From NCBI GenBank assembly GCA_963575745.1, contig CAUYUJ010000270.1, positions 496,001 through 560,000 on the forward strand: a stretch of DNA of 64,000 nt. Reading direction: 5' to 3'. Below, in pieces: positions 1 through 64,000 of the stretch. The position numbers and the translations under genes were made by a program. The notes under the pieces were generated by a model that saw only the letters and a program-made list of their open reading frames with translations, was not told the origin of the DNA and ran no database searches. This DNA is from Prorocentrum cordatum (lineage: Eukaryota). The number at the start of each line of letters is the position of its first letter. The stretch's first letter is position 1.

Positions 1-350
1 CCTCTTATGCAATGGCCACCCAGTTGGCGTGTCAAGCATCGCGCGCCGCCTGGCTGTCCGTCTGTCCGTCCGTCTGCCTTTTTTCCCCGGCTGCCTGAGC
101 CGCGGTGCTTGGAGCTTCCTAGCTGTGGGACGCGTCGTCCACCGCCATTGTCGTTGTCGCCGGCATCCGAATCAGTGGCCCTGACGAAAAGGCGGCAGCG
201 GCAAAGGCAATGCCGATGCGAGCCCAGAGTATATAGCAAAATGATCCCGGCAAAGCAACCTAACAGCGATGTGTAGAAGCATATCTGGAAGCATTCGCCT
301 TAAGATTTAGGTCAGAATCCAGTTGTACAATTCTGCTGTTCTCGCAGTCG

Positions 351-1278
351 CAGCCTCAGCCTGCCTCGGCTTGCCTCGGCCTCAGCCTCAGCCTGCCTCG
401 GCCTCAGCCTCAGCCTCAGCCTCAGCGTCAGCCTCTCAGCCTCAGCCTGCCTCAGCCTCAGCCTGCATCAGCCTCAGCCTCAGCCTGCCTCAGCCGCAGC
501 CAGCAGCTTGCCTCAGCCTCAGCAGCCTCAGCCTCAGCCTCAGCCTGCCTCTCAGCCTCAGCCTCAGCCTGCCTCAGCCTCAGCCTGCCTCAGCCTCAGC
601 CTCAGCCTGCCTCAGCCTCAGCCTGCATCAGCCTCAGCCTCAGCCTGCCTCAGCCGCAGCTTGCCTCAGCCTCTCAGCCTCAGCCTCAGCCTGCCTCAGA
701 TTCAGCCTCAGCCTCAGCCTGCCTCGGCTTGCCTCAGCCTCAGCCTCAGCCTGCCTCGGCCTCAGCCTCAGCCTGCCACAGCCTCAGCGTCAGCCTCTCA
801 GCCTCAGCCTGCATTAGCCACAGCCTCAGCCTGCCTCAGCCTCAGCCTCAGCCTCAGCCGCAACTTGCCTCAGCCTCAGCCACAGCCTCAGCCTGCCTCA
901 GCTTCAGCCTCAGACTCAGCCTGCCTGGGCTTGCCTCGGCCTCAGCCTCAGCCTGCCTCGGCCTCAGCCTCAGCCTCAGCCTGCCTCAACTTCAACCTCA
1001 GCCTGCCTCAGCCTCAGCCTGCATCAGCCTCAGCCTCAGCCTGCCTCAGCCGCAGCTTGCCTCAGCCTCAGCCACAGCCACAGCCACAGCCTCAGCCTGC
1101 CTCAGCTTCAGCCTCAGCTTCAGCCTGCCTCGGCTTGCCTCAGCCTCAGCCTCAGCCTGCCCCGGCCTCAGCGTCAGCCTCTTAGCCTCAGCCTGCATCA
1201 GCCTCAGCCTCAGCCTCAGCCTGCCTCAGGCTCAGTCTCAGCCTGCCTCAGCCTCAGCCTGCCTCAGCCTCAGCCTCA
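351..1278. repeat. (CTCAGC)n / (CTGC) compound microsatellite array
   Basis: Directly visible tandem CTCAGC units interspersed with CTGC. Confidence 0.97.
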
Positions 1279-1640
1279 CAGTTGGCTCCGGGGCATCAAC
1301 ATGTAGCCTGGGAGTGGTGTTCTGGGAACACGTAGAACACGAAGTGGCCTACAGCTGGCTCCGGGCATTCAAAATGTGGCCCGGGAATGATGTTCTGGGA
1401 ACGCGAAGAACACGAAGTGGCCTACAGTTGGCTCCGGGCATTCAAAATGTGGCCCGGGAATGGTGTTCTGGGAACACGAAGAACACGAAGTGGCCTACAG
1501 ATGGCTCCGGGCATTGAAAATGTGGCGCGGGAGTGGCGTTCTGGGAGCACGAAGAACACGAAGTGGCCTACAGTTGGCTCCGGGCATTTAAAATCATGCC
1601 CAGGAGCGGAGTTCTGGGAACTTGAAGACCACGAAGTGCG
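1278..1640. repeat. 73-bp tandem satellite, ~5 units
   Basis: gaagtggcctacag recurs at 1341, 1414, 1487 and 1560 (period 73). Confidence 0.95.
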
Positions 1641-2582
1641 TGACTGTTTGATTAAAACGAATTCCCCGGCATCCCCCCGGCATCCTCCCCCGGATCACGC
1701 CCAGACCTCCCTGGGGCGTCATGATGCTCTCTTTTGACCCTACTAGAACCCTATCAGTTTTCGCTGTTAGGTAAAAAGGGTTTCAACCAGAGTTGCGTGA
1801 CTGCTGATCAGGGGGGGTTGTGCTCAGGGGAAGCTGCAGCAACCCTCATCGATCTGCTGTTAAACCGAACATGCAGGGTGGGTCCGTTCCCTAATCTTTT
1901 ATTCGGCAAAGATTGCGCACGCGCGCCTCGTATTTGTCATGTTGTCGGCGTCGTCGTCGCCTTGGTCATGGTACGTGTTGCTCTGTTCGGGACTTCCTCC
2001 CTTGTGCAATGACCACCCACTTGGCGTGCCAGGCATTGCGCGCCGCCTGGCTGTTCATCCGCCCGTCCGTCTGTGATCTTGCCGCCGCTCGGAGCCGCGG
2101 CGCATAAAACTTCTCAGCGTTGGGACGCGTCGTCCACCGCCACTGTCGCTGCCGCCGTCATCTGGATCTGTGGCCCTGACGACGGGTCGGCGGCGGCAAT
2201 GGCAATGCCGAAACGAGCCCAAAATATAGCAAAACATCATCCCGGCAAAGCAACCTAACAACGATGTGTAGAAGCATAGCTGGAAACATTGCCTGTGGTA
2301 TTCATGTAAGAGTGCTGTTGTAGAATTCTAGTGGTCTCGCAGTCGAATTCGGATTCGCAGTGGCAGTCGCAGTGGCAACATCAGCGGCAGTCGCAGTGGC
2401 ACTGCCAGTAGTTGCAGTAGCAATAGCTACACTAGCAGCAGCAACAGCAGCAGCAGCAGTAATAGTAACAGTAGTAGTAGCAGTAGAAGTAGTAGTGATG
2501 GTAGTAGTGGTAACAGTGAAGTAGTAGTTGTAGTGTGTGGAGTGAACGAGTAGGAGTGATGGGAGCAGTGGTAGTAGCAGTA

Positions 2583-2765
2583 GAAACACTGCTTTCGATA
2601 ACGGTATCTCCAAATGAGATCTTTGTATAAATGCATTGAGGTCTAAACAAGACACTGCTATCAACGGATGTGATTCCAAACGAGACACTGCTATCAACGG
2701 GTTGAGCCTCAAACGACACACTTGCATCAATGAGTGTAGCTCCAAAACAGGCACTCCCATGAATG
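2583..2765. repeat. Diverged ~33-bp minisatellite, ~5 units
   Basis: aaac(a/g)agacactgctatcaacgg at ~2645 and ~2678, plus degenerate neighbours. Confidence 0.75.
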
Positions 2766-2781
2766 GATTTAGTGTGATGTC

Positions 2782-3163
<382 letters not shown>

Positions 3164-5186
3164 GGGCACGGACCCGTAAGACCTGAGTCTCCACCGGGGT
3201 GTTCGGCGAAGCCATTGATGATGATGATGTGATGATTGAGGAGAATGATGGGGTGATGACCGCGCTACTTGGATTTGTTCTGTCCGTCTTTCTCGGCCTC
3301 CAACCAAATCTTGGAAGACATCTCGCAAACGGAAGAGGAGCGCACTGAGGAGGGGCGTGTGAAGCGGACAGTCGGCAAAACTTGCAGGCTGACAAGCACC
3401 GCAGAAACTCGGAAGCTGAGTCTTGGAAGTTTGGGAAGTGGAAAAGCACGAAGTGGCGTACAGTTGGCTCCGGGCATTCAAAATGTGGCCCGGAAGTTGA
3501 ATTCTGGGAAATGGAAGAGCACGAAGTGGCCTACAGTTGGCTCCGGGCATCCAAAATGTTGCCCGGGAATAATGTTCTGGGAAGTCCAAGAGCACGAAGT
3601 GGCCTACAGTTGGCTCCGGGCATTCAAAATGTGGCCCGGGAATGGAGTTCTGGGAGGTCGAAGAGCACGAAGTGGCCTACGGTTGGCTCCGGGCATTCAA
3701 AATGTGGCCCGGGAATGGAGTTCTGGGAGGTCGAAGAGCACGAAGTGGCCTAAAAATTGGCTCCGGGCGTTCAAAATGTGGCCCGGGAATGGAATTCTGG
3801 GAGGTCGAAGAGCACGAAGTGTGTGCTGTTTGCTTAAAACGAGCCCGGCCCTGAGCCCGGCCCTCGCTGTCCGGATGCCGCCCAGACCTCCCTTCTGAGT
3901 CATCAGATGCTCTCTTTTGACACCACTGGAAACCTATCAGTCTTCGCTGTTAGGTAATGAGGGCGCGAAGCCGACTTGTCTGGCTGGAGGGGGGCTCGTG
4001 CTCAAGGGTGACTGCAACACCGCTCAACGATGTACGTGTTAACCGAACTTGAAGGGCGGACCCTTTCCCTGACCCGTGCTTCGGTGCAGATCGTCTGCGC
4101 GCCTCGTCTTTGTCGTTGTTGGCGTCGTCGTGGTCGTTGCTCTGCTCGGGGGTTCTTCCCTTGTGCAGTGACCTCCCATTTGGAGTGGCATGCATTGCGC
4201 GCCGCCTGGCTGTCGGTCGGTCCGTCCGTGTGTCTTTTCGACACGCTGTCTGAGCCGCGGTGCTTCGAATTTCTTAACTCTGGGACGCGTCGGCCTCCGC
4301 CACAATCGCTGCCGCCGTCACCCAAGCCAGTGGCCCTGACGAAGAGGCGAATGGCGGCACTGACCGTGCCGAAACGAGCCCAGGGTCCAGCAAGACATGA
4401 GGGTGCAAAGCCGACTTGCCTGGCTGATGGTCAGGGGGGTTGTGCTCAGGGGGAGCTGCAGCACCGCTCAACGATCTGCTGTTTAACAGAACATGCAGCG
4501 TGGGCCCTTCCCCTAATCCGTGCGTCGTGCGGATCGTCTGCACGCCTCGTCTTCGCCCGTCGTTGTCAGCGTCGTCGTGGTCGTGGCGCGTGTTGTTCGA
4601 GACTTGTTTCCCTTATGCCGTGACCATCACCACCATCTCCTGTCTCCTCGTCGTCGTCCTCGTCGTCGTCATCTCCCGCGAGCCCTCTTTCTCCCTCATT
4701 CCGCCCGTCTCACATCATCGATCCTCCTTCTCCTCGTCCTCCTCGTGCTTGTCATCTTTATCCTGCCCCTCCTTCTTACATTTCTCGTTCCCCAATTTCT
4801 TATCCAGCCTTCATATTCTAGTGTTTCTCCTCCTCTTCCTCACCCTTACCCTCAACATCAACACCATCATCCCCATCATCACCACCATCATTCAATCACC
4901 ACCATCATATCAAGCATAACACTAAGAATCATCCTCCCTCCTCCACCCTCTCCTCCAGAAAGCATCTTCATCGTTCCTTCACGTATACCTCTCGTCCATC
5001 CCCACTGCAGCAATGGAAAGAGAGAGTGAGAGAGAGGAGACCAATGAGAGGATGTCGGGGAGGAAGCAATGGCGAAACACGGGGAGCATGAGGAAGAAAA
5101 GAAAGCGACAAATGAGAAACAAGAGAAAACGAAAGGGGAGGAGAAGGGTACAGCGGAGTGGAAGACGAATGCTAGTAAGCATGGAA

Positions 5187-5925
5187 TTCCGCCGACCCTG
5201 TCAGTGTGCGTTTGTGTTTTTTGTTTGTGTTTGTGTCTGTGTTTGTGTTTGTGTGTGCTTGTGTGTTGTGCGTGCGTGTGTGAAACGTTTCTCCGTTTGG
5301 GTCGTCGTCGTCGTCGCCGTCGCCGCTTCCCCTTTTCTCTGGGCGTTCCCCCTCAAGCGATCTAGCCAAACGGAAATCAAACAACATCGTAATTGATTCG
5401 GAAGGAAACCCTTTCCCTTTGACCCCTTCCCTGTCAGGGGGGCGGATGGTAGAGAGTGGGTGTCCCCCGGAAGGGGGGGGATCCTGGGGGGGTCACATGA
5501 AGGGTCCCGGGGGTGTCCCCGGGGTCGTGACCCCCCAGAACCCCTGTGGAGAAGGGGTAAGGGGGGTGGTCTCCCTGTGGACAAGGAGGCTGAGGACCCC
5601 TCCCCCCGCCATTCCCTTGTGGACGAAGGGACCGCCACGACCCCGCTTTTCTCCCGGACACCCACCCCCTGGAGGCAACTACCCTCCTCATTCGTATCTG
5701 CGCATTTTCCCACAGGCCTCCACGAGGCCTTAGATCCGCTGCGACGCGGCACCATGTGACCGCGTGGCTTCCCAAAAAGTCCCCGAAAGGCCCCTCAACA
5801 GAGCCGCAAAGACTCCCAAGAGAGCCTCAAAAAGGGCTCCAGAACGTCAACGTCGTCGTCGTCGCCGCCGCCGTCCACCATCGTCCCCATCCGGGGTCGG
5901 CGGCACTGGCCGCAAGGCCTTCCAA
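5187..5925 (+). mobile_element. Non-autonomous family 2, copy 1 (subTIR plus 3' hairpin, Helitron2/Helentron-like)
   Basis: aa|TTCCGCCGACCCTG ... CGGGGTCGGCGG-cact-GGCC-gcaa-GGCC-ttccaa; the internal block gaagg-aa-ccc-ttccctttga-cccttccc is shared with 52771-53769 and 55107-56348. Confidence 0.7.
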
Positions 5926-6530
5926 AGAAGAAGAAGAAGACATGCAAGGCATGAACTATTGACATACATAGTGATAGGTCAAACTAGCCGGCCGCTCTGC
6001 GGTTGATCGGGGGTTTCGTTATATAGACGAGGGGCGTGCGCTTCTCGGCGAGAAGAAAATGATTGATATGAGAATGAGCGTGAGGATCAGGCAGGCGATG
6101 CTCGCGAGGGTGAGGATCAGAGTGGGGGTCACGCGGGTGATGATCATGCGGGCGTGGAGCAGGAGGGTGAGGTTATGGAAAAGGATGGCCAGGAAAGCGA
6201 AGATGGCGAGAATGAAGAACGGGAGGGTGAGGATCGGGCGGGCGTGGAGCAGGAGAGGGGGACCAGCAGAGGAAAACGAGAATCAGTAGAGTGAGGATCA
6301 CGAGAAGAGGGAAGATAAGGAGACTGAGACAGAGGAGGGCGAGGAGCTGGGTCGTGAAGCAGGAGGGTAAGGGTGAGGAGAGCGAGAATCAAGAGAGTGA
6401 GGAAGACAGTCAACAGCACTCCCAACTCGATGCCTACGGGGGTCGACTTTGGCGGGTTCTCGCGAGCGAGAGCCACAGACTGGGACACGCCCCGTGCGCG
6501 CTGGCAGATCCGGTTGCCGGAAATGGTCCC

Positions 6531-6801
6531 TGAGTTTGACAGGGGTTAGGAGGCCCAACCAGCAGCTTCGCCTAAGGCGAAGCCCATATCCAACTCTGCT
6601 GCGCCGTGGTCCCGAAAATCCCAGAAGTAGGAGATCGTCGCGGGAGCGACGGGCCATGTCGAACGAATCTGTTTTCGGTCTCAACGGCAAGTGGTGTGCC
6701 TCGCGATGAGGCGCAATCATTGGCGGTCGGCCGCTTGACTACAAACGGCCACGGACACACCCTCACTATCTCTCGCCTTTGCCCCAGCTCCCTTTAGAGT
6801 C
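6531..6801 (-). repeat. Putative 3' LTR
   Basis: Aligns by eye (roughly 80% identity) with 24183-24453, including the identical core tcccagaagtaggagatcgtcgcgggagcgacgggccatgtc; ends ...CA on the minus strand. Confidence 0.7.
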
Positions 6802-6862
6802 GGGGGGGAGGAGACGAAGCGTGACTCCGCCGCCCGCTATACAGTAAACACTATATACACAA

Positions 6863-8952
6863 TTATCCCGACAAAGCAACCTAACAGCGATGTGTAGAAG
6901 CATATCTGGAAGCATTCCCCTTAAGATTCAGATGATAATCCAGTTGTAGAATTCTGCTGTTCTCGTAGTCGCAGTCGCATTCGCGATGACAGTCGCAGTG
7001 ACAACGGCAGTCGCAGTCACAGCCTCAGCCTCAGCCTGCCTCAGCCTCAGCCTCAGCCTCAGCCTCAACAGCCTCAGCCTCAGCCTCAGCCTCAGCCTCA
7101 GCCTGCCTCAGCCTCAGCCTCAGCCTCAGCCTGCCTCAGCCTCAGCCTCAGCCTCAGCCTCAGCCTGCCTCAGCCTCAGCCTCAGCCCTCAGCCTCAGCT
7201 CAGCCTCAGCCTCAGCCTGCCTCAGCCTGCCTCAGCCTCAGCCTCAGCCTGCCTCAGCCTCAGCCTCAGCCTGCTTCAGCCTCAGCCTCAGTCTGCCTTC
7301 AGCCTCGGCCTCAGCCTCAGCCTGCCTCAGCCTCAGCCTGCATCAGCCTCAGCCTCAGCCTCAGCCTGCCTCAGCATCAGCCTTCAGCCTCAGCCTCAGC
7401 CTGCCTCAGCCTCAGCCTCAGCCTGCTTCAGCCTCAGCCTCAGTCTGCCTTCAGCCTCGGCCTCAGCCTCAGCCTGCCTCAGCCTCAGCCTGCATCAGCC
7501 TCAGCCTCAGCCTCAGCCTGCCTCAGCATCAGCCTGCCTCAGCCTCAGCCTCAGCCTGCCTGAGCCTCAGCCTCAGCCTCAGCCAGCCTCAGCCTCAGTC
7601 TGCCTTCAGCCTCAGCCTCAGCCTCAGCCTGCCTCAGCCTCAGCCTCAGTCTGCCTTCAGCCTCGGCCTCAGCCTCAGCCTGCCTCAGCCTCAGCCTCAG
7701 CCTGCCGCAGCATCAGCATGCCTGAGCCTCAGCCTGCCTCAGCCTCAGCCTCAGCCTGCCTCAGCCTTAGCCTCAGCCTGCCTCAGCCTCAGCCTCAGCC
7801 TGCTTCAGCATCAGCCTGCCTCAGCCTCAGCCTCAGTCTGCCTCAGCCTCAGCCTCAGCCTGCTTCAGCCTCAGCCTCAGCCTCAGCGTCGGCCTCAGCC
7901 TCAGCCTGCCTCAGCCTCAGCATGCCTCAGCGTCAGCCTCAGCCTCAGCCTCAGTCTCAACCTGCCTCAGCATCAGCCTGCCTCAGCCTCAGCCTCAGCC
8001 TGCCTCAGACTCAGCCTCAGCCTGCTTCAGCCTCGGCCTCAGCCTCAGTCTGCCTTCAGCCTCAGCCCAGCCTCAGTCTGCCTCAGCCTCAGCCTGCATC
8101 AGCCTCAGCCTCAGCCTCAGCCTGCCTCAGCCTCAGCCTGCCTGAGCCTCAGCCTCAGCCTCAGTCAGCCTCAGCCTCAGTCTGCTTCAGCCTCAGCCTC
8201 AGTCTGCCTTCAGCCTCTGCCTCAGCCTCAGCCTGCCTCAGCCTCAGCCTCAGCCTGCATCAGCATTCAAAATGTGGGCCGGGATGGGAATTTTGGAAAC
8301 TCGAAGAACACGAAGTGGCCTACAGTTGGCTCTGGGCATTCAAAATCATACCCAGGAATGGAGTTCTGGGAACTCGAAGACCACGAAGTGGCCTACAGTT
8401 GGCTCCGGGCATTCAAAATCATGCCCACAAGTGGAGTTCTGGGAAGTCGAAGAGCACGAAGTGGCCTACAGTTGGCTTCGGGCATCAAAAATGTGGCCCG
8501 GGAATGAAGTTCTGGGAAGTCGTAGAGCACGAAGTGGCCTACAGTTGGCTCTGGGCATCCAAAATGTTGCCCGGGAGTGAAGATCTGGGAACTGGAAGAA
8601 CACGAAGTGGCTTACAGTTGGCTCCGAGCATCCAAAATGTGGCCCGGGAATGGAATTCTGGGAAGCCGAAGAGCACGAAGTGGCTTACAGTTGGCTCCGA
8701 GCATCCAAAAGGTGGCCCGGGAATGGAGTTCTGGGAAGTCGTAGAGCACGAAGTGGCCTACAGTTGGCTCCGGGCATTCAAAATGTGGCCCGGGAGTGGA
8801 GTTCTGGGAGGTCGAAGAGCACGAAGTGTGGGACTGAGCCCGGCCCTGAACCCGGCCCTCGCTGTCCGGATGCCGCCTAGACCTCCCTTCTGAGTCATCA
8901 GATGCTCTCTTTTGACACCATTAGAAACCTATCAATCTTCGCTGTTAGGTAA
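6863..8952. mobile_element. Family 1, copy 3 ((CTCAGC)n 7019-8262; 73-bp satellite 8262-8828, ~8 units), nested in the copia 3' region
   Basis: TTATCCCGACAAAGCAACCTAACAGCGA ... TCGCTGTTAGGTAA. Confidence 0.8.
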
Positions 8953-9139
8953 AAAAGGCAGCAACAGGCGGGTTCAAAAGGAAGGTTGACCCACACGCAA
9001 GTGCCCTTTGCACGCAAGTTGCCTTGCGAGCAGATCGCCCTGCAGGCAAGTATTCCTCAGGCGGCCTCAGACGATGTTGTCTGGCCAGCCCAGCACGGAC
9101 TATGAGGTTTTACATCGTGCTTGAAGGATCGCGTTCCTC

Positions 9140-9700
9140 CCATGACCTGTAAAAGCAAATATATGTAACTGATTCCTTTGCGGTGGCCGTCCACAGTCAT
9201 GTCGCGAGTGTCGCACCGCTGTATACGATGCACGACACCTCGTTCCATTATCTGTCGTATCCAACTGATGTGTCCCAAAAGACTACACTCGGTCGGATTA
9301 TCAGGTTTTGACTTGACAAGGACGTGAAGTCAGATTCCACATCTGTGGTCAAAGTGACATTAATCCTTAATGCTCAGGCCGCCCATCTCCAGTAGATCCT
9401 TCAACTGAGTGGCTGCCAGCGGCCCTGCGTGGAATTCGTGCAGGGTGACGATCGTGAGATAGCAGTCCTCCAAGTTGTGGGCTGCTGCTAAGTGTTTCTG
9501 CTGAGTAGCTCGAGCGGACCTGCAAGCGGTGAGACTCGCAGGACGCATCGATAAGATGGACGACAGGCGCACCAGCAGGCGTGTTTCCATAGCCTTTGAC
9601 CTCGTCATCAGCAGCTCCATTCAGGCGTCGATAGCCGGAGTCGCTGCGCAGGTCGACCTCGCCCGTTGGAGTCATCGGTCGGCAGATGCTCTTCTTAGGG
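9140..9700 (-). pseudogene. Copia-type RNase H, frameshifted
   Basis: Motifs SDSGY, VVHLIDASCESHRLQVRSSYSAET(L)AA, GHISWIRQIMERGVV..IQRCDTRDMTVDGHRKG (cf. copia S...E..A and M.AD.LTK). Confidence 0.8.
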
Positions 9701-9799
9701 CAGGCCTGCAACTTCCTGGTAATCGCGCTCAGTCGTCGCACCTGTCTGTCGGTCGGTTCTTGGACACGTTGTAGGAGAACAACATATACCATCAAACAC

Positions 9800-10650
9800 G
9801 CCTGCGTGACTAATCCGCAAGCCAACGCGCCTCTGAGGCTGACAAACACGTCAGTGACTAGATTGGATGCCTTGGCGTCTGCGTCTGCGCCAGTGAATTC
9901 AGGATGTTGTATTGGGCGGGGCTGTTTTATGTACTCGTCTTGACCAAGTGCAACGTTGCCATCTCCATCCCCTTGCATAGCTCACAGCACAACTTGTATA
10001 TGTATGTCTGTTGAATTTACATGCGCCAAATGCATCCTCAACGCGATTAACGCACCTGTCGACGGTGCAATCGGTGCCGGCCGAATGAATATCATCAACG
10101 CGCTTGGCTGCGAGAAGGTTGTTGCTTGTCTCGAACTCCTCGTCGTAAGACGTGGTCGCCCTGAGCTTCAGTGGGAACGTTCTAGGCGCATCCTTGGCGC
10201 CGGTACCTGGCTCGAGGCACTGCAAGCAGTGCTTCGACTCATCATCGCAGCGCTCGAATCCTGGGGGGGGGGGGGGGTCGAAGCGCGGGCGCTGATCCAG
10301 GCGGCAGCGCAAAGCACGCCGCGCTATCCTTTTTCACTGGTTGCTTCAGCCAGTTCCTGACTGGTCAGTCCCTTCAGGGAAGCCTTGTTGTTGTCAAAAG
10401 AGGCAAAGATCCGTCGCCTCCTGCACGCTGCCGCGTTTGCGAGCAGTCTCTGACTTGATCGCCGAGCCGCGCCCGAGAAAGTTTCCACGCCGAAGGCTTC
10501 GAGGTCCGTTGTTTGACGCCTTTGATGCATCTGGCGCCTTGAAACATTTGTTGCCAGACAATGTCTTGAGCTCAGTGTAGAGGGCCTTAAATGCCTTGAC
10601 TGGATTCGCCTGAATGACGGCCTGCGCGAGGAGGTCGCCCTCCTTGACGA
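9800..10650 (-). pseudogene. Copia-type reverse transcriptase, frameshifted
   Basis: ETFSGAARRSSQRLL, ASFDNNKASLKG (D...AFL.G), GTGAKDAPRTF (YGL.DAPR.W), AAKRVDD (HVDD with CAC>CGC). Confidence 0.85.
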
Positions 10651-11599
10651 CCGCAGCTCGTTTGGCAGCAGCGGCCGCATATACTCGCATAGCGGTCGCA
10701 CGGTCGACGTCTAGCATCCCGTGTTGTTGTTCCGATAAGACTACCTTTGACATGTCTGTCGCAAAGCAAAGCTGTATATATTGACCTTTTTCGTCAGAGT
10801 CCAATCCGTGAGTATCGTCTTCGTCCGTGGAGCAATGGGACATGATATGCCTCCATAGTGTTGGAGTCGCGTGGATGGCCCCATGTAGGCAGGTGCACCC
10901 GCTGTTCGTCAGCCACAGTGACCAGCGCACTGTTGTCGGCGATCATCTGCGCGGGTACAGTGTAGAGGTCGTCTAATGAAGTTGTCTCCAGTAGTCCCTT
11001 TTCCTGATGTAGTTCTGAGTGCCCCACATCTATAATCTGCGCCTCAAGGTCCGCCTGCGGCTCCCCATAATTAGTGGGACGCCGTCCGCCCTCCCACGGT
11101 GGTTTGGCTTCTGGAACTTCTCTGGCGTCGTTGTTTTGCGTCGGTGCGTCTGCCAGCCCCTCGAACTTCGCCATGTCTTGGTCGAAGCCCGCTTGAGGTT
11201 TAGTGGACTTCTGGCATTGGATGATCCTCGAATGTGCTGATCCGGTTATATCATGTATATTTAGGGCAGTGCCTTCGGCTTCGTAATAGTGAAATCCTGG
11301 ATCCACGTCGTTGCCATTGTGCACCAGCGTACACCTGTCAGAATAAGCCACCCGGGGTACTCCGTGGACACTCTTAGCTTACCTGACAGAGACTACGGTC
11401 TCGATGCGAAAGAAGCTCCTGATGAGGCATTGGAGAACTAAGTACCTTAGGAGATAGTCGGCTCGCACTTGTCACATGAAGCGTTCGGTTTTTGGTCGGA
11501 GCGTAGCCGAGCGTCATGGCAGGTCACCCCACAAGTAGACTGGCTATAAGTGTCAACGCCGTCCGTAGTGCAGCGTCGTCTGCGCCAACCTCTCGGGCT

Positions 11600-12301
11600 G
11601 ACAAAGCTTCGATGCATCATGTCGTGCGTCGCCGTACTGGACTTGTACATCGCGGTTTCCCACTCGGGAATAACTTGGCCCCTGTCGGGGTCGTTCCGCG
11701 CGACCGGGAAAGGGCCGTTCCAGCCTCCCCAGTCATCCTTCGTAGTCGCGGGGCGATGATAGTCAACCGGATCTCCTTCATCATCGTTGTGATGACCCGT
11801 GATGGTGGTCATGGTCCGCAGTGCACGGATGGTTCTGACTACTGCAATGGCTTGTGTGATAGCCTCAATGCATGCCCGGCAGATCATCTGCCCCCGAGAG
11901 TGATCGGATGTTTCTGCATGCTGATCGTGGCCCAGAGCAGGCAGGTCGGGCAGCATCGCCGGTCGCCGTCCAAGCAGGGCGCTGCATGAAAACACCTCGA
12001 TGTAAACAAGTAAACGCACTGGCGGCAAATAAGGCTTCGTGCAGTAGTCGCGCGAACACAAGAGGGCTGTCTAACATTTTGTGTCCAGCCCCCATGACGT
12101 GAAGAAAGTGTCCTAATATGCCGTTTACGGCTTCAACTGTCGCAGCGCGTTGCCCACGCGCGCGTATTCTTAGCGTGGCGCCCTTTGCCTGAAAGGCTGC
12201 CTTTGCGGCGTCGTCGTTAAGAGCGCCCTCCCCGTCGGAGTAGACTACTTTGCCAGGTCCGAATTGTATCCAGAACTGGTGGTATGCATCTAAGATGCTG
12301 G

Positions 12302-12339
<38 letters not shown>

Positions 12340-12700
12340 GTATCTCGTTTCCAGTGGCAGATCGGATGCAACGACCAAAAATGTGAAATGGATTGTGTTC
12401 CTGTGTGTAGAACATTAAGCCGCATTCAACTTTTTCATTGAACTTGCAAGGCAGCGCAGTGGATGACATCACGGTGCGCCCTGGCTCGCCCCAAGCCCTG
12501 CACTCCCGACATGCGTCACAGACGCCCTCGACCAAGTGAAGCCTGACGTTCCCCAGACCAGCCTGGTTAAGATGAATCGCGTATTGGGCTCTTTGGCGTG
12601 GAACCACCGCAAGTGTAGCTTGCGCAACTCGCGTGTTGCCACGCTTGGGTCAAGGCTACGTGGGTTCTGTAGACAAATCTGTACATCCAACCTTGACCAG
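11600..12700 (-). pseudogene. Integrase (HHCC, DDE core, downstream SH3-like segment), interrupted by (TA)n at ~12305-12335
   Basis: ELRKLHLRWFH...VCDACREC; WIQFGPGKVVYSDGEGAL; RARGQRAATVE; GDPVDYHRP...GGWNGPFPV. Confidence 0.8.
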
Positions 12701-13429
12701 TCTGGCAGTCGTGGACGAGCAGCAGGGTCACCCGCAGGGTGGTGGTGGAAGTGGATCTCCTCCTTGCTGCCGACCTCGCGTGGCTCTGATATGTGGCAGC
12801 GGTCTGCGGCCGTCCGAGCTGCCCGCCCCCCTCGAGGCAGGTTGCCCTGCAGCTGGTTCAGCAGCATGTCTGCCTACTATAGTGTCGTGGCTGCTGGCGC
12901 CTGCCGTAAGTCCAGCTCTCGAGCCGGGTCTCGGCGATCGTAGCCGTGCAGGTGGAGCGGATGGCGCCTCGGGCGCGGCTGCCGCCGCAGGTGGTTGCGC
13001 TGCCGGCTCGGCAGGAACAAGAAGTTCCTGTCCGTGGTTGTCGGGCAGTTTCCACGACTTGGTAAACTTGCACATGCCCGGCGTAAGTGAGTGACCAGGT
13101 TCAACCTGGCCGTAGTTCTTCTTGCAGCTTTGACGCTCACAGCGGTAATCCTCCTTGTCGTACCACCCACAGTGTTTGGGGCCCCTGTTATGTGAAGGGG
13201 GATGCATGATGGCGCTGTCTGCACATGCAGGACACCCCCATCTTCCCGAGGGTGGCCCCATCATCGAACCGTTGGGGGTGCCGAGGGATAGCTGGGCTAT
13301 CCAAGTCGGATTCTCGCATGTTGGGGACGAGAAGAGAAGATTAATGATGATGATCATGGAAGGGATCACGATTCACTAGCAACAGATCGCGTGCAATTTG
13401 AACTGCGTCGAGGAAGAGGGACTACATCT

Positions 13430-13995
13430 TCGGAGTGTATTGGGCAGCCCTGGCCAGCTGCTTGCTACAAGCCGAGGCATGTTGATGGCGGCCCGTGCGC
13501 AATTTCCTCTCGAAGGGCGCAATCTGTTCACGCATGAATGCCACATGAGAGTCACGGGGGCCCGTCGTACATTGGTCCATACTAACTTTGCATGTGCCCT
13601 TGAAATTGGCCAATGTGGTCCATGGTGCTATATCGCCTGCCTGAGTGCCTGCCGGTTGCCCTCGTTGGCGAAGCCGTCGGAAGTCTTTTTGACGCACGGC
13701 AAACCTTCCACAACACTTGATATGTAGGAGGTATTCCTAATGGTGTTCATGCCACGTATCATAGTTGACTTTAGAATTGAAATAAGATGGTAGCCCAGTT
13801 GTTCTGCAATTGGGTAACATAACAACGTCGCCGAAGCACGCATCCAAATAATGTATCGCTGCGTCCTGGACATCCTTGTTTCCAAGGTCAACATATGAAC
13901 GTTCATCGAGGTTTCCACCAGAGAAAAAGCCCCGGCTGAAAGCTAACTGCGACATTTCCCAATTGCCTCCACATGGTTCCAGCATGTCTGCCTTG
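13430..13995 (-). pseudogene. C5 DNA-methyltransferase-like domain within the copia pol region, degenerate
   Basis: MLEPCGGNWEMSQLA (motif I-like), DVVMLPNCR (motif IV PxC-like), RGQPAGT (motif VI-like), VSMDQCTTG (motif VIII-like), in the expected order. Confidence 0.55.
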
Positions 13996-15799
13996 TTATG
14001 TCGGCCGTAACACAAGGTAAGGAGAACAAATATGCATGCGCATCCGCGCGCAGCACTGCTGGTAGCTTGATGAAGGCCCCCTCGTCGTCGTGACTGGTGG
14101 CGTCGGCGTCGAGGGGAACGTCGGTGCAGTAAGCACCGCGCCCAGGGCCCTGCAGGTCTTCACCGCAGTCGTCGTTGTAGTCTTCGACTACTTTGGGTAT
14201 CTTGCGCGGTTTGATGCTGGCTTCTTCATCAGCTCTATGATTTTCCTGTTGCTTTGTCCGGGCATCCGTTTGCAATGCTGTCGGTTGTTCTGCGTCGGGC
14301 GAAGTCAGTGTCGGGAATTCGGGGGCCGGGGGGGGCGCGCGGCCGCGCTCAATCGAGGGGGGGGAAGACGATCGTCATGAACGATCGCAACCCGCCTTGG
14401 GCGCGGTCGCTGGCCCTCGCGCCCGAGCAGGACTGGCGCCGGAGGCCCCCAGGACAATCGAGCACAGATATTCGTCGCACCGTTCGGTGAAGGTGCATTG
14501 TAGATATACCCGATAAGTTGATCCTGCATCTTAACGTCTTGCATAACAGTATTGTCGCCAAGATTCATTGTCACCCGTCTTGCGACATGGCCCCATTCAC
14601 GGCCGTTCTGAGGAGACAGAACGTAAGTTCGAGCTTCCTTGTCCACTCTTGCGTGGACACTGATGTGTACAGCACTTGTATAGTTTCTCTGGTTTGTGGG
14701 AATTTATATGGTCGATTAGCCTTGCAATCATGATGGCACATGTTTTGTTTCGCCATTCCGTCCTCTGGGCGCCCTGGCCATGCCAATCTAACTCATGCTC
14801 AGCATGTCGTGCGGCCCCCCTGCAGCTTGGCGCGTGCACATCCGCAAGTTGGTCGGGATGCGCGCGTAGGCGGTCGCCACCTCCAGGTAGGAACCGCCGG
14901 GTAAACTACTCGACGGGCAAACGTCAGACCGAAGTGGCAACGTCGCGTACGCATGACCTGTTCCTCTTCTGCGGCGGCCACGCAGCCGGGTCCACCGCTG
15001 TCCCTGGCGGCCGCGCAGCCGGGTCCGCCGCTGCCCCTGGCGCGCGCAACCGGAGCCTGGGAAAAGTATGCACGTGCCCCCGCGCCTGAAAACAGAACCT
15101 CAGTGTTCGGCCTGTCTGGGCAAGCGCGAGCGGCCGCGGCGCGAGCCTTCCCCCGTCATTCGTTTTCAAGCGATGGGGGCGTCCAAACGCCAGTGCCATG
15201 GACCGCTGAGCCACTGACCGAAGTAAAGATGTCAAACTTCGCGGCAGTGTTGCTCACTGCAGCAGGTGCCCCCAGAGCGTTGCCAGGCGGCGCCCACTTG
15301 CTGCCCTCTTCATAGATGGCCTGAAAGACCTTCGCCTGCAAATTGCGCAAAGCGAACTCCTGATCGGCAAGCGTAGGGGCGTTCCCATGCGCCGTGTTCC
15401 TGCGATACCAGGTCTTGAGGGCGATGTTCACCAAAGACTGGATCGCGTCGGAAAACGTCTCCTCATGGAGGGAGAAGCGGGTGCCCCCGGCGCCCTGGGA
15501 AATCATGCGCGCGCTGGCATCGCTAGTAGCGGGTGCCCCCGCATTGCCCGAGGCACGTTGCCCTGCAATCGGCGCTGCATCAGCTGCCTCCGTGACCAAC
15601 GCGGGCGTTTCCTCGCGTTGGGGATTGGCCGTGGCAGTAAGCACCCTAAGCCATTTGCCTCTGTTGCGACTCCATACTCGTCGTCTTCGATCGCCAGGTG
15701 TCCCGATGCCGTCTTCATCAAGACCAGTACCCTGGCGCCCTTGCCAAGGGGGGGCCCGCGCATCTCTGAGCCGGGGATGGCCATCTTCTCGTGCCCCCG

Positions 15800-16150
15800 C
15801 CCAAGGATCAGGGCGGCGCGCGTGTTAGCCGCGCCCCTTAAACCCAGAATTGCAGGGAGGTGTTCGCCGGATCCCTCTGCCACATTGGCCGAATCTGTAA
15901 CCAACCTGACAATCGCGGGCTTCCGCGCGGAGCCGCCCCCTCCTTCGCGCGCGACCTTGCAGCGCAGTGATTCGTCGCAGATGGCGGCCCCATGCCCCGC
16001 GCCGCACGCGCGCGGCCTCTTCGTCAGGTTCAGCTTCTTGATGTCGTGTCCGCGGGGGCGGGAGACACTTTCGAATGTCTGTGCAGTTTCCAGACCAATG
16101 ATGTTGATGTTGCTGCCGATGTCAAATAGGGTAGTCAACGTGCCATCTAC
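15800..16150 (-). pseudogene. Retropepsin-like aspartic protease
   Basis: TLFDIGSNINIIG active-site-like motif, glycine-rich flap GAGHG, C-terminal LPAILGL (in ORF 15503-16510). Confidence 0.75.
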
Positions 16151-16892
16151 CATGGTCCCACTGTTCGCTGCCAAGGCTGACTCGCGTCGTTCTCCGAACA
16201 TACCTGGCGCGTCGGGCAACGTTGCGCCGCGGGTGCCTTCGCGGCGCCTACGCTCCAACACCCGCTGGTTCGTGTGCCCCCTGGCTTCCTCCTCTGCGAT
16301 GGGATGCCTCTGGAATGTCCAGGCAGACGGGTACTCGTCATACATGTGGGGATGTTGTGGAGAATGCGGCGCGTTCTCCAAGGTATCATCGTCGGCGCGC
16401 ACTGCAATCTGTCCATCCGCACTGACCGCCAGCACCGCGCGCAGCAAATCACGCACCGCTACGCGCGCTCGCTGGGATTTCGGTTCTGCGCGTGCGTAGC
16501 GGGCGGTCATATGGCATGCTGCCCCAGGGTGCTTGAAGCCAGCGCGCGCTCCTTTCAGTGGCCCTCTCTATGCGCCTCAGCCACTGATCATTGGCGGGTG
16601 GCCCTGCTGGTGCTGCCGCGGCAAGAGCCCCTGCCGTATCTTCTGATTCGGCTACCAGAGGCATCGGCGCATCAGCGGCGGGCATCGTGATCATTGCATT
16701 CTGCCCCACATTGGACGATGAAGCAGTTTGCCCTGTAGATGTGGCCGGCGACCCGGCAGCAACGGTAGCGCCTGTCATTATCGCCGTGCTGCGGCCCAGC
16801 TCTTCACGGAGATCTCTGAGTTCACCTGCCTCGCGGAATATTGCATCATGTCGACCCGCTGCGTTGCGACTCCCAGAAAGGGCATCATGAAA

Positions 16893-17685
16893 TTCTAGAC
16901 GCTTCGCGCATCCCCACCAGCCCATTCAGGAAAGATGTCCAGGCGAGATGAGGTGATCAGTGAAGTGTGGCAGCAAAGAGGAGGGCGGCCGAACCGCGCA
17001 AACGAGCGAGGGGGAGAAGCACGAGGTGGATGGATGAATGGGTGAGGGCGCGGGAAGGAGGACGAATGGGATGAGGAGGAGGCGGGGGGGGGGGGGAGGA
17101 GATAGAGAAGGAGCAGGAGCAGGAAGGAGGAACAGGAGGAGGAGTAGGGCAAGCACAAGGGCCAGAGGTCTCTTGGATGCCTCTCGGAGCCTCTTGGGGT
17201 ATCTCTCGGGCGATTATTGGTGGCCTCTTGGGGCGTCTTGGGGGTCTCCTGGCGATCCTGGGGGACTCTCCGGGGTCTTGGGTGCCTCGGCGGGGGCCTC
17301 TTGGGGCCGCTGAGGGTCTTCTTGGGGGCCTCCTGGCGGCCTCTTCGGGGCCCTTTGGGGCCATCTTGGGGCCGTCTTGGGACCTCTCGGGCCACCCAGG
17401 GTGCTTCTTTGCGCCATCTTGGAGGAGATGTATCAAAGAAGAGCGGGACTTCAATTGCGGTTGCCCCCCCAGGAGGTCACAATGGGGCCAAAACAATAGT
17501 AACATCAATGAGATTGGCTTCCTCGCCGAGGCCGGTTTGGACGCTCTGACCGCTCGCGGCCCCCCACGCCCAGGTCCAAGGGGAGGGGGCGGGGGGGGGG
17601 GGGGGCGAACCCACCCTCGAAGGGGAAGAGGGAAGGGCGGAAGAGGAAACGGCCTAAACCACCGACGCCCAGAGGGCTGGCGGGA
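16893..17685 (-). mobile_element. Non-autonomous family 3, copy 1 (subTIR, hairpin, CTAGAA end), inserted in the copia ORF
   Basis: Minus strand: TCCCGCCAGCCC ... GGGCTGGTGGGGA-tgcgc-gaa-gcgt-CTAGAA. Removing it restores the frame GLIAAE-FHDAL with no duplication. Homologous to 49078-50608. Confidence 0.8.
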
Positions 17686-17704
17686 CTCAGCTGCGATGAG
17701 GCCT

Positions 17705-17875
17705 ACTCCCCTACATACGGCACATGGTGCCTCGCTCGGGGCGCCTTCCAGCTGCCGATCCACGCGCGCGTGGGCCGCGCGATCCCAGCGCCGCGCGTGA
17801 AATATATGGCCACGCTGGAGCCTCCACACCTTATCGTGGTATACAACGTCTTCCAGGCATATGGCGCACTTGGTA
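17705..17875 (-). pseudogene. RING-H2 zinc finger within the copia element
   Basis: CAICLEDVVYHDKVWRLQ[R]GHIFHAR[R]WD...PCAVCR; the two missing Cys ligands are CGT/CGC codons, one transition from TGT/TGC. Confidence 0.8.
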
Positions 17876-19274
17876 AAACCACCATCGTTGATGATTGGTG
17901 GCGTCGCCGATGGCCTGATGCGCGTCTGTCGCTCAAGTGTGGACTCTGCGATGTCACGCCGACTCGGTGGGACTGCATGCAGGTGCCAATTGCTGCCCCG
18001 CAGGCATTGATCACATAGCAACCGCTGCTGATAAACACATAGCAGGTTGCCCCGCAAGTGCAGGAGCAGCGGGTGCCCCCGCACGATTCATCACACGGCG
18101 TTGCTGTCGCGCCTGCTTGCGGCGTTGGCGAGCCGGTTGCATTTGAAAGATTGGCCTGCTGCGCCTCATGGATGGCCAAAATCTCAGGGCGCAGCTCTCC
18201 CATAGACGAGGGCGCCACGATGTGTGACCTCCTGGTCCATGGGGGCCGCCAGGTATCCGCAGTGGGGCACCTGGCCTGACGCGTCGGGTTCATGCCCAGC
18301 GCCGCGCGTCAGCTGGGACAGATAAAAGTCATCAGCAGTTGCCTGAACGCACGGGTTCTCGGGCTGAATACTAACTCGTGGGACGCCAGTCTCCTGAGCG
18401 AAATAATCAAGGAACATGGGGGCATCCATGGGTGAAGCCGTTGGCCTTTTCAGCAACAATTGGGTCGTGCGTCGGGTGACCGAAGATTGCTGGGACAGAT
18501 CCAAATCGATCAGGAGTATCTGGTGATGGATTCGGATCTGGAATGCATCCCCATGGGGGCGTCCAGCTCGCGCTCGGGAGGTCGATGCCACCCCGCCGCA
18601 TGTTCTGCATGGCCTCGCGCATATGCCTATGCATCCACTGCTGCTGCCCCAAGAGGCTCTCGGTCCACTGGGCAGACTCCTGGTCGGTGGCGGCAGGTTG
18701 CCCCGCAAGGGCACGTGGAGGTGCAAATGGCGATGTCGGTTGAGAGGATTGGTGAAGCTGAGGATTCATCCTGGTACTTTGGAGCCTAGCCTGCAGACCG
18801 TTAGTGCTCCCAGCGCTCTGTGGGGTGCCGTAGGGGGTTGTTGCCCTGCTCGCGGGTGCGAATGTGGCAGAAGGCCTTGTCGGCACAGGCAGCTGCTGCG
18901 CCTGGTTGCGCCACGGGTCGTTCGCGTGCAATCCGCCGTTAGGCGTGGACCCGCTGGATGTCATGCCAGACAGATCAGCGCTCTGAGCATGGATCCATGA
19001 CCCATCCGAGCCCCCTGCAAGTGTCCCTGCTTGGCATGCCTCTTGCACCGAGAAGACAGAGGCACGTTCCACCTCTTGCGCAGGTGTCGAAACAGAGACC
19101 ACGAGGTTATAGGGAGTCCTCGGTACAATCCGCCCCTTCAATGTTGATGCATCGCATGGCCACTCATAGCAAGTCCTCGGTACAGGAGTGGACGCGTGCA
19201 GGTTGCACCGCTGGTCCTCTTCGATATGCAAGTCATTGGCCCACATCTGTCAAAACCGATCGTAGTTGCACTGG

Positions 19275-20045
19275 ACATCCTTAAGCCTGGTGACGATGAG
19301 TTGAACAATGTGGCTCGGCGGAATCCTGCCATTGTTGCCTGGCGTCACAATGACGTCGTTGGCACAGCGCCGAATCGGGATATTGTCGCGACGTAAATTC
19401 TGCAGGACCCCCATGACCAAAACTTCGGACTCTTCGCATGCCAGATTGGACCCGCCCGTCACCAGGTAAGCATGGGCATCCATGAATCATATGCCTGCCC
19501 TTCCCCTCGGTGTTGTCCTCGCTGCGGCGAGAAAGACCGACGTGTAATATGTTCCGGAGATTCGCCCATTTCGCACCGCGAATGAAATGGAAGGGCGCCC
19601 CCGCTTCGGTCAGGTCTGTCACCCGTGAGCATAGGGGGCTCTGGGCACTTAATGCCTGGTCTGCCGTGCCCATTACTAGGGCGCAGGAAGTACGTCGGGC
19701 GGCGTTCTCCGCAGACCTGGAGTTTCTTCACCCGGGGCCTGCTCTTCTGCATGCCTGAGTTGTCGACCATTCCGCAGAGGTCGAACACCGCCAGTGCCTG
19801 ATAGGCCCAGCGCCGGCCTCGGAGGCACCTCTCAATGGCGTCCAAGTAGTTATTGTGCCAATTCTCCATTCTTGCTGGCGGCCAATTTTCCAGCGGGTCT
19901 CCGAAGTCCACCCGGCCGTCGTACTCGTCATATGAGGCGACGCAGCGGATGAAACGGTCGGAGAGCGCATCGTGGTGGAATGGCTCGCGCCGCGTGGCTG
20001 TAGTGAGCCATTCCGAGCAGCGACGCTCATCGGATTCGCTCATTC
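19275..20045 (-). pseudogene. Tpt1/KptA-like NAD+-dependent RNA 2'-phosphotransferase domain, two frameshifts
   Basis: Across three frames: RCSEWLTTATR[R]; DG[R]VDFGD[P]L; FLRPSNGHG; FI[R]G[A]KWANLRNILHVGLSR; GRHMIH..CLPGDGRVQSGMR; SEVLV; NIPIRRCANDVIVTPGNNGRIPP. This is collinear with the Tpt1 motifs LRH, DGWV, IRAxQGHS, HGT, RxHIH, SGMR and SxNGVILTPG..G.IPP. Confidence 0.85.
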
Positions 20046-22429
20046 GCATCGCGCTGACATGCTCATTCTGCAGGACCTGCACTAAGGATCCCCTCGCGGA
20101 CTCGCAGCTGAGAGCAGGCTAGCGGTGCCCAAGGTCCCCCAGCATCGCCGGCTTCCTTCAGCCAGTTCAAGAATAGCAGCGGGTTGCCCCGCAGGAGCAG
20201 CGGCGGGTTCAGCAGGTGCCCCCCCGGGCTCAGGCGCTGCGGGGGCTGCCGATGAGCTGGCGCCCCCAGATGCCTTTACTTTCTCGCGAACGTCGCGGCA
20301 CCGGCGCGCGGTGATTGTCGGGGCAGCACCTGGCGCTGTCGAGGTAGTCTGCAACAGCTTAGCATCCGCGCCGCCCTTCGACGAGGAAGCCCCTCTGGAT
20401 GAACCATCCAATGACGGCGCCCAGCCTGGCCCCCTATGGACAGGGCCAGGCGCCGGGCCGCGCGGGATTGCAGGATCCTACGGCTTAGGCGCGCTGTCGC
20501 CTTGGAACCCTGCTGCTGCCGCGGCCACTGCTGGGCCTCTGGAGCGCTGTCTGCGCGCGGGTTTCCCCGCGGATCTGTAGGACTTGTTGCTCCCAGGATC
20601 AGCGTCAACTGAACCGGTCCTTCTCTCGTGCTTGGCCGGAGCGGCTGCAGGTGATTCCCCGCTGTCTCCTTCGGGGGCATCGGGCCCCTCGGCGGTTTAT
20701 CTGCGGGTGCCCCCGAAGGAAATGGTGCCGCAGGCTGCCCCGCATCGCGAGCTGCTGGCTCGTCTTGCGGAAGCGGGTCTTTTTGCGGGTGAACTGCAAT
20801 TTTCTTGATATTGGCCCTAGTCTTGCATTCCGAATCGCATTTATCAGCGTTGACTCTTCTGCGCGCAGTGGTAGTTATCCAGCCTGCGCGTATGCAACTG
20901 CATTATACTGTCGCACCTGGGGCGGAATCCATGTCCGCTGATATCCGCTTGGAGACACGTCAATCTCGGAGGCGCGCTCCGACTCGGAAAGAGCAGCGAC
21001 AGCAGGACCCACTGCTGCGGCAAGAACCAGAATACCAGCTCCTGCATCACCCTCTGGAAGGCCATGGGAAGAGGAAGCGGGTTGCCCCGCACGTGGTGTC
21101 TCAGCTGCCTCTCCATGAGATTCTCGATTGTATTCCTTGAGGGGGTGATTGCTGTCGAGGTTCTGCCGCGCTCGCTCGATCCGTTTAGCCTCGCCCTCGG
21201 TGATCGACTGGAAATCATCTTTGGCCAAGCAATCTGCGGGGGAATGATTGGCCGGGCCCGCCCTGCGACCCAGGCCATCTCCACGAGACCAGACCCACGG
21301 TGTTCTCAAAATTAGGGCCCCTCGATGGTCGCCCCATCGGACATGCGGGTCTGTGGTCAGAAAAATATTCGCAAGGGCGGACAAAAAGCCGGTGGGCTTC
21401 CTGGCCCCTAATGGTGGCCCTCTCGAGGTCCCCTCTCTCCAGCGCGGGGCCCGTCTTGGCGCCTTGACCCCTGTTGGCGCGGGCGATTTTGCCGCGTTCG
21501 TTCCGCGCGACATCGCGGAGCTCATGCCAGTGGCGGATGTCGCGCTCAGCCCAGCCTCGGTCGAGCCAGCGCTGCACGGCGTTCGGGGGGATCTGCTGGC
21601 GAACCGGCCCGTGATCTTCATAGCTGACCAGGCGCTGCGCGCCTCGCGCATCAGGCTCAGCTGGGCGATCCTCGATCTGAGGCGGGTCTCCCCGCGAGCG
21701 CCCCCTTCTCGGTGGAGTCCTGGGGGCCCTCGCGTCAGGGGGGCGCGGGCGCTGCGCGCCGCTGGAGCGTGCGCGCGAGCGCCCGCGCGATTGACTCCGA
21801 CCGTGACGCTGCGGGCGATGACTCTCAACATCCCATTCATCCTCGCCGTCGTCTGCACGAATCAACCGTCTCCATACTGGGCGGCGCGTGGACCTGTCAC
21901 GCACCGCGAACGTGAAGCGACGGTCCTCGTCGCCCCCAAATTCGAACTGAATGCGCTCGGAAAGTTCGTCGGCATTTCGCGGGTTTCCCAGCGGAGGGTC
22001 GTCGTCGTATAATTCTCTGTCTATCGGATTGCCAATGACCTGCGGGTGGAGCATCAATGACATCTCAGATCCTCCTCTGTCGCTGGAATAATGGCTTCAG
22101 AATCCGCGGGCGCCCCCGCCATGTCGCGGTCTACCTCGGCGGGCACGCGGCAATCCTCGACGAACTCGATCTGCGCGGGTTGCCCCGCGATGGGCATGCC
22201 CAGCCAGTCCGCCAAGTTGATCTCACCGTGGCAAACATAGATCTCCTCCGAAAGATCGCCGGCATATCTCTCGAGGGACATGTTGGCGCTTAGATACCTG
22301 GCGGCTATGAAATGGACAGCGGCAGTAGGGGTGTGTGCGGGGTCGGCTAATAGCGTCTCCCGGAAGACATACTGCGTGTCCGACTCGGTTTGAGCCAAAT
22401 GTATCGACGGACCCCTGCCTCTCCCATCG

Positions 22430-23860
22430 CCTTGGGACATTCACGACGGAAATACTGTGTGCTATGGCAGATGTCACATTCCATGGTTGTGCCGTTCGCA
22501 TCTTTCGGGTTACCCCGACGTCCCATGACCCTTTCCTGCGGTATGCCTGCGGCCTCTACCTGCCCCCAGGAATAGTTATTCGTATTGTGGCCCAGTAAGG
22601 GACGCCAAGAATGCCAACATCTCTACCGTGCAGTCGCCGCCGTTTGCCCTCACCCTTGCCTCGACCCTCGCCCTTCACTCGGAGTGCGCGTCGGATTGTG
22701 CGTCGTACCTCACGAACTGGTTCCTTCATAAAACGTATCCAACGACGCTTGTGTTTCTGGTACTCTACAAACAGCCATTGTGCCGGCTGATTTTTTCCTG
22801 CGATACGTAGGCATGTCGGAATAGTCTAGGACAACAGCTTCGTCATCTGATGGCGCGTCGGTGTCGGAATTCCAAAGGCAAAGTCAGACTCGGCGGGTTG
22901 CCCCGCTGAGCCTGCAAGGGTAGCGGATTGTGTAGGGGCCGCCGATGCCGACGGTCCCTGCGATCTAGCCCAGGAGTCTTGCGACCCCGTAGGCGGGCCA
23001 CCATGTTGGGCTAATAAGGTGGTGGCATCTGTTGGTTGTGGATCATCGTCCCAGACGTTTGCAGCAGGTTGCCCTGCATTGGTCTCAATATAAAAGGCTT
23101 CGGCACGGCGGCAGTGACTAAAGATACCACCCATGTTGCCAGGGGATCGCTCGGCGATGTGGGCATATGACCTCATGCGTTCCAGTAGGGCATCACATTG
23201 TTGCCGCTTCCTCGGCATTTGGTGGTTGAGTGGCTTCAGTACTTGTTGTGCAAGCAACGTCTCCAGTCCAAGAGCCCTGAACAGGCTGGCTTTTCGGATT
23301 TGGAAGTTGGGGGTGTTACAACCTGCGGTCTCAGCCACGTAGCGGGCAATCTCGAAGCGTGCTGACGTCTGGTCGATCCGTTCTCCCGCATGGACTCGAA
23401 AATTGATGGGAACCGTTCCCGGGTTGAGTTGGCGCTCTCCCTCTAAATCTTCAAACTTCGTGCTGAGGGGGAGCGCGATGTAGGTGGCGGCGTCAGTGTG
23501 GCGGTCACCGGCATCAGCGCCAAAATTGATGACTGCGGGGGGTACTCTAATTGCCATGGTCCGCGCGAGCCCTCCCAGGCAGAACTGTAGTGCCGCAGCC
23601 TGTTGGGAAGGGGTCACGGCGCCTGCCGTCACATTGATCCAGGCGTGTACTTCTCGAACGAATTCGCGAAAAAAACACCCGACTGGCAGGGTCCCAGCGG
23701 GGGCCGGTTGTCCTTGTGTCGTCTCCACCACGCTGCATGTGTCCCACAGCACATCCGATAGCGACCCACAGGGGGCCAAAAATAGCAATCCCAATCCAGT
23801 GGCCCCGTAGGTCGTGGTCGGACGTTCGTGGCTGGGGGCTGTGGTGTGTTGTCGTTAGCT
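22430..23860 (-). pseudogene. Gag-like region (ORF 22826-23794) with a CCHC-type zinc knuckle
   Basis: FREFVREVHAW...QQAAALQFCLGGLAR; knuckle NPKDANGTTMECDICHSTQYFRRECP at ~22435-22515; first coding region after the PBS. Confidence 0.7.
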
Positions 23861-24170
23861 TGCGTGGGGGTGGAGGCGGCACAATGTCGCATCGCATGTT
23901 GCCATGCATGGTATCTCCGAACAAGTTCCGACTGGGCGAATTGGAGTAGGAGGGTGGACTTCAGGAGTGTAGTAGCGCAGGGATGCAGGACTCATGAAAG
24001 AGGCCTTCGCGAGAATGGGGGTACCACTGCAAGTGTCCTAGCGGTTGCGCGTAGTTATATACATTCCTCCGCGCAAACCCACTGCACCCTGATGTTCCAT
24101 CCTGTCAGTTGTCGACCAGATAGTGCCGTGGATGGTGAGGAATAGAGCAAGACCTGACCACCATAGGCCA

Positions 24171-24182
24171 GCTCCGCTACCA
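24171..24182 (-). promoter_or_regulatory. Primer binding site, tRNA-iMet type
   Basis: Minus strand TGGTAGCGGAGC directly after the 5' LTR; one transition away from TGGTAGCAGAG, the complement of the initiator tRNA 3' end CTCTGCTACCA. Confidence 0.7.
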
Positions 24183-24451
24183 AGTTCGAAAAGGGGTTGC
24201 GAGGCCCGACCAACAGCTTCGCCTAAGGCTGCCCGTAGCCAATTCTGTTGTACCGTAGTAGCGATAGTCCCAGAAGTAGGAGATCGTCGCGGGAGCGACG
24301 GGCCATGTCAAGCGAATATGCTGTCGGTCTCAATGGCAAGCGGTGTGCCTCGCGATGAAGCGCAATTCTATCTTGGCGGCCGGCCGCTTGAGTACACACG
24401 GCCGCGGACAAACGCTCGCTATCTCTCGCCTTTGCCCCAGCTCTCTTTAGA
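24183..24451 (-). repeat. Putative 5' LTR
   Basis: Direct repeat of 6531-6801, abutting the PBS. Confidence 0.7.
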
Positions 24452-24774
24452 GTCCCTGGTGGCGCGGTGGGACCCGAAACGTTCAGGCATGCAGTGCGTG
24501 CAGCCCCCTCCCCGCTCCTATGCTGGCAACATTCACTTGTTTCTCCTCCTCTTCCTCCTCCTCCTCCTCCTCCTCCTCCTCCCGCACCTCCTCCAAATCT
24601 CATACTCCTCATCCTCGTCAAGTCCCTCAAAAACCCTTGGAGACCTCCCTCGGCACCCTTGCGCGCGCCAGCACACCCCCAGAAATGTTCCTTGGGGGCT
24701 TGGTGGCGCCCCCCGCTGCCGCGCTGGCAATCTCAACCTCCTCCTCCTCATCATCATCCTTCTCCTCTTCCTCC

Positions 24775-26155
24775 TCACTGTGGAGTTGCCACCGACAGCA
24801 CATGCAGAGCGTGCGGGCTGGCACCAGGCACCGACAGGCACCGCACCTTCGCGCGCCCAGTGCGCCAGCCACACCGCGACGTTGTCGGAGGCCTCCATAT
24901 TCAGCAGCGAGGAGCCAACCCCTGGCCAGGCCCAGGAGCCGATGCTCTCTAGGGGCGCGGCATCACGGCCGACCCCGCCGACGAGCTCGGGCTCTGGGGT
25001 GGGAGCTAGCATCGTGCGGCGACTGGCTCACCGAGGGCAACTGGGACGGCCTCGCGACAGGGGACATCTACGTGGACGGCTCGTTGCAGTCGGCGACTAC
25101 GCACCACTGCGACGAGGAGGATGGAGCTTCACCAAGCTCAAAGACTCAAAGACAACGACGAGTACGACATGGACTACGTGTGCTACGGGCCCCTCCCTGA
25201 CGCACAGTGGGTCCAAAGCATCCTGCGGGCGGAGCTCTACGCGCTGCTGCAGGCGTTGCGTGTGGGCACCCCGCCCATGCGCATTTTCACCGACTGCCAG
25301 AACGTCGCCGACGGCGCGATGGCAGGACCAGCGTGGCTCGACAAGAGGAGCCGCCCGCACCTCGACCTCTGGGAGTGCATCTCCCAGGCCATCGCAAAGC
25401 TCGGAGGCCTGGGCCCGCGCACCGTGCAGGTGCTGAAAGTGAAAGCCCACGCGACGCGCACCGAGCGAGCAGCTATCGGGCGCGCGCAGTGGGAGGGCAA
25501 CAAAATCGCTGGTCAGTATGCCAAGCAGGGAGCGCTGTATCATACCCACCCTGTTTGGTGTAGAGAGGCCTACATTCAGAAGTATCGACTGGTTCGGGAC
25601 ATCTTGGAATTCGGAGCCCACATAGGAGTCCTGGGCCGTGACATTGTCGACATTGAGCAGGGCTCGAGTCCGACGGACTCGAACCCCCCCGACCCCCCTT
25701 TGGACCTCCTGGACCTTCCTGGGAACCTGGGGGCGGTCGTGGGCGAGGAGGGCGGGGCCCTGGTGGCCCCTGAGCTCCCTGCCCCGCCCCTGGAGGCCGA
25801 CCTCCCGTCTCGGGCCGCTCTGGACTGGGGGTGCACCAGGGTCGACAGAGCCCAGAGAGCGGGGCACAAAATAGTGACCCGCAACACGTACGTCTTTTGC
25901 CGCAGGTGTGCCAGGTACGCCCGTGACAGGTGGACGGGCCTATTCTCTCCATGTCGCCCCGGGGCCCAAAGGGTGATCGGGGGTAGCCTGACGCGGTTGT
26001 GGAGTGGACTACACCCCTCCACCAACCAGCCCCTATAGGGGCACCTGGAGTCGAGGGTCTGGCTCGGGGACGGCCCGAAGCGGCCCGAGGCTCCCACGGC
26101 ACGAAAGCGTAGGCGGTCGTGATCCGTTTTGGCCCGCACTCATCCGCACTCATCC
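24775..26155 (+). mobile_element. 5'-truncated non-LTR retrotransposon: CCHC finger, RNase H1 and C-terminal zinc finger
   Basis: CRACGLAPGTDRHRTFA[R]P; IYVDGS; QSILRAELYALLQAL; IFTDC; HLDLW; KVKAH; GNKIAGQYAKQGA; HKIV...FCRRC...LFSPC (ORF 25121-26038 plus upstream frames); ends in tandem ccgcactcat. Confidence 0.85.
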
Positions 26156-26375
26156 TCCTCACTGTCCGTCCGCCTCTCCTATTCCCTCTCCTACTCCTCC
26201 CCACGTCCACCCCTCTTCCCTCCACCCTCCTACTCCCGCCTAAGCTTCACTCGGGAGCCTCCGATACCCTCGGGAAACCTTCAGAAACCTCCGAGCAGTC
26301 TGGAAAGCCTCAAAAACAGTTGAAAACCTTGGGGAGCAACGCAGAATCGCAAGGAATCGTAAACAAAACACCCTC
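26153..26375. repeat. ~225-bp dispersed repeat, second copy at ~29650-29874
   Basis: cctcactgtccgtccgcctctcc...gaaagcctcaaaaacagttgaa...gagcaacgcagaatcgc is present at both sites. Confidence 0.85.
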
Positions 26376-26685
26376 TGCCTCATCCTCTTTCTCCCCTACC
26401 TCCTCCTCCTCCTCCTCCTCCTCCTCCTCCTCCTCCTCCTCCTCCTCCTCCTCCTCCTCCTCCCTCCTCCTCCTCCTCCTCCTCCTCCTCTCCTCTCTCC
26501 CTCTCCCTCTCCCTCTCCTCCCCCTCCTCCTCCTCCTCCTCCCTCCTCCTCCTCCTCCTCTCCTCCTCCTCCTCCTCCTCCTCCTCCTCCTCCTCCTCCT
26601 CCTCCTTCTTTCTTCTCCTCCTCCTCCTCCTCCTCCTCCTCCTCCTCCTCCTCCTCCTCCTCCTCCTCTTCCACCTCCTCCCCCC

Positions 26686-27480
26686 CGGGATTTTCCCGAT
26701 CTCCCCGGAAACGTGACAGGGGGTCCTCTCGGCGCCTCTTTGGGGAGGCTCTGGGGATGGGTTTTCTCAGGATGTCCCACGCGTCGGCGCCGGTTTGGAA
26801 TTCGTCGCCAAATTTCCCTGATCTCGCCGGAGTTCCCGAGTTTCGCCGGAAACGAAACAGGGGGGGCCTCCTGTGGGAGGCTTTATGGAGCGGTATTCCT
26901 GAGGATGTCCCCCGCGAGGGCGCCGTTTGGAATTTGTCGTCGCATTCGACGAATTTCCCGATCTCGCCAGAAACGGAACAGGGAGGCCTCTCAGGGCCTC
27001 CTTGGGGAGGCTCCGTTGGCGGTTTCTCTTATAGGATGTCCCACGCGAAGGCGACGGTTTGGAAGTCGTCGCTGGATTCGCCGGATTTCCCAGATCTCGC
27101 CTGAAACGGAACAGGGGGGCCTCTGAGGGCCTCCTTTTGGGGAGGCCCCTGGGTTGGCGAGGCCATTCCCTTGCGAGTTCCACGCGAGGGCGCCAGTTTG
27201 GAATTCGTCGCCAGATTCGCCAGATTTCCCCGATCTCGCCAGAAAAGGGACAGGGGGGACGGTTTTTCTGAGGATGTCCCGCGCGAGGGCGCCAAGTGGG
27301 AATTCGTCGCCGGATTTGCCAGATTTCCCTGATCTCGTCAAAAACGGAACAAGGTGGCCTCTGAGGGCCTCTTTGGGAAAACTCTGGAGGGCGGTTTTCC
27401 TGAGGATGTCCCACGCGAGGTCGACGGTTTGGAATTCATCGCTGGATTCGCCGGATTTCCCAGATCTCGCCGGATACGGA
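26686..27480. repeat. ~132-bp tandem repeat, ~6 diverged units, preceded by (CCT)n at 26399-26680
   Basis: aggatgtccc at ~26770, 26902, 27033, 27270 and 27403; tttggaatt and gatctcgcc recur. Confidence 0.85.
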
Positions 27481-30400
27481 ACACTGGGGGCGGTCGGCGG
27501 GGCCATTTCATCGCGCACAGGGGGTCAGGATGACGTGAGTTCCACAGAGACTCTCTCAAATAAATGAAACGCGAACGAAATGGGAAGCAGAGGGAGACGC
27601 ACCTAAATAACAAGATAAGTGTGACCATTATGGGGCGAAAGCGCGGAAATGGCAGTGGAAGCCGAAGAAGAAATTGAATAGGGAGAGGGAACCGGACAAG
27701 CACATGAGGCCGGAAGGTGCCACATAACTCGAAGGTGGGAACAAATAAACCAACAACAACAACAAGAAGAGTACCAGCGGGGAACGGCAGGCGAAGAGGA
27801 AATGATATACGAGGAAAAGAACGTGCAGAGAAAGCGGAAACGACTGAGAAACATTAATGTATACATATGGTGCAATGAAAGCAGGAAGACGACCAGGAGA
27901 ACCCCCCCCCCCACCCCACCCCACCCCACCCACATACACACACACACACGAAAAAAACAACAACTAAAAGAAACACCAACAAACTTAAACATACTGATAC
28001 GGGTGGCCACCGAGGACACCAAACCTGTCGGGGTGCGCTGTGACAAACAAGATCGCTTACTCTTGGGGTACTCTCTCGCAGCGCGCACTGCAGGGCTCAC
28101 AAACAAGATCGCTTACTCTTGGTGGCGCGCACAAGGGGGTAGGGGGAGGGGGGAAGGCCTCTTAGAAACAGGGTGCTTCTAAGAAGCCGTCCCACTCCCC
28201 CCGCCCCCCTCTGCGCGAGGCCGATACGCTAGAGACATCGCACAGTTTCGCATGCGCAGTGAGCAGAAATGCACGTGCTGCAGTATACAGGTTTGCTTTC
28301 GCTCGCAAGCGGCGCGTCGTTTATACAATGTGTCCTCATATGTGGCGCGGTCGCAGGCCGCTCCCCTGCACGCGTGACGCCAGAAATTTTGTCGCGCCCC
28401 GCGGGGTCTGTGCGCCAGCCATCGGGGGGTGGTCAATCATTTGATAATGACAAGCTGGCGTTAAGCCTATCTCGGCGGGAGGCCGCGATCAACTCTGCCG
28501 AGATACTCCCGCAAAGCTCCGAGGAAGAAAGGAGGGAGGAGATTGGAAGTTGGAGGGAGGGAGGGAGGGGAGAGAGGGAGGAAGCGGTTGAGGGAGAAGG
28601 CTGAACGCCGCAGCAGGCCGCGCCCGCGCCCCTCTTGTGGTTGGAGGCCAGCTCGGCCGGCGTCATGGCCTCCGAGGGGCAGGCTCCCCCCGGCCTTCCG
28701 CCCAGGTACTCCTCCTCCTCGGCCCGGGCACAGGCAGAGGGGGTCACAACTGCTGCTCATGCCCAGACCTCTAACGTCTTGAAAATAACAGGTACATCTC
28801 TCCAACATGTCGGCCTCCTCGGGACGGCCTCGGGCCAAGGGACAATCATAAAACAACAGGGTCGAAACACCATTCCATGGGTTGGGATCCAGAGACCTGG
28901 GGGGGGCCAGTGAGAGCACCAATAAGATGGTCGACTCCAAAAACCCTGGGTGCGCTGGCGTGGGCTTCTCTTGGGAAGTATGCTCTTTACGTCCACTTGC
29001 GCAGCCGCCCTCGTGTCGTTCCACTGTCTTTCGCCGAAGGCATGAGGTCAACCGTTCGAGTCGTCCAATGCTAAGCTCGTCCTGGAGCGACCAAAATGTT
29101 GCAGATAACCGCGATACACGCACGCACACACCTTTCCCGCACATAGGCGCACACACGAACAAACAAACAACCATCAAACAAACAAACAAACAAACAAACA
29201 AACAAACAAACAAACAAACAAAATGCTTGGCGTCGCGGCCGCGAGCACGGCGGCGCAGCGCAGGTCAAATCAGCAAACAAACAAACAAAGAAACAAGCAC
29301 CTTGCACTTGACATCTCCTCCTCGTCTGCAGCAACCAGAGTGCGCTATCTGCGGAAGACCTGTGCGAACGTTGCTCTCGAATATGTCCCCCTTGCTGCGC
29401 TGCCACTCCTGTTTCTACCTCTACCACTGCTCAAACTCATCGCAGCTTCCTCATACCTGCAACACCCGGTCGGCGTCGTCCTCCTCCCCCGCCCCCTTCT
29501 CCCCAGCTTGATTACGATCTGCCTCCGGCAACAGCTCCCCCTCGACATCCTCCCAGTGCTCGCTCTCATGATCATCCTGATTACATTCATCGTCGTCGCA
29601 GTCCTCTCCTCCTTCTCCTCCTCCTCCTCCTTCTTCTCCTCCTCCTCCTTCTCCTCACTGTCCGTCCGCCTCTCCCACTCCCTCTCCTACTCCTCCCCCC
29701 ATCCGCCTATCTTCCCTCCACCCTCCTACTCCCGCCTCCGCTTCACTCGGGGGCCTCCGATAACCTCGGGAAACTTTGAGAGACCTCCGAACAATCGGGA
29801 AAGCCTCAAAAACAGTTGAAGACCTTAGGGAGCAACGCAGAATCGCGAGGAATCGGAGACAAAACAACACCCTCCAGTTTTTAGCAAGAGGTTTTTGTAA
29901 AGTATCGGAAGCCTCTGGGGGTCCCCGCAAAAGGTCAGCGAAACCCTCCCGAAACCTCCAGGAAACCCCAAAATAAAGAAACGTATTCAAAAACCTCGGC
30001 CGTCGGTCGGGCACACGCGAACGTGGAATACAGATCCGTGGATCTTGCGCGAGGGCGCCGTATCCACGGATCGGGGAAGGTCACCCACGGATTTGGCGAC
30101 GGAGCGTGCCGATTCTGCACAGAACGCCGAGAAAAACGACAGAGCTTTTCTGGCCACGGCGAACCTCGGAACCGGCCACGAAAACGCTCCCCGCCCTACA
30201 CCCAAGAAGCGCACCAAAAGTCAAAATCCCTCCTGAACCCAACGTGGTCCTTGTTTCAGCTTCCCCCCCCGGAGGCGCCTCCAGCACGGTCAGCTCCTTC
30301 TCGAGGTCGACCACGCTCTTTTCGTCCTCCCCCGCGCGGGTATTCCGAGGGGGGGAAGGGGGAGGCGGGATGACCCAAGAGCGAACATGAAGATCGCATC

Positions 30401-31600
30401 GGCAATCGAATAACGTCGGATCGGTAAGAATCGGCAGGCGAATCGGCAAACATCGGAATCGACGCCCTGCGGCCCGAGCCGAAGCCTGCGCAAAGAAACC
30501 CAAACCGAGGTCGGAATTCGGAACCGAAGTGGATCCAAATCGAAATCCTCGAAATCGAACCGCTTCGGATCGACAAAATAGGAACGGCTCCCGCGCGCGT
30601 GCTCCGAGAGGAGAAGGGGGAGGGGGCGCAGGCGGGCGCGCCGAACAGGGTGCTGGGGCGGCACTCGGGGCCCCGCAAGTTCTGCAGGGCGGAAGGGGTG
30701 ACGGGGAGGGTGGATGGAGGGGAAACAATGGATGGTGGCAGTGGGCGCTTTCAAGTCTTGAAGGTCTGACTTGTGGAAGTAAGTTGGCACCCCTCCCTAC
30801 GGCGGCCAACGCCTCGGCCCCCTCCATTGGCAATGGCGACGTAGGGTGAAAGCGTCAAGACTGGGAGCGGGACCCCCAGCCGCCACTAGGCTGGCAGCTG
30901 CCGAACGGGTGGGTCCTATGATGGTCCCCGCCGGAGCGGCTGAGGCCTATGATGACCTTCGCGAAAGAGGAAAGGGAAAGAAATCGCCCAGTCGCCCGGG
31001 TGGATCGCAACGACGATGCCGTCCGCGATGCGCCCTGGTCCTGAGGTGGGAATTTCTGAAAAGGTAAAGGGTGAACAAACAAAACCGGCACACCCGGTAT
31101 CCCACGGGTAGATAGGGCCTGCACACTCGGTATCCCACGGGGGGGATAAGAATGCGCACGCTAAGCTCAGGTACGGTTTTGTTGCGCCCCCAGCCCCAGG
31201 GACAGCTGCGCCCCACCGAGAGCAAACCCGAAGAGGCGCAAGCACCCCCCGAATCAAAGTCCACCGAGAGCCCGCGTACACTTCAAGGGTCCCGACGAAG
31301 CTCATAAACCGGTAAAAAATCACTGAGGTTCAGAAGTCCTCAATAAACCTCCAGATGCGGAGCTCGGCGGGGTGGGGGGAGGGAAGGAACGGCCGCGTGG
31401 CTTCTTGTTTGCCCCAGGGCACTGGAGGTCTGGGGGGGGGGATAGGGAGGGGGGAAGAGGGGGGGAGGACTCAAGGCTGAACCAAGATGGCTAGAGCCAA
31501 ACTGGATACGGAGAGGGGAAGGAGGGGGAAGTTTCCTCCCTCCTTCCTCCTCGTCACCACTGTGATCCTCCTGTTCCTCCTCGTCATTTTTCCTGCCCTT

Positions 31601-31664
<64 letters not shown>

Positions 31665-31761
31665 GCCGCATCATCACCAGCATCAGCATCAGCAGCATCG
31701 CCATCACCATCATAGTATCATCAGCCCCATCATCCTCGTCATCGTCATCATCGTCGCCGTG

Positions 31762-31805
<44 letters not shown>

Positions 31806-32152
31806 GTATCGGAGGTGAGGGGGGGAGATCGAAGTGGAACGGAGAGCCCCCCTACCGGGAAATCGATTTCGCTTTCGTGTTCGTGCGTGCCGTGCGTGCG
31901 GGCGAGGCGAAGCTGCGTGGGCGGGCGAGAGAAAGTCTCCTGTGGCTGAGGCGCGGCCGGACCAAATGATTCCCTTCCGGGCGGCCGGGGCCCCGCGGTG
32001 TCCCGCCGGTGTCCCGCTGGTGTCCCGTGTGGCTGACGCGCGGCCGGACCAAATGATTCCCTTCCGGGCGGCCGGGGCCCCGCGGTGTCCCGCCGGTGTC
32101 CCGTCGGTGTCCCGTCGGTGATGATGATGATGATGATGATGATGACGATGAC

Positions 32153-32195
<43 letters not shown>

Positions 32196-32545
32196 GCGAT
32201 GCTGCTGATGCTGATGCTGATGATGATGATGATGATGATGTTCACAACGATGATGCTGATGCTGATGATGGTGAGGTCTGAGATCCCCTGGTGGCCAGAC
32301 GATTCTTTACAGCGAAGCTGTGCGAATAGATTCTGTTGTGTGCAAGCTCGAGCTTCGAAACACGGAGCGGCTCTCGGACCGCTTCACAACGACCCCTGAA
32401 GGATTAATTACAGCACAGGGTGGCACGAGGGCGGGTGTGCTTGAATTGTTGCGGAGCAAGAACGGCCATGGAACGGATCAGCAACAGACCAGGACGATAC
32501 AAACATCTGACTAGGTCTGAGATCCCCTGGTGGCCAGACGATTCT

Positions 32546-35500
32546 TTACAGCGAAGCTGTGCGAATAGATTCTGTTGTGTGCAAGCTCGAGCTTCGAAAC
32601 ACGGAGCGGCTCTCGGACCGCTTCACAACGACCCTGCTGTGCCCTACCTGGCATCTGGCCGCTTCATGCCTAAAAAGAGTCTGTTGAAGAAACCTTCTGA
32701 AAGCCTCGAGGCTCCAGAGGAGATCCAAGAGCACACCCAAGACGCGCACGGACGAGACAAGTGAATAAAAGGCGATGGGGGTGGGCGGGGTCGCATGAGC
32801 GTGGACGCACGGACCGCCGACTTCGTCGGGGAACCCACAAGAAAACCCCAGAGCCCACATGTTGTCGTGGTTAGCTCGTTGGCAGCCAAAAGTGCACGGG
32901 GAGATCCTCGCGCGCCTCCCGTCACAAATGGTGAGCAGCTGTCTAAAGAGAACGGAGTGCGCGGAAGCGCTTGCTGATGGAAAGATAGCAACGCAAGGAC
33001 ACTTTACAGTTAGGCATTTGTGAAGAAGACGGGCTAGAATATTGCTAGCTTCAGTCTCACCGAACCTGGGCCAAATCAGAACGACTCCCCGAACGCGGCG
33101 AGACGAGATCCATCCCACGAGGCGGCGATATACGATGGCGGTAGCCAGCAGGGAGCCGTTTATCCACGCGCTGCAGCCCGAGATGCGGGCGTCGTCGGCC
33201 CGCGCGATCTCGCCCGTCCCGAAGCCGACTTCGAGGAAGGTCTGGCCAGCGGCAGCGCGGCACGCGCGGGCGAGGTCTTGCAAGGCTTGCCCGACGCCAG
33301 CGCCTCCGCCTTGAGGAAGCGAGGGCGCTGCGGTCGCCGCTGCTGGCCGAGGATCTGGCCGATGCTGTCCTCGACCTCCTGGGCCCACTCCGAGACCTCG
33401 ACGTCGACCTTCTCGAGCTCCGCGAGGTAGCGCACGTGCCGCGAGTACCGAGCCGTGCTCTGCGCGCTCGTGTGGCGTAGACGCGCTTGCAGCTCGGCTA
33501 GAGGCATGCCCTCCACCGCCGTGGCGTGCGACGCCGCGGAGTGCCGCAGCTGGTACGGGATCATGTCGGGCGCACCCGGGACCAGCGACAGCCGACGTCG
33601 GAACTCGGCGCCGAAGGTCGCTGCGCTGAACGACCACAGGGGCGACCCAGCGGGCCGCGCCGCGCGGAGCAGCTTCAGGGAGCTCCCGCCGCCGCCACGC
33701 CAGGCCGCGCTCCGCAGCAGCACGCCCTCGTCCTGCGCGAGCGACTTGCTGCAGGCCGGTCCCTCGATCGGGTACAGCAACAGCGCCCAGCGGGGCTCCG
33801 CGCCGCGGCCTGGGCCCACCAGCGCGTCGACCGTCATGCCGACGAGGTCGCTCGGGAGGCGGATCATCGCGTCCCACGCGAGCGCGACCGCCCCCGCCCA
33901 CTCGAAGTCCCCCTCGAGCGCGGCGATCCCGATCATCGCCCACACGATCGGCTTCCCGACGGGCGTCATCGGAGTGCTCCTCGAGTGCACACGAAAGCCA
34001 GAGAGCGCGGCCCGCGCCAGCGGAAGGCCGCCGTGCTTCGGCCGCGGCACGCGCGGCAGCCTGTATTGCACGGACGCCAGCAGCCGCGAGCCCGTCTCCG
34101 CCAGCTCCCCGTCCCAGAACAGCTTGTCCAAGTAGGCCGCCAGGAGGGCGTCCAGGCGGTCCGCCGTGATGTCGTCCAGCGACGGCACGGCGGCCCAGGC
34201 CAGGAAGCTGGTCACGTGGTTGTCGAAGCTGCGGATGGTGGCCTCCCGCACCTTGTGCCTCTGCAAGAAGGTCAGCCCATGCCGAGGGTCGCAGTTGGCT
34301 CCGCCGAACTTCGCGGCTCTGAGCTTCGCCCGATTGGCCTTCTGGCGTGCCAACTCGACGCGACCCGCCGCCTTCGACCGAGCTGGAGGCAGAGCTCCAG
34401 GCTTCGCGCTCGGAGGGGGTGTCTTGGTCTTCCCCGCCTTCAGAGGAGCGCGAGCTCGCTTCGGTCGTGGTGGCGGCGGCGGCCTCCTCCTCGGGGTCAC
34501 ATAAGTCGTGTCGCCGACGGCGGAGCAGGCCGATCGGATCGTCGTAGTGGAGGCGCCGAGCCTTCTCGTCAGCGGCCGCCCGAGCGAGGCTAGCCCAGGC
34601 CGTGCCAACATTCCGCGGGTCGGCTGCAAAGGGAGTCGGCTGGCCCGTCACGGTGCGTGAGCCTTTGTCTGAAGTGTTCCATTCTGAAGGTAGCCATCTC
34701 ACGGCTACGGACATATCGTGAATAATGCTGTAGCTGCACAACTCTCTGCAGGTCTGATTGATCAAAGGGGATGCGGAACGACCTTTTTCCACTCCCAGTA
34801 CCAAAGAAAGGTTATCATTAAGCATGAGGCGAAGATGACCCCGAGACCGCAAGGCGCGCATCTTGTGGCGCACGCCGAGCGCGAGGGCACGCCCCTCGAG
34901 CCTCAGGATGTTCTCCTCGCGGCACCAGCGGCCGAAGGTCACGTTCCGCCAGGTCTCCATCGGGAAAACGACGTCCGAATCCACAGTGGCGAAAGACATC
35001 CCGTCGGACGGAGCCCCCGAGGTGTCGCGGGCGGCGAAGGCGAACTCCCGAGCGTGCAGGGCTCCCTCCACGTGGTAGCGCCACCGCTCGCGAACCCGAG
35101 CTGTCTCCAACACCAGCTGCTGGCTGAGCTCCCGCTTGGTGACCCCGTAGCCGCCGTACAAGCTGCCCGCAGGGTCGAGGTCGCCCGTGCTGGCGTCGGT
35201 GGAGTAGACCGTCGAGTCCACGGGCCGCTTCGCGTCGTAGTAGGCGAAGGGCACAAGAGCGGCGGCGACTCGCAGCTCACGAATCACCTCGGGCCATATC
35301 CTCCAGCGGCTGTCACCCGCCTTCTTGATGAACCGATACGTCGACTGGAAGATGCACAGGAGTGGTCGGCGAAGAAGGGCCGCCCAGTTGAAGTGCCCGA
35401 CCAGGCTGGCCAGCTCCTTTCCCGTGGCGTAGCGCTGGGACGCCTGGCACAGCAGCGCCTGGCGGATCTTCCACATCCGCGACCGCCCCAGCGATATCCT

Positions 35501-36802
35501 TCCAGACTCTCTATCGAAGATCAGACCTGTGAACTTCTGGTGATCGCTCGGCAACTCCATCTCCTTGCACTGGAGGCCCGCCGCGTTGAACGCGCCGTGC
35601 ACCGTCTCCAGCTGCGAGACGACCACGTCGTACTTGGAGCCGATCACGGCGACTCCGTCGACGTAGGCGGCGGCGACGGTCTCGCCCTCGAGGTCGGGAA
35701 TTACCTTCCTCTCGTGGACGAGTCTGTGATCGCCGATGCCGACGGTCCTCAGCATACCCTCGACGGCGTGCTGGCAGAAGAACAGGCTCCAGTTCCAGCC
35801 CATGGGCAGCACCTTCAGACAAGGCGAACACCTGCGACCGACGATGCCGTCGAGAGTGCCACTCGGCAGCACATTGGCAAGAGCACCGCGATCGATACTC
35901 GGAAGAATCATCAGCTCGCTCAGACCAGGCGGCGCAAGGAACCGATAGAAGGCTGCCTCGATGTCGCACTGACCGAGGAAGAGGCTGCTGTCGGCCCCGA
36001 GCCGCAGGCTCTGCCAGCTGCCTGCCGTCGGCAGCTCGGCGACGTCGGGGTCATAAAACATACGATTGACACGCCGGGTGTCCAGAACCATCCGCTGCTG
36101 GCCGCCCCCGTCCCGCTTGGCGACGAAGAACGGCGCGAGCGTGTGCTTGCGCTCGCTGGTGAATTCGATCATGCCCGCATTGAACAAGTCGTGCAAAAAG
36201 CTGGCGTAGAGCTTCGGCGAGCTCTTCAACCTGGCGTCGAAGTGAGGTGGTACATTAGCAAGCCACTCCTTACGAGGGCGCAAGAGATGCTTCTCCCAGT
36301 CCTGCCACAAGTCGCGCACGGACTCCGACAACAGGTAGGCGGGCTCGCACTTCCTGGAGTCCGAAGGCACCGCCACGCTCCCTTCGGTGAACAGAACCGC
36401 CTTCGCTGGGGACATGTCGTACCCAGGAGAACAACCACGCAGCTCAGTGTAAGCCGCCGTGGGACTGACATCGGGAGGCCCGAACTCCAGCAGGTGGTCG
36501 TAGAGCGACTCGATGCCAGTGAGCTGCGCCGTCGATAGCTTGTCGAACCCCTCACCGCCCAGGCGCCCGTTGAGAAAATTGAGCGCCGCGACGACCTCGC
36601 AGGTCCACAGCTCGACGGCCAGCTGCTGGCGGCCCCGGCTCCGCCGACTTCGGGAATTTGAAAAACATGCATTGTGGTTGCGCCGCTCGAAGTGCGCAGT
36701 CGCAAGGTCCAGCGGGATCGGAAGGACGTCCCGCTGGACCACCATGATCGTGAAGTTGAAGGGAGCGTCAGCCCCCCTCCCCGCCAGCGGTAGCACCTCC
36801 AC
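32546..36802 (-). CDS. RT/RNase H polyprotein (1418 aa; RT/RH ~34640-36500) with a C-terminal methyltransferase-like relic
   Basis: PFFVAK...QRMVLDTRRVN; CDIEAAFY; VLPMGWNWS; AYVDG; YSTDAS; ENILRLEGRAL; NDNLS...KGRS; RWLPSEWNTSDKGSR; C-terminal FLEVGFGTGEIARA. Confidence 0.9.
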   Translation of the reverse strand: MEVLPLAGRGADAPFNFTIMVVQRDVLPIPLDLATAHFERRNHNACFSNSRSRRSRGRQQLAVELWTCEVVAALNFLNGRLGGEGFDKLSTAQLTGIESLYDHLLEFGPPDVSPTAAYTELRGCSPGYDMSPAKAVLFTEGSVAVPSDSRKCEPAYLLSESVRDLWQDWEKHLLRPRKEWLANVPPHFDARLKSSPKLYASFLHDLFNAGMIEFTSERKHTLAPFFVAKRDGGGQQRMVLDTRRVNRMFYDPDVAELPTAGSWQSLRLGADSSLFLGQCDIEAAFYRFLAPPGLSELMILPSIDRGALANVLPSGTLDGIVGRRCSPCLKVLPMGWNWSLFFCQHAVEGMLRTVGIGDHRLVHERKVIPDLEGETVAAAYVDGVAVIGSKYDVVVSQLETVHGAFNAAGLQCKEMELPSDHQKFTGLIFDRESGRISLGRSRMWKIRQALLCQASQRYATGKELASLVGHFNWAALLRRPLLCIFQSTYRFIKKAGDSRWRIWPEVIRELRVAAALVPFAYYDAKRPVDSTVYSTDASTGDLDPAGSLYGGYGVTKRELSQQLVLETARVRERWRYHVEGALHAREFAFAARDTSGAPSDGMSFATVDSDVVFPMETWRNVTFGRWCREENILRLEGRALALGVRHKMRALRSRGHLRLMLNDNLSLVLGVEKGRSASPLINQTCRELCSYSIIHDMSVAVRWLPSEWNTSDKGSRTVTGQPTPFAADPRNVGTAWASLARAAADEKARRLHYDDPIGLLRRRRHDLCDPEEEAAAATTTEASSRSSEGGEDQDTPSEREAWSSASSSVEGGGSRRVGTPEGQSGEAQSREVRRSQLRPSAWADLLAEAQGAGGHHPQLRQPRDQLPGLGRRAVAGRHHGGPPGRPPGGLLGQAVLGRGAGGDGLAAAGVRAIQAAARAAAEARRPSAGAGRALWLSCALEEHSDDARREADRVGDDRDRRARGGLRVGGGGRARVGRDDPPPERPRRHDGRRAGGPRPRRGAPLGAVAVPDRGTGLQQVARAGRGRAAAERGLAWRRRELPEAAPRGAARWVAPVVVQRSDLRRRVPTSAVAGPGCARHDPVPAAALRGVARHGGGGHASSRAASASTPHERAEHGSVLAARALPRGAREGRRRGLGVGPGGRGQHRPDPRPAAATAAPSLPQGGGAGVGQALQDLARACRAAAGQTFLEVGFGTGEIARADDARISGCSAWINGSLLATAIVYRRLVGWISSRRVRGVVLIWPRFGETEASNILARLLHKCLTVKCPCVAIFPSASASAHSVLFRQLLTICDGRRARISPCTFGCQRANHDNMWALGFSCGFPDEVGGPCVHAHATPPTPIAFYSLVSSVRVLGVLLDLLWSLEAFRRFLQQTLFRHEAARCQVGHSRVVVKRSESRSVFRSSSLHTTESIRTASL
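33160..34611 (-). CDS. Tyrosine recombinase
   Basis: MIRLPSD (R), SK, YQLRHSAASH, ARLRH...STARY (Y); first ATG at 34611; lies wholly within the RT ORF in another frame. Confidence 0.9.
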   Translation of the reverse strand: MLARPGLASLGRPLTRRLGASTTTIRSACSAVGDTTYVTPRRRPPPPPRPKRARAPLKAGKTKTPPPSAKPGALPPARSKAAGRVELARQKANRAKLRAAKFGGANCDPRHGLTFLQRHKVREATIRSFDNHVTSFLAWAAVPSLDDITADRLDALLAAYLDKLFWDGELAETGSRLLASVQYRLPRVPRPKHGGLPLARAALSGFRVHSRSTPMTPVGKPIVWAMIGIAALEGDFEWAGAVALAWDAMIRLPSDLVGMTVDALVGPGRGAEPRWALLLYPIEGPACSKSLAQDEGVLLRSAAWRGGGGSSLKLLRAARPAGSPLWSFSAATFGAEFRRRLSLVPGAPDMIPYQLRHSAASHATAVEGMPLAELQARLRHTSAQSTARYSRHVRYLAELEKVDVEVSEWAQEVEDSIGQILGQQRRPQRPRFLKAEALASGKPCKTSPARAALPLARPSSKSASGRARSRGPTTPASRAAARG

Positions 36803-38213
36803 GGCCCTTTCCCTTGGGGTCCGCCCTGGGTGCAGCCGCCAGCTGCTTCTTCAACTTCTCGATCTCCGACTTCTGGCGATCAACGGTGCTCTGCATCCCT
36901 GAGAGGCGCGCCTTGCCGTCACCACCGCCACCGCCGCCGTGTCCGTCATCACCCCGCGAGGCCATCCGCTCCTCCTTCAGCTTCCGCCGCTCCTTGAGAA
37001 CGAGGCTCTCCTTGTGGAGCTCATCCGTCACGAACGTGAGCAGCTTCGGCGAGATGCAGACCAACCCGCGGGTCTCGCCCGTCCCGAGGTACAAGTGTGA
37101 GTCCTCGAGCAGCTCGTCACCTCGAGAGGTCGTGAGAACCCTCTCGCGATGGCGGTACTCGGCCATCTGGAGTCGACGACACACCAGTTCTGCACACGAC
37201 AGCTCGCTGGCATTGAGCTGGTCGTAGGTCAGCAGCAGATGCATGATGCGGCAGCAGAGCTCGTGGACGGAGACGTCCTGGTCCGACGACGACAGCCCCG
37301 TCTCGGCTTTGAACTTGGCGCGCCGAGACCTGAAGGTCACGTCATTCTCGCGCACGAACTCGCACACCCACTTCACGGTGCGGGGCCCGTTGATCGGGAA
37401 GAACTCCCACTGCGTCTCGGTGAGCTCCCCCGCGGCCTCACGCATCCCGAGGAAGCGCTCCGTGGCGTTGGCCCGCAGCGCGAGGACGCGCGCGTCGAGC
37501 TCGTCCCCACCGTCGGGGGGAAGAGCCCGCACCAGCATCGTGCGGCCCCCCTTCATCGCCATGCCGAACCCCGACGCGATCACGAAGGCGTCCAGGTCCT
37601 CGTCGGGCAGCAAGCCCTTCCCCCCGCCGTCGCTCGAAGCGATGCATCGCCAACGCGACGGCGAGGGGTCTGGGAGGCGCCCGCGGCCAGAGCCCCACTC
37701 AGTCGGAATCTCCGCCGAGGCCAAGGCCGATCCTGAAGGCGCTCTCGCCGCCGCTGGCCTCGCCTCCGCCTCGGGCTCCTCGGGGGCCCCATCCGCCGAC
37801 GCCGCCGTCTCCAGCACCTCGTCGAGCGACTGCCCCAACACGAAGCGCAACTGCAGCGCGAAGGCCGCGGGGCTCATCACCCAGTCCCTGCCGTACGTGC
37901 CGACGCCCACGGGGTTGGCCCCCTCTCGGTTGACCAGCTGCCTCCGATCCCTCATATCGTACGGCACGATGATACGCAATGCCTGGGCCGTCAGCTCGTG
38001 CGGGTAGGCGTCTCCGTCGGGCGTCGCCATATACCACAACCTCCCGTCCTCCTCGGCCTTCTCGCTCGGATCCAGACTCGTCACTTCCCGATAGTCGGTC
38101 GGAGTGCACGGCGCGATCGCGATGCGGGCCTGCATGCTCTCGCCGCCGCGCCACTGGATATCGAACCGCTGCCCTGCTCTGACTTGGAACGGCATAGCGT
38201 CCGACGAAGACAC
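36768..38213 (-). CDS. Gag-like ORF of the YR retrotransposon (481 aa)
   Basis: Long ORF upstream of and overlapping RT; motifs ATPDGDAY, PINGPRTVKWV, YDQLNASELSCAELVCRRLQ and LKERRK have counterparts in the second element (45290-45830, 51250-51393). Confidence 0.8.
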   Translation of the reverse strand: MSSSDAMPFQVRAGQRFDIQWRGGESMQARIAIAPCTPTDYREVTSLDPSEKAEEDGRLWYMATPDGDAYPHELTAQALRIIVPYDMRDRRQLVNREGANPVGVGTYGRDWVMSPAAFALQLRFVLGQSLDEVLETAASADGAPEEPEAEARPAAARAPSGSALASAEIPTEWGSGRGRLPDPSPSRWRCIASSDGGGKGLLPDEDLDAFVIASGFGMAMKGGRTMLVRALPPDGGDELDARVLALRANATERFLGMREAAGELTETQWEFFPINGPRTVKWVCEFVRENDVTFRSRRAKFKAETGLSSSDQDVSVHELCCRIMHLLLTYDQLNASELSCAELVCRRLQMAEYRHRERVLTTSRGDELLEDSHLYLGTGETRGLVCISPKLLTFVTDELHKESLVLKERRKLKEERMASRGDDGHGGGGGGDGKARLSGMQSTVDRQKSEIEKLKKQLAAAPRADPKGKGRGGATAGGEGG

Positions 38214-38396
38214 CGAGGAAGAAGGGCGCGATGGAGAGCAGGGCGGCTCCCCACTTCAGCGAGCCGACAAGCCCGTACGCGACCGCGCACTCGGTCGCGT
38301 TGCCGAGGGTGCTCTCCGCAAGGCCCCACGCCTTGTCCGAGACAATCCAGGCGCCGACGCGGGCGAGGCCACCAGCCACGGAGGACAGAGGCATGA
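37699..38396 (-). CDS. Upstream ORF0 with a hydrophobic segment, overlapping gag
   Basis: First ATG after repeat A1: MPLSSVAGGLARVGAWIV...WGAALLSIAPFFLGVFVGRY. Confidence 0.4.
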
Positions 38397-38514
38397 AGCG
38401 GCCGCTTTCTCTGTTTGTGCTTGAATTGTTGCGGAGCAAGAACGGCCATGGAACGGATCAGCAACAGACCAGGACGATACAAACATCTGACTATGGTGGT
38501 GATGATGGTGAGTT

Positions 38515-39102
38515 CGGTAGTGAGATCGATAGTGAGACCGAATGTGAGATCGATTGTGAGATCGATTGTGATATCGATAGTGAGGTCAATAGTGAGACCC
38601 AATGTGAGATCGATAGTGAGATCGATAGTGAGATCGATAGTGAGACCGAATGTGAGATCGATTGTGATATTGATTGTGATATCGATAGTGAGATCGATAG
38701 TGAGATCGAACGAGAGGTCGATCATGACTTCGATAGTGAGTTCGATAGTGAGATCGATAGTCAGATCGATTGTGAGATCGATTGTGAGATCGATTGGGAT
38801 ATCGATAGTGAGATCGATAGTGAGACCGAATGTGAGATCGATTGTGATATCGATTGTGACATCGATCGAATGAGATCGATAGTGGTATCGGTAGTGAGAT
38901 CGATCGTGAGACCGAATGTGAGATCGATCGTGAGATCGATAGCCAGATCGATTGTGAGATCTATTGTGAGATCGATTGTGAAATCGATAGTGAGATCGTT
39001 AGTGAGATCGAGTGTGAGATCGATAGCCAGATCGATTGTGAGATTGATCGAATGAGATCGATAATGAGATCGATAGCGAGATCGATAGTGAGATCGATCG
39101 AG
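38515..39102. repeat. 12-bp minisatellite (GAGATCGATWGT)n
   Basis: Directly visible tandem gagatcgatagt/gagatcgattgt. Confidence 0.95.
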
Positions 39103-40033
39103 TGCGACGGTGGTCCCCCCCCCCCCCTCGCCTCCTTATCACCCGAAGGGTGGTCTATGCGGTATATATGTGTATATATAAATATTTCCAGCAGCAGCGA
39201 CAGCACCATCATCATCAGCATCACAAACATCAACATCATCATCACCATCACCATCATCTCCCGCTACACCCCAGGCCACCCCAACATTTCTGCGTGGCGA
39301 GCCTCCCGGGCGATTCCACCGAAGGGCACAGCGGCGAGCGAACGAGACGCCCAGGAGGAGGAAAGGAGGCAAACCAAATACCAACACACTAACACACCAC
39401 CGAGGAGGAGAAAGAAGAGGGAGAGGAGGGCGGGCAAGAAAAGACTTGAGCAGGCGCGTTTGCGGCGCATCGGCGCGACCGCGACGGCCCTCAATTCCAA
39501 AGGATATTAAATGTGCAAGACACTGCCATCTCCCGCTACACCCCAGGCCACCCCAACATTTTTGCGTGGCGGGCGTCCTGGGCGACTCCACCGAAGGTCG
39601 CAGCGGCGAGCGAACGAGGCGCACAGGAGGAGGAAAGGAAGGAGACCAAGGACCAAAACACCAACACACCGCAGAGGAGGAGACCTGAGCCCGAGAGGAG
39701 AAATGGCGACGCGAAGCGGCGTCAATAGAACATAAACAGAAAGACGAAAACCGTCAGGCGGCGTTGGACTGTATACTTGGGTAGGGATCTGCGAGCCAAA
39801 ATTAGCAGGAGCTTCGACTGGAAATGGGACAGGCAAGGGTCACTATGCGTTTGAAACCCTGAAATCCAGTTCGCATCGAAACTAAATCAGAACAGTAATT
39901 TCAAAAACACACAGGACAAGGCTCGGCGAGGCAGGCCCAGAGGATCCCTGGAACGGGGTCGAGGCCAGAGAGGACGATGCGGGGCTTCCCTGGGAAAATC
40001 AACAGAGACCCTTCCTACAACTACAATGGGGCT

Positions 40034-40600
40034 TCACGGAGGCCTCCAGGTGATGAAGGCCCAACGGGCCACGCGGGTGAATTTCCTCCAGCGGGTCCCG
40101 AACGCGCACACGTCGAGGTTGAAGACGGAAGCGCACTGGGCCCCCAGCAGGGCCTGCAGCGCCGGTGTCGCCCAGGCCCACGAGGGCCCCAGGTTCTCGA
40201 AATAGATCGGGGTCCCGAGCGATCGGCAGAGCGCAATGAGGCCGAGGGCAAAACGGAGCTGTTGTTTCCCGAGGTCGACGGACGGCTGAGGCCTGGCCCT
40301 CGAACTAAGGAGCCCCCACACGTGGTGCTGGGAGCGGATGGTGCACCAAGAGGACCCTGGCGGCCCATGGCGGGCCTGGCTCCAGGAAGTACATGGCAGG
40401 GCCACCAAGAGTGCAGCACGCATGCACACGTACGCACACACACATACACACACACGCAGCCATCCTCGGATAGTGCGACGGACGACCTGCAGGTCGATGT
40501 TGAACCATGGTTTTGAAGCGAAATCCATCGGCAGCGCGGCGATGCCCTTGCGCCGCAGCGCCGCCGACAGGCGGCCCGTCCCGGCGAACGCAACTCTACG
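40034..40600 (-). pseudogene. C5 cytosine methyltransferase-like domain downstream of YR
   Basis: FAGTGRLS (motif I), VALPCTSWS (IV, catalytic PC), YFENLGPSWAW (VI), LDVCAFGTRWRKFT (VIII); interrupted by a short (AC)n. Confidence 0.8.
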
Positions 40601-40714
40601 ACGGCGGTCCGAGGGGGGGGCCCATCTGACGCTTGAAGCAGTCATGAAGCTCCCTGAGGAGGTGGCGACGAATGGCTTTGGTCGACGGACCCCCCTCGTC
40701 TTTGCCCGCCAGCT

Positions 40715-41720
40715 CTAGCGCCCGCTCGAAGTCAGGCACAGCGCGGGCAGGCCCGCGCCGCTCAGGAAGATGCGAGGCAGGGCGGCGCCCACGGCCTGGC
40801 CGAGCGAGATTGCCTGCTGGCCGACGCGCTGCAGCTCGGAGATGATTCGCGCCTGCTTGGCGCAGCGTCTGAAGTTCTCGTCGGGGGCCCAGCCGCCGCG
40901 CTGCTGGACGTCGAGGGCCGCCCGTCTCTTCGCCAGGAGGTCGTCCGATGCTCCCTCGCGGCGCAGCCCGCGCGCTGGGACTGGGAAGTCCGTCGCGCCC
41001 AGGGCACAGGCCGCCCCCATTCACGCCCAGGCCGAGCCAGGCGGGGGGAGGGCCGCAGGCGCGATCTCCCGGAGGGCGCCCGCCGCTTCAGCCCCAGGGG
41101 CGCCGGCACCAGGAAGACGAAGGTGTCGATCGCCAGGGTGAAGTCCCAGAGCCCCGTCTCCCCGGGGCGCCCGAGCTCTTTTGGATAGACCAGCAGCGCG
41201 GCGAGCCCCGAGCCCTCGGCGCCCGCCGCGACCGGGGGGGCCACCTGCATGGCCGAGTCAAGAGGTCGCACTCGGACGGGCGGAGGTAGCGCGCGAAACT
41301 CTGGATCATCGCCATCGCCTGCTCGTTCCGGCCGCGCCGGAGCATCGCGCTCGCCAGCGCTGCCACCAACGACCAAGGGGGCGGCACGCGCACCCTCCGG
41401 GGCGCGCAATATTTCCCCGACCCACCAGGCTGCGGGAGGCTCGGCACAGCGCCTGGTCGGCCCAGCGCCCGATGGGCGGGGGGGAAGTTCAGCGCGGCTA
41501 GGAAGCGAGAGGCATCGCCCCCGCTGTGGCCGTGGAAGTACAGGTAGTCGAAATAAGTCACCACCATCGTGCCAAGCTGCCCCCAGCTCCTCCAGTCCAG
41601 GTGGAGCTGCGAGCGCCGCCCGATGAAGCGTAGCCGCGCTGACGGGCCGCTGCTCGAGGTAGGTGAGGCCCGCCAGGGGGCTGCCTCGCAGCGCCCCCCG
41701 TCGGCGCGCCGCGGCCGCTT
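40715..41720 (-). pseudogene. Tyrosine recombinase remnant
   Basis: GLTYLEQ, YFDYLYFHG, YLRPSEC, LR[R]EGASDD, VQQRGGW...FRR[C]AK; frameshifted. Confidence 0.8.
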
Positions 41721-43049
41721 GCGGGACGTGGGAGAAGCCGACGTCAACGCCGAGAAAATATCTGCTCCGCGAAATTGGAATTGCGTTTTGAGCCAGCGCG
41801 ACCCCGCCCAGGCCTGGGGAAACGCAAAGCGGCCGGGGAGGGCAGGGGAAGGGAGACGTCGCGCAGCAGGTAGGAGGGAGAGCAGGAAACAAAAAGTGCA
41901 AGCAAGAAGCGGACCTGGCGGGCGCTCTCGGGAGAGGAGGGAGAACATAAAAAGATAATGCGGCATCCTCCATGACCGAAGCCTCGCCCCCCCACCGCCG
42001 CCCCCCCCCCCCGCGCTTCCACCCCCGCCGCGCCCGCCCTCTGTCCGCCCGCGTCGCGCCCCTGACCCTCGATTCGCCCGAAGCCAGCACCCGGCGATTC
42101 CAAACCGCCTACTTCCCGCGAAAGGGGGCGGCGGGCGCCCTGCGCGTTTGGGGCCAAAGACCGCGGTTCCCTCTTGCCCCGGCCCGCAGCCCCTGGCAAA
42201 CCTCCGTAATCGTCGAGGGGTTCAGCTCGCCCATGGGGCCGCCGTTCGGGGGCCTCGGTGCTGGCGTCTGCTGTTTGATGTTGCAAGGAACGAAATGCCG
42301 GCATCCACACCAAGACGCCACCGGAAAAGTTGGGCGCGCTTCCCCTGCGGGGGCTGAGCGACCCAAAGGAGCCTGGAAAGCTTCAGATGGCTCGCATTAC
42401 TATCAGGACTTGCAGGCCAGGGGGCTTGCATGATAGAAAAAGCGCCCCATGGGGCCCATGGCGCCCCCTGGGCCCATGGGGCCCCCATGGCCCGCGGGAT
42501 GCGCAAGCGCCAGAAACCCGATGTGGCCCTGGCGAGTCAGGGGGCCCATGGGGCCCGCGCGGCTCGCTAGGCTGGCGCGGCGCATTCTTCCCACGCGCGC
42601 TGTGGCGCACGTGAGGCCCAAGGAACCTTCTGCGGGACTTGCGGGGTTCATCGGGCAGGCCGGGTTCGCGCGGCCCGCGGGCCTCGCGCGACTAACGCCC
42701 ACCTGGGGGATGAGAACAGCCCGCCTTGTTCCCGCGCGCCCAGGGCTGGCGTTCATCAGCGCGGGGCGCGCGAGCCCGAAGACACGGGCGACGGCAGTCA
42801 ACGGAGGCTAAGAATTTTCTTTTTTGCCAATGGGATCTTGGCGCTGGTGTCGGGCCCGGCGCGCCGAAGACAGGCGCCGCCAGGATGCCCGCGCCGGCGG
42901 CCAGGGGGGCGGGCCGGGGCAGCGCTGGGCGCCCCGTCGGCAACGGGGGCTTGCTGGAGCGGGCCCGCTTCCCCCCCGCCGCCTCCCTGACCGTGGGGGC
43001 GATCGCCCAGAACAGCAGACGCCTCGGACTCGACCGCCTTAATGCATGG

Positions 43050-45110
43050 GGGGCCACTCGAGGGGGGCTTCGCGGGGTCGGGCTCGCCGGGGGCCCACGC
43101 GGCGACGACGTGCAAGCGACGGGCGAGGGCGCGGGCGCAGATCTCCCGCAAGACGCCGCGCTGCTGCGGCGACGAACCGCGGCCCTGGCCGATCGCGAGG
43201 GCGAGCGACACGTTGTCATCTAGGCGCGCGATCCGCGACCCCCCCCCCCCGAAGGCATCGGCGGACCTGAGCCGGCGGCGGAGAGCAGAGGCCGCAGCCA
43301 GCCCCTCGGCGCGGCAGATGTCGAAGGAGCCCCTCCACGGAAAGGAGTGCGTAATAGCCCGCCGTCGCCGACGACAAGGTCAGGATCGACTTCGCCAAAA
43401 GACGCGCCCCAGTCCCTGGCCTCCTCGGGCGGCAGCCTGCCAAGGTCGCACAGCACAGCGGCAGCCTCTGCCGTCCCCAGGGCGCGCTCTCGCGCTCGGG
43501 CGGGCCCCTCAAAGAGGCGTCGCCACCTCTCCGCGGCGCGCCCAATATGCGCGGCCACCTCTGGGTCGCATCGGCGGCGGCGCGCCCCGCAGTCCGCGCC
43601 CGTAGCGCCCTCGGCGGGAATCTCGTCGCGCCAGTCCGCGTCGGCGAAGACGACGAAGAGGGGCAGCAGCGAGCGCGCGTGCCAGAACTCGCGGCGCACG
43701 GCGGGCCCGAGGGGCAGGGCCCGCCCCTGGCGGCCTGGGCAAAGGCGTAGACGGAGTCCAAGATGGCCAGCGAGCACCGCTTGAGTAGCATAGCCCACGC
43801 GCAGCGCCCAGCGACGATCTCAAGGATGGGGCCCCGAACCTTTGGGCGGAGGAGGAGCCCCTCGATGGCGCAGCGCAGGCGCCAGGCGCGGCGGGCGGAG
43901 ACCCGCGCAGAGTGGTGGCGCCCGCCGAGGTCCTGGCCGACGAAGCTGGTGCCCCGCGCGGCGTCGACCTGCCCGTGGACGACGAAGCCGAGGGTGGAGA
44001 GCTCGCGCTCGCCCTTGCTAGCCACCGCCTGCACTTTGGCGCGCTGCGAGACAGCCGCGAGGTAGACGTGGACATAGGCATCGCTGGCAGCGGGGAGCTT
44101 GGGCCCCAGCCCGACGCCCGAGCTGCGGCCCCGCGCCTGCTGGACGGGGGCGACGCGCGCTCGGGCGAGCGCCGCCTCGGAGACGGACCGGCGCAGATGC
44201 GGCACCCGAGACCAGCTCGCGGGGAAGATGGCAAGCTCGGGGAGCAGCCAGTCGGACTCGTGAACCGCGACGCCATCCACATGAGACACACCAGCAAGGC
44301 CCGTTCGCAAGGGAGGGAAGCAGAAATACTCGCAGAGGCCCACGGGGACCTGTATGGCGTAGAAGGCGTCCGAGATGTCACCGCTGCTGAACCGCGCGAC
44401 TCCGCTGATCTGCGTCTCCGCGCGGGCGACCGCGCCGCCGCCAGGCAGCTCGGTGCAGGGCGGCGGCTTGAAGCTAATGGGCGCTGCTAACGCGGGCATC
44501 GAAGACGAGGCGTTGCCGCCCCGACTTCCAAACTGCGACGAAGACCCCGGGAGCCCGCGGCGGTCGCGAGCAAAAGAGTCGCGCAGCACGCCGCGCCCCA
44601 GCAGCTCGGCGATGAACCCGCCGTAGGTGGCAGGATGTCGTAGTTTAGGATCGATGCAGGGCTGAGCAAGTCCGAGGTCTCGACGAGGGGCCGCAGCCTC
44701 CGCAGGTGGGCGAAGCACGCGGGCCTTCCAGCCCTGCAGCCATGAACGTCGAGCTCCAGAAGGGCGCTCTCCGACGCGATGGGCGCCGAGCCGCCTGAAG
44801 GCCAGGGCACGAGGCCCTTGCCGTTGCAAGCCATGCCACTCCGCCACGCAGAATAGAGCGGGCAACTGGAGCAAATGTCGGAGAGGGCACGCTTGCGAGA
44901 GATGTCAGAGGGCGGTCCGCCGAACTTGACATACTGATCAGTGATGTAGTCCAGGGGCTGACGCTGCAAAACCGCAGGTCGCTTCCGCAGCGGAGGCGAC
45001 CCGCCCCCAGCCTGCCAGTTGAGCGCCTCGACGCCGTCGCCGGCTCAGTTGACGCGAGCCCGCGCGGCAGCACCTGCACCAGCGAGGTGGGGATCGCCAT
45101 CAGGAAGAAG
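43050..45110 (-). pseudogene. RT/RNase H remnant
   Basis: PCIDPKL, TELPGGGA, GDISDAFYAIQVP, DAYVH, LAILDSVYAF, WAPGEPDPA; collinear with the intact element at 34640-36500. Confidence 0.8.
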
Positions 45111-46330
45111 CGGATCAGGGGGGACATTTCGCTGACGACTGACGGCCACGGCGAGGGGGCCACGACGTCAGGGGCGAGGGGCCAGAGGGGAGCCCTCCGG
45201 GATGGCCAGATCCCCGGCGCCGCTGCGAGCACCGCGGAGCGGGAGGACCAGGTCTTGGGAGCCTTGCCCGAACCGCCGCCCTGTCCCCCGCCACGGACGC
45301 CGGCCGGCGGGTGGAGCAGCTGCCGCTCCTCGCGCGCCTAGCTTGCGGCGCTCCTCAGCGATGGCCGACTCGGCGGCAAGCTGCCTCGAAATCCACTCGG
45401 CCAGGGCGGGCGCAACCATGGGCCCGCGCGTGGACTGCGTGCCCGCGAAGCCGAACTGCTCGTCGCCACCACTGCTCAGGGAGCGCGAGCTGACCAGCTT
45501 GTCCTTGCACCGTTCCTCGCAGAGCTGCAGCTGCCGCGCGACGTGACCCATCGAGGCCAAATTGGAGCCATCGGCCTGCCATGCGACTGGGCAACCTGCG
45601 CGCTTGTCGAAAACTCGCGATGCATGCAGACGATCGGATCGGCAGGCGCCACCGCGGGGCCCAAAGCAGCCTTCCCGGCAAGGTGGTGTCCCAGTAGATC
45701 CGCCATTCTCGAACTGGTAGGTGGCCACCCAGCGGCAAGTGCAAGGCCCAGGCATCGGCCAGTCTGGGAGAGACGTCGGCCGCATGAGCTGCGAACTGCC
45801 CCGGCACTCTCGATGCCGCTGCCCCTCCCGATCGCGCGCGGCGGCGAGCGCGCGGAGGTCGCCCTCGGCGGCGGGCGCGCCGCCGTCTGCGGCCGCGGGG
45901 CCGGCAGGGGAAGCGGGGTCAGGACCTGCGCCAGGGGGGCCAGCCACCAGCGCCGCGCCTCGAGCCCGGCGAGCCCTCTGGCTGCGGCCGGCGCGGGCGG
46001 GCCACCTGCGGGGGCGGCGGGGGCTGGGGCGGCGCCGGCGGCGCCAGGTACGGCTGCAGGGGCCCCAGCCGCGACGCCGCCGCCCAGGGGGCCAGGATCG
46101 CGCCAGCGGGGACCATCGCCAGGGGAGCAGCGCCTCCGCCACCAGCAGCAGCAACAAGAGCGGGCCCAGGGCCCGCCGGGGGCTGGTCGTGCTCTGCAAG
46201 CTTCGCAGCGCCGGTCGCACAAACCCGGGCGAGCTGGGCGACCGTCGGCACCGCGGCTAAGTCGAACCGTTGTCGGGGATCTTCTGACCTGGGTCAATCC
46301 ATACCCGGTTCAGCAGGAAACCAAAACCTG

Positions 46331-49300
46331 TTATCCCGGCAAGGCAACCTAACAGCGATGTGTAGGAGCATATCTGGAAGCATTCCCCTTAAGATGAAAG
46401 TGATAATCCAATTGTAGAATTCTGCCGTTCTCGCAATCGTAGTCGCATTCGCGATGACAGCCGCAGCGGCAACGGCAGTCGCAGTCACAGCCTCAGCCTC
46501 AGCCTGCCTCAGCCTCAGCCTCAGCCAGCCTCAGCCTCAGCCTGCCTCAGTCTCAGCCTCACCCTGCTTCAGCCTCAGCATCAGTCTGCCTTCAGCCTCG
46601 GCCTCAGCCTCCGCCTGCCTCAGCCTCAGCCTGCATCAGCCTCAGCCTCAGCCTTGGCCTGCCTCAGCATCAGCCTGCCTCAGCCTCAGCCTCAGCCTGC
46701 CTCTGCCTCAGCCTCAGCCTGCTTCAGCCTCAGCCTCAGTCTGCCGTCGGCCTCAGCCTCAGCATCAGCCTGCCTCAGCCTCAGCCTGCATCAGCCCCGG
46801 CCTCAGCCTTAGCCTGCCTCAGCCTCAGCCTCAGCCTCAGCCTGCCTCAGCCTCAGCCTGCCTCAGCCTCAGCCTCAGCCTCAGCCTCAGCCTGCTTCAG
46901 CCTCAGTCTGCCTGCAGCCTCGGCCTCAGCCTCAGCCTGCATAAGCCTCAGCCTCAGCCTCAGCCTGCCTCAGCCTCTGCCTGCCTCAGCCTCAGCCTGC
47001 CTCAGCCTCAGCCTCAGCCTGCCTCAGCCTCAGCTTCAGTCTGCCTTCAGCCTCGGCCTCAGCCTCAGCCTGCCTCAGCCTCAGCGTGCATCAGCCTCAG
47101 CCTGCCTCAGCCTCAGCCTCAGCCTGCCTCAACCTCAGCCTCAGCCTGCTTCAGCCTCAGCCCCAGTCTGCCTTCAGCCTCGGCCTCAGGCTGCCTCAGC
47201 CTCAGCCTGCATCAGCCTCAGCCTCAGCCTCTGCCTGCCTCAGCCTCAGCCTGCCTCAGCCTTAGCCTCAGCCTGCCTCTGCCTCAGCCTCAGCCTGCTT
47301 CAGCCTCAGCCTCAGTCTGCCTTCAGCCTCGGCCTCGGCCTCAGCCTGCATAAGCCTCAGCCTCAGCCTCAGCCTGCCTCAGTCTCAGCCACAGCCTCAG
47401 CCTCAGCCTCAGCCAGCCTCAGCCTCAGCCTCAGCATGCTTCAGCCTCAGCCTCAGTCTGCCTTCTTCCTCGGCCTCAGCCTCAGCCTGCCGCAGCTTCA
47501 GCCTGCCTCAGCCTCAGCCTCAGCCTCAGCCTACCTCAGCATCAGCCTGCCTCAGCCTCAGCCTCAGCCTGCCTCAGCCTCAGCCTCAGCCTCAGCCTGC
47601 TTCAGCCTCAGCCTCAGTCTGCCTTCAGCCTCGGCCTCAGCCTGCCTCAGCCTCAGCCTGCATCAGCGTCAGCCTCAGCCTCAGCCTGCCTCAGCATCAG
47701 CCTGCCTCAGCCTCAGCCTCAGCCTGCCTCAGCCTCAGCCTGCGTCAGCCTCAGCCGCAGTCTGCCTTCAGCCTCAGCCTCAGCCTGCCTCAGCCTCAGC
47801 CTCAGCCTGCTTCAGCCTCAGCATCAGTCTGCCTTCAGCCTCGGCCTCAGCCTCCGCCTGCCTTAGCCTCAGCCTGCATGAGCCTCAGCTTCAGCCTCAG
47901 CCTGCCTCAGCATCAGCCTGCTTCAGCCTCAGCCTCAGCCTCAGCCAGCCTCAGCCTCAGCCTCAGCATGCTTCAGCCTCAGCCCCAGTCTGCCTTCAGC
48001 CTCGGCCTCAGCCTCAGGCTGCCTCAGCCTCAGCCTGCATCAGCCTCAGCCTCAGCCTCAGCCTGCCTCAGCATCAGCCTGCCTCAGCCTCAGCCTCAGC
48101 CTGCCTCAGCCTCAGCCTCAGCCTGCTTCAGCCTCAGCCTCAGTCTGTCTTCAGCCTCGGCCTCAGCCTCAGCCTGCCTCATCCTCAGCCTCAGCCACAG
48201 CCTGCCTCAGCATCAGCCTGCCTCTGCCTCAGCCTCAGCCTCAGCCTCAGCATTCTTCAGCCTCAGCCTCAGTCTGCCTTCTTCCTCGGCCTCAGCCTCA
48301 GCCTGCCTCAGCATCAGCCTGCCTCAGCCTCAGCCTCAGCCTGCTTCAGCCTCAGCATCAGCCTGCCTCAGCCTCAGCCTCAGCCTGCCTCAGCCTCAGC
48401 CTGCGTCAGCCTCAGCCTCAGTCCGCCTTCAGCCTCAGCCTCAGCCTGCCTCAGCCTAAGCCTCAGCCTGCTTCAGCCTCAGCACCAGTCTGCCTTCAGC
48501 CTCGGCCTCAGCCTCCGCCTGCCTTAGCCTCAGCCTGCATGAGCCTCAGCTTCAGCCTCAGCCTGCCTCAGCATCAGCCTGCTTCAGCCTCAGCCTCAGC
48601 CTCAGCCAGCCTCAGCCTCAGCCTCAGCATGCTTCAGCCTCAGCCCCAGTCTGCCTTCAGCCTCGGCCTCAGCCTCAGGCTGCCTCAGCCTCAGCCTGCA
48701 TCAGCCTCAGCCTCAGCCCGCCTCAGCGTCAGCCTCAGCCTCAGCCCGCTTCAGCCTCAGCCTCAGTCTGCCTTCGGCCTCGGCCTCAGCCTGCCTCAGC
48801 CTCAGCCTGCATCAGCCTCAGCCTCACCCTCAGCCTGCCTCAGCATCAGCCTGCCTCAGCCTCAGCCTCAGCCTGCCTCAGCCTCAGCCTGTTTCAGCCT
48901 CAGCCTCTGCCTCTGCCTTCAGCCTCGGCCTCAGCCCGCCTCAGCCTCAGCCTGCCTCAGCCTCAACATCAGCCTGCCCCAGCATTCAAAATGTGGCCCT
49001 GGAATGGAGTTCTGGGAAGTCGAACAACACGAAGTGGCATACAGTTGGCTCCTGGCATTCAAAATCATGCCGAAGAATCCCACCAGCCCTTTAGGGCGTA
49101 GGTGGTCTAGAGAGTTTCCTCTGCCAACCCCCCTTCTTTCCCTTCGGGGAGGGGTTTACCCCTCCCCTTACCCCTCCCCACTGACCTGGACGGGGCGTTC
49201 CGCGACGCGTTGGGACGCCCAAGATGGCCCAAGACTGCTCCAAGAGCGAAAAGGCGAGAAAACACAAAACATTGATTTTCCTTAGGTTTTGGAAGGATTT

Positions 49301-50981
49301 TGGCCTCTTGGGGGGGCCCAAGAGGCGATCCGAGGCACTCTAGAGGGGCGAGGCTAATTAAGGCTCCCCCCTTCTTTGATAGATCTCCTCCAAGATGGCC
49401 CCAAGTGCGCCCCGAAGGCTCCCAAGAGCGCCCCAAGAGCGCCCCAAGAGCGCCCCAGAGAGACCCCAAGAGGCCCCCAAGAAGCCTCTAAGAGGCTGCC
49501 AAGAGACCCCCAAGAGGCCCCAAGAGAGTCCAAGATGGCCCAAGACGGCTCCAAGAGCGAAAAGGCGAGAAAGCAAAAAACATTGATTTTACCTAGGTTT
49601 TGGAAGGATTTTGGCCTCTTGGGGGGCCCAAGAGGCGACTCGAGGCACTCTAGAGGGGCAGCGCTAATATACGACCCTCCCTTCTTTGATCGATCTCCTC
49701 CAAGATGGCCCCAAGAGCGCGCCGAAGGCTCCCAAGAGCGCCCCAAGAGCGCCCCAAGAGCGCCCCAAGAGGGCCCCAAGAGGCCCCAAGAGGCCCCCAA
49801 GATGCCCCCAAGAGGCTCCCAAGAGACCCCCAAGAGGCCCCAAGATGCTCCCAAGATGGCCCAAGACGGCTCCAAGAGCGAAAAGGCGAGAAAGCAAAAA
49901 ACATTGATTTTCCTTAGGTTTTGGACGGATTTTGGCCTCTAGGAAGGCCCAAGAGGCGATTCGAGGCACTCTAGAGGGGCAACGCTAATAAGCAACCCCC
50001 CCTTCTTGATAGATCTCCTCCAAGATGGCCCCAAGAGCGCCCCGAAGGCTCCCAAGAGCGCCCCAAGAGCGCCCCAAGAGGGCCCCAAGAGGCCCCAAGA
50101 GGCCCCCAAGAGGCCTCCAAGAGGCCTCCAAGAGACTCCCAAAAGGACACAAGAAGCTCCCCGAGATACGCAAGAGGCCCCCGGGACCGCCAAGAGGCCC
50201 CAAAGACGGCCCAAGAGGCCCCCAAGCTCGCCATTGTCCTCCTCCTCCTCCTCTTTTTCTCCCTCCTCCCTCCTCCCCCTCCCCCTCCTCCTCCTCCTCC
50301 TTCTCCTCCTCCTCCTCCTCCTTCTCGTCCTCCTCGTCCTCGCCCTCCTCCATCTCCTCCTCCTCATCTTCCTCCTCCTCCTCCTCCTCTTCCTCCTCCC
50401 CCTCCTCCTCCTGCTCCTCCTCCTGCTCCTCGTCTTCCTCCTCCTACTCCGACGACGACGACTCCTCCTACATCCTCCCCCTCTTGGAACGTATGGCGGC
50501 TTAACCCGCTCTTTGTTCTTCTGCATGCTCCCCCGCTTCCCTCATCACCTCCCCTCCTCTGGGGCTCATTTCTGGACGGGCTGGTGGGGATACGCGAAGC
50601 GTCTAGAATAAAGTTCTGGGAGCTCGAAAAACACGAAGTGGCCTACAATTGGCTCCGGGCATTCAAAATCATGCCCAGGAATGGAGTTCTGGGACCTCGA
50701 AGACCACGATGTGTCCTACAGTTGGCTCCGGGCATTCAAAATCATGCCCAGGAATGGAGTTCTGGGAACTCGAAGACCACGATGTGGCCTACGGTTGGCT
50801 CCGGGCATTCAAAATCATGGCCACGAACGGAGTTCTGGGAACTCGAAGACCACGAAGTGCGTTACTGCTGGCTAAAAAAATCCCCGGCATCCTCCCCCGG
50901 ATCGCGCCCAGACCCCCCTGGGGCGTCAAGATGCTCTCTTTTGGCCCTACTAGAAACCTATCAGTCTTCGCTCTCAGGTAA
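46331..50981. mobile_element. Family 1, copy 4 ((CTCAGC)n 46487-48982; 73-bp satellite split by a family-3 copy)
   Basis: TTATCCCGGCAAGGCAACCTAACAGCGA ... TCGCTCTCAGGTAA. Confidence 0.8.
49078..50608 (+). mobile_element. Family 3, copy 2, with an internal ~315-bp triplication and CCCCAAGA repeats
   Basis: aa|TCCCACCAGCCC ... GGGCTGGTGGGGA-t-ACGC-gaa-GCGT-CTAGAA|t; removal restores one 73-bp satellite unit. Confidence 0.85.
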
Positions 50982-51389
50982 CAATGCAAGAAAAAACTGC
51001 ACCGCAGGTCTTCGCTGACCTGGGTCAGCCAAAACGCGCGGCCGCCTCGCGGCCACGAGCGGCTCCCTAACCCGGGTCAGCCAGAGGGGGTCTTCGCAGG
51101 ATCCTGCAGGATCTGGCGCCCTGGCTGACCCCCGTCTGTATTGACCCCCGTCTCAAGGCTCCCGACGTCGAAGGCCGCACCCATCGGCGCTGCGGCACCT
51201 CCCCACTCCTTCCACCAGTTGCGGATGTCCGGGTTCCCCGGGTCGCACTCTCGACGTACAAGCCGAAGCCGGGCGTGAGGACAGCGAAGTGCTCTGGCAC
51301 CCGAGACGAAAGGCCTACCGCGATGCGCTTGTGCGCCAGGCGGGGAGGCGGCTTGTCATACTCAACCCCGATCTCATCGCCCACGGGTA

Positions 51390-51875
51390 TCATGAAAAGC
51401 GGCCCAGACTTCCGACGCGGGGCGGCCGCCGATCAGGCGTCTCAACGCACACCGGCTGCTGCGCGGTCGAAGTGGCTACGCCCCCGATGGCGGGCCGCGC
51501 TGCGCGGCCTTGGCAAGCGCAGCGCGCTGCGCGCAGCGCCAGCGACAGGGCCCAGCGGGCGAGCTCGGAGGCCAGGAGCAGCAGGCCGCGGATCGCCCCC
51601 TCCCAGGCCAGGGAGGGACGATGATGCCCGTCGCCCGCCTTGCACGAGGGGCAGGCTGGGCACGGCGAGGGGCAGGCGCGGCTCGCCTCCCTCGCGTCCA
51701 GGGCGGCCGCCAGGCAATCCGCCAGCGGCACCTGGACCCCGGCGGCCTCGCCAGGAACGGGCCCGCCTCGGGCAGCGGGGGCGGCGCGGCCGCCAGAGGA
51801 GGCGCGGCGGGCGCCTGTGGGGCCGCGGGCGCTGCCAGGAGCAGCCACCAGCGCGCCAGGACCAGCAGGATGCAA
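51390..51875 (-). pseudogene. Upstream ORF0 of the decayed YR element (CP-rich motif plus hydrophobic segment)
   Basis: CPSPCPACPSC...AIRGLLLLASELARWALSLAL; its TGA overlaps the gag ATG (ATGA at 51390-51393). Confidence 0.45.
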
Positions 51876-52032
51876 TTGCTCGCGAGCGGGAGGCCGAGCC
51901 CGGTTCCACTGAGGCGCATCTGAGGGAGGGCCTCACCCTCAAGAAGAGGACTTGAGCAGGCGCGGCTGCGGAGCATCGGCGCGACCGCGACGGCCCTCGG
52001 TTCAAAAAGAGATGAGATGTGCAAGACACTGC

Positions 52033-54235
<2,203 letters not shown>

Positions 54236-55106
54236 CTACGAAACGTGCGAGCGGTGCGCAGACTCGGGCGTGGGACGCATGCGACACCGCTATTGGGGCC
54301 TTCCGCGGAGATATACGGGGCCACAAACCGTGTGGGGTGTGTGCCGAAATTATTCTTGGGTACTTCTGCATGAGAAATCAGCAACTGGGAATCTTTCATA
54401 TGGAATCTTATTAATGGTTTCCTAATGGAGCATCCTCGGTCTGGATGCCTTACAAAGTAACTCCAAGAAAAACGTGTCTATTAAGGACACCTTTTTTCAA
54501 GACGCTGAAACATTGGAATTTTCACTCGGGAAGCACGCCAGGGCACAGCAGCGCCTGGAGCTGAGCAAAGCGAGGCACAGCTTGGAACGGAGCTGCAAGT
54601 AGCAGGGCCGGGGTCAGAGCAGGGCAAAGCAGAGCAGAAGGTTCGTGAACTTGGAGCTGATGAACTGGCCGGGGAGTGCTGATTAAGGATGTTTTAGTAA
54701 GGGGTCCTTCTGGAAGGATTCCGGAATAAGAGATGTTCAATGGGAAATCTGTCCTGGGAATCCGTACGAATTGTATCTTAGGAAGGAGCCCAGAATAAGG
54801 AGTCCTTCATACATAAGCCCGATTCAGAAATTCCGACTAAGGAGTCCTTTATCCAGGAATCCTGGCAGGGCATCGCAGGGCCTTGAGCACAACAGGGCCA
54901 GGCACAGCGTGTGGCAAAGCTGTACGTACTAGGGCCTGGGGCAAGCGCGGGGCAAGGCGGAGCTGAATGGAGCAGTAGGTTCGTGGACTTGGAGCGGAAG
55001 TTCTAGCCAGGGAACCCTGATTTATGGCATCAGTATTGCAAATTCCTTACTAGCAATCCTTAGTGGAATCCTTAGTGGGGGATCCTTCTTAGATAATGTC
55101 TTTAAA

Positions 55107-56348
55107 TCCGCCGACCCTGTCGGCGTGTGTGAGGGGCTTGTCCGTTCAAGTCGGCCTCTCCGTCATTCGTTGGTCGTCGTCTCTGTCGTCCCCTTTCCTT
55201 GCCTCCCCCCTTTTTCCTGGGCTCGTCGAAGCTCCCCCCTTTCCCAGGGACCTCCTCAGCGCGCCAGCCAAAGCGAAGTTGAGCAACGTCGGAATTGAGT
55301 CGAAGGGAAGCCCCTTCCCTTCGATCCTTCCCCCGCCAGGGGGGGGGGTCCCCGAGGGGGGTCCCGGGAAGGTCCTGGGGGGGGGGGGTCAGATACGACG
55401 CCCCCCCTGGGAGTCCCGGAGCCCAAAAGCCCCAAGACGGGCCAAGAGTACTCCAAGAGGCCCCAAAGACAGTCCAAGAGAACCCCGAATCGCCGAACGA
55501 TCTGTCCAAGACGCCTTGACGGCCTCCAGACGGCCCCAGAGGCCTGCAAAGCGCCCCAAGAGGCCTCCAGGAGCTTGCCCACGAGAGCCCCAAGAGGCAA
55601 AATGCATGGAATTCCCATACGTTTTTGACAGATTTTGGCGTTCTTGCCGCTTCCGCCTCCCGACGCGCCAAGACGGCCCAAGAGGCCCCGAAGATCGCAC
55701 CGAGACGGCCCAAGAAGCCCCCAACAGGGTCCCCTAACGGCCCAAGAGGGCCCCAAGACGGCCCAAGACGCCTCCAAGACGGCCCAAGAGGCCCCCAAGA
55801 TGGCTCCAGGAGAGTGCCCAGACGGGGGACCCGAACGGACATTTCGAGCTCTCAACCCCAAGAGGCCCCCAAGAGGCCCCGAAGAAGCCCCAAGAGGCCC
55901 CAAGAGACGCCCAAGGGGCCCCCAAGCTGCCCCAAGACAGCCCAGGAGAGCCCCAAATTGCCCAGGAGGCCTCCAAGAGTGCCTCGAGACGGCGCAAGAG
56001 GAGCCCTGGACGGCCCAAGACGGCCTCAAGAGAGCCCCAGGCTATCCCAAGAAAGCCTCTGGCCTCCTCCTCTTCCTTCTCCTCCTCCTCCTCCTCCTCC
56101 TCCTCCTCCTCCTCCTCCTCCTCCTCCTCCTCCTCATCCCCCCCTCTGCTCCCTCTCCTCCTGCTCTCCTCTGGCTCCTTCTCCTCCTCTTGCTTCTCCT
56201 CCACATCCTTCTCCCCCCTCCTCCTCCCTCATCCAGCTCCTCCACCCTTCCTCCACCTCCCACTCATCCTCCTCCCCCTGCTCCATCCCCCTCGTTTGCA
56301 TCTTCGTCGTTCTCAGGGTCGGCGGCACCGGCCGTAAGGCCTTCGCAA
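55107..56348 (+). mobile_element. Family 2, copy 3
   Basis: aa|TCCGCCGACCCTG ... CAGGGTCGGCGG-cacc-GGCC-gtaa-GGCC-ttcgcAA|t. Confidence 0.85.
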
Positions 56349-58483
56349 TAGTTTCTTAATACGGAATCCTTGGATAATGGAATGACCCATGAGGCTCTAA
56401 TGTATTCTGGAATCCTCTAGAAGGCTCTACGCGAATCTAGCGGGCACCCAGGTGCTCTCGTGAGCTCCAGGCTGGCTTCAGAAGGCTTTGAAGGGATTAG
56501 GGTGCTTCAGATGGATCTAGAAACCTCTGGCAGGTTTTGGAGAGATCCAGCATACTCTCTCGGTTGCTCTAGAGGGCGGACACACTTTTCGACCAGTTCC
56601 ACTGCGAGGGGCCTCTGAGGTGATCTCTCTGAGCAGAGCCTCTCTGCGAAGGGCCTACTGTCGGGTCCCAGGACGTTGGGAATTTCTGCAGGGGCTCTAG
56701 AGAGCTGTGGGACAATCTGGAAGGCTCCAGTGCTCTTGACGCCTTCTGAGAGCGCTCCTTAATCATACTGCTCGTATTCGTTGCCATCGCAATCATCAAC
56801 GTCATCGTCATCATCCTTCCTCCGCGCCCCGCGCGCACGGGAGGATGAGGGCGGGGGGGAAGGAAGGAGAGAGCGGGGGGGAGGTCGGGAGGATATGGGG
56901 CGCCGAGAAGATTTCTTGGGGTGCGTTCTGACCAGATGTTCGAAGATCATCCAGCCGAGGTGACGAGGAATCTCTAGGACGAATTACGGTATCGCCACCC
57001 TGCTCCCCTCTGACTTCCGGGCGCCTCCGAAAACCTACGAACGCCTTCGAAGGCCTCGATGTCCCCGCGCCCGGGGGAGGAGGAGCCGCCGCCCGGCCTG
57101 CATGAGCCGCCTCCTCCAGCCAGTGGCGCCCATCAGCTCGAGGACCTGCCGCCGTCGACTTCGTCGAGCCCCTTCTGCCTTCTCCCCCCTGCTCCCCCTT
57201 CCTTCCTCCCTCCTCCCCCTCCCCCTTCTCTCCTCCTCGTCCTCCCCCCTCCTCCTCCTCCTCCTCCTCCTCCTCCCCCTCCTCCTCCTCCTCCTCCTCC
57301 TCCTCCTCCTCCTCCTCCTCCTCCTCCTCCTCCTCCTCCTCCTCCTCCTCCTCCTCCTCCTCTTCCTTTTCCTTCTCCTCCTCCTCCTCCTCTTCCTCCT
57401 CCTCCTCCTCCTGCTCCTCCTCTTCCTGCTCCTATGCCACTCATTTCTATGCCGCCTGGCAGCTCGAGGATCTCGCTTCCTTAGCCGGCGCCCCAGTGCA
57501 GCTCACAAACCTGGCCCAGTTTTCTTCCGCAGCGACCGGCGCCGCTCTGGTAATGTTGCGGGCCGCCCGGTCGCCGCGCCCTTCCACGGAAAGTTTACAG
57601 CCCATTTGAAAGGCTCTAGCGGGTGAAATCGCATCGCAGGCTGAGCGCCCGAGCTTCATGGGATTCTTATTTTTGCTTGGGGGGCGGAATGGAGGTGGGA
57701 CGGAGGGGTCCGGAGCGCGCGCCCCGCGCCGCGCCGGCGCCGCATGCTCGGCCAGTGGGCTCGGCCCCCAGGCCGGAGAGGGCCGGGCGAGACGGCGGGC
57801 CGGCGAGCCGTCACAGATCGATGGCGTTGTCCGCAAGGGGTTGGCAGGCGACACTTGAGGATGAAACAAGGACGCCGGGAGCAAGGTTTTGAATGTCAGC
57901 GGCGATTAGAAGTATCCGGGCATGGGTTTCCTGCTCGGTTGTTGCAGGAGCCTTGAAGTGAAAAATTAGGAAGGCACGGCCGGGCGATGTTATCATGTTG
58001 AAAGTGCCCCCCTTCCTCTCCTTTGAACATCCAACGTTCATGTCTTCCCTCCGTTCATTCACTCCGCCCAGGCCCAGGGCACATGTCCGCTTTCGTTCCC
58101 CCGGTGCTGAGTGCAGGGCAGCTGCCCCCCTGGATGAAAATAACCTTTTCGGTGCAATGGTGCCGCAGCCAGCTCGGCCGCAGGTCCTCGGAAGGCCGAG
58201 CGAGCACTGGTCAGCTCTCCCCCTAACCCTCCACCTTTTTTTTTTACACTGGCCATGCAGAGAGTTTCGCAGGCCGCTCCCAGCCCCCAGCGCGGGACCA
58301 GAGCGGAAAGCCAAGGACCGGAGGCGCAACGGCGCCACCGCCAGAAGTGAAAAATGGGCACGGGCGGGTGGAACAAGCGGCCCCACTCTCGACCCCCAAG
58401 TGGCGCAGGACATGCTGCAGGGCGCATGCGCGCGCCGAGAAATGCGGAGGGAGCGGTGAGAGTCTAGCTTCGCTTCACCTTCA

Positions 58484-59110
58484 TTATCCCAGTGCGACCC
58501 TACCTAGGAGTTGGAGCCCCTAGGAAAGCAGCATTAGTAGTAATAGTAAAGCTAAGCTAAAGCTGAGCTAAAGCTAAACTAAAGCTAAGCTGAAGCTAAG
58601 CTAAAGCTAAGCTAAAGCTAAGCTAAAGCCGAGCTGAAGCTAAGCTGAAGCTAAGCTAAAGCTGAGCTAAAGCTAAGCTAAAGCTAAGCTGGAGCTAAGC
58701 TGAAGCTAAGCTGAAGCTAAGCTAAAGCTAAGCTAAAGCTAAAGCTAAGCTAAAGCTAAAGCTAAACTAAAGCTAAACTAAAGCTAAGCTATAACTAAGC
58801 TAAATCTAAGGCAACGCTAAGGTAAAGCTGGGCTAAAGCTAAGCTAAAGCTGAGCTAAAGCTGAGCTAAAGCTAAGCTAACACTAAGCTAAAGCTAAGCT
58901 CATGCTAAGCTTATGCTAAGCTAAGGCTAAGCTAAAGCCAAGCTAAATCTAAGATACAGCTAAAGCTAAAGCTTAAGCTTAAGCTAAAGCTCCCAGGGGA
59001 CTGGGGGAACCGCTCCCAAGGGACTGGGGGAACCGCCCGGGGCGAGTTGCACTGCCCGGCCCCTTTAAGAAAGAGAGTAAGAACCCTCTAGGCAGAGCCT
59101 AGGTAGGGAA
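58484..59110. mobile_element. Non-autonomous family 4 carrying a (GCTAA/GCTAAA)n satellite (58550-58990)
   Basis: ca|TTATCCC-agtgcga-CCCTACCTAGG ... CCTAGGTAGGG-AA|tg: the same end architecture as family 1 with a different subTIR; single copy in the window. Confidence 0.65.
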
Positions 59111-61539
59111 TGGATCCGAATTAGCTCTCCCCCTGACCCTCCCCCTTTCTTGTTTTTACATTGGCCACGCAAATACGGCCGCCGGGGCACGCGAACCGAC
59201 AGAGATTATGGAACGCTAACCTTCTGGTTTGTTTCTCCGATGTTGTGGGAGCGGAGGGGTAGGCAGGTGGGGGGATGAGGGTAGAGGCAGAGATGGCGGA
59301 TCCGTAGCTTTGTTTGGGCTCAAGCATTGAGGTGTAGGCCGGCGCTCAAGGCCTCGACCGCTAGAGCGTGAGAGGCCGCACACAATTGTGGGTCTCAGTG
59401 CCGGAGCTGCTGAAGCGCATGCTGAAGAGCATCGGGGTCGCAGAGTTCGAGAAAACGGTTTCTTTCCTCCTAGTAGTCGCATTCTAGAATACCCCTCCTC
59501 CTCCTCCTCCTCCTCCTCCTCTTCCTCCTCCTCCTCGTCCTCCTCCTCCTCCACCTCCTCCTCTTCCTCCTCCTCCACCTCCTCCTCTTCCTCCTCCTCC
59601 ATCCCCTTACTCATGCACACTCCTCCTCCTCCTCGCCCTCCTCTTCCTTTTCCTCCGCCTCCTCCTCCTGCTCCTCTTCGTCCCCCTCATCCTCCTCTTC
59701 CTCGTCCTCCTCCCCCATAGTTTTCCGCATGAGCAATTCCCCCTCTGCCGCGCCCCCCAAACATGTCGGTTGGGCGGGCCGGGCGTGTCACCTGATGGTT
59801 CCCCACCAATTACGATCCTGAAATTCGAAATATGCAGCAAACTCAAAAATGAAAGGCCGGTGGTTTCAAAATGCAGCTCTCGCTTTATTGCCGTTTTCGT
59901 CCTCCTCCCTCTTCGCGTTCCTCCCTAGCGCAGCTCCTCATACTTCGACAGAGCGCCCACGCAACGTCGGTTCAAAAAGGGAGGGCCCCCCCCTTGGCTA
60001 CGCCCCGCCCCCCTTGGACCTGCCGCGCCCAAAGCCCACACCTCCCCCTTTTTCCGCCCCTCGAAAGCTACCTCCCCCCTCCCCCCTGTCGCGCTGCTGA
60101 AACTACCCCCTCGCCCCCTCTACCTTTTCCAAAGGGGGGGGCGGCTTAACTCCCTCCTTTGCACAGGCGCGCCGAAAACCAACGAAGCGCCTAAAACCAA
60201 ACGGGCGTCGGAAAACCAAAGGTGGCGGAAGTTACGCGGAAACGTGGGGAAAGCGTATTACGGCGCTGTTCTCCTCCAGCGCAGCTCGAACAAAAGGGCC
60301 TGCGGGCATGTCATGAATTGACGGCGTCCGAAACACACAAGATGCCGAGCGCACCGCCTGGCCGAACGGGGGGCGGTTGGTGGGTCCGCTCCTCCTCGGA
60401 CACCCCTCGGGGTCACCACCCCCTCCAGGGTTCTGGAAAGGAGAATTTAAACCCGCAGTGCTTCGGCGCAAAGTCACGGAGGTCTATGAACGCGCCTGCA
60501 GCGCATCTAAACAGCACACAGCTCAAGGCCCTACTCCTCGGACCACGCCCCCTGTTCTCGCGGTCCCAAAGGCTGGAAACGACGGCTGGTCGTCCACCAG
60601 GTGTACTTGACCTGGCTCTGGGTGGCAACCGACCTTCTGCGGTCGCCCTTCATGGACTTGATCTTCACTGCTGGCTCACTCAACCCCTCGATCGGGACAT
60701 GATGCGGCCTCACATTTCTCATTTCGCATTCAAAACAGCCTCCACGGCGCGCGCGCCGGCGGCCCCTGACGCGCGTTCCGCGGACGCTGCGGCTCAGAGC
60801 TGCCTAGCGCGAGCAGGTCGGAGTCGCGCAGCCGACGGGGGACAGGCGGTGGTGTCACACACCCCTTCCCCCCCCTGCTGGTACCAAGGCAAGCAGGGGC
60901 AGGCCGCCCGCAACTAGCTGCTCTTCCCGCGGGGACGGGAGGCGCCGCTCGCCGGAGTTACGGGCGGCCACACTATCTCCACAGGCCTGCCGACGACCCC
61001 CCCCACACCAGAAAGCCCCGCTGTCAGGCGACCCTGGGGGCGACGAGAGGGCCCTGGCAGACGCCTGGGAGGGCGCTCTAGCGGACCGGGCACTGCCTCA
61101 ACGGGCTGGGGACCGTGAGACAAGCGACCCTACCGCGGGAACCCCTGCGGTGAAACCGCACAGGGGAGAGACGGGGGGGCGCGCGAGAGGGGGAGAAGGC
61201 CCCACGAGCTCCACGAGCAGCCCCAAGCCGAACAGGCATGGGAACAAACGCAAAATGGCCCATCCCGTCTGCGAGGCGGAGGGGCGCCTTACAGCAAGCA
61301 CTAGAACGCGAGCGCGGGAGGGGGCCAAGGAGAAGGGGAAGGACGCGCACAAACAAACTAGCGAAGGGATCCCCTTCCACGGAATAGCCAGAGCGGCGCG
61401 CATCACGACTGCGAAGCACGGGGGGCGGCAGACCTGGCGGCCCTGTCGGGCCGTCCGCGCGGCAGCGGGATACCTCGCCACCTACCCCGAGTCGGAAGAC
61501 GAGGAGGAGGAGGGGGAGGGCGAGGAGAGGAGAGGAAGG

Positions 61540-64000
61540 GACACACCTACGAATGGCTCCACCCGCAAACACCACGCGCTGGATACGTTTGCAAGGGCAC
61601 CTGGAATCTCCGAACGAAAGCTGGAGCAACAAATCTGGCGTCGGATCCCCTGGAAAGAGTTCCGTGCGTTCCTGGCCGGACACGGGGCAAGAACTGAGCG
61701 CGTGCCGCACTGGAACCTCGCGGCGCCCGCAGGCTCCACAACGGCGCAGGAAAATGGGGCGCTCCTCGCCCCCCGAGACCGACGAGGGCCACTTGTTCGT
61801 CATTCGGGCCACAGCCCAGGGCCGGTAGTGGGGCCAGAAGGACGCCCCTGGCCCCCCAGCCAACACGTCTGGGTCCAATGGCGCCGAGAAGCAAAATAGC
61901 GATTTAACTGAAGCAAAGGTTGCATGGCAGCCTTCGCGAATGCTGCGCGGTCGCACCGCAACAGGGCCGGGCGCAACACCTCGAGCCGGTACGATTTGGC
62001 GATCACTTTCCTAGCGGCCGAAGACACCCGCGCCTTTCGCAGCAGGGCGGCAGGAAACACGGGGTGCACCTCGAGGTCCGGCGGGGGGGGGTTCGGGCCG
62101 CTGGTCCAAAGCCAGCGCCGCCGATTCCCACGTGGGGGTGGCCAGCGACCGAGCAGCCTGCAGCATGGGGGCGCCTGGGTGGCCCTCCAGGAGGACCATG
62201 GGCCGCGCTCGCGCCAACGACGCCTTTTCCAAACATTTCGTTCCCAGGCGCATGGGCCAGCCACATTGGGCGACGACCGCTGCGCGGCGAAGTGGCGGCC
62301 CCTGGTGGCACCCTAAAACACGCCTGCCCCAAGCCACCTGCAACTTATTCAAGGCTGATTCCGCGCTGGGCACAGCGGCCAGGAGCGGGGCAGCGTACAA
62401 AACCACGGGTTCGACGCGAGCGGGGAGCTGCGCCGCGGCCTCTGGGATGGAAAAGCCCCCAGATTACGGCGCGTAGAGCAGCTTTCAAAAACAGCTATGC
62501 CCGACGGCGACGATCTCGCGGAGCAGGGGTTCAAACGACAAGTCCGAACCCACTGACACTCCCAAGAGGACCTCGCGGTCCACCACCGGGCGGCTGGCGA
62601 GGCTAGGATGGGGCGGCACCTTGGACTGGAAGAACGCACGTCTTGGACCTCTCTCGGAAGAAAAACGACTTAAACTTGCGCGCGCACCGACTGCACGCGG
62701 ATTCTTCCTCAGGAGATAGGACCGCGCGCGCCGCCCCCACATGTGGGCAAGCTACCGTGAGGTCGTCGACGAACTGCGCAGGTGGCATGTGCAAGTCGCC
62801 CGCGAGCTCCACCACCGCGGCTCTGTCCGCAAGGGCCGGGAGGGCACCGAGGCAGGTGGCCAGCGCGGCGTCGGCGCGCGGCCATGGCGGAGATTCGGAA
62901 GCCGCCACCCGTAGCACCTCCTGCAGCAGTGCCGCCGCTGGGAGGGCCCTGTCCGGCATTGCCACCTCGGTGGCTGGGGGACAAGCCTCGACCGCTACTG
63001 CGAGAGCCCGCCTAGCCAGGCGCGGGGCAACGGCGGCGCACCCCCCAGGGACTGCGGCCGCGATCTCCACGGGCAGCGCTTTCAACTGCGCGTTGCAAAT
63101 GTGAACCGAGAAACGCCTGCCCTGGGCGGTGCCGCAACCGAGCGCGAAAACGGGCGACAACAGGTTGCGCAGGCCGATCGCCTGATGGTCTTGCGCCAAC
63201 ACGTCGTCCAAAATCAGCCAGTCCGACCCGCGCGCTCCTGCTTCAAAGACGCCGCAGAGCATTACATTAACTGAGGCGACGTCAAACGCCCACTTGTTGT
63301 CCGCGACAGCCCACCATGTTGGCAGGTCTTGCGCGGCCTGCAATTGGGTATTCATGATGAGAACAATAACCAACGACACAGTATCGCCCACCCCCCCTTG
63401 CTGGGATGGGCCACAGGCCTCTATCGGACGTCCGTCGCGGGCAATCCATGCCGCGTCCTGGACGGAGGCCATATCAGTCGTGAGCGAGATCGGCCGCAGC
63501 GACACAATCTTCCGGACAGTCGCCGGCCCTGACTTCTGGATGGAAGCAAAGTGGCGACGAGACCATGAGCGGGCCGTTACGCACAGTGCGCGACCAAGAT
63601 TGAGTAGCGCCCGCGTCAGGCGGAAGCCCTCCTCAACCTGGGCCCGCAAAGCTGCGTTGCACAAGTGCACCGTGCGCTTGCCTGGCTTGAGCAGGGACAA
63701 CGCCGCTTCGACCTCATGGTCGGCGCATGGTCGTCCTGGATACAGGGGTCCAGCCCCCGCCCCCGTGCTGCGGATGTTGGTGACCGTCTGTGCAAGGCCG
63801 TCCCTAGCCTCTGGGCACTATGGAAAATCGTTGTGGGCCCTGGAAAACAGATCGTCGCGGATCGCATCGATCATGCCGCTAGTGGACAGTGGACAAGGCT
63901 TGCCCAGGGATGGCATCCACTACCTACTGGGATGTCGAACTTCGCCGCCGACTTGAAAAGCCAGACAAAAAACGCTCGGCGGCGCCAGCGTTGGTTTCGC
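61540..64000 (-). mobile_element. Degenerate non-LTR retrotransposon: RT (ORF 62603-63700) and C-terminal CCHC; left and right limits uncertain
   Basis: LRPISL, SQQGG, ADNKWAFD, GTAQGRRFS, QFVDDL; downstream VLYAAP and CGACGRREVPVRHALSSCP; frameshifted. Confidence 0.9.

Follow-up and report, generated by a model that had tools for sequence, protein, structure and literature searches.

Why does a domain of the Tpt1/KptA RNA 2′-phosphotransferase type lie inside a copia-like retrotransposon, and does it belong there? LTR retrotransposons, to our knowledge, normally encode only Gag, protease, integrase, reverse transcriptase and RNase H. Here we analysed a 64-kb stretch of DNA (the window) and conclude, with a probability of roughly 0.8, that positions 6541-24454 on its minus strand are a decayed Ty1/copia-type LTR retrotransposon of about 17.9 kb, of which the Tpt1 domain at 19295-20103 is a part. 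We are more confident still of the architecture of the element and of its membership of a family, both of which are very likely.

The Tpt1-like remnant

The first-pass annotation had placed a Tpt1-like domain at 19275-20045, on the coding strand of the element. In tblastn searches, a 284-aa protein with PF01885 (P0001) was covered from residue 15 to 284 in three window frames, with E values of 4e-56 and 1e-18, and the earlier limits proved right to about 60 bases:

19295..20103, minus strand: Tpt1/KptA-like domain remnant in three frames
20103-19639, frame -2: Tpt1 segment 1, 49% identity to P0001
19634-19437, frame -3: Tpt1 segment 2, tblastn with P0001
19432-19295, frame -1: Tpt1 segment 3, tblastn with P0001

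As the remnant occupies three frames, there are two frameshifts inside the domain, near 19636 and 19435. Sequence comparison therewith confirms a Tpt1-like coding remnant on the minus strand, far beyond chance. Taken by themselves, the window pieces have no Pfam match, and the identification depends on relatives: none of the three frame pieces matched PF01885, even at E ≤ 10, and all three matches of a 219-aa piece carry it. Against the PDB, phmmer returned no match for the N-terminal piece and, for the C-terminal piece, only a weak match to human TRPT1 (7yw3, E 0.17). Between 8.9 and 24.7 kb on the minus strand, Pfam searches of window ORFs found no Tpt1, reverse transcriptase, integrase, protease or Gag family; they covered 99 ORFs (each 45 aa or longer, E ≤ 0.05), 16 ORFs, 12 ORFs at E ≤ 10, and 74 ORFs picked by hand at 1-39 kb from the 295 that are at least 110 aa in length. 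RNase_H, at 25010-26035 on the plus strand, was the only Pfam match nearby.

The window copy is degraded at its motifs, with LRH changed to TRR, DGWV to DGRV and HGT to RGA. The codons are ACG CGG CGC for TRR, CGG in DGRV, CCG in DPL and CGC GGT GCG for IRGA; as proposed earlier, single transitions at these codons would restore the H, W, L, H and T of intact relatives. The Arg of IRA and the Arg of GRxxIH are kept. Four residues of RslTpt1, R16, H17, R64 and R119, make up an essential Arg-His-Arg-Arg tetrad (PMC6097658, partial text); the corresponding columns of the window copy read R, R, R and R, the second residue (His) having been lost at a CGC codon.

The element around the domain

On the minus strand, the parts follow each other in the order LTR, PBS-like site, Gag with zinc knuckle, Tpt1, RING finger, protease-like region, integrase-like region, RVT_2 reverse transcriptase, RNase H and LTR:

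24192..24454, minus strand: 5′ LTR core repeat, a direct repeat with 6541-6801, immediately before the PBS-like site and the point where homology to ORF1 of metagenome contig L001 begins
24171..24182, minus strand: PBS-like site TGGTAGCGGAGC, 3-4 nt past the 5′ LTR
21076..24196, minus strand: Gag-like region, decayed (tblastn with P0156 residues 61-1087, 30-46% identity)
22478-22437, minus strand: zinc-knuckle remnant CDICHSTQYFRREC; intact relatives have CX2CX4HX4C
18147..19294, minus strand: family-conserved linker with no known domain (tblastn with P0156 1561-2049)
17686..17970, minus strand: RING finger (tblastn with P0156 2097-2191, 51% identity; Cys/His motif at 17868-17707)
16840..17685, minus strand: low-complexity Pro-rich insert, a gap in the chain of P0156 matches and absent from the intact relative
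15650..16453, minus strand: protease-like end of ORF1 (tblastn with P0004 1132-1433 and P0156 2368-2653, 33-34% identity)
13284..14901, minus strand: N-terminal part of pol, unknown domain (tblastn with P0163, P0168 and P0169)
11669..12765, minus strand: integrase-like region (tblastn with P0163 720-1075, 38-56% identity)
9971..10888, minus strand: reverse transcriptase of RVT_2 (Ty1/copia) type, frameshifted (tblastn with P0157 19-343 and other pol proteins)
9063..9969, minus strand: C-terminal part of the reverse transcriptase and RNase H-like end of pol (homology of ORF 9370-9981 to P0157)
6852..8958, no strand assigned: tandem satellite (73-nt period) separating pol from the 3′ LTR; L001 has none at this place
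6541..6801, minus strand: 3′ LTR core repeat, a direct repeat; L001 707-733 matches 6818-6793

The Tpt1 domain had been described as lying between a Gag knuckle and a protease, inside an LTR pair, and so it does. The LTRs are 265-nt direct repeats of 85% identity that flank the entire collinear region; they were missed by a repeat search (seed 14, minimum length 60) and recovered by self-blastn. The 15% divergence blurs the LTR ends, which are imprecise, and neither matching 5-nt flanks (a target-site duplication) nor clear TG...CA ends were found there. The 5′ LTR may truly start about 25-30 nt further upstream, near 24485, and the start of the 3′ LTR may reach about 6830. The stretch around the PBS-like site is 100% identical between window 24186-24167 and L001 1010-1029, and TGGTAGCGGAGC presumably pairs with the 3′ end of initiator tRNA-Met. 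A search for tRNA genes in the 64-kb window found none.

The Gag-like region is broken into 4 frame segments with 8 in-frame stops, and Pfam Gag families matched neither the window ORFs nor P0156. The linker is also matched by the tail of P0003 (tblastn, 18821-18726), and the RING ORF of the window matches zf-RING_11 in Pfam at E 0.0018. At the end of ORF1, a D-I-G-S motif (FDIGSNINIIG, 16126-16094) lies in a conserved block; the protease-like identity comes from motif and position only, because no Pfam protease family matches the window ORFs, or P0156 at E ≤ 0.1.

From 14901 to 9063, pol proteins that carry RVT_2 align collinearly with the window, the reverse transcriptase part running from 10888 to 9063. 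RVT_2 (PF07727) was found in all ten aligned relatives (best E 2e-12, 47.6 bits against a cut-off of 31.6), and the window retains the reverse transcriptase motifs KDAPRTF (10195-10175) and VDDI (10105-10085). ORF 9370-9981 is 70% identical to P0157 (E 9e-67), and 10 of its 15 matches carry PF07727; an Atlas search with this ORF gave a weak RVT_2 lead (score 0.90, the family being present on 11% of members). L001 nt 55-439 shares 75% identity with window 9589-9198. The integrase-like region, upstream of the reverse transcriptase, carries H..H, CxxC, D, D(G)E and E motifs, among them CxxC at 12523-12491 and SDGEGALN at 12242-12216. With P0163 700-1100, 22 of 30 Atlas matches fell in the rve set (score 0.94), which is a language-model lead only; Pfam rve matched none of the 10 pol relatives, a PDB profile search gave 0 matches, and an AlphaFold2 model of the region from a 7-row alignment (pLDDT 47) was unusable.

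There are at least 20 frame changes and at least 20 stops across the element. With its His and HGT lost and so many frameshifts and stops, the window copy of Tpt1 has no present function, and the element copy is, on its sequence, dead and incapable of activity. The copy is a fossil, the value of which is that the full order of the element is displayed within one LTR pair. Part of the Pro-rich insert (16892-17447) resembles 49371-50609 in reverse orientation (self-blastn, 69-79% identity), where repeats lie at 49.4-50.6 kb. Elsewhere, the dinoflagellate spliced-leader 21-mer, in the sequence that we take it to have, finds one match with 3 mismatches at 31491-31511 (0.02 expected).

Intact relatives, fold and selection

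The metagenome contig L001 contains one open frame of 2,653 aa (P0156, open at its 3′ end) that comprises Gag-like sequence, a CX2CX4HX4C knuckle, PF01885, a RING finger and a D-I-G-S region. The window is collinear with this frame from 24196 to 15698 in tblastn. P0156 matches PF01885 at E 1e-16 and 61.8 bits, and the other relatives score 62.9 (P0004), 59.2 (P0005) and 45.9 bits (P0001), against a cut-off of 26; the PF01885 match that the first-pass annotation had anticipated was therefore obtained in the relatives (45.9-62.9 bits) but not in the window pieces. The RING finger of P0156 also exceeds its cut-offs (zf-RING_11, 33.8 bits; zf-RING_2, 29.5 bits), and lies about 500 residues downstream of Tpt1, conserved and in the same frame. 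P0001-P0003 bear the EukProt label 'Pyramimonas sp.'. A pattern search from a 3-row alignment produced 199 matches and, out of these, 3 loci.

Without introns and in decay, the window copy looks much like a processed pseudogene, and it could on that account be taken for a single retrocopy, or a capture, of the host's Tpt1 gene that no other copy shares. We consider that reading already refuted: Tpt1 occupies the equivalent in-frame place in L001, L002, L003, P0004 and P0005 (45-74% mutual identity), family-specific flanking sequence is conserved on both sides of it, and both the tree and the substitution rates given below stand against it. The sequences thus support Tpt1 as an integral, in-frame part of a Ty1/copia-type family, and it appears to be old cargo of that family. 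The earlier proposal that the domain is embedded in a copia-like family is borne out by the one-frame ORF1 of L001, by the collinearity with RVT_2 pol and by the same placement in other copies.

It could be argued that the Gag-Tpt1-RING frame is a unit apart from the copia pol, either a gene of the host or an element in its own right, and that nesting or assembly joined the two. No single intact record with both ORF1 and reverse transcriptase was seen among the relatives, and the window copy contains foreign inserts (the satellite at 6852-8958 and the low-complexity block at 16840-17685). The link between ORF1 and pol comes from the decayed window copy and from L001, a metagenome contig that is possibly a tandem, circular or collapsed assembly. 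However, both parts lie in one orientation and in the expected order within one LTR pair. L001 itself runs from the 3′ end of pol through about 300 nt of LTR-like sequence and the PBS-like 20-mer that it has in common with the window into ORF1, these pieces being successive and each homologous to the window, and ORF1 has a retroviral-type zinc knuckle with a PBS-like site directly upstream. Two joined units are thus very improbable, and we retain the single element.

An AlphaFold2 model of the Tpt1 domain of L001 (L001:4927-5739), a relative modelled in place of the broken window copy, reached a pLDDT of 92.7. All 21 Foldseek matches in the PDB at E ≤ 0.001 are Tpt1/KptA structures, the best being mouse TRPT1 (E 1e-12); by sequence, P0005 matches human TRPT1 at E 5.8e-12. 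The Arg-His-Arg-Arg columns are all kept in L001, L002 and P0005. Across 82 aligned sequences, and among the rows with a residue at the column, the tetrad is conserved in 60/63 (R), 58/63 (H), 70/74 (R) and 70/75 (R). The suggested check, whether the domain is in frame and keeps its tetrad, thus came out positive for the intact copies, but not for the window copy, which is frameshifted and lacks the His. P0012 also has RGA in place of HGT, so the NAD+ site may be altered or lost in some members of the family.

A dN/dS comparison and a phylogeny had been suggested as checks, and both speak for a domain maintained within the family. Between L001 and L002, dN/dS for Tpt1 is 0.147 (bootstrap interval 0.096-0.218, 256 codons) and that for the adjacent linker is 0.62 (0.42-0.93, 211 codons); dS is unsaturated for this pair only, and the saturated pairs with L003 or the window were left out. 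By this measure, purifying selection has acted on the Tpt1 domain between the two intact copies, and a ratio of 0.15 is contrary to a retrocopy origin. In the tree, 5 element-borne rows together with P0031 and P0046 are split with an SH-aLRT of 99 from 50 other Tpt1 rows, which include a Cladocopium goreaui protein; the element-borne domains thus form their own clade, far from the dinoflagellate cellular Tpt1. This clade is long-branched and has an N-lobe insert of about 55-60 residues that is not found in cellular enzymes. We judge it probable that the Tpt1 domain is an active enzyme in intact copies.

Possible roles and known systems

What might the enzyme do? With Tpt1 placed on the Gag side, its supply should match that of Gag, and the enzyme would travel into the virus-like particle, where it could remove internal 2′-phosphates in an NAD+-dependent reaction, such marks being those that would be left where a tRNA-ligase-type enzyme reseals cleaved RNA. 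Its targets would be the genomic RNA of the element or the tRNA primer, so that reverse transcription is unblocked; a second possibility would be ADP-ribosylation of 5′-phosphate ends of RNA or cDNA. We tentatively favour 2′-phosphate removal from the element's own RNA as the selected role, at odds below even. The fuller proposal is rather doubtful: that intact members package a working Tpt1 with Gag and need it because 2′-phosphates block reverse transcription, the marks on genomic RNA or tRNA primer arising from cleavage by a host endonuclease and subsequent resealing of the tRNA-ligase type. If true, an RNA-repair enzyme encoded by a retroelement itself would have been shown for the first time, and RNA 2′-modification would become a testable host barrier to retrotransposition. 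Ty1 and HIV-1 have an old, unexplained need for the 2′-5′ debranching enzyme Dbr1 (PMC6039765, partial text), a requirement that the packaging of Tpt1 may, speculatively, touch on.

Alternatively, Tpt1 may have been kept as an ADP-ribosyltransferase in host conflict, either capping or marking the 5′-phosphate ends of nucleic acids or acting with the RING finger on host factors. Alongside their established chemistry, Tpt1 enzymes ADP-ribosylate 5′-phosphate ends of both RNA and DNA (PMC6182162 and PMC12678800, partial texts), and most viral domains of the ART superfamily have been interpreted as conflict factors (PMC9503650, partial text). The conserved RING finger downstream in the same frame, the long branch of the element-borne clade and its N-lobe insert also fit such a role. 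However, the intact copies keep all four residues of the two-step 2′-phosphotransferase reaction, the closest structures are bona fide tRNA 2′-phosphotransferases, and a functional link between RING and Tpt1 is conjectural. We regard host conflict as unlikely, and keep 2′-phosphate removal as our tentative preference.

The role of Tpt1 beyond fungal and plant tRNA splicing is an open question (PMC6573784 and PMC6097658, partial texts), for which this family offers a new natural setting. That selection has kept Tpt1 and a RING finger on the Gag side points to an unrecognised step of retrotransposition or an unrecognised host barrier, which would involve RNA 2′-phosphates or ADP-ribosylated ends.

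The domain of L001 shares its two-lobed fold with cellular Tpt1/TRPT1/KptA (PF01885; PDB 7yw2 from mouse, 7yw3 from human, 6e3a, 8tg3 and 1wfx), with a Foldseek E of 1e-12 and a TM-score of 0.79 normalised to the target. P0005 and human TRPT1 both have IRAxxGH, HGT and GRxxIH...LPGDxxIxSGxR. In contrast to the cellular enzymes, which are free-standing, the element domain is built into the polyprotein of a retrotransposon, flanked by Gag and RING, and it spans 271 residues rather than 180-206, with the extra 55-60 or so in the N-lobe; the window copy further differs in lacking the His and the HGT motif.

With Ty1/copia elements such as Symbiodinium SmTCL, the element shares an LTR pair, a PBS-like site, a Gag with zinc knuckle, an integrase-like region upstream of an RVT_2-type reverse transcriptase, and RNase H. 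SmTCL elements have an integrase upstream of the reverse transcriptase, RNase H and LTRs within about 10 kb (PMC5776459, partial text), whereas the element described here is about 17.9 kb long, with an ORF1 of at least 2,653 aa in L001 and additional Tpt1 and RING domains, and Pfam does not recognise its putative integrase and protease, which are too divergent. The available text of the SmTCL description contains no mention of Tpt1 or RING cargo. The first-pass annotation knew of no description of this architecture, and the accessible literature on Tpt1/KptA and on dinoflagellate copia elements, at the level of titles, abstracts and passages, gave no Tpt1-bearing retrotransposon; we could not find the combination of Tpt1 with a copia-type Gag-side protein in print, where it is apparently undescribed.

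KptA has been reported inside the polyproteins of positive-strand RNA viruses (Botrylloides leachii nidovirus and Beihai picorna-like virus), and as genes in sawfly nucleopolyhedroviruses, Bodo saltans virus and jumbo phages, and viral KptA has been read as a factor in RNA-end processing or repair (PMC9503650); the available text of that study has 0 mentions of retrotransposons or retroelements. Searched against BFVD, the L001 model matches a nidovirus 1ab protein at E 8e-9 and giant-virus proteins at about 9e-12. By analogy, the KptA of RNA-virus polyproteins would be the nearest precedent for the Tpt1 of the element, at least among the systems in the text available. These viral precedents have RNA-dependent RNA polymerases or are DNA viruses, whereas here the carrier is an LTR retrotransposon, with the domain on the Gag side; in both the RNA viruses and the element, as far as the partial source goes, the domain forms part of the polyprotein of a selfish replicator that passes through an RNA genome stage.

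The Tpt1-like remnant in the window

The first-pass annotation had placed a Tpt1/KptA domain at 19275-20045, inside a copia-like retrotransposon. On sequence comparison that observation is real: a Tpt1/KptA-like coding sequence broken across three reading frames occupies 19295-20103 on the minus strand, which puts the annotated coordinates correct to about 60 bases. tblastn alignments with P0001, the best database relative, cover its residues 15-284 in three window frames (E = 4e-56 and 1e-18), so the domain carries two frameshifts.

Segments of the Tpt1-like sequence (minus strand, tblastn against P0001)
20103-19639, frame -2: segment 1, 49% identity to P0001
19634-19437, frame -3: segment 2
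19432-19295, frame -1: segment 3

A word-indexed search with a 219-aa window piece returned three proteins, all of which contain PF01885 (45.9, 28.1 and 29.6 bits in hmmscan; cut-off of 26). The window's own frame pieces, taken alone, gave no PF01885 match (0 of 3), even at E ≤ 10. In phmmer searches of the PDB, the N-terminal piece had no match and the sole match of the C-terminal piece was human TRPT1 (7yw3, E = 0.17). The annotation was right that single transitions separate the motifs from their intact forms: the window reads CGC at both His positions (in LRH and in HGT of the relatives), CGG at the Trp position in DGWV, GCG at the Thr position in HGT and CCG at a Leu position, with the His of LRH replaced by Arg and HGT by RGA. 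RGA is also present at this position in P0012, another related protein. The five motif-breaking substitutions checked (two of H to R and one each of W to R, T to A and L to P; 19981-20001, 19891-19923 and 19566-19586, minus strand) are all transitions, and each creates a CpG-containing codon where relatives show CA or TG, the opposite direction to the usual CpG decay.

The window copy is a fossil. Measured against P0156, the 2,653-aa ORF1 protein of metagenome contig L001, the chained tblastn segments contain 9 frame changes and 10 in-frame stops; against the pol protein P0163 the numbers are 11 and 10, respectively. The element also carries insertions: a block of low complexity at 16840-17685 and, at 6852-8958, a satellite with a 73-nt period.

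An LTR-bounded element and its relatives

The element in the window is about 17.9 kb long. Its span and order follow from two alignments within an LTR pair: the minus strand aligns collinearly with P0156 over 24196-15698 (tblastn), and with pol proteins of around 1,950-1,990 aa (P0160, P0163, P0168 and P0169) over 14901-9063. The enclosing 265-nt direct repeat (6541-6801 and 24192-24454, 85% identity, self-blastn) flanks both the ORF1-like and pol regions, and the PBS-like sequence TGGTAGCGGAGC lies 3-4 bases past the upstream copy.

Order of the element
6541-24454, minus strand: LTR, PBS, Gag, Tpt1, RING, protease-like, integrase-like, RT, RNase H, 2.1-kb satellite insert, LTR

The annotated placement of the domain between Gag and the protease-like region, inside the LTR pair, therefore holds, and the window supplies a complete, though decayed, LTR-to-LTR copy of the family. 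The window ORF at 9370-9981 matches 15 long proteins (10 annotated with PF07727), the best being P0157 (E = 9e-67, 70% identity), and RVT_2 was detected by hmmscan in 10 of 10 aligned pol relatives. Neither profile nor fold confirmed the integrase-like and protease-like regions, and no target-site duplication was found at the element ends.

Searching with P0001 for longer proteins yielded P0004 (1,627 aa), which matches PF01885 (E = 5e-17) as well as several RING families, and P0005 (524 aa), which also has PF01885. Metagenome contigs contributed three loci out of 199 pattern matches. One of them, L001 (8,780 nt), contains a single open frame at 820-8778, open at its 3′ end, that encodes P0156; the Tpt1-bearing copy at another, L003, is itself broken. 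In P0156, Gag-like sequence is followed in turn by a knuckle of the form CX2CX4HX4C, by PF01885 (residues 1387-1620, E = 1e-16), by a RING finger and by a block with MDIGSNVNIVG, so that Tpt1 shares one open frame with the Gag-like sequence, the knuckle and the D-I-G-S-type block.

L001 begins (1-1030) with a pol 3′ end (nt 55-439 are 75% identical to the RNase H part of the window pol end, 9589-9198), which is followed by around 300 nt of LTR-like sequence, a PBS-like site and then ORF1. This pol-LTR-gag junction, in which the 20-mer holding TGGTAGCGGAGC recurs identically directly ahead of ORF1, links the Tpt1-bearing frame and pol as parts of a single type of element; it could represent two elements in tandem, a circle with one LTR or an assembly collapse.

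The RING finger (P0156 residues 2130-2183; window 17686-17970, minus strand) exceeds the Pfam cut-offs for zf-RING_11 and zf-RING_2 in the intact relative. It is conserved about 500 residues past Tpt1 within the same polyprotein and, like Tpt1, is unusual cargo for a copia-type element.

Other features were recorded in the window. The satellite, together with repeats of about 1.1 kb associated with it, occurs at five places with 78-90% identity; the block within the element lies between pol and the 3′ LTR, where L001 has no satellite. The RNase H frame may be part of another retroelement, and the match to the dinoflagellate spliced-leader 21-mer weakly hints at a relict spliced leader and at a dinoflagellate host.

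Further features of the window
6852-8958; 230-1780; 3425-3957; 46333-49078; 50606-50984: 73-nt-period satellite and ~1.1-kb repeats
25010-26035, plus: 342-aa open frame with RNase H domain PF00075 (E = 4e-6, 27.3 bits, cut-off 25.8), on the strand opposite to the element, immediately beyond its 5′ LTR
31491-31511, minus: one spliced-leader 21-mer match, 3 mismatches (0.02 expected by chance)
32274-32395 and 32513-32634: perfect 122-nt direct repeat
32549-36850, minus: 1,434-aa unbroken frame, no Pfam match
33163-34647, in a frame overlapping the preceding one: weak Phage_integrase match (E = 5e-4, below cut-off)

Fold, active site and selection

The L001 domain (271 aa), modelled with AF2 from an 82-row alignment (pLDDT 92.7, pTM 0.87), has a Tpt1/KptA fold. 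All 21 Foldseek matches in the PDB at E ≤ 0.001 are Tpt1/KptA, led by mouse and human TRPT1 (around 1e-12; TM 0.79 and 0.75, normalised to target); PARP and guanylate cyclase chains follow at E > 0.05. P0005 aligns with human TRPT1 (E = 5.8e-12) across IRAxxGH, HGT and GRxxIH...LPGDxxIxSGxR. At the columns of R28, H29, R133 and R198 (L001 domain numbering), the residue is conserved in 60/63, 58/63, 70/74 and 70/75 rows, counting only rows with a residue there. These are equated by alignment columns, rather than superposition, with four residues at which alanine changes abolish Tpt1 function (PMC6097658). L001, L002 (a second metagenome locus) and P0005 retain the entire Arg-His-Arg-Arg tetrad, a point that the first-pass annotation had suggested checking in genomic copies.

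L001 and L002 are both intact (73% amino-acid identity), and their Tpt1 codons are under purifying selection: Nei-Gojobori dN/dS is 0.147 over 256 codons (bootstrap interval 0.096-0.218, dS 0.87), as against 0.62 over 211 codons (0.42-0.93) for the preceding linker, values that rest on this one pair, as pairs with L003 or the window are saturated in dS. In a quick, unrooted maximum-likelihood tree of the 57 of 82 rows with at least 170 occupied domain columns, a branch with SH-aLRT of 99 separates five element-borne rows, P0031 and P0046 from 50 other Tpt1-like proteins. The latter include a Cladocopium goreaui 2′-phosphotransferase and a yeast KptA-family protein (two named of ten proteins looked up). 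As the tree is unrooted, we leave the donor of the domain unnamed. A private retrocopy of Tpt1 is excluded by the same in-frame position in divergent copies, the conserved flanks, the separate clade and the low dN/dS.

Proposed role and comparison with known systems

Tpt1 takes internal RNA 2′-phosphates off by transfer to NAD+ and can ADP-ribosylate 5′-phosphate ends (PMC6182162, PMC12678800, PMC10622864). With its location on the Gag side of the polyprotein, the element-borne domain would be produced along with Gag, be packaged with it and then act on nucleic acid within the particle. The role that we consider likeliest is the clearing of 2′-phosphates from genomic RNA or primer tRNA after cleavage and religation, which would enable reverse transcription to proceed. 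The main rival draws on the second activity, with end-capping by ADP-ribosylation, or posits a conflict role jointly with the RING finger.

The N-lobe of the element-borne domain has about 55-60 residues more than that of the solved cellular Tpt1 enzymes. A 2022 survey reported KptA in jumbo phages, sawfly nucleopolyhedroviruses and Bodo saltans virus, and embedded in polyproteins of Botrylloides leachii nidovirus and Beihai picorna-like virus, and read viral KptA as RNA-end processing (PMC9503650); the words retrotransposon and retroelement are absent from it. Comparison of the L001 model with BFVD retrieved these same viral proteins. Across titles, abstract beginnings and some passages, we found no published description of Tpt1 in a retrotransposon. 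For the SmTCL dinoflagellate copia elements (around 10 kb), the portion of the source consulted lists nothing beyond integrase, RT, RNase H and LTRs (PMC5776459). On the basis of these comparisons, we rate the family as Ty1/copia-type elements whose enzymatic cargo is unusual.
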